Shown: positions 1-64,000 of the stretch, one piece after another
Position numbering within the stretch: the first letter of the stretch is position 1
How the letters are laid out: each line of letters begins with the position of its first letter
Virus record (IMG/VR): IMGVR_UViG_3300032053_000041
Coordinates: 1 to 64,000 of that record
From: a virus
DNA length: 64,000 nt
Direction: 5' to 3' (one strand)
Position numbers and translations under genes: made by a program
Notes under the pieces: generated by a model
Told to the model about the DNA's origin: nothing
The model's input: the letters and a program-made list of their open reading frames with translations, nothing else
The model's database searches: none

Positions 1-115
1 GGTGCGTGTTGAACTCCGCCAGAATCAGCCTGGGGAATGTGACCTGCATCGTGGTCACGCGGTGGTCAGCCGGACTCAGTGAGTCCGCCAGGATCTTTGC
101 TTCGTACGACATGTG

Positions 116-421
116 TTACTCCCTCTCCTTCTGTTTCTCGCTGTACCGCCCAAGCCGCTCCAGCAGCGCCTGCTGCTCTCCCTCGTGCTTCGCCTTCTTC
201 GCCGCGGCGTACTCGTCGAACTCGGCTGTCGCCTCGTCCATAGTTAGCTCCGCTCGGATCCAGCGGTACAGCGTACCGAGCAGCGGACTGGTCAGGCGAT
301 ATAAGGCCATATGTACGCCGTCCAGCACGCGCTTGCGCTCGGCGTCGCGGCCCGCATCCTGGCCGACCAGATAGCCGGAGAGCCAGGCGAGTGGGATCGC
401 GAAAAGCCAGTACGGGTTCAA
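116..421 (-). CDS. hypothetical protein, N-terminal hydrophobic segment
   Basis: ORF coupled (GTGA overlap) to 418..804; hydrophobic N-terminus [16 protein letters not shown]. Confidence 0.55.
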
Positions 422-804
422 AGCTCCCCTTCCATCACGGTCGCCGTCCAGCCCTCGCGCGCCATCGCTTCCGCAATCTCGGGATCGACCACGCCGTGCG
501 CGTGCGAGCAGTACCAGTCCATGTAGTCGCCCTCGCCCACGATGGTCGCGATCAGGTCGCCCGCCGCCCGGAACGAGTAGCTCGCCGTGTCGCCGTTCTC
601 GTGCTTCCAGTCGACGTTCGAGAGCGAGCCCCAGAGCCGGTGGCCGATGCCTGTGCCCTCGTACCAGTCCGGGCGGCCCAGGTTTGGTGTGTGCTCTTTG
701 CGCAGCCGTTCGCCGAGAGCGCGCTCGACCGCAACCTCGAATAGATCCTCGTCGTTCCGCGGACGCCCGCCCTGCACACCGCCCATGCCTCCGAAGTCTG
801 TCAT
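418..804 (-). CDS. hypothetical phage protein
   Basis: ATG at 804 preceded by GGGAAG; typical codon usage. Confidence 0.6.
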
Positions 805-814
805 GTGCTTCCCT

Positions 815-1015
815 TTAGTTCTGCTTGAGCCCCGATACCGCATCGTAGGCGCGCTCCACATTCTCCATCACATCGTCTTTCGACACGCCGCAGTAAACCG
901 CCGTGGCCGCCAGCGCCGAGAGGAGGATCGTTAGGACGTCAATAGACTTCAGACCAGACCCGCGGAGTCCCAACATGAGCTTCTTGGCCTGAACAGCGAT
1001 CTCTTCATTGGTCAT
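815..1015 (-). CDS. hypothetical protein
   Basis: Short ORF in the coupled minus-strand operon. Confidence 0.5.
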
Positions 1016-1644
1016 CGTTTCACCAGTCCCTCGCCCGTCTTCCAGCGCCTCTTGTATCCGTGGTGCTTACCGCGATGCCCGAGCGCCAGCCGACAGGCCA
1101 AGGCACCGCCGACGGAGCCTTCACGCCATCGGAACACAACGTCGCAAGTCGGTCCAGCAAAGGCGCGGTGATCCCCGGTGTGGCCAGTCGGCAGCATACA
1201 GCTGAAGTATTTGCCGGACTCGTCGTTGAACGAGAAGGTCATGCCGCACCCCCGCCCGAGAGTGATCGTCCCCTCGGCATGGTCGACGTCTTGGACGACG
1301 ACCTCCGTGTGCATCTTCAACCCAAGAGCCTTCACCAGCTGTTCACCGCTCATGTTGCACTGCGCGTCCTTCTCGACTTGAAGCAGCGGCATGTGCCGGA
1401 GCGTGAGGGCGTCGAGCGGCACCTTGTAGTACCACTCGGCGCGGGCACGCGCGCCGAACCAGTAGTGGTCCCAGGCGACGCCGAGCACGCCGCCGGTCCG
1501 CTTGTGGATCACGAGCCAGCGCTCGACCTGTCCGGTCGGGGCTTTCGGCGTCGCGCTGCTCAGTGGCTTCATAACCGGGAGCGGCGGGAAGGCACGGTGC
1601 GGTTGTGGTGTGTTCTTCAACTTCAGCGGAGTCTTGAGTGCCAT
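1012..1644 (-). CDS. hypothetical protein with two C-x-L-x-x-GH-x-G-x-H metal-binding repeats
   Basis: CMLPTGHTGDH and CRLALGHRGKH; GGAGA RBS before ATG 1644. Confidence 0.55.
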   Translation of the reverse strand: MALKTPLKLKNTPQPHRAFPPLPVMKPLSSATPKAPTGQVERWLVIHKRTGGVLGVAWDHYWFGARARAEWYYKVPLDALTLRHMPLLQVEKDAQCNMSGEQLVKALGLKMHTEVVVQDVDHAEGTITLGRGCGMTFSFNDESGKYFSCMLPTGHTGDHRAFAGPTCDVVFRWREGSVGGALACRLALGHRGKHHGYKRRWKTGEGLVKR

Positions 1645-1801
1645 CACAGTTTCTCCCATATATTCAGAGGCAGGCACCAGACCGCCTCGGCGCGGTACAG
1701 CGTCGCGAGCCGCAGAACCTCTGCGAACGCGCCGTTGAAAAGATCGCACCCGATCCCGCCGCTGATGCGCCCGTCGGCGAAGCCGAAGATGACGGTCGCC
1801 A

Positions 1802-1987
1802 TCATGGAGCCTTCAGCAAGTCGGGGCGGTTCGCGCGGAGCCACCTGAGCAGCGCAGGGAGAGACACCCTCGTGCAGTCGTAGCCGCCCTGATTCGTGGC
1901 GACGATCCACCACGCACCCTTATAAAACTCCAGTGCCGCGTCGTCGGCGAGGGCGAGGTCGCTCGGTAGCTTGATGCGCTCTTTCAC
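1802..1987 (-). CDS. hypothetical protein
   Basis: Short ORF coupled to the ruvC stop. Confidence 0.5.
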   Translation of the reverse strand: MKERIKLPSDLALADDAALEFYKGAWWIVATNQGGYDCTRVSLPALLRWLRANRPDLLKAP

Positions 1988-2508
1988 CGGACCATCCTCG
2001 CTCCCGCGAGCGCCACCGCAATCGCATCGCTCGCGTGCTCGCTCATCACCTTCGGGCAGTCCCTCACGAGGGCACGTACCGCCCGCTGCACCTGCGCCTT
2101 GCTCGCCGTCCGCGGGATGCCGGCGAGCACCGTCTTCACCTGCGCTGGCGTCGGCTCAACGAACCGGACCACCAACGAGAAGGCCCGGACGCGCGCCATG
2201 CCCACGACCTGCTGGACGAGCGCAGCCGCAGCGTTCGTCTGCCCGGTGCGGCGCTTCCCCTCCAGGACTCCGGACTGGTTCTCGCAGGCGAAGAGGGCCT
2301 CGTGCATATGGACGCCCCGGAACAGGTCGGTCGGCACCCCCTGCATCGCCGTGTAGATTTCGTGCATCCGGGAGTGCAGATCCATGCTCGGCGGCGTTCG
2401 GATGGTCTGTGAGTACACGAGCCGCCACGGTTCCTGTATCTCTTTCGTGACGATCGCGAGCCCGCACGAGGCGAGACCGGGATCAATGCCGACTACGGCC
2501 CGGATCAC
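1984..2508 (-). CDS. ruvC: RuvC-like Holliday junction resolvase
   Basis: VVGIDPGLASCGLAIV, ACE, PTPAQVK, ASKAQV, HASDAIAVA carry the RuvC catalytic D/E/D motifs. Confidence 0.88.
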   Translation of the reverse strand: MIRAVVGIDPGLASCGLAIVTKEIQEPWRLVYSQTIRTPPSMDLHSRMHEIYTAMQGVPTDLFRGVHMHEALFACENQSGVLEGKRRTGQTNAAAALVQQVVGMARVRAFSLVVRFVEPTPAQVKTVLAGIPRTASKAQVQRAVRALVRDCPKVMSEHASDAIAVALAGARMVR

Positions 2509-2762
2509 GCCGCAACCATCTCGTCGAGCGCCGCCTTCAGGGCGTTCACACGATCCTGCGTGCGGTTCACGTCCTCTTGCTCGCCGAGTGCGAGTTTCAC
2601 CTGCAGGCCCTCGCGCGAGATTTCGACATGCGAGATGTCGAACTTCCTCGTCGCGAGCAGCGCGAGCACCGCGCGCCTGATCTCGCCCTGGCCCCAGCGG
2701 CTCGACCACCACCAAGGCGTGACGTCACTGATGAGAGAATGTCCCGAGTACTGCTTGCTCAT
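2505..2762 (-). CDS. hypothetical protein
   Basis: AGGAGG RBS; first gene after a sigma70-like promoter. Confidence 0.55.
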   Translation of the reverse strand: MSKQYSGHSLISDVTPWWWSSRWGQGEIRRAVLALLATRKFDISHVEISREGLQVKLALGEQEDVNRTQDRVNALKAALDEMVAA

Positions 2763-2774
2763 GTTGTTCCAGTT

Positions 2775-2816
2775 CCTCCTGGCTAGCCAGTATGGGAACC
2801 GAAACGATTACGTCAA
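2775..2816 (-). promoter_or_regulatory. sigma70-like promoter (TTGACG-N16-CATACT) with GCTAGC site
   Basis: Minus-strand TTGACG at 2816-2811 and CATACT at 2794-2789; 15-mer CCTCCTGGCTAGCCA is identical to 14195-14209. Confidence 0.5.
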
Positions 2817-2884
2817 CACAAGAAAGTCAAGCGTACATGCCTACGTCATTTTGTTTGCGCGAGCATGTGTCGCGAGTGAGCGGA

Positions 2885-3529
2885 CTACTTCTTGAGCATC
2901 GCGCGGGCGGCGGCGAGCACGTCGCTCATCGTGCGCGGGGAAGCGGCGGCGGACGATGCGCTCGCCCGAAGCTGCTGCTCCTCCGGCGCGAGGAGCGCTC
3001 CGACACCCATCATAAAGCGTGTCCCCTTCGCTGCGCCGGCCCACAGGTTGAAAATCCCGATAGCCGCCTGCGGCTGGAACGGAGGCGCGGGGACCGTATC
3101 GAACAACGTCTGCAGCATCGGATCGTACAGCGGAGGCAAGTTCTCTGCGTCGCCGGCCAGTGCAAACTGAAACCGGAAGTTCTCAGGAGCAAGCGAGAGG
3201 TCTGTACCAATCAAGGCAAAAAGCACTGCCAGAAAATTGATCAGCTTCGACACAAACAGGATCTCCAAAACGAACGTGTGTCCGTCGCCGCCACCAGAAA
3301 GAGTCGCGTCGGAGATCCACAGAGCGTAGCTGGGCCCGAGTTTCGCAATAATCTCGACGTTGCGTTCTTGAACGTCAAGCAGAGCCCGCTGAGTGCTGGC
3401 AGCGAGACCATCTGCTGTGGCCGATTGAACAGTCACGAGAAGCTGGCCGCTGGGAGGAAAGGCCGGCGTAGGAACGGGGGGAGGACCGACCAAGGACGGA
3501 TTGACCAGGAGGTTCAGCGAGATCGGCAT
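2885..3529 (-). CDS. GGGDGHTF/AKGTRFM-family protein (paralog 1 of 5), probable virion protein
   Basis: LSGGGDGHTFVLEI ... WAGAAKGTRFMMGV shared with 27825, 34403, 35950, 36424. Confidence 0.7.
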   Translation of the reverse strand: MPISLNLLVNPSLVGPPPVPTPAFPPSGQLLVTVQSATADGLAASTQRALLDVQERNVEIIAKLGPSYALWISDATLSGGGDGHTFVLEILFVSKLINFLAVLFALIGTDLSLAPENFRFQFALAGDAENLPPLYDPMLQTLFDTVPAPPFQPQAAIGIFNLWAGAAKGTRFMMGVGALLAPEEQQLRASASSAAASPRTMSDVLAAARAMLKK

Positions 3530-3560
3530 GCCGAAACAGTGCCAGGACACATGCCTGCAG

Positions 3561-4286
3561 TCAACGCACGCGCGGGCGGACCTCTTTCGCAGCATCTTCG
3601 ATGCTACCGACGATGTCGATGTGCCCCGTCGGGATGGCGTCCGGGCCCCGCGGGTCCCCCTGCCAGGATGTGACCTGCCAGGCGATGCCGGGTCTGGTCG
3701 AGCGCGTGATGGTCTGCCACCCGCCAGGGTAGTCGGTGACCGGATTGGCGTCGGTCACCTGGACGACGTACGCGCCGGTTCGCTCGACCTCGGCGCGGAC
3801 GCGCTCGATGTGCGCTTCGCGCTCGCGGCGCATGCGAGCGATCTGCTCCGCGAAGGTCTCTCGGTCGGCGTTCGCGACGAGCTTACCCGTCCCCCCCGCG
3901 ACCTTCAGCGTTCCCTCGTACCGCACCGAGCCCACGCCGTCGTACGAGACGCGCCAGGCCGTCCTTGGAACGTCGATGTAGCCGCGCACGATCCATTCCG
4001 GGTGTTTGCGCCCAGCCTCTTCCCACGCCTCGTCACGCTCTTCCTCGCTCGCCATCACAGGTTCGTCCATCGCGGCACCGTCGTACCGCAACGCTCGCGT
4101 GTTTTTCAGCGAGACCTTCAGCACAAGCTCTTCGCCGCCATGAGCCTCAACCGCCTCCTCCGCGTAATACTCCGCCAGTTCTGGCTCGGCTGCCAGGTAC
4201 GGATCGCGTAGGCCGTCACGCTCGATCTCGTCGGCAAAGACGGTGGACGTGCCGTGGTACAGCGTGAGTGTGCGCGCGGGGTTCAC
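3561..4286 (-). CDS. ADP-ribosyltransferase-fold protein plus C-terminal domain
   Basis: LYHGTS...IERDGL..PYLA...AEYYA resembles ART/Tpt1-like NAD-binding motifs. Confidence 0.6.
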   Translation of the reverse strand: MNPARTLTLYHGTSTVFADEIERDGLRDPYLAAEPELAEYYAEEAVEAHGGEELVLKVSLKNTRALRYDGAAMDEPVMASEEERDEAWEEAGRKHPEWIVRGYIDVPRTAWRVSYDGVGSVRYEGTLKVAGGTGKLVANADRETFAEQIARMRREREAHIERVRAEVERTGAYVVQVTDANPVTDYPGGWQTITRSTRPGIAWQVTSWQGDPRGPDAIPTGHIDIVGSIEDAAKEVRPRVR

Positions 4287-4606
4287 GACATCCTCGTCGC
4301 GAGTTTAGCAAGCCGCGCCGGGCTCGGAGAGTACGCCCACATGATCAGCGCCAGGTGCCTGCGCGTCGGCACGCCGTCCTGCCAGAGCGGCTCTCCATGC
4401 GCCTTCACCTGCGCCATGTGTCGAGCCACGAAGTTGTCTCGCTTCCGCGCCCAGTGCTCCGACAGCCGATTCGGCTCTCCGCTGGCACGCCGGTACGCCG
4501 TCATAAACCCGCGAGGGCTTCGCGCCACGACCGACACGCCGAGCTTCCTGGCCGCGGACATGTACTGGTCGATGAGCCGGAGGCTCAGGTAGCGCGGGCT
4601 GCTCAC
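4283..4606 (-). CDS. basic hypothetical protein
   Basis: Coupled ORF; GVSVVARSPRGF...RDNFVARH...PTRRHLALIMWAYSP. Confidence 0.65.
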   Translation of the reverse strand: MSSPRYLSLRLIDQYMSAARKLGVSVVARSPRGFMTAYRRASGEPNRLSEHWARKRDNFVARHMAQVKAHGEPLWQDGVPTRRHLALIMWAYSPSPARLAKLATRMS

Positions 4607-5820
4607 AGCGCCTCCCTCCCGTTCTCGACCAGAATCTGCTCGATGTCCTTCCCGCCCGCCGTCGGCGTGTGGCCCGGATCGAAGATCACGATGCGGTCCC
4701 AGTCGTCGGCGTCGCGGGCGATGTGCCAGCCGATATTCAGCAGGTGCACGTCACGGAGGTAGACGCCGTTCGAGGCAAGCATTGAGAGAGACTCACCGAG
4801 CGGCGCGAAGGCGCTGCCGCTGAAGTGTCGATCGAGTCGCGAGATGTACTCCTCGATCGATTCCAGTGACGAGAACGATGGAGAGCCCCACGCGCTCGTG
4901 TCCTCTCCTCGTTTACGTCTGTGCCACGCCTGCGCCGCAAGGCGGTACCTATCGAGCCCCTCGATCGCGCGGGAGAAGTCCCCGTACTGTGCGCTCGGGC
5001 CATACGCCGGAGCATCGACAGGAAGCCCCAGCTTGTCCAACGTGTACTGACTGAAGCGCAGTCCCTTCCGATCGTTCACGAACACCGGTTCGATCCCCTC
5101 CCTCACGATCGCCCAGACCTTCTTCTTCCGTCCACCGTACGGGATGTCCGGCGTGATCCGGTGCAGGCTCTTGATCTCTGGGAAGCCCCCGTCGCCGTAT
5201 CGCTCCTCGTCGAGCAGTCCCTTGATCTTCGACCAGATCGGTCCCTCCGTCGGATCGATCGAGAGCTTCACGACCCACGGCGGCGTGCTCTCGAACACGC
5301 AGCCCCAGTGGCCGCAGCCGAGCATCGTGCCGAGCGGCATACCGATGGCCTTCTCGATCTTGTCGCGCTTCGTGAGCAGCTGCTCGACCCACGCCTTCTT
5401 GCGGACGTTCGCGTTCAACGGTCGCGTAGAAAAGCCGCCGCGAGGTATTCCAACCTGAGCAGCCATCCCTTCCGTCACAGGCCACGCGCCCAGTTTCGTA
5501 GATCCAGATCGCTTGCACTCGTCGAGCGCCGCGAGCACGAGCATCTCTGACAATCCTCGCTTCCGGTACTCAGGCAGGATTCCGAGTGCGGTTACTTCGC
5601 ACGTTTCATACCCCCAGACATCTCTGTCCGAGGCGTCTTTGTCGTAGAGCCATAGCGTCGCGGCGCCGACCATCTTTCCGTCAACGAACAGACCGAGCGC
5701 CTTGCTCGTCGTCTGCAGCAGCAGGCCCTCGCTTTCTACCCAGAGACCTCCTTCTCCATCGCCGAGAAAGCGAGACGCTTCCTCGGCGTCGATCGGTACT
5801 ACTTCAACCGCGGGGATCAC
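4603..5820 (-). CDS. GNAT acetyltransferase - protein kinase-like fusion
   Basis: N-terminal LGILPEYRKRGLSEML (GNAT motif A); C-terminal LGCGHWGCVF, VVKL, DVHLLNI, IFDPG (kinase G-loop, Lys, catalytic loop, DFG-like). Confidence 0.75.
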   Translation of the reverse strand: MIPAVEVVPIDAEEASRFLGDGEGGLWVESEGLLLQTTSKALGLFVDGKMVGAATLWLYDKDASDRDVWGYETCEVTALGILPEYRKRGLSEMLVLAALDECKRSGSTKLGAWPVTEGMAAQVGIPRGGFSTRPLNANVRKKAWVEQLLTKRDKIEKAIGMPLGTMLGCGHWGCVFESTPPWVVKLSIDPTEGPIWSKIKGLLDEERYGDGGFPEIKSLHRITPDIPYGGRKKKVWAIVREGIEPVFVNDRKGLRFSQYTLDKLGLPVDAPAYGPSAQYGDFSRAIEGLDRYRLAAQAWHRRKRGEDTSAWGSPSFSSLESIEEYISRLDRHFSGSAFAPLGESLSMLASNGVYLRDVHLLNIGWHIARDADDWDRIVIFDPGHTPTAGGKDIEQILVENGREAL

Positions 5821-6554
5821 TGCGGAACGACCTTGCAGTTCTTCCCGTAGAGGCTGAAGAGGATGTAGTAAACCTCGTCCGGTGAGGCGGTGCGCGGAAC
5901 TTTCGCGCTCGGGTGAGAGAAGTCCACGATGATTCCGTCGTAGCCGAGCATGCTCAGCAGATGACTCTTCAGGCGCCCACGCTCCCGTGCCGCTGCCACC
6001 TCCTCCGAGGATGCGTCAGGGAACAAGCTCGTTGCGGCTGACAGAGCCCACTTCATCACTTTCTCCATCGGTGACCAGGACTCCTTCACTTTATCGCTCG
6101 TGCCGATGTACTCGTCAGGGCCGGACAAGTACGCGAAGTAGTCCACGGGATTCTGAAGTGTGATGTCGCAGGCGATAATCTGTCCGCCGTCTTGCGCAAA
6201 CTTCCTCGCGCCAAACTCCTTGGACGTGAAGTAGATCCCAGGACCGTAGCTTCCCTCCATCGGATACGCCCTCTCAGGAGCGAAGGCGCGGGCGCTGCCG
6301 TGGTAGACGGCGCGATTCTCTTCGTACTCCTCGCCGTGTTCCTCCAGCCAATCCCGCGTCTGCACCATGAGCGCCGCGGCATGTGCCGCGAGCATCGCGT
6401 CGCCCGGCTCCACCCCGTCCTCGACCATGGCTTCGATGACGTCGTCTGGCTCGACACCGGAGACCGAGAGCGCGGCGGCAGCCCGATCGATCAGGTCGTC
6501 GATGTCGCTCCGGGCGTAGTGATCCGTCACGGCAGATCCGCTAGGTTGTCCCAT
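5817..6554 (-). CDS. ADP-ribosyltransferase-like protein (polyvalent-protein ART type)
   Basis: VYHGS, GSYGPGIYFTS, ARKFA, ITLQNP, LGYDGII, YYILF; start position uncertain. Confidence 0.7.
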   Translation of the reverse strand: MGQPSGSAVTDHYARSDIDDLIDRAAAALSVSGVEPDDVIEAMVEDGVEPGDAMLAAHAAALMVQTRDWLEEHGEEYEENRAVYHGSARAFAPERAYPMEGSYGPGIYFTSKEFGARKFAQDGGQIIACDITLQNPVDYFAYLSGPDEYIGTSDKVKESWSPMEKVMKWALSAATSLFPDASSEEVAAARERGRLKSHLLSMLGYDGIIVDFSHPSAKVPRTASPDEVYYILFSLYGKNCKVVPQ

Positions 6555-7525
6555 CCGGACGCTTCTCGGATCTCCGCCGCTTGCTCCACGGCTTCCATCG
6601 CCTCGTGCGCGGCCGCGCTGTTCGGCTTGAACGGCAACACGATCTGCGGCACCGGCATCGACGGATCGATCTGGCGCTCCCAGCGATACCGTAGGTTCGA
6701 CAGATCCTGATCGCTGAGCCCGGCGCTCTGCCCGATGAGGCCGAGCAGGTTGATTGCGTCGAGCGTGAATCCGCGCACGTCGAGACCGAGGATCCAGAGC
6801 GGATACGCCTCATGGATCCCGTCTCGCTGCAGTGCTTGCCACAAGCCAGCCGGTTCGGAGTGCGTAAACGTAGCCGTGAACGACGCGATGATCAGATTGT
6901 GCTTGAGAGCGCTCTCCCACGTGTAGACGTCCACGGTCATGATCTTCTCGACATCCACATCGATCGTGTTCACGTGCGTGATGTTGCCACCATCGTATTC
7001 TTGGTCCTCGATCCGGTAGGAGTACTCCCTCGTGACGTCCACTCCTTCGTCCGTCTCTTCGTGCTCCTCCGATGCGACGAGCTTCCGCCGTCGCGCAGCG
7101 CTCCACCAAGCCTCGGCTTCTTCGGATCGGGTCCCCTCCATCGAGGAGATCCCGTCACCGGTCGGGCCGTACGACCCTATCTTGTACCGGTCGCGTTCCC
7201 CTTGCTCGTTCCACTCGTGGTTCTGGTGCGCCCCAAGACAGAGTGCCGTGTACAGCGATGTGCCGTAGCCCATCCCCTCTGTCTCGACGCGGTTCCGTCT
7301 CAGCGCTCGTCGCGGGCCACGATTCGGGGTGTGCGACCGAGGCAGGCCAGTGATCGACGATCCGGAATCCTCCCCGTAATACCCATCGCCCAGGTATTCC
7401 CATTCCTGATCCTCCCCGTCCTCGCCCACGGTCGGGAACGCTCTGATGTTGATGTGGCCTCCATCGGCCACCACGAGCACGGGCACCTTCAGCTTCGGGT
7501 TGATGACGACGCCGAGAGCGATCAT
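6527..7525 (-). CDS. GNAT-like NPKL/LGLDVR-family protein (paralog 1 of 3)
   Basis: GVVINPKL, GMGYGTSLY, RSEEAEAWW, ILGLDVR, LRYRWE shared with 31401 and 33001. Confidence 0.7.
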   Translation of the reverse strand: MIALGVVINPKLKVPVLVVADGGHINIRAFPTVGEDGEDQEWEYLGDGYYGEDSGSSITGLPRSHTPNRGPRRALRRNRVETEGMGYGTSLYTALCLGAHQNHEWNEQGERDRYKIGSYGPTGDGISSMEGTRSEEAEAWWSAARRRKLVASEEHEETDEGVDVTREYSYRIEDQEYDGGNITHVNTIDVDVEKIMTVDVYTWESALKHNLIIASFTATFTHSEPAGLWQALQRDGIHEAYPLWILGLDVRGFTLDAINLLGLIGQSAGLSDQDLSNLRYRWERQIDPSMPVPQIVLPFKPNSAAAHEAMEAVEQAAEIREASGWDNLADLP

Positions 7526-7540
7526 GTGCCGCAGGCTACA

Positions 7541-8611
7541 TCAGCGGCCCGCGGCGTGCCACTCGACGGTCCAACCCGAGGGGCCGTACGTGTGACGGGC
7601 CTCCTGCGCAGCCTCGTCGTAGTCGGCGTGGGCTCCGCGAGCGACGTCGCCACCGGCGAGGTGGATGCGCCAGGCACCGCCTGGGGAGTGTCGCCCACCC
7701 GGCACGTTCACCGCGAAGTGGTGCGGCTTCGCGTAGCGCACAGGCGGCACGCTCGGATCGAACGGTCTCGACGACGGCGGAGGTGGCGGACGGCGAGCGT
7801 TCTTCGAGATGAACTGTCCCGGCGGCGGCGTCGAGCCCCCGAAGAACGACGGCGCCTGACCGAGCGAGGTCATCACCGGCACAGTCGGGCTGACCAACGG
7901 GAACTTCAGTGGCGTGGACTTCGGCTTCGGTTTCGGTTTCGGCGCTGGCAGCGCAGGTCGCGCTGGCGCAGGTCGCGCCGCGGGCGGTTGCCAGGCGCCA
8001 ACGAATCCGCCTGGCGTCTGTGCCGGCGACGGAGACAGCGACGGTCGCGCCGGTAGCGACAGCGTCGGGCGCGGCTGGAAGTACTGCGCCATCCCAGGCG
8101 GCAGAGCGTCTCCCAGCATCGCCTCTCGCGCCTCAGGGCTGATCATCGGCGCCGGCACAGTCACGATCGGCACCTTCGGCCGAGCCGGCATGTTCTCCCA
8201 GAACTTCTCCTCGGCGATCACGAGCGCGAACTCGAAGTCCTCGTCGCTCGCGGTGCCGCGCGAGTCTGGATTCGAGACGGTCATGTTGAACACGCCGTCC
8301 TTGCTCGCGCCGAACGTCAGACGTGCCTTCGCCGCGTGAAGGAACATGTGAATCCGGTTCTCCAACTCCGGGTCGATGTACTTCTTCTTCGAGCGTGAGC
8401 CCATCGAAGCGCTCAGTACATGCTCGAAGCTCTCGTCGAGGAATGTGCCGCCGGGGTCGAGCGTGATCGTGAACGCTTCAGGCGTGGCGCCGATGTCGAC
8501 GACAACGCCCTTCGGTTTCTGTGTCAGCCAAGCGATGAGCTTGTCCTGAAAGACCGGGTCGATGTCGTAGAGCGTGATGTCGTCGGCAGAAGACGCGCGT
8601 CTCTTGGCCAT
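7541..8611 (-). CDS. hypothetical protein with Pro-rich linker
   Basis: 356-aa ORF directly downstream of dnaB. Confidence 0.65.
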   Translation of the reverse strand: MAKRRASSADDITLYDIDPVFQDKLIAWLTQKPKGVVVDIGATPEAFTITLDPGGTFLDESFEHVLSASMGSRSKKKYIDPELENRIHMFLHAAKARLTFGASKDGVFNMTVSNPDSRGTASDEDFEFALVIAEEKFWENMPARPKVPIVTVPAPMISPEAREAMLGDALPPGMAQYFQPRPTLSLPARPSLSPSPAQTPGGFVGAWQPPAARPAPARPALPAPKPKPKPKSTPLKFPLVSPTVPVMTSLGQAPSFFGGSTPPPGQFISKNARRPPPPPSSRPFDPSVPPVRYAKPHHFAVNVPGGRHSPGGAWRIHLAGGDVARGAHADYDEAAQEARHTYGPSGWTVEWHAAGR

Positions 8612-8626
8612 TGGTGTTTCCCAGGA

Positions 8627-10048
8627 TCACATGTCCTGGAAACCATCGTACTCGTCGAACTCGCTCCGTTCAAGCAAGTCGAAACGCACGCATTCCTTGG
8701 CGAAAGCGAGCTTGTGGGTGCCAACCGGGCCGTTTCGTTGTTTGCCGATGATGATCTCGGCCCAGCCCTCCAACTCCGGATCTTCGGCGTACATGCTCGG
8801 CCGAAACACGAACAGCACCGCGTCGGCGTCCTGCTCGATGGCCCCCGACTCGCGGAGATCGCTCAGCTGCGGCCGCTTGTCACTGCCCTTCCGTGACTCG
8901 CTCGATCGGTTCAGCTGCGAGAGCGCGATGACGGCGACATTCTCCTGCTTCGCGAGGAGCTTCAACGAGCGCGACACAAGCGCGACCTCCTGCTCGCGGT
9001 TCTGACCCTTGCCGCGCTGCGCCTGCACCAGCTGCAGGTAGTCGACGATGACGACCTTGAGCCCCTTGCACGTGACGTTGCCGACGCGCTTGTTCGCGAT
9101 GTCGGCCTTGAGCTTCTTAACGCGCGCTCGGATCTCCGAGATCGTAATGCCGCCCGTGTCGTCGATCCAGATAGGGAGCTTCTCCATCGTGGCGATGGCG
9201 CTCGTGATCGCTGGCCAATGGTTGCCTACCTCGCGAGGCTTCCGGAATGTACCGAGTTCGATGCGCGTGTGCGATGACAGCATGCGCGTGACAAGCTGGA
9301 TGGACGGCATCTCCAGGGAGAAAACCCCGACGCCTTCGTCCTGCGCGGCGACGTTCACGGCGATGCCCATAGCGAACGCTGTCTTGCCGGATCCTGGGCG
9401 ACCCGCGACGATGTACAGGTCGCCTTCATGTAGGCCACTCATCGCCTCGTCGAGCGGCCCCAGCAGCATCGGCGTGCCAGTGACTGCCGCGCCCCGCTTC
9501 GACATCTCCTGCAGGCTCTTCAGCGCCTCGCTGAGCGTGTCCTTGATCGGAATCAGGAACTTGTCTTGCCGCTGGTGGGCGATCTCCGCGAACCACTGCT
9601 CGGCTTCTTCGAGCAGCGTCTGAACCTCATCGTTCGGGACTGTGCCGCCACGGATGGTGCCGATGATCGTCTGCGCACGCGCCATCGCCTGTCGCAGTCG
9701 CCACTTCTCCCGGACGATGACCGCGTACTCCGCGACGTGCGCGATGTGCGGCACAGAGTCGACGATCTGTCCGAGGTACGGCGTGCCTCCAACCTGCGCG
9801 AGACGTCCGGACGCATGCAGTGACTGCGCGACCGTCACGATGTCGATCGGTTTGTTGGCTTCTCGAAGCTCGACGATAGCCTCGAAGATGCGCTTGTTGG
9901 CGTCCGCGTAACACTGCTCCGGTCCGCAGATGCTGATGACGTCGTCGTAGCGCGCCGGATCCACGAACATCGCAGAGAGCATCGCGGCCTCTGCGTCGAG
10001 ATCACAGATTGGTGCAGCCGTCTGCCGGATCGGGACGACGTCAGCCAT
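8627..10048 (-). CDS. dnaB: replicative DNA helicase DnaB
   Basis: AGRPGSGKT, FSLEM, IVDYLQL, ALSQLNR, RPQLSDLRESGAIEQDAD, KQRNGP. Confidence 0.97.
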   Translation of the reverse strand: MADVVPIRQTAAPICDLDAEAAMLSAMFVDPARYDDVISICGPEQCYADANKRIFEAIVELREANKPIDIVTVAQSLHASGRLAQVGGTPYLGQIVDSVPHIAHVAEYAVIVREKWRLRQAMARAQTIIGTIRGGTVPNDEVQTLLEEAEQWFAEIAHQRQDKFLIPIKDTLSEALKSLQEMSKRGAAVTGTPMLLGPLDEAMSGLHEGDLYIVAGRPGSGKTAFAMGIAVNVAAQDEGVGVFSLEMPSIQLVTRMLSSHTRIELGTFRKPREVGNHWPAITSAIATMEKLPIWIDDTGGITISEIRARVKKLKADIANKRVGNVTCKGLKVVIVDYLQLVQAQRGKGQNREQEVALVSRSLKLLAKQENVAVIALSQLNRSSESRKGSDKRPQLSDLRESGAIEQDADAVLFVFRPSMYAEDPELEGWAEIIIGKQRNGPVGTHKLAFAKECVRFDLLERSEFDEYDGFQDM

Positions 10049-10989
10049 CAGACTTCGACGACCCGGCGATCTGGTCCGTCGACCACAGCACCAAACATGT
10101 TCCCGAAGAACCGACTCGCTGCGCGCGGCCCGAGCGTCTCTTCCAGTTCCTTGAACGATGCGTTCGTCGTGATGATCGTGGGGAGCTTGTTGGATGACCT
10201 GGCGTTCGAGATCAGGTTCATCTGTTCGCGCACCCAATCCGTCGTGCGCTGTGCAGCGAGATCGTCGAGCACCAGAAGATCGGTGGTGCATGCGTTCTCG
10301 ACCAGACGCTGCTCAGGGTCGTCGCTTGAGTACGAACGCCGGATACGTTCCAGGAACTCCGGCACGTACGCGAACATCGCCGTGCGCAGTCGATACCGAG
10401 CGAGCAGGTCCGCGACCACAGCGATGGACAAGTGCGTCTTGCCGACGCCGTAGTTCTGGCCGGCGAGGATCAGGTTGCCGCGTGTCGTGCCTCGCTTGAA
10501 CGCTGCCGCGTACTCTTCGCACCGCGCCTTCGCGTCGCGCTGCGCGTCAGTGGTCGGCACGTACGTGCTGAAGCGCTCGCCGAGATACGCCTCTCCGACA
10601 CCCACGCTGGTCAACTTCCTCCGGAGGGTGTGTTCCTTCCAGCGCGGGCACCACTCCGACCGAAGACCCTTCTCGCGATCCCACTTCGGCGCCTTGCCGT
10701 GATTGCTCTCGTACTCGCTGGCGCACGCGCCGCCGTGAGGCGGGCACGTGGCACAGAGCTTCAGGCGCTTCTTCGCGTTGTCGAGCGCGCCGTCACTCAC
10801 GGTCGTGACGAGATCGTTCATCGAGAAGTCATCCGGGAACAGGAACGCGACGGCGTCACCGTACGTCTCCTCGACCCAGGTCAGCACGTGCTTGTCACCG
10901 ATGCTCTTCCGGAGCTTCTCCTCGCGCTCGCGCATGTACCGCTGCGTGAACTCGGTCACTTCCGCCAACAGGCTGCCGATCTGCTTCAC
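10048..10989 (-). CDS. dnaC: DnaC/IstB-like AAA+ helicase loader
   Basis: Walker A GVGKTHL, Walker B LLVLDDL, PTIITTN; N-terminal Cys cluster; coupled to dnaB. Confidence 0.88.
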   Translation of the reverse strand: MKQIGSLLAEVTEFTQRYMREREEKLRKSIGDKHVLTWVEETYGDAVAFLFPDDFSMNDLVTTVSDGALDNAKKRLKLCATCPPHGGACASEYESNHGKAPKWDREKGLRSEWCPRWKEHTLRRKLTSVGVGEAYLGERFSTYVPTTDAQRDAKARCEEYAAAFKRGTTRGNLILAGQNYGVGKTHLSIAVVADLLARYRLRTAMFAYVPEFLERIRRSYSSDDPEQRLVENACTTDLLVLDDLAAQRTTDWVREQMNLISNARSSNKLPTIITTNASFKELEETLGPRAASRFFGNMFGAVVDGPDRRVVEV

Positions 10990-11966
10990 TGGATCTTCCT
11001 TCCCAAGAGTCGTCGCGACAGGGGGTCGCTGAAGTCCTGCGGACCCGGCGCGCGAGGCGCGGAGCCGTTCGCCGACGGCGCTGGCTGCTTCGGTCGCTTG
11101 TTCGGGTCGTTCCAGTCAGACTGGATCGCGCGGACAGCGCTGGAGACCCACTGGTCCAGTGTCCGAAGCTGGTCGGTGCGCCCGGCGTACCTCGCGGCGA
11201 ATCCACGGCACATGTACTCCTGAGCCGCCGAGGGGATCTGGGCCACGTCGAGCGCTCGCTTCGTCGGCTCAGGCATGTGCTCCCACAGGTCGACCGGGCA
11301 CGGGGTCTTCTCGATCTTCGGTTTCGTTGGTTCGGGCTCGGGCTCGGGGGCGACGACTCCGGTCTCACGCGCGCTACGATCAGCTGCAGTAGTATGGGTA
11401 CCGGTACAGTTAGGCACGGTACAGTTAGGCACAGTACAGTACAGAGTGACGTTTTCGGCGTCTTTGTAGTCAGGCGCGATTGGTCCCGTGACGGGGATGA
11501 TTGGTTTCGTGACAGTGGGGGTATCTGCCCCCTTCTGTGGGGTGTCACGAGAAGCGTCGGAGGTGTCACGATTTGTGACAGTGGTCGTGTCACGATTTGT
11601 GACACCATGCCTCGCCAGGTCGCGCCGTTTGGCCCGGTACTCCCGCTGTCGGTGCTTGTCCGACTGTGGCGACTCCTGCGCCTCCAGGAACTTCGAGATC
11701 ACGATGGAGCCGTCCTTCACGACGACGCACCCGCGGTCCAGGAGACGCTGGAGTCCCACCGTCACATGCTCCAGCGGGATGTCCGTCACCGCCGCGATGG
11801 CCTCGGCGGGCCCCTCGTCGCCGAAGTCCATGACGCCGGCCCTGTCCACCTTCCGAAGTAGCTCGAACAGGACCATCCGACCCTCCCATCGGAGGAGCTT
11901 CATCGTCGGCGTGTCCCGCGTGTAAACGCGCACATACCGCTCGTCGGACCAGTCCATCAGAGGCAC
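10986..11966 (-). CDS. phage replication initiator (O/DnaT-like position)
   Basis: Upstream of loader and helicase; N-terminal wHTH-like region; central low-complexity region with DNA repeats. Confidence 0.75.
   Translation of the reverse strand: MPLMDWSDERYVRVYTRDTPTMKLLRWEGRMVLFELLRKVDRAGVMDFGDEGPAEAIAAVTDIPLEHVTVGLQRLLDRGCVVVKDGSIVISKFLEAQESPQSDKHRQREYRAKRRDLARHGVTNRDTTTVTNRDTSDASRDTPQKGADTPTVTKPIIPVTGPIAPDYKDAENVTLYCTVPNCTVPNCTGTHTTAADRSARETGVVAPEPEPEPTKPKIEKTPCPVDLWEHMPEPTKRALDVAQIPSAAQEYMCRGFAARYAGRTDQLRTLDQWVSSAVRAIQSDWNDPNKRPKQPAPSANGSAPRAPGPQDFSDPLSRRLLGRKIQ
11400..11606. repeat. putative replication origin: iterons inside the initiator gene
   Basis: TGTCACGATTTGTGACA at 11564-11580 and 11588-11604, GTGTCACG at 11542, further GTGAC half-sites; 15-bp GTACAGTTAGGCAC(G/A) tandem at ~11403-11432. 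Confidence 0.7.
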
Positions 11967-12003
11967 CGATCCCGTGGAACTTGCTGTTCCGTCACGTGTC
12001 CCC

Positions 12004-12192
12004 CTAGACCGCAGGTGTGGTTGTGAGCCCCAGATCCTTTGCGTACCGGCGCAGAGCGCGGCGCACGATGTCGCTCCTTGTGAGCTTTTCCATGGCCGAA
12101 AGCCGCTCCAGGAGCGCCCGGTCCTCCTTGTCTAGTTGCACGACCAGATGCTTCGGAATCGGGGTTTCGTCCTCGGTGTTCTCGTCGCTCAT
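12004..12192 (-). CDS. ribbon-helix-helix (CopG-like) regulator
   Basis: HLVVQLDKEDRALLERLSAMEKLTRSDIVRRALRRY. Confidence 0.8.
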   Translation of the reverse strand: MSDENTEDETPIPKHLVVQLDKEDRALLERLSAMEKLTRSDIVRRALRRYAKDLGLTTTPAV

Positions 12193-12202
12193 CGGACTTG
12201 CT

Positions 12203-12231
12203 TCGTTACAGGGCTGATATTAGCCTGTCAA
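12203..12231 (-). promoter_or_regulatory. sigma70-like promoter TTGACA-N17-TAACGA with palindromic spacer
   Basis: Perfect -35; spacer holds imperfect palindrome GGCTAATATCAGCC; directly upstream of the RHH gene. Confidence 0.55.
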
Positions 12232-12279
12232 GTATCAATCTGATCTGGCTTCGAGTCACGGACGGCTTCGTGAACGATC

Positions 12280-13023
12280 TCACTGGGAAGCCCTCCTCTT
12301 CTTCATCTTGCACATCGCTGGATCGCCGTGGATGGTCCCCGTCACGAGGTTCCCACCAAGGGGCTGACCGGCCTCGATGATGGTCTGGCACCGGCAGCAG
12401 GGTAACGAAAATTTCGACGTGATGATGTTCCCGTACTTCGAGGGGTGCCCCCCGTCGTCGGCGTACCGCATCTGCGGCCACTTGCCCTTGCCGGCGAAGT
12501 CGGGTGCCGGGTCGCGCCGGTAGTCCCCTGCCCCGCGCTGCGGCTCGGGCTCGCGCCGCAGGTCGTAGCACGAGCGCAGGTCCGCCTGCGGCACCACGAA
12601 GCACGGCGGCCCCGCCGTCTCCTCCGCGTTCCAGTACATGCTCCTCTTCGCGTCGCGACCGAGGAGCCAGCCGACGATCACGAACACCGGACTGTCGCGG
12701 TCGATGACCAGGACGAACACGTCGTCGTCCAGATCATCCTCGTGCACATGTAGCCCGTCCGTCGCGAAGTGCTCCACGCGCACATGCAGTCCGGAAACGG
12801 TGAGGCTGAGCTTCCGCCAGACCTTCCACTCGCTCACGCTCTTGAACTCGCCGGACCACTCGCGGTTCATGGCGAGGGCGACAGCCTGCTCGGCGCAGGC
12901 TGTCTGTACGTCGAGCACCTCTGGCGTCGTGGGGTTCCCTCGCGCTGCATGGCGCTCCCGCCCGATGAGAGTCGCGCGTGCGATCTTCTCGGGCGGGAGC
13001 TTCCCCTTCATGCGGCGGGCCAC
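12280..13023 (-). CDS. hypothetical phage protein
   Basis: FVLVI...FVIVGWLLGRDAK...CFVVPQADL; C-terminal CxxC..H..C. Confidence 0.6.
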   Translation of the reverse strand: MARRMKGKLPPEKIARATLIGRERHAARGNPTTPEVLDVQTACAEQAVALAMNREWSGEFKSVSEWKVWRKLSLTVSGLHVRVEHFATDGLHVHEDDLDDDVFVLVIDRDSPVFVIVGWLLGRDAKRSMYWNAEETAGPPCFVVPQADLRSCYDLRREPEPQRGAGDYRRDPAPDFAGKGKWPQMRYADDGGHPSKYGNIITSKFSLPCCRCQTIIEAGQPLGGNLVTGTIHGDPAMCKMKKRRASQ

Positions 13024-13433
13024 TACTCGATCACTTCACCGGTGCGCCGGTCGATGCTGCTCACTGCGCGCTGGTCCTCTTCCTCGGTTGGGCGCTGAGC
13101 AGCGGGCTGCGTCTCACTTGCCGCCGGCACTGCCGCAAGGGTTGTGCGCCGCCGTCTCTTTTGTAGCGAGACAGGTTTCGCTTCCTCGTGCGGCTGCACG
13201 AGCCCGCCGTCGTCTCGTTGTCGCTCTGTCGCTGACTCCGGAAACACGACTGGCATCTGGTGAATGAGCGCCCGCAGAGCTTCGGGAGGAAGCCTCACCT
13301 CGCACACAAGCTCCCCATCCGGATCGAGGTGGCGCAGGGTCGCTTCTCCATCCACAGATTTGGAAAGCTCGAATCGGTCCCGAGACAAACCCGTCACTTG
13401 AGCAATAAATGAAATCTTGTATGTCATCGTCAT
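13023..13433 (-). CDS. hypothetical protein
   Basis: AGGAAG RBS; ends IDRRTGEVIE. Confidence 0.55.
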   Translation of the reverse strand: MTMTYKISFIAQVTGLSRDRFELSKSVDGEATLRHLDPDGELVCEVRLPPEALRALIHQMPVVFPESATERQRDDGGLVQPHEEAKPVSLQKRRRRTTLAAVPAASETQPAAQRPTEEEDQRAVSSIDRRTGEVIE

Positions 13434-13442
13434 CTTCCTTTT

Positions 13443-14105
13443 CTAAAGACCGCTCGGTGCCGTGCTCATAAGCTCGGCGTAGTCGAATTTCTTTCCGAGC
13501 GCGTCGCTGATGGTCACGCTCTTGGTATCGTCGAGTCGAAGCAAAGTTCCGTTGTAGATGAGCGCGTGCTTCGGGACCGTGACCTCGCCGCGAGCGACCG
13601 ACTTGCCTAGATCGGTGATCCGGTAGAAGCCGGTGCGCGAAGAGCCGTCGTCGCGCACTCCTTCTCGCTCTTCCAGAAGTCCCCACGCGACGAGCTTCGC
13701 CCAGTCCCCTCCTCGTGTCGTCGGACCGAGCTTGCAGACGCGGGACAAGTAGTCCGGGACATGAAAGTACTCCGAGCCACCTTCCTCTGTCGGCCGCTTG
13801 TAGATCATCACGAGTGCGTACGCCATCGAGGACGTGATGGTGCGCGCGTACACTTTGGCGAACTGCGTGCAGCACGGGCAGCTAGCTCCGTCCTGGACAT
13901 GCGCCGTCAGCCACTGGCGCGCGTAGGAGAGCGTGACCGCGTCGAGAGATAATCCGAACTCGGTCCGCCTGAACCCGTCGTTACCTTCACGGAAGGTGAC
14001 GAGCGGCATCTCGATCCCCACCCATCTCATCGCGCGGATCGCTAACCAGAGTTTTACTCTACGCCAGAGTCCGTTGTTCGTCTTCAGGTTCGATGGTACC
14101 GTCAT
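13443..14105 (-). CDS. hypothetical protein, CPCC plus wHTH-like
   Basis: AGGAG RBS; CPCCTQ, KLVAWGLLEE, YRITDLG. Confidence 0.65.
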   Translation of the reverse strand: MTVPSNLKTNNGLWRRVKLWLAIRAMRWVGIEMPLVTFREGNDGFRRTEFGLSLDAVTLSYARQWLTAHVQDGASCPCCTQFAKVYARTITSSMAYALVMIYKRPTEEGGSEYFHVPDYLSRVCKLGPTTRGGDWAKLVAWGLLEEREGVRDDGSSRTGFYRITDLGKSVARGEVTVPKHALIYNGTLLRLDDTKSVTISDALGKKFDYAELMSTAPSGL

Positions 14106-14290
14106 CGTGTCTGCTCCTTCTAGGTGGTGGGTTCAGACATGCGGGCCGCTCCTTCATGCTCGGGGCGGCCCGCGACTTTGTGGACCGCAGGCTGCCTCCT
14201 GGCTAGCCATCCGTCAAGCAGCGGCAGGACACGAAATGTCCAGGGTTCGGCAGCGACATGTGCCGTCAGATAGAGCAAAAAGCACCGGGC

Positions 14291-14343
14291 TTGACGGTAG
14301 CGGCTAGCTTGGCTATCAGTGCTAGCCAGAGCATGCCGCTAGC
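14291..14343 (+). promoter_or_regulatory. sigma70-like promoter TTGACG-N17-TATCAG overlapped by 9-bp-periodic GCTAGC boxes
   Basis: GCTAGC 14303, GCTATC 14312, GCTAGC 14321, GCTAGC 14338; lies in the divergent intergenic region. Confidence 0.6.
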
Positions 14344-14394
14344 GGTGGTTGCCTCCAGCAACATAAGCCCCTAGCGGCATGCTCGCTCAGGCAC

Positions 14395-15345
14395 ATGCTC
14401 CACAAGTCCTCCCCTCTCCGTGTCTCGGTGCGTCCGGACTTCGAGTCGCTCCTCGACGTCGCGACGCCGGCAGACGCTCCGGCGCGCACGGAGGACGGAC
14501 GCCCGTGGGTGCGCTGGGCGAAGTACGGCTCGTACTCGGGCTGGTACGCCGTCGGCGCTCGGAAGCCGAAGCTCGTGGGCAAGCCGACGTTCTGGGAGGC
14601 CGTCTACTCCGTGGCGTGCGCATGTGCCGGGGGGAACGTCGACCAGGCGCACTGTTACGGCCGGGGCGTGCTCGGTCTCGGCGGTCTCGGTGTCACGATG
14701 CGCTCGGGCTACGCGCAGCTGCTGCTCCACTCGTGTCTCTTGTCGAACCCGGCGCGTTACGTCGAGATCATGGCCCCAGTGATCCACGAGACGGGCATGT
14801 ACACGAAGCTCTCGGGGAAGAGCCCGAGCGGCATCGCGCTCTGTGCGCTCGGGAAGTACGCACTGGCCGAGGACCAGATGCGCGCCCTCGTGATGATGGG
14901 CTCCGACGGGATGACCTGGACGACCGCGCAGAAGAAGCGGGCGAAGGTCTGGGTCTCGTGCTGTTCGGAGCTTCTGCGAGACGAAGCGATGGACAGGGCA
15001 CAGCAGGCGTTCGCCGAGGAGGTGATGCCGGCACTCCTGACGGACGTGACGAAGGAGGCGATCAAGTGGCCGCGTCAGGGTCCGCGCGACTGGTGGCAGT
15101 ACACGCACGAGCAGCAGATGCTCTGGGCGCTCACGCTTGTGCTGGTGCTGGAGGACGAGGAGCAGACGGAGCGCCTCGTGAGCGCTGCGCGGGCCGGGGC
15201 GCACGGGGACGAGGACTTCTCGGCGGCGGCCGTCCTGCGTGCTATCGCCGTTGAAGTGAACGAGCCCGGCTACGACGACATGTTCCGCGAGCGATGCTGG
15301 ATGGCGGCGAAGAACCTGACGAGCCTGCTGGGGGTGACGCTGTGA
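14395..15345 (+). CDS. hypothetical protein
   Basis: 316-aa ORF, first gene of the plus-strand unit. Confidence 0.7.
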   Translation: MLHKSSPLRVSVRPDFESLLDVATPADAPARTEDGRPWVRWAKYGSYSGWYAVGARKPKLVGKPTFWEAVYSVACACAGGNVDQAHCYGRGVLGLGGLGVTMRSGYAQLLLHSCLLSNPARYVEIMAPVIHETGMYTKLSGKSPSGIALCALGKYALAEDQMRALVMMGSDGMTWTTAQKKRAKVWVSCCSELLRDEAMDRAQQAFAEEVMPALLTDVTKEAIKWPRQGPRDWWQYTHEQQMLWALTLVLVLEDEEQTERLVSAARAGAHGDEDFSAAAVLRAIAVEVNEPGYDDMFRERCWMAAKNLTSLLGVTL

Positions 15346-15779
15346 TGGCGCAGCCTACGGTGTGGCAGGACAATCACGGGTATGCCCAGCCCGCGCCGCG
15401 CCTCCAATGGGCGACGCACGCCTGTGCGTTCGACGTCGGTAAAGAACGCGCCTCATGGCTTCTTCAGCCGTACCAACAATTCCGTCCGAAGTATTTCCTG
15501 ATCTCGACGCCGGGCTTCGTCGTCAACTCGCTCGATATGAACCGCGCTTACCGGCTGCTCAACGAGGTCGATGGAGACCTATATCTCGTGAGCGAATGGG
15601 ATCGGCTGGAGCGCGAGTCGCAGCTGGAGCGGGTGCGTCTGCCGGGGTTCACGCTGAAACCCAGCGATCAGCTGAACCTGCAGGTGACGCTGCGGAACGC
15701 CGCGAATCTGGCACCAGGCAGGACAGTGCGGTTCAGCGCGATGATCGTCGGCGAAGAACTCGTGCAGGGGCCGTACTGA
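15345..15779 (+). CDS. beta-rich protein, possible single jelly-roll capsid-like
   Basis: QPYQQFRPKYFLI..FVVNSL...LNLQVTLRN...FSAMIVG alternating beta pattern; fold call is from memory only. Confidence 0.45.
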   Translation: MAQPTVWQDNHGYAQPAPRLQWATHACAFDVGKERASWLLQPYQQFRPKYFLISTPGFVVNSLDMNRAYRLLNEVDGDLYLVSEWDRLERESQLERVRLPGFTLKPSDQLNLQVTLRNAANLAPGRTVRFSAMIVGEELVQGPY

Positions 15780-15945
15780 TGGCGCGGCTTATCGGTGTGC
15801 GCGCACGGGACTGGCGGGGGATCTGGCGCTGGCATCCGGCACCGCAGCCACTGGGACACATACCGTACGAATTGAAGCAGTGCCTCAACGCCATCGGGCT
15901 CGTGGCGCTGATGGCGGTCATTACGGAGGCTCTCGAAGGAGACAG

Positions 15946-16641
15946 ATGAACAAGGACAAGCACCAGGCAGCGATCGACGCTCTCTCGGAACTCATGCGGA
16001 GTGAACTCGACGGCGACATGCGCGGGAGGTTCGCGTGCGTGAACCGGCTAGCTGTGCTCGCGCAGAAGCTCCAGGTCGAGATGAACCCGCGCCCCGAGGA
16101 CATGGACGAGCGCGAGCAGGATGCGTACGGCATAAACGTCATGGACCACGGCATCGTCAGGGGCGGCGGAGCTATGGGCGCAGCCATGTACGGTGGCGAC
16201 CAGGCGCAGATGGCCCGCGAGATGCTCGCGATGATCGGCCCCGCGATGGGCGGCCTCCATAGCAACAACGAAGCGAAGAAGCGGGAGTCGATGGCTCGGG
16301 AACTGAACGAGCTACTCACGGCCAGGCGCATGCTGCAGATCGATCAGCAGCCAGACGCCGACGCTGTGGCAAAACTCACGAAACGGATCAACGCGCTCAC
16401 GGATCTGGTGAGCCAGGAAGAAGAACAGGAGAATCCCCATGCACAAGCCCCAGAACTTCACGTGGTACCTGCCGTCGATGTACGGCGACATCAAGCTGGA
16501 GAAGATCACGGACAAGTCGACGCGCCTCACGCTCGTCGGGCTCTCCCCGACGGAGAAGGAGGCCGTGAAGGCGCTCTTCGCGCGGGCGGTGAAGCCGGGG
16601 GCCTTCAAGAAGGTGTGGACATCGGAGACGGCGCTGCGTGA
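15946..16641 (+). CDS. hypothetical protein (3' end overlaps next gene by ~200 bp)
   Basis: AAGGAG RBS, MNKDKHQ; helical. Confidence 0.6.
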   Translation: MNKDKHQAAIDALSELMRSELDGDMRGRFACVNRLAVLAQKLQVEMNPRPEDMDEREQDAYGINVMDHGIVRGGGAMGAAMYGGDQAQMAREMLAMIGPAMGGLHSNNEAKKRESMARELNELLTARRMLQIDQQPDADAVAKLTKRINALTDLVSQEEEQENPHAQAPELHVVPAVDVRRHQAGEDHGQVDAPHARRALPDGEGGREGALRAGGEAGGLQEGVDIGDGAA

Positions 16642-17299
16642 CGTCGATCTCGGTTCCCTGAAGGAGCAGATGCTCTCGCTCGACGCGCCGATCTCGCAGG
16701 TGCAGGACTTCCTGCAGAAGAAGCTGAAGCCGCACCGGAAGCAGGTGTCCGTGGTGCGCTTCGCAAGCGGGCGTCTCGAAGAGCTTTCCGAGGCGACGCT
16801 GCAGGTCATCGACGGCACCGCGGAGGATGTGCCTGGGACGGTCGTGGAGGCTCAGGCGGTGGAGCCGGTCGTGGAGAAGAAGGAGAAGCCGGCACCCAGG
16901 AAGGAGGACAAGCCCGCGGTGGCGGCGACGGTGGGGCAGCCGGCGCTCGGGTGCCCGGTACCGGAGTTCGACGAGGTCGAGATCCGGGCGACACGTGTCC
17001 TCAAAGCGTTCCTGACGCCGGAGCAGGTGGAGGACTTCGACCGGAGGCAGCAGTTCGTGGCCGTCGGCGCGGACACAGGCCACAGGTACCTGCTCACGTC
17101 GCGGCAGTCGCGGCACGCCTTCGAGCGGGCGAGCTTCCGATCGCTCTACGACATGGATGAGAGGCAGGCGCTCTGCGTACATGACTGGGAGGTCCCCGCG
17201 GCCGAGGAGCTTCTTGGGCTTTATCTGCATGTGTCCCTGCCGGGACTGGAGGGCTTCGTTCGGTCCATGCCGGACCGAGACGGGGTGCTGCACCGGTGA
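16439..17299 (+). CDS. hypothetical protein
   Basis: AGGAG RBS; strong GC3 codon bias. Confidence 0.75.
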   Translation: MHKPQNFTWYLPSMYGDIKLEKITDKSTRLTLVGLSPTEKEAVKALFARAVKPGAFKKVWTSETALRDVDLGSLKEQMLSLDAPISQVQDFLQKKLKPHRKQVSVVRFASGRLEELSEATLQVIDGTAEDVPGTVVEAQAVEPVVEKKEKPAPRKEDKPAVAATVGQPALGCPVPEFDEVEIRATRVLKAFLTPEQVEDFDRRQQFVAVGADTGHRYLLTSRQSRHAFERASFRSLYDMDERQALCVHDWEVPAAEELLGLYLHVSLPGLEGFVRSMPDRDGVLHR

Positions 17300-17673
17300 G
17301 CGACGAATCCGTCCCGCAGATGTTGCACAATGCCCTCGCGCTGCTCAATCGCGAGTTTCCAGCCGCCAAGCTCGTCGAGGTCCGCTTGGAGTTCCGTAGC
17401 GGTGAGCGTCACGGCGCGACGTACGGCTGCGCACAAAACTGGACCAACGAACCGACCTGGACGCTACAGGTCAATAACGACCGCGAGTCCCATTCTGTGC
17501 TGAGTGAAGCGCTCGCCGTGCTTCGGGTAAAGCTCGCTCGCAAGGCGCAGGTGCCTGGGCTCGCCGATCGCGTCGCGACCATCCTTCGCGAGATCCCGGA
17601 CGAGGGGTTCGAGAGGAATGACGTGCTCATGGCCGCGCAGGTGATGCTGGAGAAGGAGCGCAGCGGACGATGA
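17296..17673 (+). CDS. hypothetical protein
   Basis: GTGA-coupled to the previous gene. Confidence 0.6.
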   Translation: MSDESVPQMLHNALALLNREFPAAKLVEVRLEFRSGERHGATYGCAQNWTNEPTWTLQVNNDRESHSVLSEALAVLRVKLARKAQVPGLADRVATILREIPDEGFERNDVLMAAQVMLEKERSGR

Positions 17674-17747
17674 ACCGAGAGTCGCTGGTCGTCGCTGGTT
17701 GTCTTCTCCTCTGCTGGTTCTTTGGCTTCGCGTGCGGAAAGGCGTAG

Positions 17748-17957
17748 GTGGCTGGAATGAAGCCCGACGCGGAACAGATTACGGAGCCGGTGACTATCAC
17801 GCCGCCCGAGCCACCTTGGGTCGAGCCGTGCATGGCGTGCTCGCGGCCCATGCGATGCGACAAAGGACCGTCTGCGCTCTGGTGCTGGCGTTGCCGTTGT
17901 CGCTCGTGGCTAGGTGTCAGAGTCAGGAGCACACTCAGAGTCAGGAGCACACGATGA
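17748..17957 (+). CDS. small Cys-rich protein ending at the first cassette core
   Basis: CxxC...CxxCxC; its TGA is the TGA of the core at 17955. Confidence 0.5.
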   Translation: MAGMKPDAEQITEPVTITPPEPPWVEPCMACSRPMRCDKGPSALWCWRCRCRSWLGVRVRSTLRVRSTR

Positions 17958-18247
17958 AGCAAGGCACTCAGTCGGATAATTCAGGGGCGAGCTACCTGGA
18001 TACGGAGAACGGCACGGTGCAGAACCTCGTCTACTGGCTCCGCGATCCGCTGGACGAGGAGACGCTGGCGGTGCTGTGCAGAGTAGAGCGCGGCACCCAG
18101 GGATTCAGGCGCGATCGGTTGAACGTGGCGTACCTTGTGAGCCGCGACTGCATCACGGCCGACTGCAACGCCGAGACGCTCGCGATCACGCCTACCGGTA
18201 GGGATGCTCTGGCATATTTCGGTGGAGAGAACAGGGCTCGTAGATGA
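17954..18247 (+). CDS. cassette 1 protein, wHTH-like
   Basis: Starts MKQ at a core and stops at the next core; YLVSRDCI...ITPTGRDAL. Confidence 0.6.
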   Translation: MKQGTQSDNSGASYLDTENGTVQNLVYWLRDPLDEETLAVLCRVERGTQGFRRDRLNVAYLVSRDCITADCNAETLAITPTGRDALAYFGGENRARR

Positions 18248-18287
18248 AGCACGGTTGCACGGTAGATCCAACGGAACGGAGCATGTG

Positions 18288-18704
18288 ATGGCAGATCCCA
18301 AAGAGAACGCGCCGGTCGATTCTGAAGCGGTGGACCCGGGAACCCTGACGCTCTACCGGGCGCAGAGCGAGCAGCCGTGGACGGTGCCATATGGAAAGAA
18401 CAAGTGGTGGGTGGTGAGCGAAGAGGGCCGTCTGAAGCACTGCCTGTCGCACGCTCAGAAGACGCTCGGGAAGATCGCTGCCATCGTCGAGAGCTTGGAC
18501 CACGCGGACCGAGGCTGGCTCACCGACGATGAGTGCGATCAGGTGGGCGACATGGCTGCGGACCTCGTAACGGTCGCGCTACAGGTGGGCACGACGGTTT
18601 CGCGCAGCGTCGCTCACGCCCTCGTCCGTCGCGTCGTCGCTAAGAACGGCAAGCTGTTCGATCTGACCGGAGGAACCTATGGCCGTGCGCTCATCTGCAA
18701 GTGA
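18288..18704 (+). CDS. cassette 2 protein, MazG-like all-helical NTP pyrophosphohydrolase fold (tentative)
   Basis: HCLSHAQKTLGKIAAIVESLDH...GDMAADLVTVAL; preceded by 14-codon leader MKHGCTVDPTERSM*. Confidence 0.5.
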   Translation: MADPKENAPVDSEAVDPGTLTLYRAQSEQPWTVPYGKNKWWVVSEEGRLKHCLSHAQKTLGKIAAIVESLDHADRGWLTDDECDQVGDMAADLVTVALQVGTTVSRSVAHALVRRVVAKNGKLFDLTGGTYGRALICK

Positions 18705-18791
18705 ACCGAAGGTGAGCGGGACACGTTCAGCGGACTCCCGCTCGGCAATGAAGCACGGATGCACGGCAGACCACGCGGAACGGAGCATGTG

Positions 18792-19163
18792 ATGGCAGAT
18801 CCAAACGAGATGGGTACGGAGTCGGTGGTTTCCGGAGCCGCGGGGCCGGTCGATTCTGACGAGCCAAAGTCGCTGTGGACCGTTGTTGGGCTGTACGAAC
18901 GGGGCAAGTACAACCGAGACACGTTCGTTTGCTACCTGAGCGGAATCACCGCGGAAGAAGCAAAGCGTTTTGCCGAAGAGGGCAACGCGGCACGTGGTGA
19001 CAAGATAGAAGTGCTAGCGTGCGTCGCAGGGGGCGGTGTCGCTCACGTGTTTCAGCGTGCGGCCAGCCGATGCACATGCACGCCGTACAACCCGGAGCAT
19101 GATTGTCCTGAGCACGGTCTTCAGGTGAGCGGGACTGAGAACGGATCGGAGGCTCGCAGATGA
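18792..19163 (+). CDS. cassette 3 protein
   Basis: Same leader type as cassette 2 (MKHGCTADHAERSM*); CTC...DCPEH; stops at a core. Confidence 0.6.
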   Translation: MADPNEMGTESVVSGAAGPVDSDEPKSLWTVVGLYERGKYNRDTFVCYLSGITAEEAKRFAEEGNAARGDKIEVLACVAGGGVAHVFQRAASRCTCTPYNPEHDCPEHGLQVSGTENGSEARR

Positions 19164-19215
19164 AGCATCCCCGAATCAGAAACCGTGCTCAGCGGAGCAC
19201 GAGAGAGGCAATCCG

Positions 19216-19452
19216 GTGACCTCGGAACGATCGGCGCGCGCGCTCAAGTGGCTCGACGATAGGTACGAGACTCGTTCCGCAGAGGAGCGACAAGCGATAC
19301 TTCGGTTGGAGCCTGCTATCTTGGCGATGTTGGTTGGGCATCATGCGCTAGGGGGCTTCGCCAGTGATGAAGCTCCAGCCATGGTCAACATAGTTCGTAT
19401 CTGGTTGGAAACGAAGGTGAGCGCATCCGAAAAGACCCCGGTGCAACCGTGA
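19216..19452 (+). CDS. cassette 4 protein
   Basis: Follows a 19-codon leader; ends EKTPVQP* at a core. Confidence 0.55.
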   Translation: MTSERSARALKWLDDRYETRSAEERQAILRLEPAILAMLVGHHALGGFASDEAPAMVNIVRIWLETKVSASEKTPVQP

Positions 19453-19652
19453 AGCAATCGAAGAAACTGATTGAGGTACACTCAGATCCGCGAACCTGTC
19501 TCTGCGGATGGGTCAGACCGGTGCGAGCCGGGTTCGCAAAAGACGAGATGGGAAACGAACCGATCGAGGTTCCAGAAAAACGGTTCTACTTTCTCTATGA
19601 CTGCCCGCAGTGCGGCGCGCGGTGGAACATGCTTCTGGAACGGGTGGATTAG
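19449..19652 (+). CDS. cassette 5 zinc-ribbon protein (copy A)
   Basis: CLCG...YDCPQCG; near-identical to 20552..20755. Confidence 0.7.
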   Translation: MKQSKKLIEVHSDPRTCLCGWVRPVRAGFAKDEMGNEPIEVPEKRFYFLYDCPQCGARWNMLLERVD

Positions 19653-19710
19653 GGAGCAACCGTGAAGCAACGTGTGTCGGAAACTACCCCAACAAGAAAG
19701 AGGCGATTCG

Positions 19711-20037
19711 TTGACCAAGAATCCGTTGTCGAAGCTCTACGGTGAGTGCCTCGTTGATCGAGCCGGCTCCCTTGAGGCTCGGGGGAAGGATCTTTTGATG
19801 AGTGAAGTTCGTGAGCGGGCGTTCGCGGAGTTCCTACGCCGCCATAACGATACGCTCGTAGCACTGGTGGCGACGCTCCCGAAGTGCGCTCGGGGCTGTC
19901 GCCGTCTGGCTACCACGACGGACGGTGACGGGACGTACCACTGCGATCCTCATCGACCGCCGCGTGAACTTACGGTCAGCGTGGACCTGCCGTGGGCGAA
20001 GCTAGTTCGGGAAGAAAAGATTCCGGTGCAACCGTGA
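19711..20037 (+). CDS. cassette 6 protein
   Basis: TTG start after AAAGAGG; CxxxC...CxxH; ends EKIPVQP* at a core. Confidence 0.55.
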   Translation: MTKNPLSKLYGECLVDRAGSLEARGKDLLMSEVRERAFAEFLRRHNDTLVALVATLPKCARGCRRLATTTDGDGTYHCDPHRPPRELTVSVDLPWAKLVREEKIPVQP

Positions 20038-20156
20038 AGCATCTTGCAGACTGGATTCTTGACCAAGCCTCGCTGCTCGTGCCGTGCCTGTTCGCCGGGG
20101 CGTTCGTCGCTCTGATAGGTGGCGAGGTGTACGACCGAATCAGGGAGCAACCGTGA
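20034..20156 (+). CDS. cassette 7, 40-aa membrane peptide
   Basis: MKHLADWILDQASLLVPCLFAGAFVALIGGEVYDRIREQP*, running exactly core-to-core. Confidence 0.55.
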   Translation: MKHLADWILDQASLLVPCLFAGAFVALIGGEVYDRIREQP

Positions 20157-20208
20157 AGCAGCAGGTACCGGCTGTCCGCAACGACCCCGACACGAAGGAG
20201 ACAATCCG

Positions 20209-20376
20209 ATGAACCAGAAAACGAAGAAGTGCCGCGAAGAGCACCCGATCCTCTGCATCGACCCGGCGGGCGAGATTCCTCTTCGGTGCGGACTCCCGAA
20301 GGGCCACGGGGGGCTGCACGAGGACGAGCGAGAAACGGATGGCGCGAAGCCAGAGAAGACGGAGCCCGCGCCGTGA
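20209..20376 (+). CDS. cassette 8 protein, C-x-L-x-x-GH-x-G-x-H
   Basis: AAGGAG RBS in a 19-codon leader homologous to that of cassette 4; stops at a core. Confidence 0.55.
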   Translation: MNQKTKKCREEHPILCIDPAGEIPLRCGLPKGHGGLHEDERETDGAKPEKTEPAP

Positions 20377-20555
20377 AGCATCCTCGCCCCACCATCTCGG
20401 AACCCGCAGTTCTGAACTACGTGGTCTTTCACGCCGCCGATTGCCGCCGACTGCTCGACAAGTGGTGCCCGTGCGGCTGCGGAGCCGAGCAGCGAGCGCG
20501 AGACGCTCTCTATCGAGCGGTGGACGGATGCTCAGACACTAGGAGACAACCATGA
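20373..20555 (+). CDS. cassette 9 Cys-rich protein
   Basis: MKH start; HxxDC...CPCGCG; core-to-core. Confidence 0.55.
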   Translation: MKHPRPTISEPAVLNYVVFHAADCRRLLDKWCPCGCGAEQRARDALYRAVDGCSDTRRQP

Positions 20556-20755
20556 AGCAACCGAAGATACTGATTGAGGTACACTCAGATCCGCGAACCT
20601 GTCTCTGCGGATGGGTCCGACCGGTGCGAGCCGGGTTCGCAAAAGACGAGATGGGAAACGAACCGATCGAGGTTCCAGAGACACGGTTCTATTTTCTCTA
20701 TGACTGCCCGCAGTGCGGCGCTCGGTGGAACATGCTTCTGGAACGGGTGGATTAG
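20552..20755 (+). CDS. cassette 10 zinc-ribbon protein (copy B of cassette 5)
   Basis: Differs from copy A at 3 of 67 aa. Confidence 0.7.
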   Translation: MKQPKILIEVHSDPRTCLCGWVRPVRAGFAKDEMGNEPIEVPETRFYFLYDCPQCGARWNMLLERVD

Positions 20756-20764
20756 GCGGCACCC

Positions 20765-20974
20765 GTGAAGCAGCATGACCAACCGAAGCCGCTCGTGCAC
20801 TGGTGCGTGTTCAACGACGGGGAGCCGGTGTGCGGGGCGAAGATGCCGGAGCCGCCGACGAGAAAGCCGTTCTCGTGGCCCGACCACTACCCGCGGGTGG
20901 CGACGTCTCAGAAATATGTGACGTGCGAAGCCTGCAAGGAGCACTGCGCCGGTCCGAACAAGGCGAACCGGTGA
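20765..20974 (+). CDS. cassette 11 zinc-finger protein
   Basis: MKQ start at the last core; VH...PVCG...VTCEAC. Confidence 0.6.
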   Translation: MKQHDQPKPLVHWCVFNDGEPVCGAKMPEPPTRKPFSWPDHYPRVATSQKYVTCEACKEHCAGPNKANR

Positions 20975-20992
20975 GCAAGAAGGAAGAGGAAC

Positions 20993-21196
20993 ATGAAGTT
21001 CAGTGAAGTGATCGCGGCGCTGGAGGACGGGAAGAAGGTCAGGCAGTCCGGCATCGAGGGAGACTACTACCAGTTGGTCTCGCCGGGTCAGGGACTGAAT
21101 CGCCAGTTGGTGTACGTGTATCAAGACGGCAGCTGGGAGAACGCGGAACTCAGATTCAGCGGTCACATGCGCAACGACTGGTCGGTGGTCGAGTGA
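20993..21196 (+). CDS. small protein resembling DUF2829/Tad2-type phage proteins (tentative)
   Basis: MKFSEVIAALEDGKKVRQ...NDWSVVE matches the remembered family ends MxFxEAL..LK.GKKV.R ... DW.IV. Confidence 0.45.
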   Translation: MKFSEVIAALEDGKKVRQSGIEGDYYQLVSPGQGLNRQLVYVYQDGSWENAELRFSGHMRNDWSVVE

Positions 21197-21471
21197 CGCA
21201 CAAGGCGTGGAACGTGGTCGTCATCGAAACGGAGCCGGAGACGGCGTGCGCGCGGTGCAAGAACAAGAAGGAGTGCCGCGACGTACTCGGTGATGGCACG
21301 AAGCTGTGCTTCAGCTGCGCAACGTCGGCTGAGAAGGAAGCGTACGGACGTCGGATGTTCGGGTCGCCTTCCACCGGCTTGCGCGAGACAGCCGACCGTC
21401 TCTTCGATGGCCTGAATGACAAGGAGAAGGAACTCGTCAAACGTAGGTTCGCCAAGAGGGAGGGGAAGTAG
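21193..21471 (+). CDS. zinc-finger protein
   Basis: CARC...LCFSC. Confidence 0.6.
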   Translation: MTHKAWNVVVIETEPETACARCKNKKECRDVLGDGTKLCFSCATSAEKEAYGRRMFGSPSTGLRETADRLFDGLNDKEKELVKRRFAKREGK

Positions 21472-22272
21472 ATGAGCAGCACCGGTCGCGGCAGCGAGCG
21501 CGAGGAGAACGACGTCTACCTGACGCGCTACCCGCTCGCGCTCGCGATCTGCGAGAAGCTGAAGGCCGACGGCGTCATCGTCGCGCCGAGCGTGATGATG
21601 GAGCCGAGCGCGGGGGGAGGCTCCTTCGTCAGTGCGATGGCCGAGACATGGGCCCCGCGAACGCTGTACTGCAACGACCTCAACAGCGGTCTGATCTTGC
21701 CGGAGCACGAGGACCGTGCCCGGTTCTGCATCGAGCGCGCCCACCTGGGCCGTCACGAGAGCCACGGCAAGCTGATCTCGCTGGAGGGCGACTTCCTGCA
21801 GATCGAGCAGCGGAATGTGCCTGGGATCCAGGCCATCGTGGGCAATCCGCCATTCACCTTCGCGGAGCAGCATGTCCGTCATGCGATCTCGCTGCTTGCC
21901 CCTGGTGGAGCGCTCGCCTTCCTCCTTCCTGTGAACTTCCTCTCGGGCATCAAGCGTGTCGGCGGGCTCTATCGGGAGCACCCGCCCGAGTACGTGTACG
22001 TGATCGACAAGCGCCCGCAGTTCGTGGACGGCTACCGGATCAACAAGCACGGCAAGCGCGTGAAGAAGGGGACCGACTCGAACGAGTACGGCGTCTTCGT
22101 GTGGAGGAAAGAGCGCCCCGAATTTGAACCAGTGATCCGGTGGCTTCAGTGGTCGAAGTACTTGCAGAGGTTCAAGAACAAAGTCGAGAGGGTCGAGATC
22201 CAGGTAGGACAGAACGTGGACACGGACGACGAGGACGTGGCAGGCTCCGCGACCGCAGGAGAGACAGAATGA
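21472..22272 (+). CDS. DNA N6-adenine methyltransferase
   Basis: SAM motif MEPSAGGGSF precedes catalytic GNPPF. Confidence 0.88.
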   Translation: MSSTGRGSEREENDVYLTRYPLALAICEKLKADGVIVAPSVMMEPSAGGGSFVSAMAETWAPRTLYCNDLNSGLILPEHEDRARFCIERAHLGRHESHGKLISLEGDFLQIEQRNVPGIQAIVGNPPFTFAEQHVRHAISLLAPGGALAFLLPVNFLSGIKRVGGLYREHPPEYVYVIDKRPQFVDGYRINKHGKRVKKGTDSNEYGVFVWRKERPEFEPVIRWLQWSKYLQRFKNKVERVEIQVGQNVDTDDEDVAGSATAGETE

Positions 22273-23111
22273 ACCGACGACTTATCGCGTTGCTGCTTTC
22301 GCTCACGCTCGTTCTCGGAATACATGCCGCCGCCGCTGACCAGCGGAGTGGTCTGGAGCGCTGGCTATTCGCGACGGCGAACAAGCTGGAGCACTCATCG
22401 GCTCCAGGCGAAACGCGAGAGGACTACGAACGGCGGCTCGGTGGCATGTCCGCCGCGCTCGCTCGCGCCACGAAGCCCTACGCGAACGGGCAGGGCTGGA
22501 CGACGACCGAGCTAGGACTCGCGATGCTGACGCTGTGGCACGCGGAGACGTTGTTTGATCAGCGTGTCCACGCTGGTATGCAGCACCCGAAGTGGACCCA
22601 GGACAAGGGGCGCGCCCGGTGCCTTGGTCAGATCCACGTCTCGCTCCTTGTGCCGCAGTCGGAATGGGAGAAGCTGGTCGGAACGGACGAGGGAGCGACG
22701 CAGATGTGCGCAGATGCAACGGCCCGGATCTGGGTTGCGCAGGCCCGGCAGTGCGGCGTCTGGTACGGTCAGCGAGCCGATCGGAACAAGGTAGCGAAGG
22801 TCTTCGCGGCCTACGCGAGCGGCGGCAACTGCCGCCCCGGAGAGCGCGACTGGGCGCGAGCAGACAAGTGGTTGGCCGGCATCGCGCAGCGACCGGATCG
22901 GAGCCCGGTGAAGGGCTATCGCCGGGCGGCCCCTGCCGAGATCCCGTCGAATGTGAAGGAGGACGCTCGAACGCTTGCGACCGAACTCGCTCCTCCCGGT
23001 GGCCACAAAGTCGGCGCGCAGTTTCCCGTGTGGGGCTCGTTTCTGTTGCTTGTCGAGAAGCACGCCGAGGGCAAACTCGGAGTTTCCGTTCTGATGAAGG
23101 AGAGCACGTAA
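22269..23111 (+). CDS. secreted lysozyme/transglycosylase-like protein
   Basis: Signal peptide; HAETLFD...DKGRARCLGQIH...AAYASG resembles SLT motifs. Confidence 0.55.
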   Translation: MNRRLIALLLSLTLVLGIHAAAADQRSGLERWLFATANKLEHSSAPGETREDYERRLGGMSAALARATKPYANGQGWTTTELGLAMLTLWHAETLFDQRVHAGMQHPKWTQDKGRARCLGQIHVSLLVPQSEWEKLVGTDEGATQMCADATARIWVAQARQCGVWYGQRADRNKVAKVFAAYASGGNCRPGERDWARADKWLAGIAQRPDRSPVKGYRRAAPAEIPSNVKEDARTLATELAPPGGHKVGAQFPVWGSFLLLVEKHAEGKLGVSVLMKEST

Positions 23112-23317
23112 TGTCACCCGAGAAGGCCGCGAAGAGGCACCCGCACTGCGGCGTGGAAGGGCACGGACCGGCACATCGGTTCGACGCGATCGACTGCTAC
23201 GCCTGTATGGAGTGCGACGAGTGGCTCGAAGAGAAGTGCACCGAACCGGACTGTGCCTTCTGCAAGCAGCGCCCGGCTCGCCCGCCAGCGCCCGGCGCGG
23301 CCTCGTCACCTCCGTGA
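23111..23317 (+). CDS. small Cys-rich protein
   Basis: ACMECDEWLEEKCTEPDCAFC. Confidence 0.55.
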   Translation: MSPEKAAKRHPHCGVEGHGPAHRFDAIDCYACMECDEWLEEKCTEPDCAFCKQRPARPPAPGAASSPP

Positions 23318-23441
23318 GTCTCCTGTGCCGCAGGGCCTCCGAGCGCACTGATCGGCGCCGCGATCCCGGCCATCGCCTCCGGTTTTAGCGCAGAAACGCC
23401 CCTCCTTCCCACGGGCATACGATCGGGCTAGACTACGGCAC

Positions 23442-23972
23442 ATGTTCGGCAACGCCCCCAGCGTCTTCGACAACGTCGCCCCAGAACACAGGCCGGACTC
23501 CTCGGGTCCTCCTCTACATGATCAGATCGCCGGGGTTGGCGCAAGCCCGGACGGTCTCGGGGCCGGTCCGGGCGGCATGGGCGCGTACGCTCGACCGACG
23601 GCCGGGACCGGCGAGTACTTCGTGCCGGCAGACGGCATGGGCGCGTACGCCAGGCCCACCGGGATGGGCGGACAGATCGATTTCTTGGAGCCGGCCGATG
23701 CGTCCCCTGCCGCGGCGATGCGCTCGGCGGGCATCACGGCGCTCGTGGCGGCCGTTGCTTTCGGTGGCGGGCTCGCGTTCGGCGGCCCATGGGGCGGCGT
23801 GTCCGGGATCATGGTCTCGGGCTCGGCATTCAACGTGTACCGCGCCCAGAAGTGGTGGGGCAGCGCGGACGCGAGCGAGAAGCACGAGGCCGTCGTGAGC
23901 GCGATGTTCGCGGCCATCGGCATCGCTGCTGGCGGGTACACCGCGTACCAGGCGTACCAGGCGAAGCGGTAG
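23442..23972 (+). CDS. membrane protein with GMGAY repeats, probable virion component
   Basis: GMGAYARPT twice; 2-3 hydrophobic helices. Confidence 0.7.
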   Translation: MFGNAPSVFDNVAPEHRPDSSGPPLHDQIAGVGASPDGLGAGPGGMGAYARPTAGTGEYFVPADGMGAYARPTGMGGQIDFLEPADASPAAAMRSAGITALVAAVAFGGGLAFGGPWGGVSGIMVSGSAFNVYRAQKWWGSADASEKHEAVVSAMFAAIGIAAGGYTAYQAYQAKR

Positions 23973-23980
23973 GAGCACAC

Positions 23981-24859
23981 ATGGCAGGCGATGCGGCCCC
24001 GTCCGGGGCAACGATGGTCGACGCGCAGCTGACGAACGTGCGGGTGCTCAAGCCCGCGCCGAACTTCGAGCGGAACTACCAGGGCAAGTCAGCGATCATC
24101 CCCATCGCTTTCCCAGGGACACGTGATCCTCGTGCGGAAGAGAGCGCGCCCGGCTTCTCTCCGAATCTGATGAAGGGCATCGCGGTTCCGCAAGGCGCGA
24201 GGGTGCTCCTCCAGTTCCCGATCTGCTGGGCACCGCTCGGTACTTTCCCGAACGCGGTCAACCCCTTTCAGTTCTACAGCTACCGCCTCATCTGGCGGTA
24301 CCAGAACCTCAACAGCTACAGGAACCCGGCCGCAAAGACGCGCCGAGCCCCGTACCACTTTCCCAGGCAGAGCCCTGGAGCGCCGGAGACAATCCTGGGC
24401 GTTCCTGTGCCCCGCGTGACCATTCCTGCGTCCTGGCATGTGGTTGCGTACCAGCAGACGGAACCGCTCACAGGTGCTGGCAGTCTCGTTGTCCGAATCG
24501 AGGACATCATTCCGCGGTTGGATTCGGTCGCGGATTTCGTGCAGCCTCTGCTGCCCGACGGACAACCCGGCGTCATTCAGCAGGGCGTCCTTGATCCGAC
24601 CGCGACCGGGGGCGGACAGATGCCGATCTTCGCGCCCTTCTGGACAGACGCAGAGGGTGACGAACTGCTCATCCTCGCGAAACGTGTCGGGGCCACTGCC
24701 CTTCCTGGGGACGTCTGGGACTTCACGAGCGGGTACAACGGCGTGTCTCCGCCACCGCAGGGAGACCTCGCCTTCTCGAACATCTACGGCACGGGCGACG
24801 GGCGGCACGAGTCGTTCCGCGACCTCGGTATCTACATGCAGACCGGGACGACGCCCTGA
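23981..24859 (+). CDS. probable virion structural protein
   Basis: AGGAG RBS; Pro/Gly/aromatic beta-rich composition. Confidence 0.65.
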   Translation: MAGDAAPSGATMVDAQLTNVRVLKPAPNFERNYQGKSAIIPIAFPGTRDPRAEESAPGFSPNLMKGIAVPQGARVLLQFPICWAPLGTFPNAVNPFQFYSYRLIWRYQNLNSYRNPAAKTRRAPYHFPRQSPGAPETILGVPVPRVTIPASWHVVAYQQTEPLTGAGSLVVRIEDIIPRLDSVADFVQPLLPDGQPGVIQQGVLDPTATGGGQMPIFAPFWTDAEGDELLILAKRVGATALPGDVWDFTSGYNGVSPPPQGDLAFSNIYGTGDGRHESFRDLGIYMQTGTTP

Positions 24860-24906
24860 GCGATTTCCACATGTCCGACAACTACAGCTAGAAAGAGAGC
24901 AAGCAC

Positions 24907-25362
24907 ATGCACAAGGGAGCCAGGATCAACGGGGGAGACTACTTCGACGACATCGCGCAGCGCGAGGACGCGGGCGTGTTCGGGGGCCTCGGCGTCGAGG
25001 ACTACGAGGGCATCAAGGAGTCGATCAGCCCCGACGGGCTCGTCATCCGGATGAACTGCCGGGTGTGCGGCAAGCAGCACGACGTCACCCTGGAGTGGCA
25101 GGAGCTTTTCATCGTCGGCAGCAACGGCCCTGGACTGTCGCCGATGATGCCGCCTGGGTGGACGTACAGCGAGAACAACGCGAAGCTCTACCCGACGAAC
25201 ATCCCGTGCTCCAAGTGCGGGGACAAGCTCTGCCCGCAGGTGACTCCAGACGAGGCGCGCGAGCGGGTGAACGATGCGGTTCAGCGAAGCATGATCCCGC
25301 CGCAGGCGCTCGCGGGCTGGAGGCATCAGGTGGCGATGTACCGCGGCCACCAAGGCGGCTGA
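24907..25362 (+). CDS. zinc-binding hypothetical protein
   Basis: CRVCG...CSKCG. Confidence 0.7.
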   Translation: MHKGARINGGDYFDDIAQREDAGVFGGLGVEDYEGIKESISPDGLVIRMNCRVCGKQHDVTLEWQELFIVGSNGPGLSPMMPPGWTYSENNAKLYPTNIPCSKCGDKLCPQVTPDEARERVNDAVQRSMIPPQALAGWRHQVAMYRGHQGG

Positions 25363-25378
25363 CGTCCAGCCCCAGCAC

Positions 25379-25927
25379 ATGAGCGCGTGTCCCGAGATCC
25401 GCTCGCCCCTCACCGTCGAGGAGGCGGAGGCCGTCATCGAGCCTTACTTCCTCGCGGTGCGGGATGTGTTCGTCGGGAACGGGGCGACGAAGTGCAAGCG
25501 CGTGACGCTGGAGATCGCGCCGTGGATCCACGATTCGCCGCGGCACTTCGCGGCGACTGAGGAGAGCGGCAAGCTCATGGTCGTGTCCCCGGAGTTCGCG
25601 GAGCTTCCGGAGGACACGGTCATCGCGATCCTGAGCCACGAGTTCGGGCACGCCGTCGACTTCCTGTACCCCGGTGAATACATGCTCGTGGACGACGGGG
25701 AGCTTGTGAAGATGCCGCGCGTGCCGCCGGGCAAGCTCGATCTGAAGGGCACGCAGGCGAGCGTGGCGAGGTCGCGTTCGTGGAGGGACCGGGACAAGGA
25801 CACGATCGAGCGCACAGCGGACTCGATCGCTGAGATGTTCACGGGGCACCTCATCGGGTACTGCGGCCCGTGCGAGCTTCAGTGCTTCGATCGAGGGCAC
25901 AGACCTCGGAGACCGGGACTGCGGTGA
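25379..25927 (+). CDS. zincin-like metallopeptidase
   Basis: ILSHEFGHAVD (HExxH) with downstream ERTAD. Confidence 0.7.
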   Translation: MSACPEIRSPLTVEEAEAVIEPYFLAVRDVFVGNGATKCKRVTLEIAPWIHDSPRHFAATEESGKLMVVSPEFAELPEDTVIAILSHEFGHAVDFLYPGEYMLVDDGELVKMPRVPPGKLDLKGTQASVARSRSWRDRDKDTIERTADSIAEMFTGHLIGYCGPCELQCFDRGHRPRRPGLR

Positions 25928-26271
25928 TGTACGGGAACGAGATTCTCACTACCGTCCACAACGGACGGTACGGCACCTGGCCGGTGTCGATAAATCCCAC
26001 GTACACGAGGACGGTGTTCCTCTACCAGAGGCGCGATTACACATACGGCAACGAGCCGTCGCGCGAGACGTTGCGCCGTCAACTCGACGAGTTCAAGCGT
26101 CTCACAGAGACGACGCTGGAGCAGAAGCAACGGATCTCGCGCGAGCGAAACCGTCGCCATATCAGGAGCGCCAAGCTGTTCGCTCCGCCGCCGCTCGTCG
26201 AGACGATGTTCAGCAAGCCCACGTTCGTGCGCCGCGCGTGCGGCGGACGATGGAGAGTGAGGACACCATGA
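25927..26271 (+). CDS. hypothetical protein
   Basis: TGATG-coupled ORF. Confidence 0.5.
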   Translation: MYGNEILTTVHNGRYGTWPVSINPTYTRTVFLYQRRDYTYGNEPSRETLRRQLDEFKRLTETTLEQKQRISRERNRRHIRSAKLFAPPPLVETMFSKPTFVRRACGGRWRVRTP

Positions 26272-26643
26272 TTGCGACGGTAACAGGGGACTCGCGGTGC
26301 CAAGAAGAGATCGCGCCAGGAGATCGGTACCTTCTGTTGATCCCAGGGCTGCCGATCGAGCGCCAGCCGGATGTGGTCCATACGGTCGCTGAGATCAGCG
26401 ACGGGTTCGTGCGTTGGGAAGAAGGGGGCCGCAGCGGAGTCGGGGTCATCCGGACTGGGCACTGGAGACGACTGCCATGACGCCGATGAAGTGCTCGAAG
26501 CACGAGCTACGACCTGGGGAGCTTGCGGATTCGCCGCGGTACACGCGGGCGCTGCGAGAGTCACTGACCTGCTGGCGCTGTCGGCTGCTCGCTGTCAGGG
26601 CTTACGTCAAGTACTGGGTGGACACGAACATCGATCTGATGCC

Positions 26644-26889
26644 CTAGTACCTACCGGTAGGGCTCGTCAGGCGTCCACGGGGCTGCTCGTCGAGGGCCTC
26701 GATGACGGCGACGCGCGTGGCGAGTTGCCCTACGTCGTGCTTGATCCCGTCCATGCCGTTGCGCAGGCGCTCCTCGCTCGCGAGGATCTCCTTGCGCAGC
26801 ACTTGCTCGGACTTGAAGTAGAAGACGAGCATCGAGACGATCATCGCGCCGATCGTGAGCCCCATCTGCAGCCACGCCTGGGGCTCCAT
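26644..26889 (-). CDS. single-TM coiled-coil protein (holin/hemolysin-like architecture)
   Basis: One TM helix followed by a heptad stretch. Confidence 0.55.
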   Translation of the reverse strand: MEPQAWLQMGLTIGAMIVSMLVFYFKSEQVLRKEILASEERLRNGMDGIKHDVGQLATRVAVIEALDEQPRGRLTSPTGRY

Positions 26890-27239
26890 GATCACCAGAA
26901 CCTCTTGAGGTCGTTCATGGCGCGGCGTCGGGCCTCGCAGGGTGTGCACGGCTTCTGTCCCATGGCCCGAGCGATGGGTTTGGCCACCGCGGCGAAGGCG
27001 TCTCCGAGACGGAGGGAGCCCTTGGGGGCCTGGTGGGTCCGGTGGGCCTGGGCGAACGAGGCCACGTCATGTGACGAGCGCTGCAGCCCCCCGACGCCGC
27101 AGACCTCGCAGTAGACGTCGATGCCGTCCTGTCGGGTGCCGACCAGCACCCATTGGATCTCCGGCGAAAACCGCTGCATCCTGGGACACATGTTGGTGCA
27201 GCTTCCTCCGGCCGACAAGCCCTGTTAGCATGTGCCCCG

Positions 27240-27821
27240 ATGTCAACGGCCCCCTACGTCCTGGGAGGAATCGCCGGGTTGGCGCTCGTGAAGGCGCTGT
27301 TTCGGCCGCACCGAGCGGTCGTGCGGGAGGGCGGCGTGGCGGCATGTCCCGGACCGAACCGGTACCGGGTCTGTGATGCGAGCGTGGCCATTGACGCCGC
27401 CGCCGGGACGGACGTCTACGCGACGGCGAGCGGCCGCGTCGCGGCGCTCGGGGACCGGTTCGTCCACATCGCGGCACATGACGAGCCGGTGGTGCTCATG
27501 TACGACGGCGTGGTTCCTTCGCTGGTGCGGGAGGGACAGTACGTCGGTCGCGGGCAGAAGATCGGCGAGTCGAAGGGCCGCGTCTACCTCGGCGTCACGC
27601 AGTTCATGCCCGGCGGCAAGCTCGTGAAGATCGACCCGTCCTCGTGGCTCGCGTCGCGCGGGCAGAAGATCGCGGCGACGTACACGGGGCCTGGGACGGC
27701 GTGGTGCGAGCAGGGACGTCACATCGAGGTGCCGGCGAGCGCCGGGACGGCGTGCAACCTGTACGAGCCGGAGCGCGGCGGCTTCGCGCTGCTCCCGGTG
27801 ACCGTCAGCGTGGAGAGGTAG
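27240..27821 (+). CDS. membrane-anchored M23-peptidase-like protein, apparently lacking Zn ligands
   Basis: GTDVYATASGRV, VREGQYVGRGQKIGES; HxxxD and HxH absent. Confidence 0.65.
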   Translation: MSTAPYVLGGIAGLALVKALFRPHRAVVREGGVAACPGPNRYRVCDASVAIDAAAGTDVYATASGRVAALGDRFVHIAAHDEPVVLMYDGVVPSLVREGQYVGRGQKIGESKGRVYLGVTQFMPGGKLVKIDPSSWLASRGQKIAATYTGPGTAWCEQGRHIEVPASAGTACNLYEPERGGFALLPVTVSVER

Positions 27822-27824
27822 TCC

Positions 27825-28946
27825 ATGTCGAGATACGGCACGATCCTTGGCGGCTCAGCCAACGCGGTGTCCTTCATCGTTCAGGGCGCGACACCGGAAG
27901 CCCTGCTCGCCGCGTCTGGAGTGGCCTGGCTCGCGACGTTCGGGCCACTGCAGGATCCGGTCATCACGTCGATCGCGCTCACGGGCGCGGGCGACGGGCA
28001 CATGTTCTTCCTGGAGGTCCAGGGCACGTCAGGCGTCAATGCAGAGGGCGGCCTCGATGCCACCACGATCAGCGCCCAGGGGTTCATTGGAGCGGAGGCC
28101 GAGGTACTGACGAAGGCACTTCAGGCTGTGCAGAACGCATCCCCTATCGTGGATGTGCAGATCGCGGGCTCCGCGAAGGGACAGAGGGTGCTCGGAATCG
28201 TGATCTCGGGGACGCTGCTCGGGGGCGGGGGCGGAGGAGGGTTCAACTACCCGAACCGGGTGGACTGTTCCGTGAACTCTGCCCACGTGCAGGATCCGTA
28301 CGACGCTACCCCTGTGCTGCACGCGCAATCGGGAGGGAACGTCGCTGGCGGCTATAACGGCGGCGGAGTCGGAAACAAGACCATCCTCGGCTACCGCGTT
28401 GGCGACTTGCTGCCTCTCTCGCAGCTGGTCAGCGTCGAATACACGTGGCTCGATCTGAATCCGGCGACGAGTGGGCTGCCTGTCTACGCCAACTTCGTCA
28501 TCGCCTTAAACGGTCTTCTTGGCTCCGCGATCTACAAGATCGGAGTCATCGATCCGGCATCCCCGGCAGCGCTCGCCAACGGATCCACGGTCGTTAACCC
28601 TGACGGATCTCGTACGACCACGTGGCTTGCCGCCAGTATGAACCTGCTTCTCGTGAACGCCCTGGCCTCTCCTGGCTTCGCGGTCGGTCCTCCGTTCGTT
28701 GCTCCTACCGTGTCTCTTGCTCCGTTGCCACCGGCAGGAAACTGGCCGAGCAACAGCTACTCGCTCGCGGCCATCCTGGCTGCATACCCCGGAGCGACGC
28801 TTGCGGAGGCGTCGAGCCTCGACGGGGGGCTCCCCAAGGCCCCGAACAAAACGCCGGCCTTCATGCTGGTCACCGGAGACTCGACCAACCAGATCATTAG
28901 AGCCTTCAAGCTCTCGGACGTGAAGTTCAACGGGGTCCGCGTATGA
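27825..28946 (+). CDS. GGGDGHTF-family domain (paralog 2) + Gly linker + C-terminal beta domain
   Basis: [14 protein letters not shown] ... [14 protein letters not shown], then GGGGGG. Confidence 0.75.
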
Positions 28947-29125
28947 GCTACACGCCGGTCACGAACAACCCGATCGACGACACCACGCCGGAGCCAACAA
29001 TGGGCCCTACGTCTGCGCGCCCGTTGTTCCCTGCGGTGACGCAGATGTACTTCGACACGACGCTGGACGAACCGATCTGGTGGAACGGATCCGGTTGGAT
29101 CAACGCGATGGGAGCCTCGGTATGA
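28943..29125 (+). CDS. small fibre-associated protein
   Basis: GPTSARP...[20 protein letters not shown], a motif typical of phage fibre/spike repeats. Confidence 0.6.
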
Positions 29126-29730
29126 CCGTTCGTGACAAGACCGGGACATCTGGCCGCGGCACGCCGCGCGTGCCGCCGGCCGGCGGTGGCGGTCCGCCTG
29201 GGCCGCAGGGGCCGCAGGGACCGCAGGGAGACGTCGGGCCGCAGGGACCGCAGGGAGACGTCGGGCCGCAGGGACCGCAGGGAGACGTCGGGCCGCAGGG
29301 ACCGCAGGGAGACGTCGGGCCGCAGGGACCGCAGGGACCGCAGGGAGCCTCGAACGGGTTTATCTTCTGGGGCGCTGGCACCCTCGCTCTCACCGCGGTG
29401 ACACGCTTCCTGCGTCCCGGCTACCAGAGCGGGCTCGCTCCGACGACCAGCGTTCGCATGCCCATCACGCGAGCGGGCACGCTGCAACGGTTGTTCGTTC
29501 GCTGCCGCGTCGCTGGAGCGGGAGTGAACAACATCACCTACACCGTGCTCCTGAACGGAGTGGCCACTACGCTTGCCGTGTCAATGCTGCCGACTGCCGT
29601 GTCCGCGTCGAACGTCGTGAACACGGTAGCCGTGGCTGCTGGAGACTTCGTCGAGCTTCAAGTCACGAAGGCCGGCGTCATCGTCACGACTCCGACAGAC
29701 GTCGAAGTCGCCTTTGAGGAGGCCGCCTAA
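29122..29730 (+). CDS. collagen-like fibre protein
   Basis: (GPQGPQGDV)n followed by a beta head. Confidence 0.8.
29200..29345 (+). repeat. 27-bp tandem repeat encoding collagen Gly-X-Y
   Basis: GGGCCGCAGGGACCGCAGGGAGACGTC units. Confidence 0.9.
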
Positions 29731-30788
29731 TGGGAACGCATCGCTTTCAGCTGGACAGCATCAACGCGACCGAGGTCGGCAACCTCTCCGAGCCGGGACT
29801 CGTGGCGACATCGCTTGCTGCGCGTCCGCAGATCGACGTCACGCTCGCGAACGATGCGTTCCTGCCGGATCTGACAGAGGCGATGGCTCAGTTCGGGTAC
29901 TCGTTCGTCGCGAGCGCTCCGACGACGCCTCGTGCGACGTCGAACCTGCTCGTGGACATGAGCGACCCAGGCGCGACCACCACGGTCGCTCCGGCTGGCA
30001 CGATGCGAGCACGATACGACAACACGCAGAAGGCGCTCGTCATGTCCGTGGACGGCGGAGCGTACTTCCCGCTCGGGGTGAACCCCCCGAACGGGGCGAG
30101 CTTCTTCGAGGACTTCCTTTCGTCCAACGGCACCGTGTTCGGGAACACGAACTGGATCAGCGTCATCAGCGGTACCGGTTCCGCCGTTACTGTGGGCCCC
30201 GGAGTCGCCCCAGCGGTGATCGACGGGGCCCACCAAGGAATACTACTACTGAACACTGGCACTACCGCCACTGGTCGTGCCGCCGCGAGGCAAGCCGCTG
30301 CGGCTGCGCCGTGCTACTCCAACGTCGCCGCAGCCGGCGGAAACACCCGGATAGAGTTTCTCGTGTCGCGGGTTGATGCACTGTCCGACGGTGTTAATAA
30401 CTACGCGACCATGTTCGGGTGGTCCGACGCTGCCACTACCGGGTTCGGGGCCAACTGTGCGCTGCTGTGCCACGATCCGGCAACCAGTCTGACCAACTGG
30501 GTAGTCAAGACTCTCGGTGGTGGATCGCCTGTCACGGCGGCTACGGCAATCCCCATCTCGGCCGCTGGAGCATGGGACAAGCTCACGATCGACATCTCGG
30601 CATCTCTCGGGGTGAGGTACTTTGTGAACGGGGTGCTCGCCGCGACGCATGCTCTCACGGCCGCTCCGCCCTCCGCCGCTACTCCGTGGACTCCAATCGC
30701 CAAGATCGAGAAGTCATTGGCCCTCCTCGCCCGCCGCGTGGCCGTTGATTATTCCTCCTGGAGCTTCAGACTTTCAGCTGCGAGGTGA
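29730..30788 (+). CDS. fibre/spike protein with lectin-like beta-sandwich C-terminus
   Basis: FFEDF...WDKLTIDI...VRYFVNGVLAATH...VDY. Confidence 0.65.
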   Translation: MGTHRFQLDSINATEVGNLSEPGLVATSLAARPQIDVTLANDAFLPDLTEAMAQFGYSFVASAPTTPRATSNLLVDMSDPGATTTVAPAGTMRARYDNTQKALVMSVDGGAYFPLGVNPPNGASFFEDFLSSNGTVFGNTNWISVISGTGSAVTVGPGVAPAVIDGAHQGILLLNTGTTATGRAAARQAAAAAPCYSNVAAAGGNTRIEFLVSRVDALSDGVNNYATMFGWSDAATTGFGANCALLCHDPATSLTNWVVKTLGGGSPVTAATAIPISAAGAWDKLTIDISASLGVRYFVNGVLAATHALTAAPPSAATPWTPIAKIEKSLALLARRVAVDYSSWSFRLSAAR

Positions 30789-30790
30789 AC

Positions 30791-31096
30791 ATGTCGCTGA
30801 TCTATCTTTCCGCAATCAAGATCCGAGCCGATGGCTCAACCATCAGGTCCGACAACTGCACGGGTTCACGCACGGGTCTTGGTGAGTACACGATCGACCT
30901 CGGTAGTGACATGGGCCCAGAGGAGGCGCTCTTCGTGGTGCAGCCGATGAACGGCTCCATTCTCGACTATCTGTTCCACCAGACGACGCTGCAACCAGAT
31001 GGGAGCACCGTCATCGTCAAGTTCTCGGCCCCGGCCGGCTTCGCGCTCGACAGCGCGTTCGGGCTCATCGCATACAAGTTTCAGGACGATCTGTGA
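30791..31096 (+). CDS. small beta protein (fibre-tip-like), paralog of next gene
   Basis: IRADGSTIRSDN..GSRTGLGEYTID. Confidence 0.6.
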   Translation: MSLIYLSAIKIRADGSTIRSDNCTGSRTGLGEYTIDLGSDMGPEEALFVVQPMNGSILDYLFHQTTLQPDGSTVIVKFSAPAGFALDSAFGLIAYKFQDDL

Positions 31097-31404
31097 TCTC
31101 CCTCTGGTGCGCCTGCAAGGCCGATCCTGCCGGGAACATTCTCGCGAGCGAGAACGTCGTCGGTGTGACCCAATCCGGGACCGGTATCTACCGCGTCCAG
31201 ATGGTGAACTCCCTCGGTCCGTACGAGTGCAGCGCGGGGGCCGTGCCCTGGTACGTCGTTCCGTCGGCGGTCCCGATGGTGCGCTTCGTCTGCGGCGTGG
31301 ACCCCGCTTTCCCCGACATCATCATCGTGAACGGCTTCGCCGGGATCCCTCCGGTCGCGTCAGACGGCCCGTTCGACCTCATCGTGTGGAGGTTCGCCCC
31401 GTGA
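31093..31404 (+). CDS. small beta protein (fibre-tip-like)
   Basis: ADPAGNILASENVVGVTQSGTGIYRVQ. Confidence 0.6.
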   Translation: MISLWCACKADPAGNILASENVVGVTQSGTGIYRVQMVNSLGPYECSAGAVPWYVVPSAVPMVRFVCGVDPAFPDIIIVNGFAGIPPVASDGPFDLIVWRFAP

Positions 31405-33008
31405 GCGTGAGGCGAGCGCCTAGACGACTTCGTCGGAATGTGCCGGAGGGGATGCACGTCTGGTTCCTGGAGGGGAGGTACGACGATCACGACTTCACGG
31501 GGTACATCCTCACGAAAGAGGACTCGCGCTACTGGGAGGTGACCGACGAAGCGAAGAACTGGAGCGTGGGGAGAACAAACTCGCGGGGCGAGGTGATCTC
31601 TCCTCCGCACCACCCGCCAGTCCCTTGGTACCGAGCCGCGCGAGTGGAGCCGGGGGACGAGAGGTACCCGGCCTACGCGGAGGAACTGATCCCTGGACGA
31701 GTCAGGATCGCGACATGGGAATGGAGGATCAGGCCGTCAGAAACTCGCCCCGAATACCGATCAGCCACGGAAGGAGGGAGATACAAGAGTCTGCTCGCCG
31801 GACAGTTTCTCGGGATCGTCGTGAACCCGAAGCTGCTGAAGCCAGCGCTGGCCGTAATGCAGCACGACAGCCACGTGCACATCCTCCGCATGGACCGGGC
31901 AGGGTTCCCGGACGAAGGTAACGGGAGCTACCAGCACGGTTGCTATGACGACTTCAGCAGCGCGGGCTACGGCTGGCCTTGCGACGTATCGGGATGCGTG
32001 CGGGTACACACCGCTCAGGGCGTGAGGACGAAAGGCGCCGCCTACGGCACGGCTCTCTACACGTCGCTGGTGCTCGGGGCACACCTGCAGATCATGCCAG
32101 GGGAGTACGAATCGGACTGCGTCTCATCCGGCGACATCGACGGTGTCGGCCGCTCGACAGAGGCTCAGAAGTGGTGGCGAGACAACTCGCCCCCGTTCCG
32201 CAACTACGCCGAAGCGCACAAGCACGAGGGAGACACCGACGGCGGCGGCGACGACGGCGACGAAGAATGGGAACAGGTCGCGGAAAACGAAGTGGATCTA
32301 GTGGGCCAACTCGGGCAGCACGTGGTCGGTAGGATCGTCGAACCGGAGGAGGACGCGGACCTGGATGATCTGGATCTCACCGAAGAACTGAAGCGGTTCG
32401 TTCTAGGTAAACACGTTGGCGATTGGGACGACGAGGTGACATATGTAAACACCATCCGTGTCGACGTGGCTGTCAAGGAAGACCCCCACGGCGATCGGCA
32501 CTTCAAGGTCGTGAAGGCGCGAGAGATCAACGTCGACTTGCGCGGCTCGCGCCCGCCCGAGAGCGAGCACGGCTCTTACGGGGCCACGGGCAAGTACAAC
32601 ATCCTGCGGTACAGCGCCGCGCTGCGCTCCGGTCTGATCATCGCCGCGGCGGCGCCGGACACAGAACTTTGCGAGGTCGCCCCCGCCGATCTATGGAAGG
32701 AGATCCTGGAGGACCGCATCCAGATCGACGAGGCGTACCTGGAGCCGATCCTCGGGCTCGACGTGCGTGATCTTCCTGTCGAGTCGATCCACCTGCTCGG
32801 CGTCATCGCGCAGGAGGCGGGGGCCACCAACGAGCAGCTGGCTCAGCTACGTCTCCGATGGGAACTCGGGCTCGATCCGAACGTAGCGGTACGGCAGCTG
32901 CAGCTGCTCCCGAATCAGTCCCGATCCAAGGCTACGGCCGCGCTCGCGGAAGCGGCGGAAGCTCGGGAGAAGTTCGGCTGGGCCCGCTGGGAGAACGACG
33001 ATGGCTAG
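31401..33008 (+). CDS. GNAT-like NPKL/LGLDVR-family protein (paralog 2)
   Basis: GIVVNPKL, GAAYGTALY, RSTEAQKWW, ILGLDVR, LRLRWE; GTG start coupled to the previous stop. Confidence 0.75.
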   Translation: MSVRRAPRRLRRNVPEGMHVWFLEGRYDDHDFTGYILTKEDSRYWEVTDEAKNWSVGRTNSRGEVISPPHHPPVPWYRAARVEPGDERYPAYAEELIPGRVRIATWEWRIRPSETRPEYRSATEGGRYKSLLAGQFLGIVVNPKLLKPALAVMQHDSHVHILRMDRAGFPDEGNGSYQHGCYDDFSSAGYGWPCDVSGCVRVHTAQGVRTKGAAYGTALYTSLVLGAHLQIMPGEYESDCVSSGDIDGVGRSTEAQKWWRDNSPPFRNYAEAHKHEGDTDGGGDDGDEEWEQVAENEVDLVGQLGQHVVGRIVEPEEDADLDDLDLTEELKRFVLGKHVGDWDDEVTYVNTIRVDVAVKEDPHGDRHFKVVKAREINVDLRGSRPPESEHGSYGATGKYNILRYSAALRSGLIIAAAAPDTELCEVAPADLWKEILEDRIQIDEAYLEPILGLDVRDLPVESIHLLGVIAQEAGATNEQLAQLRLRWELGLDPNVAVRQLQLLPNQSRSKATAALAEAAEAREKFGWARWENDDG

Positions 33009-34359
33009 CAGGAAGCGCGCAGGCGGGTGGTTCTGGTACCTGATGGGACACGACCCGGATCATCACCCCATCGCTGGCATAGCTAAGACCGCCGCGCGTG
33101 CTACGCGCATGTCCTTGCTGGACAGAATCAACAAGGAGTTCAAGAGCCGCAAGCCCCCGATCGTCTGGACCGATGCGATCCTGCTCGAACACATCCCTGC
33201 GAAAGACGCGGCAACCGCAGAGGGCCTGAACGTCGGTGACGTCGCGATCACGAAGTACGAGTGGCGGCTCACCGCGCCATCGGCGGTGCGCAGAGGGGAG
33301 TCGTTCGGTGCTGGTGTCCCCACTGGTGTGCCAAAGTTTTTCGGGGAAGCGATCGGTGCGTCGCTCGGGATCGTCGTGAACCCGAAGCTGATGAAGCCAG
33401 CCATCGTGGTGAACTACACAATGCCGCGCGTGGCGGTCTACCGGATGGACAGGGCGGACTATCCGTACGAAGGAGAAGGCTGGTACGAGAACGGTTGCTT
33501 CAACGACCTTGCCGGAGAGCGCGGCGACGGCGGCTACTACGAGGAAGAGTACGGGGGAGGCTACTACGAGCAGCGAGACGGAGAGGAAGAAGAGAGCGAG
33601 TACGAGGGGAACAGGCAGGGAGCAACTCCGGGGCACATGTGGACGTGTCACGAGAGCCACTGCGTGCGCGTGCACACCGCCGCGGGTGTGACGAAGGATG
33701 AAAAGAGCAAGGGATGGGGCGTGGCCCTGTACACGGGACTGCTGCTCGGCGCTCACTTCAACTCGGTGCTGGAGATCGAGGACGACATCGCGAATTGCAT
33801 CTCCTCCGGGGAAGTCGTCGGGATGAGGCGCCCGGACGCTGGCAGATCCGACGACGCGGCTGCCTGGTGGGACAGGCAGAACCGTCGGGGGCTGACTGAG
33901 AGGAGCGTGAAAACGAGGCGCATCTCCAGCAGGAAAGAAGTGAAGATCATCGTCGACACATACAGCTACGACTCCGCGATCGACAACGGCATGGTGATCG
34001 CGACTCTGGGCGGCGCAGTCGAGAGGCTCGATCCGGAGTACCTGTGGCAGCGAGCCAGGGACGGCGAGTTAGAAACCGACGACATCTCCCTCGGCGCGAT
34101 CCTCGGGCTCGACGTACGTGATCTTCCCCTCGACACGATGAATCTCCTCGGGATACTGGCCGAGAAGGGGGGAGCGACGGCGGAGCAGCTTGACCATCTG
34201 CGCCTCCGCTGGGAACTGGGCCTCGATCCGAACGCCGCCGTCCGACAGCTGCGCCTTCTGCCGAATCCTGCGCGCCGAGACGCGGAGGTAGCCGTCGCCG
34301 AGGCACAGGAAGCGCGAGATAGATTCGGTTGGTCGCGGTGGGCGGACGACGTAGACTAG
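33001..34359 (+). CDS. GNAT-like NPKL/LGLDVR-family protein (paralog 3)
   Basis: GIVVNPKL, KSKGWGVALY, RSDDAAAWW, ILGLDVR, LRLRWE. Confidence 0.8.
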   Translation: MASRKRAGGWFWYLMGHDPDHHPIAGIAKTAARATRMSLLDRINKEFKSRKPPIVWTDAILLEHIPAKDAATAEGLNVGDVAITKYEWRLTAPSAVRRGESFGAGVPTGVPKFFGEAIGASLGIVVNPKLMKPAIVVNYTMPRVAVYRMDRADYPYEGEGWYENGCFNDLAGERGDGGYYEEEYGGGYYEQRDGEEEESEYEGNRQGATPGHMWTCHESHCVRVHTAAGVTKDEKSKGWGVALYTGLLLGAHFNSVLEIEDDIANCISSGEVVGMRRPDAGRSDDAAAWWDRQNRRGLTERSVKTRRISSRKEVKIIVDTYSYDSAIDNGMVIATLGGAVERLDPEYLWQRARDGELETDDISLGAILGLDVRDLPLDTMNLLGILAEKGGATAEQLDHLRLRWELGLDPNAAVRQLRLLPNPARRDAEVAVAEAQEARDRFGWSRWADDVD

Positions 34360-34402
34360 CTCGGCTAACCGGGGTATTCTCCGCGCGGTAAGGAGCACCA
34401 TC

Positions 34403-34897
34403 ATGTCGATCAGCACATTCGTTCTCTCTCCGCCGGGCTTCACACAGAACACGATCACTCGCTTCGTGCAGTCGTCCGAGCCGGGGGACATCGAAGCCGG
34501 TATCGCTGCGGCGGTGGCCGAGATCGTGGCGCTGAACGTGACGATCACGCCCCCGGATGAGAAGTACGGCATCGCCGCGGTGGATCTCGCCGGTGGCGGC
34601 GACGGCCACACGTTCGTGGCGCAGATCACGTTCACGACGAACCAGGCGAACTTCCTCTACGGCGTGGTGCTCGGAGCCTCGATACCGTCGTTCATTCTCT
34701 CGACGGTGCATGCCGGCGCGTACCTGGCGTCGGACAAGGACGCGCTCGCTATCGCACAGCAGGCCACATACGACCGGATGCGGGCTTTCGATCCGGGTCC
34801 GGGCAAGCAGTACACCGTCATCGCGAACTCGTTCGCTGGCGCAGCGAAGGGCACCCGCTTCATGGGGCTCGTGGTCGGCTTCGAGGGGACTCCCTGA
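34403..34897 (+). CDS. GGGDGHTF-family protein (paralog 3)
   Basis: LAGGGDGHTFVAQI ... FAGAAKGTRFMGLV. Confidence 0.8.
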   Translation: MSISTFVLSPPGFTQNTITRFVQSSEPGDIEAGIAAAVAEIVALNVTITPPDEKYGIAAVDLAGGGDGHTFVAQITFTTNQANFLYGVVLGASIPSFILSTVHAGAYLASDKDALAIAQQATYDRMRAFDPGPGKQYTVIANSFAGAAKGTRFMGLVVGFEGTP

Positions 34898-34899
34898 TC

Positions 34900-35349
34900 A
34901 TGGCGACGACGAGGGGGAACGCCCAAGATGCGAGGTACTACGTGTGGGAGATGTCTGTTCGCGACCGGAAGCAGCCGCTCCGTCAGGTGAACAAGTCGCC
35001 GCTCTTGCTGGAGAAGGCGAAGCAGCTGGCTCGCATCGGCGCGCAGAAGGGAAAGCACGATCGCGCGGTGACGACGAGCCCGACGTCGCCGAAGGGCTTC
35101 CGGATCGTGGCGCAGTACGCGGCCGGGGCCGGCAAGGACGTCGCCATCATGTACCGACGCGGCTCGGGCGGCGGCACGCGGCGCAAGAAGGTCGCTCGGG
35201 AGAACGCTTCCTCGGAGGACAGCGCGCCGGATCCGGTGAGAGGCGTCACACTGACCGAGGAGGAGTTCGTCGTTCAGGAAGCCGTACCCAGCGAACCCGA
35301 GGAGCCGGAAACCGAATCGCACCGACATGTGTCGGCTGACGAGGTGTAG
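34900..35349 (+). CDS. basic/acidic bipartite hypothetical protein
   Basis: Basic N-terminal half, acidic tail. Confidence 0.6.
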   Translation: MATTRGNAQDARYYVWEMSVRDRKQPLRQVNKSPLLLEKAKQLARIGAQKGKHDRAVTTSPTSPKGFRIVAQYAAGAGKDVAIMYRRGSGGGTRRKKVARENASSEDSAPDPVRGVTLTEEEFVVQEAVPSEPEEPETESHRHVSADEV

Positions 35350-35352
35350 CTC

Positions 35353-35862
35353 GTGACGAAGGGCCTCACGCCCTGGATGGAGCAGAAGGTCGCCGACCTT
35401 CTCGCGTACGGCAGAAGCATCGGCATCGAGGCTCGCGTCTCCGAGGGCTTCAGGACGTGCGCCAGGCAGAACGCCATCTACGCGGGCGGGAGCAGCACCG
35501 CGACGGGCGTGAGTGGATGCCATTCCTGGCACGTCTGGGGCCGCGCCGCGGACCTGCTCATCGACGGCGGTACCCGCGCCGACTACGCAGCCCTGGCGGC
35601 CGAATGGAAGCGCTGGGGCGGGATTTGGGGCGGGGACTGGACCTCCCCCGCGGACGACTGGGGTCACTTCGAGTGGCACCCGGACATCCCGGACATCCAC
35701 GACCTGTGCCCCCGCGGCGCGGGCGCGGAGGCATGTCCTGACCCGAACGAGCCCTGGCCCGAAGACCGGCCTCTGTGGGCGCGTCCGGGGGTCAGGCTCC
35801 TCGGAGGAGCCCTCCTGGCGGCCGGCGGCATGTACCTGGCATATTCCCTCGTGAGACGGTAG
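35353..35862 (+). CDS. M15-family (L-Ala-D-Glu) peptidoglycan peptidase with C-terminal TM anchor
   Basis: EGFRT..RQ, SWHVWGRAADL (SxHxxGxAxD), WGGDW, DWGHFE. Confidence 0.85.
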   Translation: MTKGLTPWMEQKVADLLAYGRSIGIEARVSEGFRTCARQNAIYAGGSSTATGVSGCHSWHVWGRAADLLIDGGTRADYAALAAEWKRWGGIWGGDWTSPADDWGHFEWHPDIPDIHDLCPRGAGAEACPDPNEPWPEDRPLWARPGVRLLGGALLAAGGMYLAYSLVRR

Positions 35863-35949
35863 GCTCCTGGGGTTCCCGCCGCGCCTCTGCCGGTGGGGAG
35901 TCTCGTCACATGCCCGCGCCTCGGCCGGGAGGAAAAGGAAGCCACAGCC

Positions 35950-36393
35950 ATGTTCATCCCGTCAACCACGCTCGTAGACACTGAAACGAACCGTTACGAC
36001 TACCTCCAGGCCACCGAGGCGTCCGTCATGGAGGACTTGTTCACAAAGTACATCGCAGCGCTGGACGCTGCGAACAATGTACCGAGCAATCCGCAGCTGG
36101 GCATCCTCGACGTCGACATCGCGGGCGGCGGCGACGGCCACACGTTCGTGCTTCGCATTCTGGTGTCGGAGGCCGTGAGCATGGCTGGCTGGTCGGTCGC
36201 CCAACTGCCGAATGTGAACGGCAGATTCTGGATGGGCTCCGATGCGGAAGCGTTGGAGGCGTACCAGGAGGCGGCGATTGCCTCGCTGCTCGCGATCACC
36301 GGAGTGGCAACCAATGTCGCTGTCGGCACCGCTGGCGCAGCGAAGGGCACGCGCTTCATGGCGTTCATCGCCGCTGTCTCGCCCCCCCAGTGA
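35950..36393 (+). CDS. GGGDGHTF-family protein (paralog 4)
   Basis: IAGGGDGHTFVLRI ... TAGAAKGTRFMAFI. Confidence 0.8.
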   Translation: MFIPSTTLVDTETNRYDYLQATEASVMEDLFTKYIAALDAANNVPSNPQLGILDVDIAGGGDGHTFVLRILVSEAVSMAGWSVAQLPNVNGRFWMGSDAEALEAYQEAAIASLLAITGVATNVAVGTAGAAKGTRFMAFIAAVSPPQ

Positions 36394-36423
36394 TCTGAAC
36401 AGAAAGAAAAAGGAAACAAGAAC

Positions 36424-37311
36424 ATGAACTACGGAATCATCACGAACCCAAGCGCCGCTCAGGTCCAAGCCGTTCAGAGCGCCGATCCGACGGATCTGCA
36501 GAATCTCGTCAACGCCGCCCTCTTGGCGGTCGTCTTCCCGTCCGCCATCACAAACATCACGCTTGCCGGTGGCGGCGACGGACACACGTTCGTCGTTCTC
36601 ATCGAGTCAGCGCCGCTTGGTGCCGCTCAAGGAGGGCTACCTGGCAGTGTTTTTGGCTTTGCTGGAGCCCAAGTGCGCTGCTACCTGGCTGGCACAGGCG
36701 AGGATCTGGAGGTGGCTAAAGCTGCGTCCGGCTTGCCTGCTCCCATTCCGGCATTTCCGCCGAATGGACCGATCCCCTACGTGCTGTCCGACGAGCAGGT
36801 CGCCGGGAGCAGCAAGGGCACTCGCTTCATGGGCATGACGGTGTTCGCCGCGTCGAGCCTGCCTATTCCTTTGGGTGCGCCGATCGCGCAGGCGACACTG
36901 ACCAACGGCGCGCTCGTCGCTGGCGATAACTTTCTCAATCTCGCCTTCGTGCCGACTCCGCCAAGCAACGGTTTCTTCATCCCCCTGCCTGGAGTTTTGC
37001 AGTACGTTGGAGGCGTCGCCATCGAAGCCCTCGCAGATGTGAGCGTCGTCGTTACGGGCACCGGCGTACTCCCGGCACTGGTGAGCGTCCAACTCGTGCA
37101 GGATCCGCTCACTACCGCCGTCGTGCTGGCGACCGAAACGGTCCAGCTATTCTCTGCAGCTGACAACGAGGAAGCCGTTTCGTTCCCGTCGCTCGCTTTT
37201 CTGCAGCCCGCCGGCATATCGCCTGCCTCCTCGACACTCGGTGTCCGAATCCAGGCACCGGCGGGCTTCGCGGGCACCGCGAGCGGCTACCTGCGCGTCG
37301 CGGCTCGGTAG
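36424..37311 (+). CDS. GGGDGHTF-family domain (paralog 5) + C-terminal beta domain
   Basis: LAGGGDGHTFVVLI ... VAGSSKGTRFMGMT. Confidence 0.8.
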   Translation: MNYGIITNPSAAQVQAVQSADPTDLQNLVNAALLAVVFPSAITNITLAGGGDGHTFVVLIESAPLGAAQGGLPGSVFGFAGAQVRCYLAGTGEDLEVAKAASGLPAPIPAFPPNGPIPYVLSDEQVAGSSKGTRFMGMTVFAASSLPIPLGAPIAQATLTNGALVAGDNFLNLAFVPTPPSNGFFIPLPGVLQYVGGVAIEALADVSVVVTGTGVLPALVSVQLVQDPLTTAVVLATETVQLFSAADNEEAVSFPSLAFLQPAGISPASSTLGVRIQAPAGFAGTASGYLRVAAR

Positions 37312-37312
37312 T

Positions 37313-37383
37313 AAAAAGCGTCGCCCGCTCATCTCTGACCCAACCGAGAGGGGGATCCGGTCGGGCCAGGGAGCGGGCGACGC
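37313..37383 (-). terminator. hairpin between convergent genes, U-tract on minus strand
   Basis: GCGTCGCCCGCTC (37318-37330) / GAGCGGGCGACGC (37371-37383) next to A5; loop is long. Confidence 0.5.
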
Positions 37384-37392
37384 CTCAGTGTA

Positions 37393-37722
37393 CTACGGAA
37401 GCCGGAGCGACAGCCACACGTCGCGATTGACGAGCCCAGCAAGGTCAAGAGCGAGGACCCCGTCCTTCTTCGCTGACGTGACCGGCACCAGCACCTGCTG
37501 CCCGTAGAAGTCCTTCAGCACGATCACTTCGGCCTCCGGGTGTACGCCCACGACGCGGCATCGGAGCCCCACCACTTCACGGGAGACACGGGCGTGCCTG
37601 ACTCGCGAGACGTGAGGTCGAATCACCGAGACCGTCACCACCTCGCGCCCCCGGCGAACGGGGACCTTTCGCTTCTTGGCGGCGGGACGCTTCTGGGGCT
37701 TCCGGGGGCGGGCTGTCGTCAC
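37393..37722 (-). CDS. hypothetical basic protein
   Basis: Coupled to the RHH gene, AAGGAG RBS. Confidence 0.55.
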   Translation of the reverse strand: MTTARPRKPQKRPAAKKRKVPVRRGREVVTVSVIRPHVSRVRHARVSREVVGLRCRVVGVHPEAEVIVLKDFYGQQVLVPVTSAKKDGVLALDLAGLVNRDVWLSLRLP

Positions 37723-37916
37723 GGTCGCTTCTCCTTGGCCTGCTCGATCAGGGAGATCACCGTACCCTGCATGCCACCCGTCGCGCCACTCGCGATCCTG
37801 ACTGCTGCCATGCGCCGGAGCTTCTCGTAGAGGTCTGGGGGCAGCCGGAGGAAGACGCCTCTGCGTCCACGGGACATACCCTTGACGGGCGACTTCTTCT
37901 TGGCTGCTGATGGCAC
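37719..37916 (-). CDS. Arc/RHH-like regulator
   Basis: GVFLRLPPDLYEKLRRMA; start uncertain (37916 GTG or 37877 ATG). Confidence 0.65.
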   Translation of the reverse strand: MPSAAKKKSPVKGMSRGRRGVFLRLPPDLYEKLRRMAAVRIASGATGGMQGTVISLIEQAKEKRP

Positions 37917-37923
37917 GTGCCGG

Positions 37924-37952
37924 AGGCTAGCAGAGCTAGCCGAGCTAGCCAA
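37924..37952 (-). promoter_or_regulatory. promoter/operator with three GCTAGC boxes at 9-bp period
   Basis: GCTAGC at 37926, 37935, 37944; TTGGCT-N17-TAGCCT on the minus strand. Confidence 0.55.
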
Positions 37953-37955
37953 GGG

Positions 37956-38222
37956 TCAAGGCTTCTTCGGGTCGACCGCCCTCATGGCCATCTGCGAGAT
38001 CCCCTTGACATGCTCCACAGGGGTTTTATCCGGGTCGTGGGAGAGCTTTGCTGTGAGGCGCATGCGGGCGATGCGTAGGTCAAGCTGTACCTGGGGGAGT
38101 GTCTCGACCTCCTCACGAAGTTCTTCGAGCGTTGTCAGGATCCCGTCGCGATCGATCTTACCGAGGAGCGTCTCTGCCCTCTGCAGAGCGTCGATAGCCT
38201 CCTTGATGTCAGCGTCCGTCAT
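37956..38222 (-). CDS. hypothetical helical protein
   Basis: 88-aa ORF. Confidence 0.55.
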   Translation of the reverse strand: MTDADIKEAIDALQRAETLLGKIDRDGILTTLEELREEVETLPQVQLDLRIARMRLTAKLSHDPDKTPVEHVKGISQMAMRAVDPKKP

Positions 38223-38232
38223 GTTCCCGACA

Positions 38233-38802
38233 TCAGGTCAGCCACCGCCAGATGGCCCCTGCCCACCCGGCGTAGCCGGCGGCGTTCGGGTGGAGGTGAT
38301 CGGGCGAGCGGGGGATGTCCAGCTGCTCGCTCTCGAAGTAGTACGGCACAGACTCACGAATCATGTCCGACACGCCCTGGCGCGGGAACGGAAGCTCGGG
38401 CGGTCCGATCCAGACGATCTCAGCACCGGTCGCGATGAGCTTGTCGAGAAGCGCATGGAAGGCGTCCTCCTCACGGTCCACAGCGCCGGGGGATGTGGCC
38501 TCGTCGTTCGTCCCGAGGCTCACCAGGATGAGCGTTGGCTGGAAGGACGCGAGCGTCGCGTCGAGCCACGGGTCTGTGTCCCACTGGTTGATCCGGGTGC
38601 CGACGATCCCCTTGCCGGTATATGCCTCCACGCCGGCCTCGTTGGCGAGTTGCTTTAGCTGCGGGTTCAGGCCGACCGCGAGGGAGTCCCCGAACAGAAG
38701 TACGCGAGACTTCTCGTTGATCTTCGGCCGACGGGAGGCGACCGCCACGAGTCCGATCCCGCCCGCGATCAGGATGCCCCCGAGGAGCCACCGCTTGTCC
38801 AT
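38233..38802 (-). CDS. SGNH/GDSL hydrolase with N-terminal TM anchor
   Basis: LLFGDSL, SLGTND, DHLHP. Confidence 0.88.
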   Translation of the reverse strand: MDKRWLLGGILIAGGIGLVAVASRRPKINEKSRVLLFGDSLAVGLNPQLKQLANEAGVEAYTGKGIVGTRINQWDTDPWLDATLASFQPTLILVSLGTNDEATSPGAVDREEDAFHALLDKLIATGAEIVWIGPPELPFPRQGVSDMIRESVPYYFESEQLDIPRSPDHLHPNAAGYAGWAGAIWRWLT

Positions 38803-38850
38803 CGGACCGGGATGGTAGCACGGCAGCACATGCCGTAGAATCCCGCCAGG

Positions 38851-39663
38851 ATGCGCCCCCTCATCGAACTGGTCTACGAGAGCGCCCACGGCCAGCCAGT
38901 ATCTCACTGCTACGGCAGCGACTGCGGGATCGTGGAGCCGGCCTGTTCTGGCAACACGTGCGTCTACGAGGACCCGGACTGGGGGCGCTTCGAGGTCCCG
39001 CTTTCCGGCCTCGGTGCCTACGCGAACCCCTGCGGCGGCCTGCGTTGGGACACGCAGGACGACGGTCTCATCGCCGTGGAGGGTCAGGGTACGCCCGCGT
39101 TCGAGCCTGGAACGCTCCGGTTCAAGCAGATGGAGCAGACCTGGGCGAACTGGGGCAACCTGATCCTAGACGCAGCCGGTGAGCACGGCGTCCCGCCGCA
39201 GTGGGTCCTCGCCGTCATGTGCCAGGAGACCGGGCTCTGGTCCGGTAACGCGACCGAGCAGGCGAGCAAGGTCTCGTACGACGGCGGCGTCGGGCTCATG
39301 CAGATCACGGACAAGAGCCTCGGGAACCCGCAGGACATGCTGGACCCGGCGACGAACGTCTCCGTCGGAGCCCGGCTCCTGGGCAAGCTCTCGCGCGCAC
39401 GCAACGGGCAGCTGCCCGAGGTCGCAGCGAACTACAACGCCGGTGGCGTGCGGTGCGGCGCGTCGGGCAACCCGTGGGGCATGGTGATGACCGGGGACTA
39501 CGTCGGGAACGTGATCCGGTGGAACAACTCCGCCGTCATGTACCTAGACATGAGCCCGCGCCGTGGGAAAATGCTAGCCGGGCTAGCCATCGGCGCTGTC
39601 GGGCTGTACGCTGCCGCGGTGATCGCAGGACTCGCGATGATGCCGAGGTGGTTGCGGCGATGA
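38851..39663 (+). CDS. lytic transglycosylase (SLT) with C-terminal TM anchor
   Basis: AVMCQETG, GVGLMQI, ANYNAG. Confidence 0.88.
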   Translation: MRPLIELVYESAHGQPVSHCYGSDCGIVEPACSGNTCVYEDPDWGRFEVPLSGLGAYANPCGGLRWDTQDDGLIAVEGQGTPAFEPGTLRFKQMEQTWANWGNLILDAAGEHGVPPQWVLAVMCQETGLWSGNATEQASKVSYDGGVGLMQITDKSLGNPQDMLDPATNVSVGARLLGKLSRARNGQLPEVAANYNAGGVRCGASGNPWGMVMTGDYVGNVIRWNNSAVMYLDMSPRRGKMLAGLAIGAVGLYAAAVIAGLAMMPRWLRR

Positions 39664-40901
39664 TGTACTACGAACCGAACGCTCCCATCGACCGCCTCCG
39701 CTGGGTGGCGAAGACGTACGAGCACATGCCGGTCGTGACGTACGAGACGATCCGGGTCGCGCTGAACACGCTCGGGCTCGATCACCTCTACATGGAGAAC
39801 GCACTGTTCGACGGAACCGGAGATGGGACGTGGGGGGCCGCGAGCGGACACTACGAGAGTATGTCGAGGGCGCACTTCGGGTTCGCGCGTGGCGGGCGGG
39901 GCGCTCTTACTGCGCAGCGGGTCTCGGAACTTCTCACGATGCTGGAGCCGGAGCTTCCGTCCGACACGGAGTACGACTTCCTCTTCCCTTGGGTCGCCGC
40001 GCAGCTAGGACCGATCGCGAAGCGGACGCAGCGCGCCTGGAAACAGGAGCAGGAGGGTCGCATCACGCATGCTCACGTGATGCACTGGTACGACGAAGCC
40101 CCGCTCTTCATCGACATGTCCGACGCTCTTCGACAGCGCGGCGCCGCCATCGCTCAGTGGGCTCTCGCGAATCGCATCGATCTCGGTAGGGTGACGGCCG
40201 CCGAGGCGATCGGGGCCGCGAAGAACTTCAAGGTCGTCGTCCGTGTCCCGCAGGGCCCCGTCGTCTTCGACTTCGGCGATGGGTGGACTGTGCAGGAGCT
40301 TCCGCCGGAAGCGCTCGAAGCCGAGGGCAAGGTGATGCAGCACTGCGTCGGCACGTACTGCGAGCAGGTGCGCGCGGGCGAGACCGTGATCTACAGCCTT
40401 CGTGATCCGCAGGGGCAGCCGCATGTGACCATGGAGGTGGCTCCCGATGTGCCGGGCCTGGCCGAGTCGATGTCTCAATTCGGGTATCCCACAGGGAGAT
40501 TCCAGCAGATTTACGGCAAGCAGAACGAGCCACCGAAGGACGAGTACGCCGCGAGGGTACGTGCGTTCATTCGGGACAAGTTCAACGGGGAGCTTGGGGC
40601 GATGCTTATGACGGGTGCAGACCCGAAGAGTTTGGATCTGCGAGGCGCGAACCTGACCGGCGCGGACCTGTTCCGCGCGAACCTGAACGGCGCGGACCTG
40701 ACCGGCGCGGACCTGAGCGACGCGAATTTGAGCGACGCGAATCTGAGGTACGCGAACCTGACCGGCGCGAACCTGACCGGCGCGAACCTGTTCCACGCGG
40801 CCCTGACCGCCGCGAACCTGACCGGCGCGGATCTGACCGGCGCGAACCTGTTCCGCGCGGACCTGACCGGCGCGCGTACAGAAGGGACGACCGGCCTGTG
40901 A
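39660..40901 (+). CDS. PcfJ-like domain fused to pentapeptide repeats
   Basis: LEAEGKVMQHCVGTY...IYSLRD...HVTMEV; A(N/D)LxG repeats. Confidence 0.8.
   Translation: MMYYEPNAPIDRLRWVAKTYEHMPVVTYETIRVALNTLGLDHLYMENALFDGTGDGTWGAASGHYESMSRAHFGFARGGRGALTAQRVSELLTMLEPELPSDTEYDFLFPWVAAQLGPIAKRTQRAWKQEQEGRITHAHVMHWYDEAPLFIDMSDALRQRGAAIAQWALANRIDLGRVTAAEAIGAAKNFKVVVRVPQGPVVFDFGDGWTVQELPPEALEAEGKVMQHCVGTYCEQVRAGETVIYSLRDPQGQPHVTMEVAPDVPGLAESMSQFGYPTGRFQQIYGKQNEPPKDEYAARVRAFIRDKFNGELGAMLMTGADPKSLDLRGANLTGADLFRANLNGADLTGADLSDANLSDANLRYANLTGANLTGANLFHAALTAANLTGADLTGANLFRADLTGARTEGTTGL
40637..40877 (+). repeat. 15-bp pentapeptide-repeat array
   Basis: About 16 GCG(A/G)ACCTGACCGGC-like units. Confidence 0.85.
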
Positions 40902-41077
40902 CCTACGAGTACGAGTGCACCGCCTGCAAGCACACGTGGGAGGCCGAGCAGAAGATCACGGCGAAGCCGCTGCGCGTGTGCCCGCTCTGCGGGAAGAGCG
41001 CGGCGAAGCGTCTGATCTCCGGCAAGGGAGCGTTCGTGTTGAACGGCGAAGGCTGGTTCAAGAGCGGCGGATATTAG
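40898..41077 (+). CDS. FmdB-family zinc-ribbon protein
   Basis: TYEYECTACKH...CPLCG...KRLIS...FVLNGEGWFK. Confidence 0.85.
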   Translation: MTYEYECTACKHTWEAEQKITAKPLRVCPLCGKSAAKRLISGKGAFVLNGEGWFKSGGY

Positions 41078-41081
41078 TACT

Positions 41082-41516
41082 ATGCTGAAAGCGATCATCA
41101 TGCGCGGGCTTCCCGGATGCGGGAAGAGCACGCTGGCCGCGGACCTGGCGCGTGAGGAACCGTTGGAGGTCTTCTCGACCGACGACTACTTCGGCGACCC
41201 GTACACATTCGACCCGAGCAAGATCGGTGAGGCACATTCCTGGAACCTGCGTCGCTGGATCGAGGCGGCGCAGCGAGGCGTGAGCAACATCGCGTGCGCG
41301 AACACGAACATCCACGTCTCAGAGATCGCTCCGTACTGGGCGACGGCAGCGGCCTACGGCTACGAGCCGGTGATCATGCAGCTGGACTGTGACCCAGAGG
41401 TCTCCATCGCGCGGAACGTCCACAACGTACCGGAGCACGTCATTCGGAGCATGTACGCGAAGATGCCACAGGAGGAGAAGTCCCTGCCGCCCTGGTGGAC
41501 CCTGGAGCATGTATGA
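41082..41516 (+). CDS. P-loop nucleotide/polynucleotide kinase (AAA_33-like)
   Basis: MRGLPGCGKST, STDDYF, NTN, RNVHNVP. Confidence 0.85.
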   Translation: MLKAIIMRGLPGCGKSTLAADLAREEPLEVFSTDDYFGDPYTFDPSKIGEAHSWNLRRWIEAAQRGVSNIACANTNIHVSEIAPYWATAAAYGYEPVIMQLDCDPEVSIARNVHNVPEHVIRSMYAKMPQEEKSLPPWWTLEHV

Positions 41517-41776
41517 CCGACGACGTGAAAGCGTGGCTCGCCGAAGCCGCCCCTGACGCCCTCCTCGCCGACGGCTTCGAGGACGCGATCCTCGGCATCG
41601 TCGAGCGCGTGGGGCAGCCAGCGATCGTGATCTACGACCGCGAGAAGTGCATCGAGATCCTCATGGCCGACGGCACAGACCGGGACGAGGCCGAAGAATA
41701 TTTTGAATTTAACACCAGTGGCGCGTGGGTCGGGAACGCGACCCCAGGCTTCCTTGTGCGGCTGCCGGGGGCGTAA
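41513..41776 (+). CDS. conserved phage hypothetical protein
   Basis: LADGFEDAILG...IYDREKCI...EAEEYFEFN..GAWVG..TP. Confidence 0.75.
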   Translation: MTDDVKAWLAEAAPDALLADGFEDAILGIVERVGQPAIVIYDREKCIEILMADGTDRDEAEEYFEFNTSGAWVGNATPGFLVRLPGA

Positions 41777-42297
41777 TGACCCGCGGCGTTCGTATCCCGC
41801 TGACCCAGGGCCTCTACGCGCTGGTCGACGCCGTGGACGCGCCGATGGTCCGCGAGTTCACCTGGCATGTGAAGACGAAGTCGTCGCAACCGGACAAGGT
41901 CTACGCGCAGACCACGTTCCGCACGCGCGACGGCGAGAAGCGATCCATCGTGCTACATCGACTGATCGCCGATGTCGCCCCCGGCAAGCTCGTGGATCAT
42001 GTGTCCGGCGACACGCTTGACTGCCGACGGAAGAACCTTCGCATCACGTCTGCGCGAGGGAACGCCACGAACATCACGCACTCTGCGAACCAGCGTCGCG
42101 GAGGCTACAAGGGCGTGAGTTACAACAAGAACGCCGGCAAGTGGGAGGCACATATCGCCGCTGGTGCCGTGAGGGAGAGCGGACGGAAGAGCAAGATCCA
42201 CCTGGGCCTGTTCGACGACCCGAAGAAGGCCGCCAAGGCATATGACGCGGCTGCGCGGGAGTGCTACGGGGAGTTCGCGTCGCTCAACTTCCCGTGA
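41776..42297 (+). CDS. HNH endonuclease with AP2 domain
   Basis: LHRLI, VDHVSGDTLDCRRKNLR, YKGVS, KWEAHI, HLGLF, AAKAYD. Confidence 0.9.
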   Translation: MTRGVRIPLTQGLYALVDAVDAPMVREFTWHVKTKSSQPDKVYAQTTFRTRDGEKRSIVLHRLIADVAPGKLVDHVSGDTLDCRRKNLRITSARGNATNITHSANQRRGGYKGVSYNKNAGKWEAHIAAGAVRESGRKSKIHLGLFDDPKKAAKAYDAAARECYGEFASLNFP

Positions 42298-42902
42298 GCG
42301 GCGAGCAGCTTGGTCGCGCTCTCGTGGAACAGAGCCGTGACCGCGTACACGCTGCCCATGCGGATCTTGCTCTGGAGGATCTCCAGCACCTCTGGGTCGG
42401 TCGTGAGCCTCCTCCCTGCGTTCCAGCCGCCATCCCAGGAGTGCTGCCCCGTGTTCGGCATGAACGCAGCGCGCTCGGTCATCAGCATCGTGAGGTCGGC
42501 CTGCTTGATGATCTTCTTCTGCCCGTACGTCAGAGGCGGCAGTCCGCACGCTGCCAGGATTGTTTCATGCACGGACCGCTCGATGCTGTCGAACCACGTG
42601 CGACCGTCGCCTTCGGACTCGCGCATCGCCCACTTCATCGGCGCTGACACGTCCCCCACGTACGCCTCTGCGGCGTCGTGCAGCAGCGCGTGGGCGAGCA
42701 GCAGCTTGTCGTCCGGGTACTCGCGCTCCACGAGCCGAAGCACATGCAGAGAATGTTCCCCGACCGAGTAGCACTCCGACGTGTGTCCCGTGAACCGGTT
42801 GATCCGCGCGAGGGCGTGAGCGATGTCCGCCAGGTCTACCTGATCGGACTTCGGTTCGAGCAGATCGAAGCGCTTGCCGCTGAAGGTCTCGATCCAGGTC
42901 AT
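42264..42902 (-). CDS. HD-domain nucleotide phosphohydrolase (YfdR-like)
   Basis: DIAHALARINRFTGH, YSVGEHS, LLHDAAEAYVGD. Confidence 0.88.
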   Translation of the reverse strand: MTWIETFSGKRFDLLEPKSDQVDLADIAHALARINRFTGHTSECYSVGEHSLHVLRLVEREYPDDKLLLAHALLHDAAEAYVGDVSAPMKWAMRESEGDGRTWFDSIERSVHETILAACGLPPLTYGQKKIIKQADLTMLMTERAAFMPNTGQHSWDGGWNAGRRLTTDPEVLEILQSKIRMGSVYAVTALFHESATKLLAAHGKLSDANSP

Positions 42903-43074
42903 GTGTCGGCTCCCTGGTAGACGAGCGCGAGCACGGTCGCGCCAGCCGCCGCCGCTCGCTCCTTGGCCTCCGCGTCGGCCTGGTCCGGCGTGTGCGCCGC
43001 GAGAGGCACGTCGAACGACGCCGTTTCGCCCTGTTTGAGCAGCCGTGCCGCCCAGTCCTGATGCTCCAGTTTCT

Positions 43075-43338
43075 TCATGTGCTCTCCTGCTGCGTGATGC
43101 AGCGCTGCTGGATGTCGGTACACAAGGCCCACATTTCTTCTTCCGAGGTGACTTTGTCGCTGCGGGTCAGCACTGCGAACACAAACTTGGACACTTCGTC
43201 GTCCACAATCTCGTGAACGGCACGCGCCGAGAGTCGCGGAAACTGAATCCGCGCGAGTCGCCTAATTTCGGACACAGAGGGAGCGAGCAGTGTGCGCGCC
43301 TTGGTGATCCATTCTTTCTCGTCAGGCTGATTCAACAT
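43075..43338 (-). CDS. hypothetical protein
   Basis: MLNQPDE... in the coupled operon. Confidence 0.45.
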   Translation of the reverse strand: MLNQPDEKEWITKARTLLAPSVSEIRRLARIQFPRLSARAVHEIVDDEVSKFVFAVLTRSDKVTSEEEMWALCTDIQQRCITQQEST

Positions 43339-43542
43339 GTGTCTCGGCCCCTTCCTACTTGTTGTGGTTAGACGCGCCACTGGCAAACTCCTTCACTGCT
43401 CGCCAGAACGCGATCGTGTCCGGGTCCGTGCAGGTGGCTAGCAGGTGCTCGACCGTTGCCGCGAACTCGCCAGGGCTCCTGCGTAGCTGTGCCTGCATCT
43501 GCTCGGCCGTGACCTTGACCAGCAGCGTTGACTGCTTCGGTG

Positions 43543-44337
43543 TCATGTGTCCACGTACCCCGGAGGCAGGCACAGGACCGTCTCGGCGCTGCTAAGCGCC
43601 ATCAGGGCGACGACATCCAGCGGCTCGCTCGGGTGTCCGCTGTGGCGCGCATGCCGCAGCGAGTAGCCGGAGCTAACCAGGGCCTCATACATTCCCCGGT
43701 GCCCGTCGCTCCTGGCATGTTCCAGGAACATGATGGGGTGGAGTTTGAGAAGCTCGGTGGCCCCAGCGAGCACCTGTGGCTCGAAGCCCTCGACATCGAT
43801 CTTGATGATGATCGCGCCAGGGGCGTCGATGAGCGACCATGAGGACTTCCCCCGGAAGACGACGTCGTCGAGCCGAACGACTTTGCAGGCGTCGTCGCAG
43901 ACCGCTGGTGCCTGCCAACGCAGCGGCACGACATGTGCGCCACCCATCTCCTCCGGATTCACGACAAGCTCCATCGTGCCCTCCTCTGCCCCGCACGCCG
44001 CCTCCGTCAGCGTCACCCAGTCCTTGTAGCCGTTGACCATAATGGTCTTGCGCAGGAGCGCCGCCATCCTCGGATTCGGCTCGAACGAGAACACATGCCC
44101 TGCGCCGAGCCCGCAGGCCAGGAGCGTGTACCAGCCGACGTTTGCGCCGACGTCGATGAACGTGCAGCCCTTGTGCTTCTGCAGGAATGTAGCCATGCAG
44201 TTCGTGACCCAGGGCTCCCAGTCGCCTTCCAGCATGATGTGCGGCGCGAGAGACACGTCCCGCGTGTCCACGTAAATCTTCGCCCCCCACTTCGTCGTGG
44301 CCAGGGCGGTGTAGTCCCCGCAGTAGATGGCGGTCAC
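43543..44337 (-). CDS. FkbM-family SAM-dependent methyltransferase
   Basis: FIDVGANVGWYT, SFEPNP, IKIDVEGFE. Confidence 0.88.
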   Translation of the reverse strand: MTAIYCGDYTALATTKWGAKIYVDTRDVSLAPHIMLEGDWEPWVTNCMATFLQKHKGCTFIDVGANVGWYTLLACGLGAGHVFSFEPNPRMAALLRKTIMVNGYKDWVTLTEAACGAEEGTMELVVNPEEMGGAHVVPLRWQAPAVCDDACKVVRLDDVVFRGKSSWSLIDAPGAIIIKIDVEGFEPQVLAGATELLKLHPIMFLEHARSDGHRGMYEALVSSGYSLRHARHSGHPSEPLDVVALMALSSAETVLCLPPGYVDT

Positions 44338-44720
44338 GATCGAGCCTTCCGCTTGGGAGCCACGCGCTTCTTCGAGTCGCGCCGCGGCTTCGACGCGGTG
44401 GCCGGCGGATACGTCCACTCCTTGATGATTGCCTCGGTCGCTATGATCAAGCTCTCGTTCGGGATGGCTGCGGCCAGCGAATGCGCCAAGCCGATGTCCG
44501 TGATGTTCTTCCCATCCGGTTCTGGTCGGTTTGCCAGTACCAGTTCGATGCCGCGCGCCGCCGCCAGCAAAGCCGCAAGCGTTGAGGCTGGCGCTGTCGT
44601 GGCGCTCCCAGCCGCACGCAGCACGTTTACAAACGTGTCGAATGTCGTCTCGTGATCAGCGAAGCCCGGCACGCAGAGCTTCGGTGTCCTCTTCTTCGCA
44701 GCCTTCTTCTTGGTCGCCAT
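44334..44720 (-). CDS. hypothetical protein
   Basis: MATKKKAAKK start, AAGGAAG RBS. Confidence 0.55.
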   Translation of the reverse strand: MATKKKAAKKRTPKLCVPGFADHETTFDTFVNVLRAAGSATTAPASTLAALLAAARGIELVLANRPEPDGKNITDIGLAHSLAAAIPNESLIIATEAIIKEWTYPPATASKPRRDSKKRVAPKRKARS

Positions 44721-44722
44721 GC

Positions 44723-45070
44723 TCACTTCCTTTCCAGCGTCTTCCGGCGCTTCAGTTCTCGATCCGCGCAGCAGCGCACGCAGAGCCCGAGCTTGTCCGC
44801 GCACTCGTTGCACAGGCGCGGGACGCCCGTGTTCGCGTGGCAGTCCTCCTTGCCGCACGACCAGCAGTTCCAGTCGGTGAACGCCTGCCCGGCAAAGCTG
44901 CTCCGGTAGAAGCACCAGCGGCACTCACGGTCCTTCTGGCGCGCCTCGCGCCGCGAGTCTGTGCGGCACTCCTCGGTGCGACGCTCCGTTTCCGCGATGT
45001 ACGCGAGATGCCGCTCCGTGGTGCTCTGTACCATGTACAGGTCGAGCGGTTTTGGTGGTGACGCCTTCAT
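44723..45070 (-). CDS. Cys-rich zinc-binding protein
   Basis: Four CxxC. Confidence 0.65.
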   Translation of the reverse strand: MKASPPKPLDLYMVQSTTERHLAYIAETERRTEECRTDSRREARQKDRECRWCFYRSSFAGQAFTDWNCWSCGKEDCHANTGVPRLCNECADKLGLCVRCCADRELKRRKTLERK

Positions 45071-45450
45071 CCGGTCCTCCTCTTTCCTTGTTGTGGCTTC
45101 TGTGCCTCGTACATCTCGTCGAACGAATCGAACACCGGCGCGTCCATGTCGAGCTTGCGCGGGTCGTACATGCCCAGGCGCTCCGCGATGCGCGTCATCT
45201 GTGACGAGCGCCCGAGCTTCTCCAGCAGGATGAGCGCCCCCGCGCAGTGGATCTCTCCGCCGTGCGGAATGTACGGGGCCCCATTGAACTCGTCCTCGTC
45301 GTCATGTGACGTGGTCTTGTGACAGGGGAACTCGGAGCGCACGAGCGAGCACTCGATCTCGCGGATACGTGCCGGCACGAGATACGGCTTGATGTCGCTC
45401 CTGAACGGGCAGTTCACGCACGGCGTCGTGAGCGAGTACGGTCCTTTCAC
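45067..45450 (-). CDS. conserved Cys/His phage protein
   Basis: PCVNCPFR, FPCHKT, HCAGALI. Confidence 0.7.
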   Translation of the reverse strand: MKGPYSLTTPCVNCPFRSDIKPYLVPARIREIECSLVRSEFPCHKTTSHDDEDEFNGAPYIPHGGEIHCAGALILLEKLGRSSQMTRIAERLGMYDPRKLDMDAPVFDSFDEMYEAQKPQQGKRRTG

Positions 45451-46108
45451 GTGACGCTCCGCGTGACGTCGAAGACGTGGAACACGAGCGTGTAGACGAG
45501 CGTCGGGTGGTCGTGGATCTCACTGTTGTACGGGTCGGCCCCGATGATGACGGGTTCGCCCGGTGTCTTGCAGTAGACGTTGGAGCACTTGCTGTTGAGC
45601 CACTCGTCCTTCGTGAAGGTGCGCTCGCTCCTGTTGCCACTGCGCTTGAACACTGCCTTCGGCATGTGGCTACTCCGGGAACCACTCACACCGTAGTGCG
45701 CCGCGCCTGCGCAGTGCCTCGATCACGCCCTCGTCGCCGTCCGCTTCGAGCAGCGCTTCCGCGCGAGCCACCTTGGCGTCCATGCGCTCCATCGCAGCGA
45801 GGATGGCGCTCTCGGTGAGCAGCACTCGTGCGTCCCCCGGCTCGGGCATTGGCCCGTCGTCGCTCTCGTACACGAGCTTCATCGCGTCCTCCTTCCGTTC
45901 TCCCATGTCAGACACCGCCGACATGCCCGCGCGGTCGCAGGCAACGCGCGCTGAACCTGCCCCGAGAGCATCCCGCGCATGCCACATACGGGTCGCGCGT
46001 TGGCGACGAGCCCGTACGCCGGCTCTGCCATGAGCAGGTGCATCACACCCGTCTCGTCGCCGTGTCGCCCACGCGACTTGCCCGAGCACCAGCCCAGCAC
46101 CTCGCGCG

Positions 46109-46606
46109 TCACGGTGCTCCTCCGTACGCCGGCAGCATCGCCGGCATGTTCCCTGTGCTGTACGCCTCGGCGATGCGAGGCGAGATCGTCTCCTGCACGG
46201 TGCGCCCGTCTGGCAGAAGTATGTCCGCCATGAACTCGCGCTCCAGCGTGGACGAGCCGTCCGCGATCAGTTCGAGCTTGGCCTTCACACAGAGCAGGAG
46301 CCCGCGCCACCGCTGGCGCTCCGTCTGCACGACCTGTGTGCGCAACCACTTGTCCCGTTGCGAGGCGTTCCACGCGCGCCAGCCACGCGGCGGGTCCGCC
46401 TCGGACTGTGCCCGCAGCGCGGCGTACGTCGGGAAGTTCATGGACAGCTTCACCTGCCGACCCCCGAGCGCGAAGATCACGACCGCGAGCCCGCGTATCT
46501 CGTCGTTCATCAGGGCGCGCTGATGTGCCCCAGACTTCCCGAGCAGCGCGTCGAGCGCTCCCTTCGACCGCTCGACACTCACACCTGTGTTTGCTGCGTA
46601 GCGCAT
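46109..46606 (-). CDS. conserved phage hypothetical protein
   Basis: YAANTGVSVERS...RQRWRGLLLCVKAKLE...EREFMADILLPDGRTV. Confidence 0.75.
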   Translation of the reverse strand: MRYAANTGVSVERSKGALDALLGKSGAHQRALMNDEIRGLAVVIFALGGRQVKLSMNFPTYAALRAQSEADPPRGWRAWNASQRDKWLRTQVVQTERQRWRGLLLCVKAKLELIADGSSTLEREFMADILLPDGRTVQETISPRIAEAYSTGNMPAMLPAYGGAP

Positions 46607-46617
46607 GGTTCCTCCTC

Positions 46618-47142
46618 TCACTCCAGGGTAAACGGGTTGCTGTCTCTTTGTTCTGGCGCCTTCCAGGTCTTCGCCGCCTCGGCGTCCCGATCGATCAGAG
46701 CCTTCCGCTGCCACGCATCGTCGCAGAGCGCGAGAATCACCTTGTCAGAGACGTCCTCGTAGCACTGGCTAGCCACCGTGTACAGATTCGGTGTGACGTC
46801 CTCGATCCTCTGCCCCTTCCTTCGGAGGTAGTTGATCACTTCCTTGTCGATCGCGACGGAGCGGCGGTACTCCGCCAGGTCTTCCGCCGACACATGCTTT
46901 CCACGGTCGGCGTAGTCGCCCGAGATCACGATCGGATCTCCGGTCCACGAGCCGATGAGCGGGCTCTCGCTGCGTAGATCCCCCTCGCCTCGCCCGTTGC
47001 CGTCTGCGAGCAGGACCGCGAGGCCCATCATGGTCCCGGCGCCAGTGACTCCGAACTCCAAGAGCTTGAGCCCGTCGCCGAACTTGCGCGCGTTGAGGTA
47101 CTGTCGCTTCCTCGTGTTCACCACGAGGTAATGCTGGCCCAT
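46618..47142 (-). CDS. conserved phage hypothetical protein
   Basis: MGQHYLVVNTRKRQYL...KLLE...GSWTGDPIVISGDY. Confidence 0.75.
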   Translation of the reverse strand: MGQHYLVVNTRKRQYLNARKFGDGLKLLEFGVTGAGTMMGLAVLLADGNGRGEGDLRSESPLIGSWTGDPIVISGDYADRGKHVSAEDLAEYRRSVAIDKEVINYLRRKGQRIEDVTPNLYTVASQCYEDVSDKVILALCDDAWQRKALIDRDAEAAKTWKAPEQRDSNPFTLE

Positions 47143-47146
47143 GTAC

Positions 47147-47446
47147 CTACGCCGCCTTCTGTGCGGCCGACAGGATCTCGGACAGCGAGCGCTCAGCGAA
47201 CGCCTTCGCGGCGGCGAGCGTGGAGGAATGTGTCTCGTCGTGGATCACGCCGTCGCTCCAAAGCTCGTAGTACGGCGCGGCGTTCTCCTTCGCGGGTCGA
47301 TGCACGATCATCAGGAACATGTCGGCGCTCTTCGCGCCCCACACAGTCCCGGCTCCCGGTCCGCTCGGCAGCTTGCCTTCGATCCAGCGCAGCTTGCGCG
47401 GCTGCGCCTTCTTCGTCTTCGCCTTCGTTGCCTTGGTCTTCGCCAT
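47147..47446 (-). CDS. hypothetical protein
   Basis: AGGAGG RBS. Confidence 0.55.
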   Translation of the reverse strand: MAKTKATKAKTKKAQPRKLRWIEGKLPSGPGAGTVWGAKSADMFLMIVHRPAKENAAPYYELWSDGVIHDETHSSTLAAAKAFAERSLSEILSAAQKAA

Positions 47447-47486
47447 GATGCTCAGTCCTCCTTCGGTTACGGGTTGAATGTGACGC

Positions 47487-48608
47487 TCAGTCGAGCGAGA
47501 AGAGCGACGCCGTGTCCACCGGCTCGCGGTCGCGGCGGCTGGTGATCTGCTCGACCGGCGGCGGCATGTGCTCGGGCGGGCTCGCTGGTACGCTCGGGCT
47601 CGCTGGTACGCATCGCCAGACGTTGCCGTGCCCCAGAGACATGCTGGTCCATGGAGCCTTGGGGCCAGCCAGTTGCCTGAAGTACACACGGGGGCCTTCT
47701 GGGCCAGCCGCCGCAGCGCCGGTCACGAGGAACACGGTCGCTGGGCCGTTGTCGTTGCCGTGCAGCGTGTCGCCGACGCGGACGGGAGTGCGCGCGGCGT
47801 CGTAGCCGAGCACGGTCCCGTCGATGCGAAGGCTTTGCAGCAGGCAGGTGGGGGCATGTAGCGACTGCCCCTCGAACATGGTGACGCCGCAGTGAAAGCA
47901 CGTCTTTTTCGGGCAGGGGGCATCGTTCAGCGCTCGGAGCCCCTCCGCCAGCATGTCCGCCACGTGGCCGATGACGGGCTCGCGGGTCGCGTCGTACGGG
48001 GCATGGAACACGGGGTTGCTGTCACCGTCGCCCTGCCACATGTACCCGGCTCCGCTCGGACCGCACACGACGTACATGTCCCCCGACGACCGAACCACGT
48101 CGCCGACACGCAGGCCGCCGGGCAGGAGGAGAGACGGAGCCTGTGACGGCGAGCCAGCGGGAGCGGGCGGCGGCGCCTTGCAGAGCGCCGCCAGAGCGTC
48201 ACCGATGTACTCGCCGATGTTGAGGCAGACGTGTGCCTCCTTCACCTCGTCCATGGTGAACTTGCCGGTGGCAAACAGGAAGTCCAGCACCTCCTTGCCG
48301 CTGTAGCCCACGACATGTGACGGCAGAGCCGGAGCCCACCGCTGCATGTTCGCCCTGAGCGCCCGGAAGACGTTGGCGCGTTGCTTGTCGGTCAGCGCGG
48401 ACGATCCGTTGCTGTACCCGTAGTGCCGGTCACATGACCAGTTCCCGTCCTTGATGACGAAGTGCGTGTCCTTCGGCCAGTGGGGCGCACGTATCCAGCC
48501 TCGCCGCCGGGTCTGCAGCCGGGTCGGCAGCGGACTGTTCACGTCGGCTGTGAGCACGTACTCACCGTCGGAGCGGGAACGGGCCTTGTCGAATATCTCG
48601 CTAGACAT
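47487..48608 (-). CDS. mosaic hypothetical protein
   Basis: GGAGG RBS; repeated RVGD/YDA modules; ends LFSLD. Confidence 0.6.
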   Translation of the reverse strand: MSSEIFDKARSRSDGEYVLTADVNSPLPTRLQTRRRGWIRAPHWPKDTHFVIKDGNWSCDRHYGYSNGSSALTDKQRANVFRALRANMQRWAPALPSHVVGYSGKEVLDFLFATGKFTMDEVKEAHVCLNIGEYIGDALAALCKAPPPAPAGSPSQAPSLLLPGGLRVGDVVRSSGDMYVVCGPSGAGYMWQGDGDSNPVFHAPYDATREPVIGHVADMLAEGLRALNDAPCPKKTCFHCGVTMFEGQSLHAPTCLLQSLRIDGTVLGYDAARTPVRVGDTLHGNDNGPATVFLVTGAAAAGPEGPRVYFRQLAGPKAPWTSMSLGHGNVWRCVPASPSVPASPPEHMPPPVEQITSRRDREPVDTASLFSLD

Positions 48609-48626
48609 GTGTCCTCCGTGGATGGG

Positions 48627-49037
48627 TTAGAGCGTGAACAGGTCGGACGGGTTGCGCTCGCCTGACTCGGGCGCCGCGTCGTCCTCGTCGGCGTCGAGGG
48701 AGAACTTCGCTGCAGCCTGCTCGGGCGTCTCAGCGAGTCGATCTTCCTCGGTGATCGTCGTCACACGCCGGTCGCGCACCTCTTTGATCGCGAGGGACAG
48801 GCGCTCGTCGTCGAGCTTGATCATGGTGCCGCGCGCTGCGGCACGTGCCTCGTACACTTGCAGCTTGCTCGTCTGGTCGAACAGGGCTCGCAGGGCGTCA
48901 CGCACGCCTTCCTGCGTCAAGTCCGCCCTGGCGAGTCCGCCGGACTGTGCGATTGCGGCCACGAGCGCCTTGGCGCACTCCATCACGTTGAGCACGTGCA
49001 TGGCTTGGATCTGGTCGTCTCTTCCGAATGGGGGCAT
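48627..49037 (-). CDS. hypothetical protein
   Basis: Downstream of the motif copy at 49061; ends DLFTL. Confidence 0.6.
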   Translation of the reverse strand: MPPFGRDDQIQAMHVLNVMECAKALVAAIAQSGGLARADLTQEGVRDALRALFDQTSKLQVYEARAAARGTMIKLDDERLSLAIKEVRDRRVTTITEEDRLAETPEQAAAKFSLDADEDDAAPESGERNPSDLFTL

Positions 49038-49083
49038 CGGTGTCTCTCTTTCTCCTGCCGTACTTGGCCAGGAACAGGGGTGG

Positions 49084-49506
49084 TCAGAGCCAGTCGAGTT
49101 TGTCGAAGACGGAGGGACCGACCGCCGCTGGCGTGGGCCGCCCAGCCGCGCCCATGCGGGCCTGGCGGTACGCCTCCTGATCGCACGTCGCGACATATCC
49201 ATGCGGCACGGACGAACGAGCAGGCGTGATCAGGACGGCGTTGTTCTGCGAAATGCTCCAATTCCCGTCGGAAGACAGAATATACGTGCCGGGATCGTCG
49301 TTGAGGTCGTCTGCGCCGACGATGCGTATATCGTCCGCGCGCATCACAAAGCCGGTGATTTTGTCCATGAGCCAGTCGCCTTGGTAGAGCGTGGCTCCGT
49401 TGCAGTCCCGCACGTAGACGCTGACCCCGTCGCAGTCCCGCGTCATCAGCAGCGTGCGCTGCGGAGGCGCGGTGGGGCTGTTGCTGTCCGTCTCCCAGTT
49501 CGGCAT
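49084..49506 (-). CDS. hypothetical protein, paralog of the C-terminal domain of 49514..50026
   Basis: LYQGDWL..ITGFVMRA...CDQEAYRQA...LDWL. Confidence 0.65.
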   Translation of the reverse strand: MPNWETDSNSPTAPPQRTLLMTRDCDGVSVYVRDCNGATLYQGDWLMDKITGFVMRADDIRIVGADDLNDDPGTYILSSDGNWSISQNNAVLITPARSSVPHGYVATCDQEAYRQARMGAAGRPTPAAVGPSVFDKLDWL

Positions 49507-49513
49507 GTGCCTC

Positions 49514-50026
49514 CTAGAGCCAGTCGAGGTTGGTGAGCACTGACGGGCCGTCAAGCGGCGCCGTCGGCATGTGTACGGGCCTTCCGAGCATGGCATGGCG
49601 GTACGTCTCCCTGTCGCATCGAGCGATCTTCGCGTCCGGGTGTTCCGGCTCCCCTGCGGGGATGAATAGCAGCGCTCGCGCGGCCGGGATGTTCCACATG
49701 CGGTCAATGGCCTGGAAATCGTGCCCTCCGTCCATGTACGCGGCGCGCATTACGAAGCCGGTGTTGATGTCGCGGAGCCAGTCGCCCTGGTAGATGTCGG
49801 TGCGATTGACGCCGACCCCGAGATAGACGCCCGCGGCCGGGCTCGAACGCACCACCACACGTCGCTTGGCCGTCGCTAGGTAGCGTTCCAGGTGCTTGCA
49901 CGACTTCGGTGACGCCTTGCTGAACTTCCAGCCGGTGCAATCACAGTACGGCGTGCCGTCACGAGCTTCGATGATGCGATGCTCGCTGCCGTTCGAGCCG
50001 GGGACCGTCGCTAGAACCGTGGTCAC
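49514..50026 (-). CDS. SWIM zinc-finger protein
   Basis: VPGSNG..H...YCDCTGWKF....CKHL; C-terminal IYQGDWL..TGFVMRA...LDWL. Confidence 0.7.
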   Translation of the reverse strand: MTTVLATVPGSNGSEHRIIEARDGTPYCDCTGWKFSKASPKSCKHLERYLATAKRRVVVRSSPAAGVYLGVGVNRTDIYQGDWLRDINTGFVMRAAYMDGGHDFQAIDRMWNIPAARALLFIPAGEPEHPDAKIARCDRETYRHAMLGRPVHMPTAPLDGPSVLTNLDWL

Positions 50027-51198
50027 AGTACGGATCCCACGAACTTCTTCGCCCCGTCAACGGACGTCATGTCCGCGTCGGTCAGGTGGATGTACTCGGA
50101 GGCGCGATCCTTGAGGTCACCGTAGAACGGCGTGTCGATTGCGATGCTCCACAGGCGGGTTCCCGCTTTACGCATCTCTTCGAGCGCTTCCCCGACACGT
50201 GACCCGCCGTCGCCGCCGTCCGAGACGAGCACGACGTCTGCGCCACGGTGGCCCAGAGCAGCAAGGTTCGCAACCTCGTCCACGCCCACCATGAGAGCGC
50301 GGCCAATGTCCGTGCCTCCGTCGAGGAATGTGTGCTGCGCTCGCACGACGCCCGCCTTGTCGCCAGGCTTCAGCACGACCGCTTTCGTCGCCGTGCTGAA
50401 GTGAACCACGACCACCGCGCGTTTCTCTTCCCACGCGATGCGGGTCAGAGCGGTCATCGCGGCCTTGGCCCACTCGTCGCGGCTGCCGTTCATGGAGCCC
50501 GACTCGTCGAGAGCAATCACGAGCGGTCCCCGCGACTTCTTGTCGCGACCGGCACGCTCAAACTGCAGCGCTCGGCGCTCGGCGATCTGGCCGAACAGGT
50601 GCCGCCGCGTCGGATCCGTGCCGAGCATGGCATATTCCTGCGGAAGCAGGACGGCGACGTCGCCGCCCGTCTCCGTGCCGATCACCTCTTCGGGGATACC
50701 GGCGACACGCTGCGCTTTCGCGCCCTTTAGCGCCTGGTACATGCGCCCGGCCAGCATGGCGATCCGACGCATCTTCTCGGGATCGGGGCGCATCTCCTGC
50801 ACCGCGCGGAGTATGAGCCACGAGCCAGAGCTATCGGCGCCGAGCCCGTGCTCGATGTGCCCGCCCTGGTCGGCGAGAGCGCGGAACCGCTCCCACCCGG
50901 CCTCGGCGATCTTCCGCGCTTCGTAGGGCGAGCGGGGGTAGCGCGGCGGCACGCCAGCGTCGGCATGTGCCTCGACGTGACACTGCAGAGCGAACGCCGC
51001 CGCGATGTCCTCGGTCGCGAGCAGCACCGCGTATTCCACCGGCATCGTGTCGGCCACGGCCAGCGTGACCATGGCGTCGCCAGTGGCGCCGAGCCCGGTG
51101 ACTCCGGCATATATCTCGACGGCGAGCGGTTCGTTCGCGTCGGTGACGATTTCGGCGACCATCGAGTGCCGCCGCTTGGCTTGCTTGAATGTCAGCAT
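50023..51198 (-). CDS. VWA-domain protein (ViaA-like)
   Basis: ALDESGSM (MIDAS), GGTDI, VLVSDG. Confidence 0.85.
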   Translation of the reverse strand: MLTFKQAKRRHSMVAEIVTDANEPLAVEIYAGVTGLGATGDAMVTLAVADTMPVEYAVLLATEDIAAAFALQCHVEAHADAGVPPRYPRSPYEARKIAEAGWERFRALADQGGHIEHGLGADSSGSWLILRAVQEMRPDPEKMRRIAMLAGRMYQALKGAKAQRVAGIPEEVIGTETGGDVAVLLPQEYAMLGTDPTRRHLFGQIAERRALQFERAGRDKKSRGPLVIALDESGSMNGSRDEWAKAAMTALTRIAWEEKRAVVVVHFSTATKAVVLKPGDKAGVVRAQHTFLDGGTDIGRALMVGVDEVANLAALGHRGADVVLVSDGGDGGSRVGEALEEMRKAGTRLWSIAIDTPFYGDLKDRASEYIHLTDADMTSVDGAKKFVGSVL

Positions 51199-51235
51199 GT
51201 GTCCGTGCCCTTCGTTGCGTTGCGTTGCGTTTGCA

Positions 51236-51360
51236 GTCCGCGCCCCGGCTCGAACCGGCGGCGCTTCGTACCCGTTGCGGGCTACTCGCTGGATCGTACC
51301 GTCGGCACATTCCAGCGAGTAGCCCGGTCACGGCGGCTGGGAAGCGCCCGCCGTGACCGG
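51236..51360 (-). ncRNA. structured intergenic RNA element (two long hairpins + T-loop-like hairpin)
   Basis: 13-bp IR CCGGTCACGGCGG, 16-bp IR CGGGCTACTCGCTGGA, then GGTTCGAGCC. Confidence 0.45.
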
Positions 51361-51370
51361 GGAGAGAGTG

Positions 51371-52552
51371 TTACGGGCGGAGCCCGAGACTGCCGCTCGC
51401 TTTGCAGTCGTCATATGCCTGGCTCAGTTCGAGCAGGTAGCTCTTGGCGCGGTCCTTGACCCGTTGCGGCACCTTGCCGCCGAACCGCGCCTTAATGTCG
51501 CGGCCCCCTGCTTCCATCTGGTCGCAGAGTGCGGACGCTCGCTCGTTGAAGTCCGACTGTCCCTTCGCGGCGTGGTAGGCGTCGAGCAGCCGTTCCACAA
51601 TCGTGCGAATCTCGCCGATCATGCCCTTGTTGACGGTGCCGATCGCCGTCTCGACGGCGGGCCTGTCGTCCGGCCGCCGCCAGAGCACATTCCGCAAAAA
51701 GTCCACGTGGTCGAGTTCGACCGTGGCCGACCCGTCGAGCCAGGCGAACGCTTGCAGGATCTTGACGCACTTGAACATGCGCCGGTCGGACACGTAGATC
51801 CCGGCGCCTTTCAGTGCATCCTGCACATTCAGCAGCGCCTCGAACACGAGCGGATCGAACACGAGGGTTCGGGCGGCGTCATGTGCCGCCGTAATCTCCG
51901 CGATGGAGACCGGCTGCAGCCGGATCGGCTGGCGAGGCACGGCAGCAGCCTCGACGAAAGCGAGCCTCGCGGCCCGCTTCGCAATCGGCTCGACCCAGAA
52001 CCGGACGAGCAGGCGGTCTTCGAGCGCAGCCACGCTCTCGTCCTCGCCGAACTCGTTCGAGGCGCCGACGAACGTAATGAGCGGGGACACATAGCCGCCC
52101 CGCACGTTCCGCTCATTGAGCCAGCCGAGCAGCGAGTTGAGAAACCCGCCGCTCGCCTTGAAGCACTCGTCACCGAAAGCGAAGTGCGCCTCAGTGATCT
52201 TGCCGTCCGTCTTGTAGACGTAGGCGCCGTTCGTGAACGCCTGGACGTCCAGGAACGCGAGGTGATCCGCCTCGGTGGACTGGCGGGTGAACAGATCCTC
52301 CCGGTACGTGCCGGTGAACTGCGACGCCCACGTCCGCACCAAGTCAGACTTGGCCGTGCCGGGGGGGCCGACGAGCACGCCGTGCTCTTGCGAGGTGGCG
52401 CAGACGTCCAGCGCAACCAAGATGTCGGCTCGCTCGTGGAACACGGCGGCGATCACCTTGCGGTTGGCGAGCAGACGTCGGCGGACGTCCGCCAGGTCGA
52501 TGGCGGGGGGCTCGGTGTCGTGAATCATGTGCATGGCGCTTCCCAGGGTCAT
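51371..52552 (-). CDS. MoxR/RavA-like AAA+ ATPase
   Basis: GPPGTAKS, FGDECFKA, LNSLL, GASNE, ALEDR, SDRR. Confidence 0.9.
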   Translation of the reverse strand: MTLGSAMHMIHDTEPPAIDLADVRRRLLANRKVIAAVFHERADILVALDVCATSQEHGVLVGPPGTAKSDLVRTWASQFTGTYREDLFTRQSTEADHLAFLDVQAFTNGAYVYKTDGKITEAHFAFGDECFKASGGFLNSLLGWLNERNVRGGYVSPLITFVGASNEFGEDESVAALEDRLLVRFWVEPIAKRAARLAFVEAAAVPRQPIRLQPVSIAEITAAHDAARTLVFDPLVFEALLNVQDALKGAGIYVSDRRMFKCVKILQAFAWLDGSATVELDHVDFLRNVLWRRPDDRPAVETAIGTVNKGMIGEIRTIVERLLDAYHAAKGQSDFNERASALCDQMEAGGRDIKARFGGKVPQRVKDRAKSYLLELSQAYDDCKASGSLGLRP

Positions 52553-52585
52553 GTTCGGGTTTCCGTTCGGGGTGAGGGTTCCGGC

Positions 52586-52999
52586 CTACTTGACCGGGAA
52601 CAGGGGTACGGCGACGCTCGCCGCTGAGATCAATCGGGTCACGGCGACGATTCGGCCGTCCGTGTCTCGGATGGCGCCGTCGGCGGGGCCTGTGCCGGGT
52701 GACACGACGTCGCGCCGGTCGACTCGTCCCGCCACAAGGCCCGACACGATGTAGACCGTGCTTGCATGTGGCGGCGGGAGCCCTTCCACGTCGCCCCACT
52801 CGGGGGATCCGTAGATCGGCACGGGGCCGGTGTCGTCCACAAGCACGCCGGGGGTGCTTGCAACGCGGCACACGGTGCCGTTCGGGGGGATCGTGACGTC
52901 GATCCCGTTGCGGCGCAGCACGACGGGGTGCGGCGTCAGGTTCACCAGGGTACGGCCCTGGCTGGTGGCGGCGGGGTGGAGTGAAGCGGGGTGAGTCAT
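52586..52999 (-). CDS. conserved phage hypothetical protein
   Basis: LVNLTPHPV...VEGLP...YIVS...RDTDGRIVAV; ATG 5 nt after a motif copy. Confidence 0.75.
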   Translation of the reverse strand: MTHPASLHPAATSQGRTLVNLTPHPVVLRRNGIDVTIPPNGTVCRVASTPGVLVDDTGPVPIYGSPEWGDVEGLPPPHASTVYIVSGLVAGRVDRRDVVSPGTGPADGAIRDTDGRIVAVTRLISAASVAVPLFPVK

Positions 53000-53029
53000 G
53001 GCCCTACTTGGCCAGGAACAGGGGTCATC

Positions 53030-53125
53030 GTTTGGCTCGGTTTTGGTCTACGTTACGATAAACGCGGCATTGGGTAACGATAGGACCGGTATCGGTACGA
53101 TAACTACACTTATGTTAACGTCAGC
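53030..53125. promoter_or_regulatory. AT-rich divergence centre with ~21-bp-periodic ACGAT boxes
   Basis: ACGATA at 53055, 53077, 53097 and ACGT at 53118; flanked by divergent motif copies. Confidence 0.55.
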
Positions 53126-53165
53126 AGAACGGCCCCGGCGACCCCTGTTCCTAGCCAAGTAGGGC

Positions 53166-53762
53166 ATGAACCACCCCGCCGTTTCCGCCGCCCCTGCCGC
53201 TCGCCCCGCCCCTCTCGCCCCGTTCGCCGTCGGCGGACGCATCGTCTACGCCGCCACCGAGGCGGAGGCGGTCAAGCTCCTGGCTCTCCGCCTCCCCATC
53301 GAGGCGGCACATGCCGCCAAGTGTGCGGCGGAAGCGGCGGCACAGGCTGCCAAGGCGGCGGAGCGCAAGGCGGCCCGCAAGGCGGCCCGAGTGGCGGCGG
53401 CACATGCCGAGGCCAGCAAGGCGGCGGCAAGCGCCGCCTTCGACACGGAGTGGGCAGCGCTCCTCTCGGCGGAAGAGCGCCAGAACGCCGCCAAGGCGGC
53501 GTCCCTGTACTGGGTGACCGGCGAGGGCGAGCGCCCCAAGCTCTCGGCGGTGGCCGAGAGCACGTGGAGTGTGCTGGTGGTGGGCCTGCCCCGCCGGACG
53601 CTGACGGCCCGCAACCGGCCCGGCTTCGGTGCCGACGGCAACCCGGCCATCGGCCAGGGTAGCCGCACTCGGCCCGGTCAGAACGTGGGCCTGGCCCACG
53701 AGGCGAGCGCCGAGCGGCCCTACGCCGTGACCTACAACGCCACGGCCCCGGTGGGCCTGTGA
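53166..53762 (+). CDS. Ala-rich early protein
   Basis: ATG 4 nt after a motif copy. Confidence 0.65.
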   Translation: MNHPAVSAAPAARPAPLAPFAVGGRIVYAATEAEAVKLLALRLPIEAAHAAKCAAEAAAQAAKAAERKAARKAARVAAAHAEASKAAASAAFDTEWAALLSAEERQNAAKAASLYWVTGEGERPKLSAVAESTWSVLVVGLPRRTLTARNRPGFGADGNPAIGQGSRTRPGQNVGLAHEASAERPYAVTYNATAPVGL

Positions 53763-53827
53763 GCCTCAACGACCCCTGTTCCTCGCCAAGTAAGCCGAAC
53801 GTCAACCCCGAACCGGAGCAACGCAAC

Positions 53828-54973
53828 ATGTCCAACCCGTCCGACCCCACGTCCACCCCCGGCGAGCAGATCGCCGCTGACGCCGCATCGCAAGGCGGCA
53901 CGTTGCTGGCCTACCAAGTGGGCCTGCTCTACCCGAGGTTCCGGGGCGTCCCCCGCGAAGCGCTCGCCGAGGTTTTCGAGCGGCACGACTTCACCCGCAT
54001 CGCCAAGCGGCTGCGCTCCATCACGGAGCGGACGGCGCTGGCCCACGTCTGCGGTCGGCCCGGTGACGTGGCCAGCCGTGGCCTGCACATGGTGTCCGTC
54101 AAGCAGACGGACGGCGACCATCTGCAGGCATGGGTGATCTGCAAGGCCGCCGAGGTTGGCCGCGAGGACGTCGAGCACATGGCCGGTGCTCGCGTCTTCT
54201 CGTGCCCCGCCGGGATCTTCGCCGCCGGTCCCGTTGTCGGGGTCGAGGATCCCACGTGCCGTGCCCTCGCTGACGAACTCGCCGCCAGGGCGCAGTTGCT
54301 CGCCTCGACGTGCGACACCGCCACGGTGAGCCGGGCATGTGGCGACGCCTTGGGGCAGGTCACGGCCTACCAGTTTCTCAGCAAGGGCAGCTACATCCTG
54401 CGAGCCGGTGACCCCGGCGCGCAGCGGATCGCCGCGCTCTACCGGGATCTGCGAGCGTCGTTCTACGACGACGTGCGCCGGGCTGGCCTGCAGGCTGGCG
54501 TCGCCGAGGTCATGGGCCACGCCGGGGGCGGCGGCGGGAATGTGCTCGCCGTGAGCGACGCCATTATCACGGACGCCGAGAAGCAGGTGGCCGCGCTCGA
54601 AGCGCAGTGGTCGAAGGACCAGGGCGCGAAGGGGCACACGCTCGCCAGGCACCGCAACGCGGCACAGGCCGTGCTCGACGGGCTCCGCCCACTCCGCGCT
54701 TTGCTCGGCACATCGGCCGACCGCCTGGAGCGGCTGACCGAGGCACTCGTCAAGGGCTACGGCAACGCCCAGACGGCGGCGGATCTGACGCTGCCCGACT
54801 GGGTCCGCGACGAGTGCGAGGCGCTCCGCGACGCTGGCGCCGATGACGAGCCCGTCACTGGCCCGGCCATCCCGGCGCCGGTTGCGGCGCCCGAGGCGGA
54901 CGAGGCGCCCGAGGCGCCCGAGGCGCCCGAGGACGCGGCGGTCAAGAGCCCGTTCGACCTGGACGACATGTGA
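53828..54973 (+). CDS. hypothetical early protein
   Basis: GGAG RBS; 381 aa; (APE)n tail; ends PFDLDDM. Confidence 0.75.
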   Translation: MSNPSDPTSTPGEQIAADAASQGGTLLAYQVGLLYPRFRGVPREALAEVFERHDFTRIAKRLRSITERTALAHVCGRPGDVASRGLHMVSVKQTDGDHLQAWVICKAAEVGREDVEHMAGARVFSCPAGIFAAGPVVGVEDPTCRALADELAARAQLLASTCDTATVSRACGDALGQVTAYQFLSKGSYILRAGDPGAQRIAALYRDLRASFYDDVRRAGLQAGVAEVMGHAGGGGGNVLAVSDAIITDAEKQVAALEAQWSKDQGAKGHTLARHRNAAQAVLDGLRPLRALLGTSADRLERLTEALVKGYGNAQTAADLTLPDWVRDECEALRDAGADDEPVTGPAIPAPVAAPEADEAPEAPEAPEDAAVKSPFDLDDM

Positions 54974-55241
54974 CGGCCACGCGGGCTGACCGCCGCCCCG
55001 GATACGCCGGGACGGCGGAAGCCTGCAGCACATACCGGAGATTCACCATGCACACGACGCACACGACTGAAACAACGCCGCTCGACTTCGAGGCGGCTCG
55101 CTCGCTCATCTACAAGCTCGGAGTGCGAGGCGCCCGCCGCGCCGTGCTTCGCATGGCGTCGCGAACACATGCGCCCAAGGCGCAGCGACGCGCTGCGATC
55201 CGCTCGGTCACGGTCTGCGCTGCGACCGAGTGACGTCACAT

Positions 55242-55325
55242 GCCCCGGCTCGGATTCGAGTCGGGGCGCGGCTCCCCGTCGCCCCGTTGGGGGCGCGGCC
55301 GGTTCGATCCCGACGCGACGGGCCA
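55242..55325 (+). ncRNA. tRNA-like mini element
   Basis: CCCGTCGC/GCGACGGG stem followed by CCA; T-loop GGTTCGATCCC; upstream hairpin; no full cloverleaf. Confidence 0.4.
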
Positions 55326-55369
55326 CTGATGACCCCTGTTCCTGACGAAGTACGTCGAAAGGCAATCCC

Positions 55370-55687
55370 ATGAGCAACGACAACACCCGAGACGACGGCG
55401 ACCAGTTCGCCATGAACGTGACCGACGCCGTGCTGGCGATCCTTCGCGCCACGGTCGAGCACACCGACGGCCCCGGCCAGGCGCTCTATGCCCTGACGTC
55501 GGCGGTCGCCGCGCTGCAGCAGTTCATCCTGCGGCACGATCCGCAGGCCGACGATCTGATCGTGTCCATGAACAGCGCCGTGGAGAACATGCCCGCCGAG
55601 CTTGGCGCGGGGATCTTCGCTCAGGTGCTCCGCGAGGCGCAGGCCGCTCGTGAGCCGCACCCGACGCGCTTCTACGGGGAGGCGTGA
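55370..55687 (+). CDS. hypothetical protein
   Basis: Directly after the motif copy at 55333. Confidence 0.6.
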   Translation: MSNDNTRDDGDQFAMNVTDAVLAILRATVEHTDGPGQALYALTSAVAALQQFILRHDPQADDLIVSMNSAVENMPAELGAGIFAQVLREAQAAREPHPTRFYGEA

Positions 55688-55897
55688 GCACATGCTGAAA
55701 GTAGCCGACAAACATCGCCTGCTCGCCGCCGCGGGCTTCGAGCCTCCCAAGCGTCGCCCCGGCCCGTTCTCGGGCCACTGGTTCGTCCCTCGCGCGTTCT
55801 GTCCCGAGCTTGGAACGACGGGGATCGATGAGATCGCCACCGGCAAGATGCTGCCGTTCGACGAGGCGTGGCGGCGCTACGAAGCAAAGGAGAGCAT

Positions 55898-56173
55898 ATG
55901 ACCACCGTCAAGGCACAAGCCGACGTCTACCGCATCCCGGTCGGGACGCGCCTCACGGTGCGCTGGTCGTTCAACGGCAAGGTCGCCGCCCGCACGTACC
56001 TGCGGAAGCAGGGCACGTCTGCCGTGTTCGCCACGCCCGAGGGTCGCGACACGTTCCTTAACCTGCGGGGCGCGACGGTCAGTCAGACCGAGCGCGGCTT
56101 CAACGTCTCTTGGCCGGGTGACCCCGGCGCGACTGCCTGCGAGTACACGTTCACCACGGAGGAAGGCACATGA
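55898..56173 (+). CDS. hypothetical protein (copy A)
   Basis: AAGGAG RBS. Confidence 0.7.
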   Translation: MTTVKAQADVYRIPVGTRLTVRWSFNGKVAARTYLRKQGTSAVFATPEGRDTFLNLRGATVSQTERGFNVSWPGDPGATACEYTFTTEEGT

Positions 56174-56339
56174 AGTTCACGTTCGTCTACAGTCTGTACG
56201 TCACGGTCGACGCACCCGACGAGGACGCCGCCGAGGAAGCGGTCGAGGCCAAGCTCGACGAGATCGCGCTTCTCCCTCTCGACCATTCCGACTGCTTCCG
56301 CAGCGCCCTGGAACACGTCGACACGCTCACGGAGGACAC

Positions 56340-56558
56340 ATGACCGCGCGTTCGAGTCGCGCCGCGCCGACCTACCGCATCATCCGACTCTTCCGGGAGG
56401 ACTACCCGCGCAAGCGGCTGCAGGGCGGCCTGACGCTCGCAGAGGCACAGGCCCACTGCACCGACCCCGAGACGTCCAGCAGCACATGCACCAACGCCGA
56501 GGGTAAGCGGCTCACCGAGCAGCGCGGCCCCTGGTTCGACGCTTACGAGGAGGAGTGA
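56340..56558 (+). CDS. conserved phage hypothetical protein
   Basis: YRIIRLF...GLTLAEAQAHCTDPETSS...WFDAYEE. Confidence 0.65.
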   Translation: MTARSSRAAPTYRIIRLFREDYPRKRLQGGLTLAEAQAHCTDPETSSSTCTNAEGKRLTEQRGPWFDAYEEE

Positions 56559-56749
56559 ACATGAACGCAGCCGTGGCCGACGTGTACGACTACGACACGA
56601 ACGACTGCCTGGAGGGCTTCCCGTCCGAGGCTCTCGTCGAGGCTAGCCGTGCGGCTGATCCGACCGGCGCGGTCGCCGCGTTCTTCGACGTCCGGCAAGA
56701 TGCTGCCGTTCGACGAGGCGTGGCGGCGCTACGAAGCAAAGGAGAGCAT

Positions 56750-57022
56750 ATGACCACCGTCAAGGCACAAGCCGACGTCTACCGCATCCCGGTCGGGACG
56801 CGCCTCACGGTGCGCTGGTCGTTCAACGGCAAGGTCGCCGCCCGCACGTACCTGCGGAAGCAGGGCACGTCCGCCGTGTTCGCCACGCCCGAGGGGCGCG
56901 ACACGTTCCTGAACCTGAAGGGCGCGACGGTCACGGCGACCGAGCGCGGCTTCAACGTCTCGTGGCCGGGTGACCCCGGCGCGACTGCCTGCGAGTACAC
57001 ATTCACGGAGGAAAACACATGA
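56750..57022 (+). CDS. hypothetical protein (copy B)
   Basis: Duplicate of 55898..56173, in frame with an upstream truncated ORF from 56561. Confidence 0.65.
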   Translation: MTTVKAQADVYRIPVGTRLTVRWSFNGKVAARTYLRKQGTSAVFATPEGRDTFLNLKGATVTATERGFNVSWPGDPGATACEYTFTEENT

Positions 57023-57324
57023 GCACACGAGCACAGATTCAAGTCGAGGGTTCCAAGGTTCTCGTCTACAAGCACAGCGACGGCTACCCGGACGGGGAGC
57101 ACGGTGTGCTGGCGTGGCTGACGCCGTTCGTCGCGAGCTTCATGCAGCGTCGCGGGTTCGATCCGGACTACATGACGGCACGGATCGTCGTGGCGGGCAT
57201 CGCCAGTGACGGAGCGGAGGCGGACCCGACGCTCGGATGGGGCGTCGACACCGAGATCCACGGCGACATCGCGTACCTCTACACGGTGAAGCGCGACGGT
57301 TCCATCGACGTCAAGGAGATGTGA
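57019..57324 (+). CDS. conserved phage hypothetical protein
   Basis: MSTRAQI...YKHSDGYP...HGDIAYLY. Confidence 0.75.
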   Translation: MSTRAQIQVEGSKVLVYKHSDGYPDGEHGVLAWLTPFVASFMQRRGFDPDYMTARIVVAGIASDGAEADPTLGWGVDTEIHGDIAYLYTVKRDGSIDVKEM

Positions 57325-58203
57325 GGCACATGAAGCAGTACAAGGTGTGGGTAGAGATCGAGGAATGTGACGAGGAAGCCGACGTCTACGTGACCGTGTC
57401 GGCGTTCCCGGTATGTGTCGGCGTGTTCGGCACGCTCGACGAGGCCGATGACGCCGTCGCGGCGCTCACGGGTCAGAGCACGAAGTGAGCACATGATCGC
57501 AGCAATCATCATCGCGGAGATCCGCCGAGCCGAGCAGGAGGATCGCATCCTGGCCGAGTGCGACGCGCTTGATCTGGCGCTCGCGGAGGCGTTCGCCTTC
57601 GACGAGGCAAGCGGCGCGTTCGCCTTCGACACGGAGGAATGTGCCGACGAGGACGCCGAGCTTCGCAAGGCCGCGCTCAGCAGGGGGCAGACGTGAGCAA
57701 GCTCTGCCCGAAGTGCCTGGGCAACAAGATCCCAGGCGTGTTCCGGCAGGACGACTGCACATGCCCTACGGTGAAACAGGTGAACTGGTCCCACGTCAGG
57801 GCTCTCCGAGAGGAGGCCGCCGCCGCTGGCGACGGCGAACAGGTGGCCGTCTGCGACCGCGCGCTTGACGGCGACGAGGATGCTTACCTCGCGTGTGTCG
57901 AGGTGATCCGGCACGCCGCCATGAGAGCAAAGGAAGACACATGAACGCGCACGGCTTCGACTTCCTGATGGGCTGTATCTTCGGCTCCGTCATCATCCCG
58001 TGGTTCACGCGCATGTTCACGAACGACGGATGGCACCTTGCTCCGAGGAAGAAGCCGCCCATCGGCGAGGAAGTGCTCGCGTACATCCCGCGCAGTGGGC
58101 GGTACGCGAACGTCGTGTATCGCGGCCCCGCCGTGGACGGAGACATCCCCGAGAACTGTCACATGTACTGGCGCCCGATGCCGAGACCACCAATGGAGGA
58201 CAC

Positions 58204-58527
58204 ATGATCATGCAGCGCAACGACGACCCCAAGACGTTCACCGAGGCGTGCATGAACACGCCCATCGGCGGCCCCGATCCGAAGCGCGTCCTGTGGGCGC
58301 ACGCAATCAACGACCCCGACGTGCTGCTCGACTGCCCAGGCACATGCCTGAAGAGCATCGAGCGCGATCCGCAGAGCGGGTACTTTCCGAAGCACCACGG
58401 GATCCTCGTGACCTACAGCGAGAAGCTCGACTACGTGCTCGTTCGCGGGCACTCGTCACCGGTCTCTCCGGCATGTGTCTGGACCGGCACGGTCGCCGAG
58501 TACGAAGCCATGTGGAAGGTGGACTGA
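58204..58527 (+). CDS. hypothetical protein
   Basis: GGAGG RBS, ATGA coupling. Confidence 0.55.
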   Translation: MIMQRNDDPKTFTEACMNTPIGGPDPKRVLWAHAINDPDVLLDCPGTCLKSIERDPQSGYFPKHHGILVTYSEKLDYVLVRGHSSPVSPACVWTGTVAEYEAMWKVD

Positions 58528-58829
58528 TGGACACTCAAGCTGCAGAGCCGCTCCGACTGCTGGCGTTCGTTCGCCCCGAACTGGACCAAGGCCCCGTGCT
58601 CTACGCCGAGGGCGAGTGGTCTATGCTCCTGCGTGGACGCGGCTCGTGGGACATCGGCGACATGAACATGCCGATGCCGCAGCGCATGGGGCTGATGGTG
58701 TTCGAGGGCTGGCACGAGACGTCGCCGACGGACCCGACCGAGCTTTCGTTCGTCGGCGCGTGGCGCGAGATGACGCACTGGGAACTGTGCCGAGCGCGGT
58801 TCGGACTGACGCCGTTTCCGAGCGAATGA
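58527..58829 (+). CDS. hypothetical protein
   Basis: TGATG coupling; GLMVFEGW. Confidence 0.55.
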   Translation: MDTQAAEPLRLLAFVRPELDQGPVLYAEGEWSMLLRGRGSWDIGDMNMPMPQRMGLMVFEGWHETSPTDPTELSFVGAWREMTHWELCRARFGLTPFPSE

Positions 58830-59053
58830 CCCCTGTTCCTGACGAAGTACGGAGAGGAAACCATGACCAAGGTCAAGATGAGTAGGAAGGCAAACGACTG
58901 CCTGCGAGCGCTTGTCGCAGAGAAGGCGCACGCGCAGTTTGGAGCGGAGGAGGCCGCGAGCATCCTCGTGCTCCACGACTCGCTCGTGGACGTCACACCC
59001 CTAACAATCGGCAGACTGATCAGGCTGCCGAGCCCGAAGAAGAGGAGCCCGCG

Positions 59054-59695
59054 GTGAGCAAGAAGAAGATGAAGAAGAAGGCGGCGCGTCGCAAGGCGCG
59101 TCCGGTGGACGCTGCCGAGGCCAAGCTACAGGTCGAGGTCGCGGAGGTACGTGCCAGCGTCGATGACGAGGCGGCCCCGGTGTGCGCCTTCGCTGGCTGC
59201 TACGCCGAGGTGCCGGGCTACGGCGACCACTGCGTGAAGCACATGCCGTCGGAACCGCACGTCGTGAGCGATCCGAGCGCCGCCGAAGAGATCGCCGCGA
59301 GCGACAACATCGTGATCCGCGAGGCGGTCGCGAAGCCGAAGTCTGCGCCCTACGTGCCGCCGCCCCCGTGCGAGCGGCCTGTGCTACCGAAGCTGGCCAA
59401 CCATCCAGACCTTGAGTTCCACACCCCGCCGGGACGCCGGGGCATGTACTGCGACGTCGCGTTCGCCATGCTGCTGGACGACGCCGACTGCGTCGGCAGC
59501 GTCATCGTGCGGCGAGTACAGGATCGTCTTGCTTCGCAGACCAGCTACATGCTGGCCGGTATCGGCGACCTGGACACGATTCAGGACACCGAGATCGCCA
59601 GCCACTACTGGCACGAGGTCACGGACGAGGAACATGCCAGCATCGCGGCATACGACCCGGACCCTGCGGAGCCGATGCCAATGGAGAACACATGA
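59054..59695 (+). CDS. hypothetical protein
   Basis: GAGGAG RBS; CxxxxC...CxxH. Confidence 0.65.
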   Translation: MSKKKMKKKAARRKARPVDAAEAKLQVEVAEVRASVDDEAAPVCAFAGCYAEVPGYGDHCVKHMPSEPHVVSDPSAAEEIAASDNIVIREAVAKPKSAPYVPPPPCERPVLPKLANHPDLEFHTPPGRRGMYCDVAFAMLLDDADCVGSVIVRRVQDRLASQTSYMLAGIGDLDTIQDTEIASHYWHEVTDEEHASIAAYDPDPAEPMPMENT

Positions 59696-59982
59696 CCGAA
59701 CCCGTCACATTCCCGTTCTTTGCCCCCGGCCGGATCGTCGCGACCCCTGGCGCGATGGCGAAGCTCACACCCGAGGACATGGCCGCTGCGCTGAAGCGCC
59801 ACGGGAGCGGGGATTGGGGCACGTGCGACGCCGAGGACAAGCACGCGAATGACATGGCCCTGCTCGACGGCGGGCGCGTGCTCTCTGTTTATCCGCTACC
59901 GGGCGACGCGAAAGAATCCTTCTGGATCATCACCGAGGCGGATCGCTCCGCCACCACCTTCCTACTACCCGAGGAGTATTGA
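59692..59982 (+). CDS. conserved plasmid/phage hypothetical protein
   Basis: IVATPGA, RHGSGDWG, WIITEADRSATTFLLPEEY. Confidence 0.8.
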   Translation: MTEPVTFPFFAPGRIVATPGAMAKLTPEDMAAALKRHGSGDWGTCDAEDKHANDMALLDGGRVLSVYPLPGDAKESFWIITEADRSATTFLLPEEY

Positions 59983-59984
59983 AC

Positions 59985-60881
59985 ATGAACAAAGACACGA
60001 TCGACGTTTTCTACTCGGACGACATGGCGTCGACCGAGCGTGTGAGCCCGAGCGCACGCAAGCCCGCAATCGTCGCGGAGGCGCTTCGGAAGTACGGACA
60101 CGTGGAGTTCCACGAGCCGACTCCGCTGAAGCCCGCGCAGTTCCATGTGGCGCACGATCCGCAGTACGTGACGGGCGTGCTCTCGCTGCGAGCCGCCAAC
60201 GGGTTCGGCACATTCTCCGCCGACGTGGCGCGTAGTCTGCCGTACACGAACGGCGCGATGCTCGACGCCGCGCGACTGGCGCTGCAGACGAGGCGCCCGA
60301 CCGCCGCTCTGTGCTCGGGATTCCACCACGCGGAGTACGCCGAGGGCGGCGGCTTCTGCACGTTCAACGGGCTGATGATCGCCGCGCTCACGCTGCTCAA
60401 GGAAGGCGCGGTCAAGAAGGTCGCGATCATCGACTGCGACCAGCACTACGGCAACGGCACCGACAACATCTTGGGGCATGTACCGAAGAGGCTGGCGGAC
60501 GGCATCTTCCATCTGACGTTCGGCGAATACTTCCGTAGGTCGCACGAGGAACCGATGTACCTCGCGCTGATGCGCGGACTGCCCGCGATCTTCGAGATGG
60601 AGAAGCCTGACCTGATTCTGTACCAGGCCGGAGCCGACGCTCACCGCGACGACCCGCTCGGCGGCGTGCTCTCGACGCACAGCATGTACCTCCGTGATCT
60701 CTACCTGTTCGACGCGGCGCTGAAAGCTGACATCCCTGTTGCGTGGAACCTCGCGGGGGGATACCAGGAGGAGAAGGACGGGAGCATCCCGAAGGTGGTC
60801 GCGCTGCACATAGGCACGTTCGAGGCGGCGCGTGCCGTGCTGCGGCAGGCACTTGCCGCGAAGTCAGCGGTCTCAGCCTGA
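59985..60881 (+). CDS. Zn-dependent histone deacetylase-family protein
   Basis: GFHHA, GGFCTFN, DCDQHYGNGT, YQAGADAHRDDPLG, AGGY. Confidence 0.92.
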   Translation: MNKDTIDVFYSDDMASTERVSPSARKPAIVAEALRKYGHVEFHEPTPLKPAQFHVAHDPQYVTGVLSLRAANGFGTFSADVARSLPYTNGAMLDAARLALQTRRPTAALCSGFHHAEYAEGGGFCTFNGLMIAALTLLKEGAVKKVAIIDCDQHYGNGTDNILGHVPKRLADGIFHLTFGEYFRRSHEEPMYLALMRGLPAIFEMEKPDLILYQAGADAHRDDPLGGVLSTHSMYLRDLYLFDAALKADIPVAWNLAGGYQEEKDGSIPKVVALHIGTFEAARAVLRQALAAKSAVSA

Positions 60882-60899
60882 ACCAAGGAGCATCGGAGC

Positions 60900-61511
60900 A
60901 TGTCCATCCAGCAGTACCTAGCGATGAGCCTCGCGATGCGCGAGGGCTGCGGCATCCCTGAGCGAGTCAAGAACATGCCCTACTCCGGCTTCGAGGACTT
61001 CGCACTGAAGGAAGGGCGCGCGTACGAGAAGGCCCCGCTCTCTGCGGAGCAGCGCAAGTATGTGCAGGCGTGCGCGAAGCTCTGGGGGAACCCGCTGGAG
61101 GTCAAGCAGTGCTTCTACAATTCGCAGATGCTCATGCTATTCGCGGACGACGAGAAGCGGCTGACCTACTGCGAGGGCTACGGCTGGCGGTTCATTCCGT
61201 GTATGCACGGATGGCTCGTGCTCGACGGCAAGCATGTGATCGACACGACGTGGCGCATGGACAAGCCCATGGGCCGCGGAGCGCTCGCGAACCGAGTGCT
61301 CGGCACATGGAACGACGAGCGCGCGTACTTCGGCGTGACGTTCTCGCGAGAGTACGTGCGCCGGTACGTGCTCGACCGCGAGCACGGAGGCTCACTGATC
61401 GACGACTTCAAGGGGGACTACCCGCTGCTCACCGGAGCAACGAAGCCGGAAGAATGGCGAGCGCCGACACATGCCGAGCGTGAGCCCGGCGGACTGTCGG
61501 CGACGGGCTGA
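60900..61511 (+). CDS. Cys-His-Asp (transglutaminase/papain-like) phage protein
   Basis: QCFYNS, YCEGY, HGWLV, VIDTTW, YFGV. Confidence 0.6.
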   Translation: MSIQQYLAMSLAMREGCGIPERVKNMPYSGFEDFALKEGRAYEKAPLSAEQRKYVQACAKLWGNPLEVKQCFYNSQMLMLFADDEKRLTYCEGYGWRFIPCMHGWLVLDGKHVIDTTWRMDKPMGRGALANRVLGTWNDERAYFGVTFSREYVRRYVLDREHGGSLIDDFKGDYPLLTGATKPEEWRAPTHAEREPGGLSATG

Positions 61512-61527
61512 ACAAAGGAAGGAACAC

Positions 61528-61797
61528 ATGACGGAAAAGAACCCGAGGCAGTACAACAGAATGAACGTGCAGAAGCACGGCACGCCGCGCGTAGCGAAGT
61601 TCTTCGCCGCTGGCGACTCGCCCCCGTGCCCCTACTGCGGGTGTCTGTGCCTCGCTCAGTGCGAGGTCGACGTCGAGGATTCGAGGCTCACGACCGGCCA
61701 CGGCAAGGGCGTGTATCTGGGGTGCCCGGCGTGCCCGTGGGCTGGACCGATGGCGACGATGGCTGTTCCGAAGCCGCAGACGAAGGAGAGCACATGA
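61528..61797 (+). CDS. zinc-ribbon protein
   Basis: CPYC...CPAC; coupled to the next gene. Confidence 0.55.
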   Translation: MTEKNPRQYNRMNVQKHGTPRVAKFFAAGDSPPCPYCGCLCLAQCEVDVEDSRLTTGHGKGVYLGCPACPWAGPMATMAVPKPQTKEST

Positions 61798-62405
61798 CGA
61801 CCGAGGACGGTTCGAGCCGGGGCGCGGACACCGAGGCAGGCGGAGTGAACGCCGAGGAAGCCAAGGCTGCAGCGTCCGGTATCGTGGATGTGATGAAAGC
61901 GGCTCTGGAAGCTGCCGTGGAAGCGGCCCCGAGACCGGAGTGGGCCTTGGCTGGCTTGCTGCTGGCCGTGCGCTCGCTTCGGACGGCGCTGCCGATCGTG
62001 CTCCCGCTGACCGAGGGCTCCATCCCGGCAACCCTGGACTTCGTGCGCGACACGTACGTGGGCGAGGCGAAGCAGGCATGTGTCGCTGTGACCACGTCCA
62101 TCCTGAATGCGCGTTGCGCGCACGCTCCTGCAGAGCAGGAGGACTACGAGGCGGTGGTGCGCGAAGCCGCCAGCTGCATCGACATGTTCCAGCGCGGCTC
62201 CGCAGTGAATCATCCCGTGACCATGCTCGTTGTCCTGTATGCGGCGAGACAGATCGCGCTCGCTCTGCTGAAGCAGCAGCACCCGGACGAGTACGAGCAC
62301 ATGTGCCTCGTTGCGAAGGCGATGGAGAACGCGGTCAAGCCGAAAGCGATCGAGATCGTGTCCGTCCCGGCCAACACACACTTCACGAAGGGAGGCGACG
62401 CTTGA
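61795..62405 (+). CDS. hypothetical helical protein
   Basis: AAGGAG RBS, MTTEDG; start approximate. Confidence 0.6.
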
Positions 62406-62786
62406 CCGTGTCCGCCAAGGACGCCCGCACCGGCACGCGCTACCGGCTCACTCGCGACCCTGGTCAGAGCTACTACGTGATCTGCAGCCCGACACAGGTG
62501 CGCACGCTGGAGAAACGTGTAGTCGGCAAGGATCAGCGCGGGATGCGTCCAGAGGACCGCAAGCTCGCGCAGGCGGTCGCTGTGTGTCAAGCGCATGGAC
62601 ATGTGCTCGCGACGCGGTGGACCCGGTTCGTGGACGACTCCGGCAAGCGCCGCGAGATGCGCGCCTACGTCGCCTTCCCCCCGGACTACCCCTTGCGCGA
62701 GGTGTCCAAGCCACCAAGTTACGGATCGGGGAAGCGCAAGGCGAAGTCCGGCACATGCGCCGACACCGAGGAAGGAGCGACATCGA

Positions 62787-63089
62787 ATGACAAAGAAGAA
62801 GCAAACGAAAGCCGAGCAGCTAGCTGAACAGGACGCGAAGGCGCAGGCTGACGAACTTGCGAGGATCATCGGATGCACGTGCGATCTACTCGATCGGTTG
62901 CTGGCGGCGGCGAAGCCGCAGTTACCAGCCGACACAGAGCCCATCGTCGAGCGAATGAAGGCGTACCTCGACAGGCGGAACCTCACGGCGGAAGATCCGT
63001 CGTGGATCACGAAGATGCGCAGGACCGTGACGAGCTACAGGACACAACGTGCTCGCCTCAGTGGTGAGGACATGTTCAAGCTCGACTGA
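62787..63089 (+). CDS. hypothetical protein
   Basis: AAGGAG RBS; ends DMFKLD. Confidence 0.6.
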   Translation: MTKKKQTKAEQLAEQDAKAQADELARIIGCTCDLLDRLLAAAKPQLPADTEPIVERMKAYLDRRNLTAEDPSWITKMRRTVTSYRTQRARLSGEDMFKLD

Positions 63090-63222
63090 GGCAGGAGGAC
63101 GAAGTGAAGAAACAGCTACCCATCGCGTTCCAGGGCGCGGTGTACCAGTGCGGCATGTGTGGCGTACAATCGACCGATCCGAGCAAGCTCTGCCTGCCGG
63201 TGCGAAAGAAGAGGGGTGTCAC

Positions 63223-63618
63223 ATGATTCAGCAACAGCTACCGATCGACTGGGACCGTCAGGACAAGCGCGAGAGCGCCAAGGCACGTGACAGCGGCATC
63301 GAGCGTGTTGCTCGGGGCTCCGGCGAGTGGCAAGTCGAAGCGTTGGCCGCGATCCGCTCGGTCGCCCGGTCGCAGATCGAAGTCACCACGGATGACGTGT
63401 GGCGCACACTGGGCCGCGACCCTGACGTGGAGGGGCGCGCGATGGGGGCCGCGATGCGTGTGGCGGCGAAACTCGGGCTCGTCCAGAAGACGGACACGAC
63501 TCGCAAGAGCGTGCGCGTCGCCTGTCACCGGCGCGACCTGCGGGTGTGGCGGTCACTCATTCACGGCGGGGGACGGACGCTCGTCGAGGTGCTCGCGAAC
63601 GACACGGAGGGCACATGA
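63223..63618 (+). CDS. hypothetical protein, wHTH-like
   Basis: TTDDVW...RAMGAAMRVAAKLGLVQKT...HRRDLRVWRS. Confidence 0.65.
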   Translation: MIQQQLPIDWDRQDKRESAKARDSGIERVARGSGEWQVEALAAIRSVARSQIEVTTDDVWRTLGRDPDVEGRAMGAAMRVAAKLGLVQKTDTTRKSVRVACHRRDLRVWRSLIHGGGRTLVEVLANDTEGT

Positions 63619-64000
63619 TGGCCGGGAAGTTGTACAAGTGCTGGTACGACGACAACGAGGAGGATGACGATCCGGTGTCCATCGCCGCGAGCGACCCGAG
63701 GGGGGCAGCGGAACAGTTCGTCGAGCGCGACTGGGAGGGCGGCGCGGAGTGGTACTTCGTGATGGTCCGCGACGGGGAAGACGTGTCCCGATGGAAGGTG
63801 ACCGTGGAGACGACGACGGAGTTCACCGCGCGCCGATCGAAGGAGAAGACATGACCGTGCGGAGACTGCCCATCGCCGCCATCCTGGGAGCATGTGCCCT
63901 GGCCTGCGGAGGGAGCGAGTTCAGCGGGGGCGCCGACCTGCATGACCTGGCTGACTCCGGCTCAGGATCCGCAGGCACATATTCTCAGGACGGAGGTGGG

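Follow-up and report, generated by a model that had tools for sequence, protein, structure and literature searches.

The turnover of small accessory genes in a large, uncultured, GC-rich sediment phage, about 136-140 kb in size if complete, most likely results from ordinary recombination at a translation signal that is used again and again, and not from an integron-like enzyme system. The window, which is the whole 64-kb stretch of phage DNA that was analysed, contains a hyperplastic region of about 14 tiny, mostly orphan genes that lie in one operon, all in the same direction, and are linked by stop/start codon overlaps, with RTGAAGCA at 11 successive gene starts (17954-20772, plus strand). 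What recurs here is not a 7-bp crossover site but a junction module at the nucleotide level. This module has a defined anatomy and has spread to many phages, and the genes around it turn over between close relatives. A translation-coupling junction module that is reused as short homology for general recombination probably drives this turnover, an explanation that we favour with considerable reservation.

The array and its core motif

The features of the array are listed in Table 1. All 11 plus-strand TGAAGCA sites reported in the initial annotation are present in the window; each is preceded by A or G and each opens an M-K-Q/H frame, as had been claimed. The TGA of eight cores (17954, 18244, 19160, 19449, 20034, 20153, 20373 and 20552) also stops the upstream ORF, and the tails attributed to the site, EKTPVQP, EKIPVQP, RIREQP, ENRARR and ENGSEARR, each ending at a stop codon, were all recovered. 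A twelfth TGAAGCA copy at 18433 (CTGAAGCA) is intragenic and forms no junction. In the window as a whole, 21 copies of the heptamer were counted, as opposed to 5.27 expected (sd 2.5; none of 100 shuffles reached 21), and 11 of the 13 plus-strand RTGAAGCA copies in the 76-kb genome are packed into 2.8 kb.

The core had been called invariant, which is true of TGAAGC, for which no variant was found, but not of the first and last letters, which differ at about 10% of the junctions in relatives (GTGAAGCC, GTGAAGCG and CTGAAGCA). Similarly, the supposed AT-richness of the cassettes amounts to a GC content in the array just mildly below that of the flanks (0.59-0.62 vs 0.63-0.65), with a cassette GC3 of 0.63-0.80 vs 0.79-0.90 in the flanks. 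Sequence searches of Pfam, PHROGs and PDB gave no support for a MazG-like cassette.

Table 1 Features of the array and its left border (positions in the window)
Feature	Position	Strand	Remarks
Conserved 125-aa gene	17296-17673		Left of the variable region
25-aa hydrophobic peptide gene	17670-17747	+	Starts on the ATGA shared with the 125-aa gene
Variable (hyperplastic) region with array	17674-21192	+	Unrelated 546-bp two-gene stretch in L123 and L283
Cassette 0, 66 aa, MKPDAEQITEPVT...	17757-17957	+	Starts on degenerate extra core ATGAAGCC (17757)
Exact 18-bp tandem duplication with SD	17917-17952	+	Directly 5' of core 1
Core 1 ATGAAGCA (17954-17961) and cassette 1, 97 aa	17954-18247	+	Stop is the core 2 TGA
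Core 2 and 14-codon relay ORF MKHGCTVDPTERSM, then stop	18244-18288	+	Stop overlaps the cassette 2 gene start
Cassette 2 gene, 138 aa	18288-18704	+	phrog_27761 (function unknown)
Core 3 and 14-codon relay ORF, copy 2	18748-18792	+	Module 85% identical
Cassette 3 gene, 123 aa	18792-19163	+	Stop is the core 4 TGA
Core 4 and 19-codon relay ORF	19160-19219	+	GTGA overlap at the end
Cassette 4 gene, 78 aa	19216-19452	+	Tail EKTPVQP; stop is the core 5 TGA
Core 5 and 67-aa CxC...CxxC zinc-ribbon-like gene, copy 1	19449-19652	+	
Core 6 and 27-codon relay ORF	19662-19745	+	Related to the 19-codon type, frame-shifted
Cassette 6 gene, 108 aa	19711-20037	+	TTG start; tail EKIPVQP; stop is the core 7 TGA
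Core 7 and 40-aa membrane-like peptide	20034-20156	+	Stop is the core 8 TGA
Core 8 and 19-codon relay ORF	20153-20212	+	ATGA overlap at the end
Cassette 8 gene, 55 aa	20209-20376	+	Stop is the core 9 TGA
Core 9 and 60-aa gene	20373-20555	+	
Core 10 and zinc-ribbon-like gene, copy 2	20552-20755	+	231-nt repeat, 94% identical to 19444-19674
Core 11 and 69-aa gene	20765-20974	+	
67-aa Tad2-like gene, last of the variable region	20993-21196	+	Borderline Pfam match; starts on half core ATGAAGTT (20993)

The junction module

The conserved unit exceeds the octamer and covers about 45-100 nt. It consists, in this order, of a Shine-Dalgarno-like sequence (SD; GGWG) placed 5 nt upstream of the start, a CAACC spacer and RTGA-AGCA (junction consensus GGWGCAACC-RTGAAGCA), often followed by a relay mini-ORF whose 3' end provides a second SD and overlaps the next gene at an NTGA. 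A second motif is located at a fixed distance of about 35 nt upstream of the core. An upstream ORF spanning 30 codons or more stops on the core TGA at 77 of the 97 junctions, vs 38-41 in the other two frames. Short ORFs are opened by 36 of the 97 cores; 17 of these relay ORFs are exactly 19 codons long, and in 24 the end forms an NTGA overlap with the long ORF that follows. Since their codon positions are equally conserved (0.71/0.65/0.66) and the letter 3' of the core is free (A20/C18/G33/T23), the constraint acts on the nucleotide sequence and not on the peptide.

With these stop/start overlaps and an SD within the upstream coding sequence, the array has the appearance of a translationally coupled operon, and translation is probably coupled at the junctions. 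It had been suggested that a crossover site itself enforces this coupling; the overlaps are consistent with such chaining of genes, whereas a role as a crossover site found no support.

Turnover in relatives and spread among phages

As proposed in the initial annotation, the array is a modular assembly of small genes whose content and order vary among close relatives, with many breakpoints at or near the core. Gene order is not fixed, breakpoints are not restricted to positions outside the cores, and the heptamer is not equally common at gene junctions genome-wide. In L123 and L283, whose left flanks are 97-99.6% identical, the whole array is absent and an unrelated 546-bp two-gene stretch takes its place. 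L284 contains an exact ATGAAGCA at the cassette 0 site, followed by a different cassette. L285 has other genes behind the relay ORF as well as a coreless homologue of gene 11 that begins with MSDQPKP and is placed ahead of cassette 1. Many breakpoints fall at a core or a few bases away, including several homology breaks 0-10 nt from it; others are found at plain ATGA/GTGA overlaps, at the start codon after a relay ORF or in gene interiors. The left breakpoint of the variable region is the ATGA overlap of the 125-aa and 25-aa genes. Among the assembled contigs of the sediment metagenome runs, some breaks coincide with cores and others join at non-core points; in one contig, 18244 is joined to 20035 over the shared 7-mer.

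Such arrays are present in some 20 IMG/VR contigs, which come from 15 or more metagenomes. In four genomes the motifs are clustered in the array and rare elsewhere. G002 has only 5 of 115 proteins in common with the studied phage, yet it contains the same modules; among them is that of core 4, which is also 82% identical to one in G001. Blast matches between arrays extend from about -37 to +50/+78 around the cores, the flanking genes are unrelated, and almost no cassette families are common to different arrays. The gene behind one and the same leader module in G001 and L143 differs from that in L142, and the homologue of the core 9 gene in L047 has different neighbours and a GTGAAGCC junction downstream.

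Probable recombination at the module and its alternatives

According to the favoured explanation, the module would hand ribosomes from one gene to the next, such that a promoterless gene placed behind it would be translated. Because the same module recurs within the genome and across co-infecting phages, it would also provide a portable short homology at which genes could be deleted, duplicated, replaced or reordered by homologous, microhomology or replication-slippage recombination; the machinery acting at the modules is presumably of the general type. The relay mini-ORFs probably represent what is left of cassettes that were deleted, and it is proposed that they are kept because the coupling then stays in frame. 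Counting against this explanation is the invariance of TGAAGC across distant phages, which exceeds the obvious need of an SD-plus-start signal. Neither the fixed 19-codon length of the relay ORFs nor the -35 motif is accounted for. No RecT, ERF or YqaJ-type phage recombination genes were recognisable in these phages, most of whose proteins match nothing; their absence is a further point against it, as are the Xer-like genes in or near arrays.

The system resembles the promoter-early stem-loops (PeSLs) in the hyperplastic regions of T4-type phages, which consist of an intergenic sigma-70 promoter and a terminator stem-loop and for which mini-circles have been demonstrated (Arbiol et al. 2010, PMC2839356; Comeau et al. 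2014, PMC4122927). In both, short conserved modules precede small orphan genes in hyperplastic regions, the expression signal for the following gene travels with the module, and the copies are exchange points between which relatives differ by insertion, deletion or replacement, as was observed here. By contrast, the junctions described here have no intergenic space and no promoter-like or stem-loop element: between 14 and 23.5 kb there were 0 sigma-70-like promoters vs 1.3 expected and 6 terminator-like sites vs 6.0 expected, hence no excess. Their signal is the stop/start overlap with the invariant TGAAGC and optional relay mini-ORFs.

It is unlikely, but deserves consideration, that the module is mainly a cis-regulatory site for a trans-acting factor and that gene shuffling is a by-product. 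It might be a phage-specific promoter of leaderless mRNAs starting at the RTG purine, or an operator through which a translational repressor or an endoribonuclease governs the early gene set as a whole. The nucleotide-level conserved stretch from about -36 to +45 is long, asymmetric and unstructured, like the footprint of a polymerase or another protein; position 0 is always a purine, and the second motif keeps its fixed distance. The motif is also confined to accessory arrays, like the start-associated sequences (SAS/ESAS) of Cluster K mycobacteriophages, for which a role in translation is suspected (Pope et al. 2011, PMC3203893). Non-structural genes of various families, 10-20 in number, have this 13-mer, GGGATAGGAGCCC, 3-8 bp ahead of their start; different subclusters conserve it, and in some cases the upstream stop codon lies inside it (PMC3203893). 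Here, too, an asymmetric, SD-containing repeat in a single orientation is found at the starts of unrelated non-structural genes and rarely elsewhere. However, SAS are dispersed over half the genome rather than forming one chained array, exclude the start codon and first codons (PMC3203893), and are not known as sites of cassette turnover; the 13-mer was not matched at the junctions, as is evident from their consensus. Arguing against the regulatory site is that no gene for a sigma factor or single-subunit RNA polymerase was found and that there is no AT-rich -10-like element at -12 to -7. Moreover, upstream ORFs cross the supposed promoter and mostly stop on the core, which fits coupling better.

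A dedicated cassette system like those of integrons or pdif modules, with a phage tyrosine recombinase that inserts and excises cassettes by strand exchange inside the asymmetric TGAAGCA overlap, is quite improbable. In its favour, the core of 6-7 bp never varies, is asymmetric and has a single orientation; homology breaks lie close to it, one deletion joint shares just the 7-mer, and a GC-rich island of three cassettes is present in an unrelated AT-rich phage contig. The annotation recognised no recombinase, which holds for the window; beyond it, the genome encodes a 1432-aa protein with a tyrosine-recombinase domain (64932-69230). Each of the three complete genomes with arrays has a tyrosine-recombinase gene, and several arrays have one within or nearby. 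The enzyme would be either the small Xer-like recombinase, whose gene is located mid-array and on the same strand in G002, G003 and L132, in all three precisely where the A block gives way to the G block, or one of the large enzymes of 1250-1430 aa, 1-4 kb from the arrays in G001 and G005. Yet the recombinases are not alike across array-bearing phages, and that of the studied genome is 44 kb from the array. With TIGR02249 (integron integrase) scores of 19.9 bits (small) and 35.3 bits (large) as opposed to a cut-off of 265, they are, by sequence, generic Xer-like enzymes and not integron integrases.

The sites themselves also argue against such a system. In loxP, FRT and dif/pdif sites, inverted arms of 9-13 bp flank an overlap of 6-8 bp. 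The junctions share with them an asymmetric 7-bp sequence at module boundaries but lack binding arms: with spacers of 5-10 bp, a mean of 2.4 of 11 positions was complementary, the same as or lower than in shuffled pairings, and none of 95 junctions reached 8. The left arm GGTGCAACCG and the right arm CGGWTGCACGG never co-occur at one junction. An attC-like fold was absent at the 10 junctions examined (z -1.2 to +1.2), none of which forms a stable fold. Furthermore, the letter before the core is tied to the class of leader after it (Fisher p ~1e-7), and the junctions are ordered in blocks, those of ATG type ahead of those of GTG type. Free crossover within the 7-mer would wipe out both the linkage and the blocks, which argues against site-specific exchange; they are expected if exchange requires homology longer than the 7-mer. 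Breakpoints at plain RTGA overlaps, behind relay ORFs and within genes likewise do not fit. With integrons the arrays have in common the single direction, promoterless unrelated small genes, a content that varies among relatives and, in some cases, a recombinase gene in or near the array. They differ in the absence of an IntI-type integrase, an attC-like folded imperfect palindrome, a GTTRRRY core and an intI-attI-Pc head, the recombinase being distant or mid-array, and in junctions that are coding and serve as stop and start. The missing arms and fold, the linkage across the core, the off-core breakpoints and the generic enzymes leave the integron-like mechanism of the initial annotation unsupported and improbable, though the Xer-like recombinase genes in or near some arrays speak for it. 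An undescribed kind of recombinase-driven cassette exchange at an armless asymmetric site that also encodes a stop, a ribosome-binding site and a start is no less improbable. In that reading, the site would be acted on by the Xer-like enzyme, which is itself a cassette, located where ATG-type blocks meet GTG-type blocks, or, in other lineages, has a 900-aa extension. If this reading were true, captured genes would be expressed at once and arrays would be able to move between unrelated phages.

Least probable is common descent alone, by tandem duplication of a small gene with its start region, after which the bodies diverged or were replaced and slow-evolving starts kept the octamer: the array does contain a duplicated cassette, duplicated relay modules and the 18-bp tandem duplication at core 1, but the cassette proteins are unrelated to one another, modules of different phages are 80-90% identical, as opposed to 35-70% identity or no detectable relationship among their core proteins, the same gene is found with and without a core, and gene order varies among near-identical strains.

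Small early accessory genes hold much of the repertoire with which phages take over the host and counter its defences; a Tad2-like gene borders the array described here. The rapid gain and loss of such genes is understood for only a few model phages. Here, a compact, sequence-defined junction recurs in many uncultured phages, even nearly unrelated ones, combined with strain-level gain, loss and reordering of the genes around it. This makes it possible to test whether the stop/start module alone is sufficient for the expression of any inserted gene and whether exchange occurs via general recombination or via the recombinases that travel with some of the arrays. The motif can also be used as a marker of accessory-gene islands in metagenomic phage contigs.

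The core octamer and the genes that it heads

The window is the 64-kb start of an IMG/VR viral contig of 76,228 bp (GC content about 64%, CheckV completeness 56%) and holds 21 copies of the heptamer TGAAGCA, where 5.3 are expected. Twelve copies lie on the plus strand between 17955 and 20766. Eleven of them have A or G in front and stand each at the start of consecutive small ORFs, the cassettes; the twelfth, at 18433 (CTGAAGCA), is intragenic. The TGA of the core closes the upstream ORF in 8 of the 11 cases, and the common C-terminal tails are encoded by the DNA left of the core. Throughout the genome, 11 of the 13 plus-strand RTGAAGCA octamers fall inside one 2.8-kb stretch. The junction pattern is real and far above chance. 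The initial annotation had described the purine-preceded heptamer at gene junctions, its use as a stop of the upstream gene and the site-encoded tails of unrelated proteins, all of which were borne out, and a count of the heptamer elsewhere in the genome, which it had proposed, revealed its concentration in the array. The first or last letter of the octamer differs in about one of ten junctions (GTGAAGCC, GTGAAGCG, GTGAAGCT, CTGAAGCA), and TGAAGC is constant in every junction compared.

The cassette proteins are mutually unrelated. None belongs to a Pfam family and one matches a PHROG to which no function is assigned; a cassette previously called MazG-like was not supported by either database. 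The gene that ends the variable region is a borderline Tad2-like gene (24.9 bits vs a cut-off of 25) and is lacking in the related loci L123 and L283. The window contains no tRNAs. RecT, ERF and YqaJ had no match, in phages that match so few families overall that this says little.

Features of the array and of the recombinase genes (window positions unless indicated)
Feature	Position	Strand	Remarks
Degenerate core ATGAAGCC	17757	+	Heads one further cassette
Exact 18-bp tandem duplication (TCAGAGTCAGGAGCACAC twice)	17917-17952		Duplicates the Shine-Dalgarno sequence just before core 1
Relay ORFs	18244, 18748, 19160, 20153	+	
Frame-shifted relay ORF	19662	+	
Upstream motif GGTGAGCG (or CTAG(C/T)TC)	e.g. 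18712-18719, 19125-19132, 19417-19424		Fixed distance, about one third of junctions
ATGAAGTT	20993	+	Start of the region's last gene
67-aa Tad2-like gene	20993-21196	+	Last in variable region; PF11195 (Thoeris anti-defence 2-like), E 3.1e-5
DNA methyltransferase	21472-22272	+	phrog_799, E 9.5e-35; just 3' of variable region, kept in relatives
1432-aa protein with tyrosine-recombinase domain	Genome 64932-69230 (932-5230 of L149, a part of the same genome)	+	Beyond the window, 44 kb from the array
Small Xer-like tyrosine recombinase, 314-320 aa	L141 5475-6419; L132 5205-6146; G002 95.6 kb to 0.8 kb	+ (L141)	Within arrays

The junction module and its relay ORFs

In 95 distinct junctions from this genome and related arrays the conserved stretch exceeds the octamer and reaches from about -19 to +45, counted from the purine. 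It is composed, in this order, of AAAAGAC, GGWGCAACC, RTGAAGCA, seven free letters, ACGGCWGTCC and, later, the Shine-Dalgarno-like AGAGAGG. GGWG lies 5 bases ahead of the start, spaced as a Shine-Dalgarno sequence would be. Farther upstream, 33-37 nt before the core, GGTG(A/G)GC is found in about 30 of the 95 junctions (2.8 expected); the motif at this distance looks like the core in a decayed form and has no frame preference. At 77 of 97 junctions the core TGA terminates an ORF of 30 codons or more, compared with 38-41 in the other frames. The cores of 61 of the 97 open long ORFs and those of 36 short ones, the relay ORFs, of which 17 have exactly 19 codons and 24 overlap the start of the next long ORF through an NTGA at their end. 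Conservation of the relay ORFs is level across the codon positions (0.71, 0.65, 0.66) and the letter following the core is free, which places the constraint on the nucleotides, not on the peptide. One leader module, which extends from the core to an ATG about 100 nt further on, stands in front of one gene in the related genome G001 and the locus L143, and in front of an unrelated one in L142. The amino acids and even the frame of its mini-ORF change freely, but its stop still adjoins the ATG.

Several other readings of the module were rejected. With regard to RNA structure, the junctions do not rise above shuffles (no stable fold in ten junctions relative to shuffled controls, z -1.2 to +1.2), and local hairpins in some relay modules are out of register between variants. 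A palindrome or an 11-7-11 site found no support across junctions. An N-terminal targeting peptide of the T4 capsid-targeting type disagrees with the random use of Gln and His at codon 3 and with relay ORFs devoid of codon-position bias. Translational bypass with matching take-off and landing codons was dismissed as CCG precedes both overlaps in just 4-5 of 17 relay units, and a SECIS-like reading as the frame beyond the UGA closes after a few codons. The spacings do not match the consensus of ECF-type or sigma-54-type promoters. Near 14.1-14.4 kb the genes diverge, and the array starts 3.5 kb downstream of that boundary, a placement expected of an early operon.

Turnover and distribution of the arrays

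Close relatives of the phage differ in the array. L123 and L283, with left flanks 97% and 99.6% identical to the window, lack the entire region 17674-21192 and contain two unrelated genes (546 bp) in its place; the breaks fall on the ATGA and GTGA overlaps that the conserved genes on both sides form. At the position of ATGAAGCC, L284 (95% identical) shows an exact ATGAAGCA, and identity stops on the last letter of the core, followed by a different leader. In L285, 98-99% identical in the pieces common with the window, a homologue of gene 11 precedes cassette 1, without a core and with the start MSDQPKP (MKQHDQPKP in the window). Next come cassette 1, core 2 and its relay ORF, then a different gene joined six bases past the coupled ATG of the relay, and further on more cassettes of the ATG type (core preceded by A). 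The comparison of cassette order and content that the initial annotation had called for revealed gain, loss, replacement and reordering in these four loci.

Parts of the array are present in 24 sediment metagenome runs, and the assembled contigs of four runs were aligned to it. Contigs end at cores, with loose ends directly after those at 17763, 19167 and 19456 and other leaders, and one contig joins 18244 to 20035 via the common 7-mer, with five cassettes gone. Further joints are not core to core (19457 to 20002, 19721 to 20013, 19277 to 20147, 20216 back to 20032). Many breakpoints are thus located at TGAAGCA or very near it, as the initial annotation expected; others lie inside genes, at ATGA/GTGA overlaps or at non-core points. 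One joint variant yields an 'empty' 13-codon unit of core and left-hand module only, which suggests that the relay mini-ORFs are probably stumps, the remnants of deleted cassettes.

A search of IMG/VR seeded with the 17-mer GGWGCAACCGTGAAGCA retrieved 28 loci. Scanning these related contigs, also proposed initially, disclosed arrays in about 20, with 3-14 RTGAAGCA junctions that separate small genes; these loci come from no fewer than 15 metagenomes. In three relatives with whole records the junctions are clustered and rare elsewhere. G001 (140 kb) and G005 (136 kb, terminal repeats) have about 36 of 115 proteins in common with this phage, at 35-70% identity. G002 (96 kb) has just 5 of 115, and its 14 junctions include relay modules about 80-90% nucleotide-identical to those of the window. 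The first 100 bases of the G002 record (IMGVR_UViG_3300038468_000170) are repeated at 95795, in an overlap of about 225 bp with imperfect identity. Probably the record is circular or has terminal redundancy, and what look like two arrays would then be one of at least 14 junctions. Among 185,579 prokaryote genomes the 17-mer had 86 matches, ascribed to chance since none forms an array. The region was unmatched in 50,697 deposited phage genomes, and the literature searched yielded nothing specific on this motif or on phage arrays of such an integron-like type.

Proposed translational coupling, recombination and competing explanations

The best reading, towards which we lean with limited confidence, is a module that is reused for translation and offers portable homology for ordinary recombination. 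Less favored, and unlikely, is a binding site for a trans-acting factor or a promoter. No sigma-70-like promoter was detected between 14 and 23.5 kb, where terminators are not in excess; Sigma70_r2 had no match, nor had single-subunit RNA polymerase, for which control genomes gave none either, which makes that negative a weak one.

A recombinase-driven cassette system with true site-specific exchange, as the initial annotation envisaged, is quite improbable, despite the enzymes at hand. The window contains no recombinase, as had been stated, but the genome encodes one 44 kb from the array. In this 1432-aa protein a SAM-like domain occupies the N-terminal part (63-108) and the tyrosine-recombinase catalytic domain residues 462-533; about 900 C-terminal residues match no Pfam family. 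Its homologues in G001 (1279 aa) and G005 (1251 aa), 55-61% identical across the first 548 aa, are encoded 1-4 kb from arrays. A different, small Xer-like gene is situated inside the arrays of G002, where it runs across the contig ends, G003 and L132. It has its own ATGAAGCA core and leader ahead, sits exactly at the transition from the ATG block to the GTG block, and occurs in two lineages with 93% protein identity. Also in favor of exchange is a 0.9-kb island in L037 (IMGVR_UViG_3300037137_003653, about 4170-5105), which comprises small genes and three junction modules and has a GC content of 57-63%, against 40% in the surrounding phage contig; the sample of this contig also yielded a relative of this phage. 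The island could stem from horizontal transfer or from a chimeric assembly. The relatives of the AT-rich phage all diverge directly after a conserved 459-aa gene, so that none supplied a before/after pair.

Simple sites of tyrosine recombinases require the overlap to be flanked by inverted arms. Arguing against exchange, the mean complementarity of the arms is 2.4 of 11 positions, which does not exceed that of mismatched pairings, and 0 of 95 junctions reach 8. The common left arm GGTGCAACCG has its reverse complement in one right-hand leader, CGGWTGCACGG, but the two never occur together at one junction. Moreover, the leader class that follows the core can be predicted from the A or G ahead of it (Fisher p ~1e-7), and in seven arrays ATG-type junctions come first and GTG-type junctions later. 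Neither linkage nor order would survive frequent crossover inside the 7-mer. Finally, both recombinase types are generic Xer-like enzymes with scores far under integron-integrase thresholds. An integron-like mechanism finds no support in the arms, the linkage across the core and the enzymes.

Mere common descent is very unlikely. Cassette families common to different arrays are almost absent, and the nucleotide matches between arrays are mostly junction modules (about -37 to +50 or +78). As to known systems, the array lacks the defining sequence and structure features of integrons, of the PeSLs of T4-type phages (PMC2839356, PMC4122927), nearest in function, and of the start-associated sequences of Cluster K mycobacteriophages (PMC3203893), nearest in form.

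In the coupling and homology model, the junction module would be reused as a translational-coupling signal between small genes, and the same copies would double as portable homology for ordinary recombination. The outcome would be a fast-turnover island of small accessory genes, and the Tad2-like gene at its edge hints that the region may be a counter-defence island.

Follow-up and report, generated by a model that had tools for sequence, protein, structure and literature searches.

The arms that flank the short core TGAAGCA in a sediment phage are best explained as parts of two kinds of translational junction, which belong to a hypervariable array of small accessory genes, and not as the halves of one recombinase site; the probability of this reading is put at roughly 65%. 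The core belongs to an octamer, RTGAAGCA, in which RTG opens the next open reading frame (ORF), the overlapping TGA closes the previous one and AAG CA follows. In junctions of the GTG class, the left arm GTGCAACCG would be a ribosome-binding site and would serve at the same time as the C-terminal codons of the gene 5′ of it. For the ATG class, the sequence 3′ of the octamer would encode a leader, M-K-H-G-C-T, and CGGWTGCAC within it would supply a further ATG or TTG in the frame of the cargo. Such junction modules may relay ribosomes down one long transcript as a natural bicistronic leader design, and the sequences shared by the junctions (octamer, linker and leader families) may be recombination points that reshuffle cassettes, comparable to the PeSL motifs of T4-like phages.

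The octamer array and its cargo

The window, that is, the whole stretch of DNA analysed, comprises 64,000 nucleotides of an IMG/VR record; this record, a virus contig of 76,228 bp from a sediment phage, is 56% complete. The array and the gene that follows it are located as follows.

17954..20772, plus strand: array of 11 RTGAAGCA junctions, each a start codon overlapping TGA and then AAG CA
17954, 18244, 18748, 19160 and 20552 (first bases), plus strand: ATG-type octamers
19449, 19662, 20034, 20153, 20373 and 20765 (first bases), plus strand: GTG-type octamers
20993..21196, plus strand: first gene 3′ of the array (g12), starting ATGAAGTT, with a borderline Tad2-like match

The octamer occurs 14 times in the window, compared with an expected 2.55, and 11 of the 14 copies lie on the plus strand within 2.8 kb, at 17954–20772. 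Outside the array the counts are at chance level, and the motif is essentially missing from the remainder of the phage. A close relative, L005, has no array; the segment 17673–21192 of the window corresponds there to 546 bp with two ordinary genes, the left flank of this slot being 97% identical and the right flank 81%. The array-bearing family consists of high-GC sediment phages of roughly 100–140 kb, and a complete array-bearing genome, G005, has 94 kb. A blastn search with positions 17000–24000 of the window against 50,697 phage records gave no match, and a search for relatives using the 266-aa protein encoded 3′ of the array (21472–22272) found none. A scan of genome contigs for CGGTGCAACCGTGAAGCA returned 20 single matches in unrelated taxa and no arrays; these matches look like chance and give no host or prophage.

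Searches of the cargo proteins against Pfam and PHROGs yielded a match of g2 to phrog_27761, the function of which is not known, and nothing else apart from the matches of g12. The latter protein resembles PF11195 (Tad2, Thoeris anti-defence) with E = 3.1e-5 and 24.9 bits, at a cut-off of 25, and also matches phrog_1048. The array cargo is a set of ORFan genes, possibly with roles in anti-defence. A scan of 13.5–23.5 kb detected no promoter-like sites, and the seven terminator-like sites in the same interval represent no excess over the 5.6 found in shuffles.

Across the array regions, 135 exact octamers are located on the coding strand and two on the opposite strand. A frame of at least 25 codons closes at the core TGA upstream of 110 of 133 array sites, and a Shine–Dalgarno-like tetramer is present at −15 to −5 at 105 of the 133, compared with 20% of random positions. 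ATG sites lie 5′ of GTG sites in 116 ordered pairs, as against 14 in the reverse order. The octamer itself is almost invariant, with flanking sequence conserved at the family level only, and its one-mismatch variants at AAGC are at background level. This sharpness counts against the preferred reading: the octamer is much sharper than usual translation signals, and the invariance of AAGCA is unexplained by translation alone.

In a profile of 103 sites, conservation at +15 to +24 is contiguous and non-periodic, a pattern that points to selection on nucleotides; the third-codon wobble position carries no information. RNAalifold, applied to 103 anchored sites as a whole and per class, returned no consensus structure (an open chain). 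The sequence ATGAAGCAC resembles the old "downstream box", ATGAATCAC; this similarity carries no weight.

A regulator that recognises the octamer would account for the invariant AAGCA. According to this proposal, which is improbable, the octamer and its flanks form the operator of a translational regulator with sequence specificity, which could be a protein or a small RNA, and the arms are the class context; T4 RegA is the protein-type comparison. The motif lies exactly on the initiation codons of a co-transcribed accessory block and is at chance level elsewhere, and the conservation at +15 to +24 together with the uninformative wobble position also speaks for an operator. No candidate regulator has been identified, however, and the cassette boundaries at the octamer are not accounted for by an operator alone. 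The proposal is, moreover, compatible with translational junctions and not exclusive of them.

Two classes of junction and their leader cistrons

The arms, the linker motif and the leaders of the window are listed below.

19441..19449, with an identical copy at 20026–20034, plus strand: left arm GTGCAACCG, the final codons P-V-Q-P-stop of the upstream ORF
19654..19662, also 20145–20153, plus strand: left arm GAGCAACCG, made up of GGAG (Shine–Dalgarno), the spacer CAACC and the G of GTG
18252..18260, plus strand: right arm CGGTTGCAC, codons 3–6 of the leader M-K-H-G-C-T, with TTG 18255 in the cargo frame
18756..18764, plus strand: right arm CGGATGCAC in the paralogous leader, with ATG 18759 opening a 134-codon cargo frame (ORF 18759..19163)
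18711..18718, also 19124–19131 and 19416–19423, plus strand: linker motif GGTGAGCG, about 25–40 nt 5′ of cores
18244..18288, plus strand: 14-codon leader mini-ORF ending in a TGA whose A is also the first base of cargo g2 (18288–18704, ATG start)
18748–18792, plus strand: paralogous leader, 5′ of g3 (18792–19163)
19160..19219, plus strand: 19-codon leader mini-ORF, its stop overlapping the GTG of g4 (19216–19452) as GTGA, with AGAGG upstream
19662..19745, plus strand: 27-codon leader ORF with the usual TTGA out of frame
20153..20212, plus strand: 19-codon leader mini-ORF, its stop overlapping the ATG of g8 (20209–20376) as ATGA, with AAGGAG upstream

Junctions of the GTG class have, in the 20 bases 5′ of the octamer, an A-rich tract, a Shine–Dalgarno-like GGTG or GGAG and the spacer CAACC. 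The arm GTGCAACCG is composed of the Shine–Dalgarno-like GGTG, the 5-nt spacer CAACC and the G of GTG. The motif GGTGAGCG opens a conserved linker, the end of which is the left arm; positions 6537–6598 of another locus, L089, match 18708–18769 of the window at 87%.

In the ATG class, the right arm CGGWTGCAC corresponds to codons 3–6 of the conserved leader, and its ambiguous base, A or T, creates a second ATG or TTG. A search for CGGNTG(C/T)AC that left N free found A or T at this position in all 27 distinct sites (21 ATG, 6 TTG), and the left arm GTGCAACC at none of them. The usual right arm in the wider collection is CGGATGCAC, the 8/9 variant, by the same 21 to 6.

Mini-ORFs of at most 30 codons begin at 48 of 129 sites, about a third; 20 of the 48 have exactly 19 codons, the commonest length, and leaders of 14, 15, 19, 24 or 25 codons are found in the arrays. 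In 43 of the 48, the mini-ORF stop and a start codon overlap, as NTGA or TGATG, and a Shine–Dalgarno-like tetramer precedes the stop by 5–16 nt in 42. In the window, GGAG stands 7 nt 5′ of the g2 ATG (18288). The leader at 19160..19219 is 82–85% identical in L015 and L039, where it is followed by other cargo, and that at 20153..20212 is 78–79% identical in L033 and L042. The 27-codon leader has the motif AGAGGnGATTCnTTGACCAAG in common with L033 and L039; cargo g6 probably starts here at TTG 19711, with AAGAGG 5′ of it, and runs to 20037.

The layout of these leaders is that of the bicistronic design (BCD) used in engineered expression, in which a short first cistron bearing a ribosome-binding site contains an internal second Shine–Dalgarno sequence and ends in a stop that overlaps the start of the target gene (PMC5995908, PMC8601185). 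The array leaders likewise have a short ORF with its own ribosome-binding site, an internal Shine–Dalgarno sequence and a stop/start overlap. Unlike the synthetic constructs, they are natural, repeated and serial within one phage operon, and their translational coupling is inferred from sequence.

Symmetry of the arms and candidate recombinases

An earlier note on this DNA had proposed that the arms reconstitute a palindrome around the core, with the architecture of a loxP or att core (9-bp inverted arms and a 7-bp overlap). Its reading of the letters is accurate. GTGCAACCG stands immediately 5′ of TGAAGCA at 19450 and 20035, GAGCAACCG immediately 5′ of it at 19663 and 20154, and CGGTTGCAC and CGGATGCAC follow the cores at 18245 and 18749, respectively. 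In agreement with the note, no junction has both perfect arms (within-site complementarity is 0–5/9 over the 11 window sites), an A is found at −15 in nine of the 11 sites and at −16 in the remaining two, and the three left-arm classes are present.

The complementarity between arms of different sites in the window is real and mildly unusual, but does not generalise. When right arms drawn at random from the phage were compared with the nine distinct left arms, a 9/9 match arose in 0.1% of 20,000 trials and one of at least 8/9 in 2.6%, for a single geometry picked after the fact. On window data alone, a chance of about 0.001 for that geometry makes coincidence uncomfortable. A repeat finder listed the arm pair (I7: 19 nt, 84%) as one of 94 inverted pairs in 3.1 kb, and others of the 94 equal it in length or complementarity.

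The larger collection of sites speaks against the proposed architecture. None of 135 sites from 27 arrays of related phages is symmetric, the maximum being 5/9 and the mean 1.9; a lack of inverted symmetry in such a collection is the very outcome that the note had named as refuting its model. Mean within-site complementarity, 2.0/9 in the comparison between sites, is lower than the between-site value of 2.5, and none of 2000 random left/right re-pairings had a mean as low as that observed within sites; the sites had been gathered using the arm motifs themselves, an ascertainment that inflates the between-site scores. Circularised single cassettes, in which the left arm of one junction is joined to the right arm of the preceding one (L[i+1] × R[i]), reach at most 6/9, and none is symmetric. 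The full palindrome GNGCAACCRTGAAGCACGGWTGCNC has no match in 241 million metagenome records, in which the half-site occurs at least 120 times. Among 149 distinct right arms that follow the GTGCAACC-core in metagenome contigs, none is CGGWTGCAC, and in IMG/VR no locus has both half-patterns at one site and the full palindrome is missing.

The two halves of the palindrome belong to two different types of gene-start junction and never meet at one site. A complementary pair appears only on combining arms of different sites, because ATG-class junctions lie 5′ of GTG-class junctions. The complementarity of the arms is most likely coincidental.

The same arms could pair as RNA. The leader sequence CACGGWUGCAC of an ATG-class junction (5′) would then anneal to the ribosome-binding site and start GUGCAACCGUG of a GTG-class junction (3′) on the same mRNA, and would delay or gate translation. 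The duplex is predicted at −18.8 kcal/mol with the T variant and at −14.5 with the A variant, the two classes follow one another 5′ to 3′ on what looks like a single transcript, and such a duplex would hide both the Shine–Dalgarno sequence and the start codon. Against this, covariation is lacking, and right-arm variants such as CGGATGTAC (L030, L042) have no left-arm counterpart. Of the 15 IMG/VR contigs that carry the right-arm motif, ten lack an exact left-arm motif, many GTGCAACC arrays (for example, L033, L036 and L039) have no CGGWTGCAC site, and the commoner A variant places an A–A mismatch in the middle of the helix. Pairing of this kind is very unlikely.

The model of the earlier note also required a tyrosine recombinase, of which the junctions would be attL/attR-like hybrid products. 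The phage does encode a Phage_integrase domain, within a 1432-aa ORF at 64932–69230 of the record, 45 kb from the array; it is the only tyrosine recombinase of the record. In two related genomes the domain is part of open frames of 1279 aa (G001) and 1251 aa (G002); G004 has tyrosine recombinases of ordinary size only, and the complete array-bearing genome G005 has no Pfam tyrosine recombinase. The giant recombinase was considered as a partner of the array, but its position and presence are inconsistent between genomes. Searches of the 76-kb record (56% complete) with Resolvase found no serine recombinase, and those with RecT, ERF and AAA_24 (Sak4-type) no single-strand-annealing recombinase. 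The latter result counts against the preferred reading, although negatives from so incomplete a record carry little weight. No recombinase domain occurs in the genes on either side of the array.

The loxP-type model has in its favour the 9/9 cross-site complementarity, the integrase domain, and the facts that the arms are independent and that cassettes are mobile as units. It is nonetheless close to refuted by the larger site collection, and is the least probable account of the arms: the sites lack symmetry, circularised cassettes fail to rebuild a site, the full site is missing from IMG/VR and metagenomes, and recombinases are inconsistently present. The dominant right arm is, in addition, the mismatched A variant, and its variable base is confined to A and T, which is what a start codon demands. 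One part of the proposal holds, namely that the arms assort independently and the junctions are recombinant, as seen in the cassette at 18747–19167 with its unrelated flanks and in joints of metagenome contigs; the loxP-type site is not supported. The palindrome claim can be dropped, which avoids a false annotation as a "loxP-like site".

Exchange of cassettes and comparable systems

Whole cassettes are swapped between phages, with their boundaries at the octamer. Two cassettes of the window illustrate their mobility.

18747..19167, plus strand: cassette g3 together with the core at either end; identity to L089:5822–6242 is 98.1% over 421 nt
19449..19661, plus strand: cassette g5, a 67-aa Cys-rich ORF, with a core-to-core duplicate (g10) at 20552–20764 that has different neighbours

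The g3 cassette and its counterpart in L089 have no similarity beyond either core. At the left edge, flanking homology does not extend past the octamer, which is short for ordinary homologous recombination and counts against the preferred reading. Local alignments among arrays start at −10 to +4 from the core and end at +5 to +9 or at the leader end. The stretch is present in 24 sediment runs. Logan contigs of four such runs terminate at the edges of the core and run on into other arms; the joint of 18244 to 20035 has seven core letters in common, and the joints listed are skips and go-backs only, with no strand change. A divergent patch at 19128–19141 in the L089 comparison was considered as a crossover in the GGTG linker, but the same patch is polymorphic in run X14 and is unusable for placement.

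These boundaries could also mean that the octamer is a dedicated crossover site with asymmetric, core-only exchange, similar to an integron in function, or to sfx in having no conserved second arm; the tyrosine recombinases found close to arrays in several of these phages might serve it, and the complementarity of the arms would then be irrelevant. Such a system, built on the stop/start signal, is unlikely, though less so than the other alternatives. It fits the near-invariance of the octamer compared with flanks conserved at the family level, the 98%-identical cassette between two octamers with unrelated flanks, the switch of neighbours exactly at core edges in population variants of the four runs, the common orientation of the cassettes without promoter-like sites, and the tyrosine recombinases about 0.5–5 kb from an array in G001, G002 and G004. 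It is opposed by the lack of an inverse core and of an attC-like hairpin, by the distance of the recombinase here (45 kb) and its absence from G005, and by the perfect start/stop register of the octamer, which is predicted by translation and not by recombination. Breakpoints also occur at leader ends and inside arms, as for homology-driven exchange in junction modules, and selection for intact coupled genes alone would enrich boundaries at the octamer.

Integron arrays (attC × attI, IntI) are composed of promoterless, co-oriented small cassettes with a short conserved core and varying neighbours. The octamer array is likewise promoterless and co-oriented (135 forward and 2 reverse cores), and its neighbours vary, as in L089 and the population variants. 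It differs in having no adjacent divergent intI, a core that is a translational stop/start and arms that are coding sequence; the inverse core TGCTTCA was found within 150 nt upstream at none of 133 sites, and there is no attC hairpin. Inverted sites of the shufflon type (Rci/sfx) were not found, all array sites being direct repeats on one strand. As in loxP and FRT sites, a central sequence of 7–8 bp is common to all sites, but inverted arms are lacking at every one of them, and the palindrome emerges only when arms of separate sites are combined.

The translational-junction reading finds its closest known analogues in the PeSL cassettes of T4 and the start-associated sequences (SAS) of mycobacteriophages. 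PeSL cassettes of T4-like phages carry a sigma70-like early promoter and a terminator stem-loop (Arbiol et al. 2010, PMC2839356; Comeau et al. 2014, PMC4122927). In both systems, short conserved motifs repeat in a single orientation between small ORFan genes, the region that contains them is hyperplastic and has conserved core genes on either side, and the motif bounds insertions, deletions and replacements between close relatives and is also an expression signal (PMC2839356, PMC4122927). Bounding of this type is met here in L005, which lacks the array between conserved flanks, and in the pile-up of alignment ends at the core. The PeSL motif is transcriptional, whereas the octamer is translational (stop/start overlap, Shine–Dalgarno sequence and leader cistron) and its invariant part has 8 bp only; the promoter and terminator signature of PeSL is absent from the array, with no promoter-like sites, terminators at shuffle level and no fold.

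The SAS of Cluster K mycobacteriophages is a 13-bp sequence, GGGATAGGAGCCC, located 3–7 bp 5′ of the start, to which the ESAS adds 17-bp inverted repeats (Pope et al. 2011, PMC3203893). Like the octamer, it is an asymmetric repeat in one orientation at the starts of non-structural genes, includes a Shine–Dalgarno core and is kept before unrelated gene families; its function is not known and a role in translation is suspected (PMC3203893). The octamer, in contrast, spans the start codon plus the five bases after it and overlaps the stop of the preceding frame; leader mini-ORFs come next, and the array is without the 17-bp inverted repeats of the ESAS. The SAS consensus has two matches at two mismatches in this phage (1.5 expected), none of them in the array.

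A family of sediment phages keeps arrays of ORFan genes joined by an exact 8-base stop/start motif and reusable leader cistrons. Crossover at the stop/start signal, if true, would mean that any order of cassettes stays expressed. If the mechanism is solved, it would show how phages keep new genes expressed in any order, would provide a sequence handle for accessory and anti-defence genes in metagenomes, and would represent a natural counterpart of engineered bicistronic expression designs.

Setting of the junction array

The IMG/VR virus record IMGVR_UViG_3300032053_000041 (G000) is 76,228 bp in size, with an estimated completeness of 56% and a G+C content of about 64%; the window is its first 64 kb. 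Up to about 14.1 kb the genes lie on the minus strand and include those of a DnaB helicase, a DnaC-like loader, a replisome organiser and a RuvC-like resolvase; beyond it they lie on the plus strand. The octamer RTGAAGCA occurs 14 times in the whole window (2.55 copies expected), and 11 copies on the plus strand at 17954–20772 form the junctions of an array of small genes (cassettes). In the octamer, the next ORF starts at RTG and the preceding one stops at TGA, giving a four-base overlap, ATGA or GTGA; AAG CAN encodes Lys followed by Gln or His. In a scan of 13.5–23.5 kb, promoter-like sites were absent and terminator-like sites were no more numerous than in shuffles, so the array block looks like a single transcript.

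In the related locus L005, 546 bp with two ordinary genes take the place of the 3.5 kb array, between flanks whose identity to those of the present phage is 97% on the left and 81% on the right. The two closest relatives have contigs that break at or just before the array, L007 starting at about 18068 and L006 ending at about 17301, which fits assembly breaks caused by array heterogeneity. The 67-aa gene directly after the array (20993–21196) matches a Tad2-like (Thoeris anti-defence 2) Pfam entry at the borderline, with 24.9 bits where the cut-off is 25; this hints that the array might be an anti-defence or accessory island. A 266-aa ORF at 21472–22272 has an NPPF motif (IVGNPPF) and no Pfam match at E ≤ 0.01; judged by its motif alone, it may encode a divergent N6-adenine DNA methyltransferase.

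Symmetry of the junction arms

An earlier note proposed that the 9-nt arms flanking the TGAAGCA core, taken from different junctions, reconstitute a palindrome with a loxP/att-core architecture. The arms that it quoted are all present in the window where it placed them. The pair 18242–18260/20026–20044 corresponds to repeat-finder entry I7 (19 nt, 84%), which does not stand out among the 94 inverted pairs listed in 3.1 kb. In a simulation with random right arms, which covers one geometry only, a 9/9 match arises with P = 0.001 and one of at least 8/9 with P = 0.026. Arms of the same junction are complementary at 0–5 of 9 positions in the 11 window junctions.

The IMG/VR collection comprises 43 loci with GTGCAACCRTGAAGCA and 15 with RTGAAGCACGGWTGCAC, many being high-GC contigs with 3–9 octamers on one strand; the phages are distant relatives (about 65–70% identity in DnaB and in the recombinase region). 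None of these loci has both half-patterns at one site. Among 241 million metagenome records, the full palindrome with degenerate outer positions has no match and the left half-site alone has at least 120. Two of the 149 distinct right arms that follow GTGCAACC and the core start with CGG, and none is CGGWTGCAC. Across 135 sites in 27 arrays, same-site complementarity reaches at most 5 of 9, and when each cassette in the same 27 arrays is closed like a circle, its 3′ arm meeting its own 5′ arm, the maximum is 6 of 9. Mean complementarity is 2.0 within sites versus 2.5 for random pairings, with 0 of 2000 random pairings as low. Scores of 7 or more are almost confined to combinations of a downstream left arm and an upstream right arm (26, versus 1 in the reverse control); this excess is due to array polarity, as the ATG-type junction comes before the GTG-type one in 116 ordered pairs and after it in 14. 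No inverse core was found upstream of any of 133 sites, nor any consensus RNA fold across sites. The loxP/att-core architecture is thus not supported. The palindrome is not a site; it is most likely a coincidence across sites of two junction classes.

Translational signals and leader mini-ORFs

The left arm GTGCAACCG is formed by the C-terminal codons of the upstream ORF (P-V-Q-P-stop) and holds GGTG at −9 to −6, the five-base spacer CAACC and the G of GTG; GAGCAACCG has the same layout with GGAG instead. In a position profile of 103 aligned sites from related phages, the octamer is invariant and wobble position +8 is completely free. The profile has an A-rich tract at −19 to −14, which takes in the A at −15 correctly reported earlier for 9 of the 11 window junctions, G-rich positions at −11 to −9, C at −5, ACC at −3 to −1 and a contiguous conserved block at +15 to +24. 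A Shine–Dalgarno-like tetramer is present at −15 to −5 in 105 of 133 sites (20% at random positions), and in 110 of 133 the core TGA closes an upstream frame of 25 codons or more. The motif (A/C)AGGTGAGCG recurs 12–40 nt upstream of octamers, where it opens a conserved linker (18711–18718, 19124–19131 and 19416–19423 in the window, and at many loci); the GTG-class linker encodes a common C-terminal tail of the upstream proteins, of the type K-V-S-A-x-(E/K)-K-T-x-V-Q-P.

The right arm CGGWTGCAC represents codons 3–6 of the leader M-K-H-G-C-T. A search for CGGNTG(C/T)AC with N left free gave 27 distinct sites, none with the left arm GTGCAACC; N is A in 21, T in 6 and nothing else. Either base creates a second start, ATG or TTG, at +11; since 11 mod 3 = 2, as for an NTGA-overlapping start, it lies in the cargo frame. 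The T completing the window palindrome is therefore the minority TTG form of a start codon.

Mini-ORFs of up to 30 codons are opened by 48 of 129 sites; 20 of them are exactly 19 codons long, a sharp peak in the length distribution. Their stop overlaps a start codon (TTGA, ATGA, GTGA or TGATG) in 43 of the 48, and 42 have a Shine–Dalgarno-like tetramer 5–16 nt ahead of the stop. The window examples are as follows.

Leader mini-ORFs in the window
18244–18288, plus strand: leader mini-ORF, stop overlapping a start codon
18748–18792, plus strand: leader mini-ORF, stop overlapping a start codon
19160–19219, plus strand: leader mini-ORF, stop overlapping a start codon
20153–20212, plus strand: leader mini-ORF, stop overlapping a start codon
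Junction 19662, plus strand: usual TTGA out of frame; cargo start AAGAGG...TTGACCAAG still there at 19711

The leaders are 78–85% identical between phages, compared with 65–70% for core genes, and the cargo behind them differs. This layout matches an engineered bicistronic design (PMC5995908); through the leaders, ribosomes would be passed on from one gene to the next. Within the 19-codon leader at 19160 is a small inverted repeat, CGTGCTC ... GAGCACG (19183–19202), shortened to CGTGC/GCACG in the homologous leaders of the related locus L039 and to GTGC...GCAC in L015. The repeat may form a hairpin specific to this family, immediately ahead of the second Shine–Dalgarno sequence.

Cassette exchange and related systems

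The further proposal that the junctions are recombinant hybrids proved right. Window positions 18747–19167 are 98.1% identical to 5822–6242 of the related locus L089, from the first octamer through the end of the next, between unrelated flanks. In four sediment metagenomes, Logan contigs stop at core edges 17953, 18251, 18747, 19167, 20035, 20160 and 20559, exactly where alternative arms start; the joint 18244 → 20035 shares seven core letters. Since joints with short sides may derive from relatives, we read them as cassettes common to co-occurring related phages. Recombination is real, but of a kind other than that proposed. A 14-nt linker patch upstream of the 19160 junction (19128–19141) has eight differences from the otherwise 98%-identical L089 cassette and is polymorphic in sediment run X14 (deletion at 19128, variants at 19131, 19135 and 19137, insertion at 19136); either a small conversion or hypervariability may account for it.

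Translation alone does not explain why the octamer is near-invariant (135 exact coding-strand copies versus 2 on the other strand in array regions, with one-mismatch variants at AAGC at background level), or why the left boundary of the L089 cassette has only 8 bp of shared sequence; a dedicated exchange mechanism using the octamer core only is therefore retained as an unlikely explanation. However, breakpoints fall in leaders and arms too. Local alignments among arrays start at −10 to +4 from the core and finish at +5 to +9 or where the leader ends. An attC-like structure is lacking, and the tyrosine recombinase is 45 kb from the array here; one complete array-bearing genome lacks it, and another has a different kind.

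Just past the window, a 1432-aa ORF (64932–69230 of the record; L067:933–5231) has an N-terminal tyrosine-recombinase unit, with a SAM-like domain at residues 63–111 and a catalytic domain up to residue 533; the remaining ~900 residues have no Pfam match. The same recombinase domain occurs in two array-bearing relatives, in open frames 1279 aa (G001) and 1251 aa (G002) long, 2.5–5 kb downstream of an RTGAAGCA array. The 96-kb genome G004 (L208, L209) has six ATG-type junctions at the record end (94029–95595) and eight GTG-type at the start (2111–5268). Joining its ends, a hypothetical step as no terminal overlap was found, would place a Phage_integrase frame of ~395 codons between the sub-arrays, starting ~35 nt past the last ATGAAGCA.

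Among known systems, the PeSL cassette of T4-like phages is the closest in working: in hyperplastic regions, expression signals repeated between ORFan genes are points of modular exchange (PMC2839356, PMC4122927). PeSLs, however, are promoter–terminator units, whereas the junctions of this array act in translation. In their position, and in being just as enigmatic, the start-associated sequences of Cluster K mycobacteriophages (PMC3203893) come nearest, but their consensus does not occur here above chance. Membership of the integrons, shufflons or loxP systems was rejected, a defining feature of each being lacking. The array is a new variant of 'conserved gene-boundary motif' systems, notable for its exact octamer, fixed-length leader cistrons and visible cassette traffic.

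Follow-up and report, generated by a model that had tools for sequence, protein, structure and literature searches.

Organization of the locus

The DNA analysed belongs to a 76,228-bp IMG/VR virus record from an uncultured phage, with a completeness rating of 56%. The first 64 kb of the record (the window) were inspected; their GC content is about 64%. A DnaB-type helicase is encoded on the minus strand of the window and a DNA methyltransferase gene is located at positions 21472-22272. No family match was obtained for most of the remaining large ORFs of the record. An array of eleven small-gene units (U1-U11), delimited from joint sites and ORFs, extends from position 17954 to position 20974, each unit opening with the word RTGAAGCA. 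The eleven RTGAAGCA sites are all on the + strand and span positions 17954-20765, within 2.8 kb; all features of this region described below are on the same strand. The word TGAAGCA was seen 21 times in the window, about four-fold the 5.3 occurrences expected, and none of 100 shuffled sequences reached that number.

The array cassettes are co-oriented, promoterless and mostly composed of a single ORF. A scan of positions 14000-23000 found no promoter-like sites, and the five terminator-like sites detected there, compared with 5.6 expected from shuffled sequences, represent no excess. Downstream of the array, the final small gene of the variable slot (20993-21196), identified from the ORFs and from the comparison with a relative, is preceded by a degenerate form of the joint (ATGAAGTT), and its TGA stop codon overlaps the GTG of a conserved gene at 21193. 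None of the ten array proteins searched had a match in Pfam. In PHROGs, U2 matched one family of unknown function, and the other array proteins gave weak matches only (E >0.04). Apart from U5 and U10, the single paralogous pair of the array, cargo families were almost all unique.

A 213-nt unit is present twice in the array

The first-pass annotation had described near-identical 213-bp units at 19450-19662 and 20553-20765, separated by four other cassettes. Ungapped comparison confirmed this: segments 19449-19662 and 20552-20765 are copies without gaps and with 95% identity (BLAST: 95%, E 7e-96), and the four units between them start at 19662, 20034, 20153 and 20373. At a fixed offset of 1103 nt, positions 19444-19674 matched positions 20547-20777 at 218 of 231 sites, with no gaps and 13 differences. 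Ten differences lie inside the 213-nt unit: two in the 5′ arm (copy 1 positions 19458 and 19465), five in the body (19515, 19577, 19579, 19589 and 19619) and three in the 3′ arm (19654, 19655 and 19659). The base preceding the left core (19449) differs as well, giving a GTG start codon in copy 1 and an ATG in copy 2. The end strings previously quoted for the two copies, ATCGAAGAAA/ACCGAAGATA and GAGCAACCG/CGGCACCCG, were exact. A BLAST search of the record showed that it holds exactly these two copies.

According to the ORF list, copy 1 (U5, 19449-19652) encodes a 67-aa protein with a CxC...CxxC motif, read from the GTG start to a TAG stop codon. Copy 2 (U10, 20552-20755) contains the same 67-aa ORF, read from ATG to TAG, with the changes S4P, K6I and K44T. 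In each copy the TAG stop codon sits ten bases ahead of the next joint. The coding differences between the copies amount to four synonymous and three non-synonymous changes, plus the start codon; because of this mix, both copies are probably functional and not very recent. A search of the ESM Atlas with the duplicated protein returned unnamed clusters only.

Both copies are framed by the seven-base word. On the left of copy 1 it occupies positions 19450-19456, its TGA being the stop codon of U4 (19216-19452), and on the right positions 19663-19669, where U6 starts. For copy 2 the corresponding joints are located at 20553-20559, with the TGA serving as stop codon of U9, and at 20766-20772, the start of U11. 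The tail preceding the left joint of copy 2 travels with the U9 cargo in another contig, L019. The identity between the copies had been said to start and stop at TGAAGCA; it drops to background within a few bases outside the flanking words (beyond -5 on the upstream side and +8 on the downstream side of the cores), and homology does not extend well beyond the cores. At the copy ends it is indistinguishable from the joint consensus common to all units. Duplication of a larger block was rejected: the array has a single paralogous pair, and the neighbouring units U4/U9 and U6/U11 are dissimilar by eye.

In terms of genes, the ‘core’ is the stop/start overlap plus the first two codons, and the ‘arms’ correspond to the initial codons of the gene and to the Shine-Dalgarno spacer. 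The 5′ arm of copy 1 (19457-19465) extends from the last base of codon 3 into codon 6, most of which it includes; two of its nine bases are changed in copy 2 (20560-20568), and the segment is not conserved in the aligned contigs L054 and L055. The 3′ arm of copy 1 (19653-19662) comprises the Shine-Dalgarno sequence GGAG and the spacer CAACC ahead of the GTG of the next unit, and shows three changes in copy 2 (20756-20765). The clustering of changes in the arms held up statistically, with five changes in the 27 nt at the unit ends versus five in the 186 nt of the body (Fisher p=0.0037). The claim that arms change faster than the body was likewise borne out in the three comparisons U5/U10, U5 versus L054/L055, and U9 versus L019.

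Relative to L054/L055, both copies have gained changes. The copy-2 allele also exists independently, since P0001 differs from copy 2 by one substitution and one extra C-terminal residue. Because the copies are 5% diverged, mostly at synonymous positions, and the copy-2 allele is also in circulation elsewhere, recombination with a related phage, rather than a recent duplication in situ, may have brought in the second copy. Allele import appears as likely as in situ duplication followed by divergence, and the joints would be used either way.

Anatomy of the joints

The TGAAGCA core consists of the TGA stop codon of the preceding gene overlapping an RTG start codon, followed by AAG CA. Since the core carries the start codon and AAG CA, unrelated array proteins begin with M-K-Q or M-K-H; many array proteins end in ...QP. 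The left arm, GGWGCAACC, corresponds to a Shine-Dalgarno sequence (GGWG) with a 5-nt spacer before the start codon. In U1, U5, U7, U9, U10 and U11 the start codon of the joint opens the cargo gene directly; in U2, U3, U4, U6 and U8 a mini-ORF of 14-27 codons begins there. The mini-ORFs of U2, U3, U4 and U8 contain a second Shine-Dalgarno sequence, followed by a second stop/start overlap onto the cargo. That of U6 has a slipped frame, overruns the conserved overlap and ends within the cargo. Two of these relay mini-ORFs are 19 codons long: one belongs to U4 (19160-19219; second Shine-Dalgarno sequence inside, TGA overlapping the GTG of the cargo at 19216-19452, as also seen in the module alignment), and the other to U8 (20153-20212; stop codon overlapping the ATG of the cargo at 20209-20376).

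Statistics were obtained over 80 distinct array joints taken from the present contig and its relatives. At 59 of them, the TGA of the joint terminates a preceding frame of 40 codons or more. Mini-ORFs of at most 30 codons are opened by 35 of the 80 joints, and 26 of these 35 end in an NTGA stop/start overlap; for the mini-ORFs of exactly 19 codons the overlap was present in all cases (14 of 14). When aligned, the joint module covers about 100 nt and includes a tail (GGTGAGCG...AAAGACC..GGTGCAACC), followed by the core and by some 52 nt of leader, which forms its own 19-codon ORF or continues in frame into the cargo.

The RNAalifold consensus of the module was empty and its folding z-score was about +0.4, i.e. 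no more stable than shuffled sequences; a search against Rfam gave no match for it. This lack of a fold would be as expected of an open ribosome-loading region. The same three results led us to reject a structured RNA or ribozyme at the joints. A conserved N-terminal peptide tag, in the style of the capsid-targeting tag of T4, is also unlikely, the nucleotides of the leader being kept even where the frame is broken or stopped.

Leaders found with a matrix blind to the core contained TGAAGCA in 47 of 49 cases, including four CTGAAGCA in which the word is no longer a start codon, and the AAG of the joint is never AAA. The word is thereby more invariant than a ribosome site requires, which speaks against the coupling explanation favoured below. 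A further feature that speaks against it is a leader family (eight joints, including those of U2 and U3) whose first bases are the reverse complement of the most frequent left arm, matching at 8-10 of 11 bases; the background rate for at least 9 of 11 is 2e-4.

Joints and exchanges in other viral contigs

The 17-mer joint GGWGCAACCGTGAAGCA is present in 28 IMG/VR contig stretches, about 18 of which contain same-strand clusters of RTGAAGCA with a spacing of 150-900 nt. A model of the module built from sequence only found 9, 12, 11, 5 and 3 copies in five records, and one 140-kb genome has three separate arrays. Repeated joints were not found in L013-L015, which are more distant relatives. The 17-mer match in L022 and the matches in L025, L026 and L030-L033 were set aside as lone sites outside arrays, most likely unrelated to them.

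In six comparisons involving other contigs, the homology of cassettes ended at a joint or at a stop codon. The homology between U9 and L019 runs from about +22 through the tail and the next core, and ends immediately past that core. For the pairs L016/L038, L017/L029 and L023/L028, it ends at the core or at most about 12 bases after it. A gene for an Xer-like recombinase is itself an array unit, present with 90-94% nucleotide identity in three contigs with unrelated flanks; the homology of this cassette begins exactly at TGAAGCA and ends exactly at its own stop codon. At the breakpoints of some exchanges there are just 7-8 common bases, which is short for homologous recombination.

The close relative L010, with flanks 97% and 81% identical to those of the studied phage, has the slot 17673-21192 wholly replaced by two unrelated genes. 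The breakpoints of this replacement are exactly an ATGA overlap (17670-17673, the left breakpoint) and a GTGA overlap. In-register exchange at gene boundaries therefore occurs at this locus even without TGAAGCA. The contig of another relative, L012, ends inside U1.

Relatives of the duplicated cargo were found in three contigs with 53% GC (L053-L055), the one lineage that a single metagenome scan returned. The piece shared with them, at 86-87% nucleotide identity, is the gene body alone (19466-19651), which runs from just past the first codons to the stop codon. The array of this lineage uses another joint, TAATCATCRTGACT, with 11 copies in 8.6 kb. The earlier proposal that the unit moves from core to core is therefore only partly sustained: the duplication is in register with the joints, but the piece common to the other lineage is not a core-to-core segment. 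Similarly, the suggestion to look for the cassette at other array positions in relatives led to the cargo in the L053-L055 array, but there it is fitted to a different joint. As the same cargo is found under a different joint in the 53%-GC lineage, the joints are lineage standards, with a socket specific to each lineage, and the cargos are shared.

Each of the five records searched encodes tyrosine recombinases of the PF00589 family; serine recombinases were absent from the five. In four of the five, tyrosine recombinase genes lie inside the arrays or at most 4 kb from them, a placement that weighs against the coupling explanation. In G002 and G003 the Xer-like recombinase is an array unit, and in G001 and G004 a recombinase fusion of 1250-1280 aa is encoded 1.2 and 3.9 kb downstream of an array. 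An Xer-like recombinase gene lies at L057:6712-7653, and the N-terminal third of a 1432-aa protein is encoded at L052:933-2700. The sole recombinase of the studied genome is located 44 kb from its array. The recombinases are of two unrelated kinds, with 23% identity in the catalytic end, and scored at most 35 bits against the NCBIfam integron-integrase models, whose cut-offs are 265 and 435.

Probable coupling joints that may double as recombination points

The array units share a defined joint that carries coupling signals, recurs in other phages and coincides with the breakpoints of exchanges. The explanation we consider probable is that these are standardised translational-coupling joints that are exploited by ordinary short-homology recombination. 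The array would be read as one long message of small accessory genes with a uniform boundary formed by the Shine-Dalgarno sequence GGWG, a 5-nt spacer, the RTGA overlap and AAG CA. In about half of the units the start codon opens the cargo, and in the others a mini-ORF, typically of 19 codons, would relay ribosomes to the cargo via an NTGA overlap, so that ribosomes would be handed on along the array irrespective of the cargo. Since 8-19 identical bases recur at every boundary, in this array and in those of other phages, recombination between joints could delete, duplicate or import a gene in register. Homologous or short-homology recombination provided by the phage or its host, or template switching, would be sufficient for this. 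Both the operation of coupling as described and the participation of ordinary recombination, rather than a dedicated enzyme, are what we infer from this arrangement. The duplicated 213-nt unit would be one product of the process, namely a zinc-ribbon-like gene at two array positions, with both copies presumably under purifying selection, and the few positions flanking the joint, in the first codons and in the Shine-Dalgarno spacer, would evolve or be exchanged faster than the body.

If coupling joints do act in this way, a group of uncultured phages with genomes of 96-140 kb would treat its accessory genes according to a plug-in standard: a small gene placed between two joints would be translated by ribosome hand-over, and could be copied, lost or transferred to another phage in register. 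The ‘linker’ idea of modular phage evolution would gain a concrete form at the level of translation, and the quick trial of ORFan genes would be accounted for. The duplicated unit and the cargo shared across lineages would offer a clean, small test case for separating the bases of the gene from those of the socket.

A dedicated site-specific system similar to integrons could also be envisaged. A tyrosine recombinase would then cross over within the 7 bp of TGAAGCA, with the flanking arms as its binding sites; units would leave as circles and enter again at different joints, and the duplicated unit would have arisen by such a re-insertion. This would fit the near invariance of the 7-mer whatever the preceding base, the composite 11-7-11 palindrome that the common left arm forms with one family of leaders, the recombinases encoded in every searched record and in or near the arrays of most of them, and the recombinase cassette whose left breakpoint lies exactly at TGAAGCA in three unrelated contexts. 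However, single joints lack dyad symmetry (on average 2.5 of 11 bases are complementary, which does not exceed random pairings), and they have no attC-like fold; the enzymes are of two unrelated kinds scoring below the integron-integrase cut-offs, and that of the studied genome is distant from the array. In addition, the right breakpoints of some units coincide with an ordinary stop codon lacking a core, swaps of the same precision are seen at RTGA overlaps alone, and the different joint of the other lineage is explained equally well as stop, spacer and start. A site-specific system of this kind seems unlikely. It also seems rather improbable that the arrays constitute a new phage gene-cassette platform, in which a dedicated tyrosine recombinase (the Xer-like array unit or the 1250-1430-aa fusion of larger phages) would cross over at the 7-bp stop/start word; in that event, ready-to-express ORFan genes would circulate among unrelated phages.

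The invariant word might instead be a translational operator or an RNA-processing site, at which a phage protein similar in action to RegA or RegB of T4 would recognise GUGAAGCA on the message, by binding or cleavage, and turn all array genes on or off at once; shuffling would be a by-product of the repeats. That the invariant bases straddle the start codon, that the module is an unstructured RNA, that all joint copies are co-oriented with the genes, and that the nucleotides are conserved where the frame of the mini-ORF is broken (U6 is out of frame and one L029 leader stops after three codons) would all suit such a role, but no candidate regulator was identified, and an operator alone does not explain the breakpoints at the joint. 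We regard this possibility as quite doubtful; it is compatible with the coupling-joint explanation and does not exclude it. Finally, two strain alleles of a single-copy gene could have been stitched into one contig. The record is a metagenome assembly of partial completeness, the copies differ to the extent that alleles do (5%), and the copy-2 allele is present in other data. Against this, the copies are flanked by different unique units, the 8-14 nt common across each join are too short to be bridged without spanning reads, and the U9 cargo runs without a break into the tail before copy 2, as in L019. Such a stitching of alleles is highly improbable, and misassembly in general appears unlikely from the arrangement of the flanking units and from the independent existence of the second allele in P0001.

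Relationship to known systems

The closest described system is the modular shuffling that PeSL (promoter-early stem-loop) cassettes mediate in T4-type phages, within their hyperplastic regions (PMC2839356, PMC4122927). In both cases a short expression signal is repeated between the small, non-essential, mostly ORFan genes of a variable region, and insertions, deletions, replacements, duplications and exchanges between phages are bounded by that signal. In the phage studied here, eleven joints are repeated between small genes in 3 kb, the slot is replaced wholesale in L010, and gene gain, loss and exchange were bounded by the motif in the contig comparisons. The early promoter and the stem-loop terminator of PeSL cassettes have no counterpart in it, the scanned region showing no promoter-like sites and terminators at the rate of shuffled sequences, and the joint being unfolded. 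The PeSL signal is transcriptional, with a sigma-70 promoter and a terminator hairpin that make each unit its own transcript (PMC2839356, PMC4122927), whereas that of the present array is translational (Shine-Dalgarno sequence, stop/start overlap, first codons and, in some units, a 19-codon relay ORF), unfolded and apparently part of one message. Mini-circles have been demonstrated for PeSL cassettes.

Integrons and attC cassette arrays, including those borne by phages (PMC9892861), likewise consist of co-oriented, promoterless, mostly single-gene units with diverse cargo and a short invariant boundary word, and tyrosine recombinases lie near some of the arrays described here. These arrays differ in having no attC hairpin, GTTRRRY core or IntI-type integrase, and in that their boundary word belongs to a coding and translation signal. 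Membership of the integrons was rejected on the combined grounds of no IntI-type score, an empty RNAalifold consensus, no dyad symmetry, a TGAAGCA rather than GTTRRRY core and no Rfam match. A shufflon of the Rci type was rejected as well, all eleven sites being on the + strand and the arrays of the other records each being confined to a single strand.

The literature search found no paper describing the TGAAGCA joint. The start-associated sequences (SAS) of cluster K mycobacteriophages are similar in being conserved short sequences at the starts of some phage genes. They reportedly lie upstream of the start codon, are scattered rather than chained and are unrelated in sequence, and they are not said to act as cassette boundaries.

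As regards translation, the stop/start overlap and the Shine-Dalgarno sequence inside the upstream frame that characterize translational coupling were found at the joints described above (59 of 80 joints, 26 of 35 mini-ORFs, and GGWG 5 nt before the start codon). Bicistronic designs (BCD) and translational coupling give context-independent expression (PMC5995908, 10.1101/2023.02.09.527918, PMC12548453). The relay module resembles BCD adaptors, in which a leader cistron holds the Shine-Dalgarno sequence of the gene and its stop codon overlaps the start of that gene (PMC5995908, 10.1101/2023.02.09.527918), and would be the natural counterpart of a component that synthetic biology arrived at on its own. 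BCDs are single adaptors made by engineering, whereas the phage module is natural, repeated and chained, and also marks recombination breakpoints.

A recombinase gene as an array unit and replacement at stop/start overlaps

The gene for an Xer-like tyrosine recombinase was itself found to be one array unit, common to three contigs with 90–94% nucleotide identity (L057:6656-7656; L027:5149-6149; L062:5589-6020 together with L056:1-791). Its left edge is the TGAAGCA joint (TTGAAGCA in L027), while its right edge is its own stop codon. A C5 DNA methylase gene follows this unit in two of the three contigs. L056 and L062 carry the two ends of G002, a 96-kb array-bearing record, and these ends (L056:1-220 and L062:5796-6015) overlap by 220 nt at 97% identity; the G002 array therefore runs unbroken across the contig ends. 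Once joined, it comprises roughly 15 units, with the recombinase mid-array.

A second type of recombinase gene lies outside the arrays. Just beyond the window, at positions 64932-69230 of the record from which the window is taken (L052:933-5228), an ORF of 1432 aa carries an Xer-like tyrosine recombinase at its N-terminal end (SAM-like N domain plus catalytic domain, residues 1 to ~535); the remaining ~900 residues gave no match. Two further phages with arrays encode similar ORFs of 1279 and 1249 aa; these lie downstream of an array, at distances of 1.2 and 3.9 kb.

Comparison of the window with the close relative L010 (window 17673-21192 versus L010:9236-9780) showed the entire 3.5-kb slot to be swapped in L010 for two unrelated small genes. 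The L010 sequences flanking it are 97% and 81% identical to the window, and the breakpoints coincide with the ATGA and GTGA overlaps. Contig L018, otherwise of 38–43% GC, contains an island of 50–65% GC (L018:4000-6800) that holds a DUF2201 metallopeptidase/VWA gene along with three joint modules of the TGAAGCA type. Since AT-rich DNA borders the island on either side, it must represent a transferred block or else a double chimera.

Joints of a second lineage and leader sequences

A contig family of 53% GC, which contains a homolog of the duplicated cargo gene (U5/U10), has its own small-gene array (L055:330-8220; L054:755-3560). Its units are linked by TAATCATCRTGACT, which consists of a stop codon, a 5-nt spacer, a start codon and a Thr codon, and which occurs at least 11 times within 8.6 kb. 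A hybrid joint at L027:5133-5156 combines the motif of this lineage (TAGTCATCGTG) with the TTGAAGCA core: TAGTCATCGTG starts a 3-codon mini-ORF, the TGA of which is the TGA within the core.

In the window array, a leader of 71 nt is common to units U2 and U3 with 85% identity (18236-18306 and 18740-18810) and holds a 14-codon mini-ORF (MKHGCT...). The common left arm, the Shine-Dalgarno segment preceding the joint, recurs as its reverse complement at bases 9-19 of this leader (10/11 and 9/11 matches). Members of this leader family were also found in five other contigs. A 16-nt tandem repeat, AGAGTCAGGAGCACAC, present in two copies (window 17900-17953), immediately precedes the first joint of the array.
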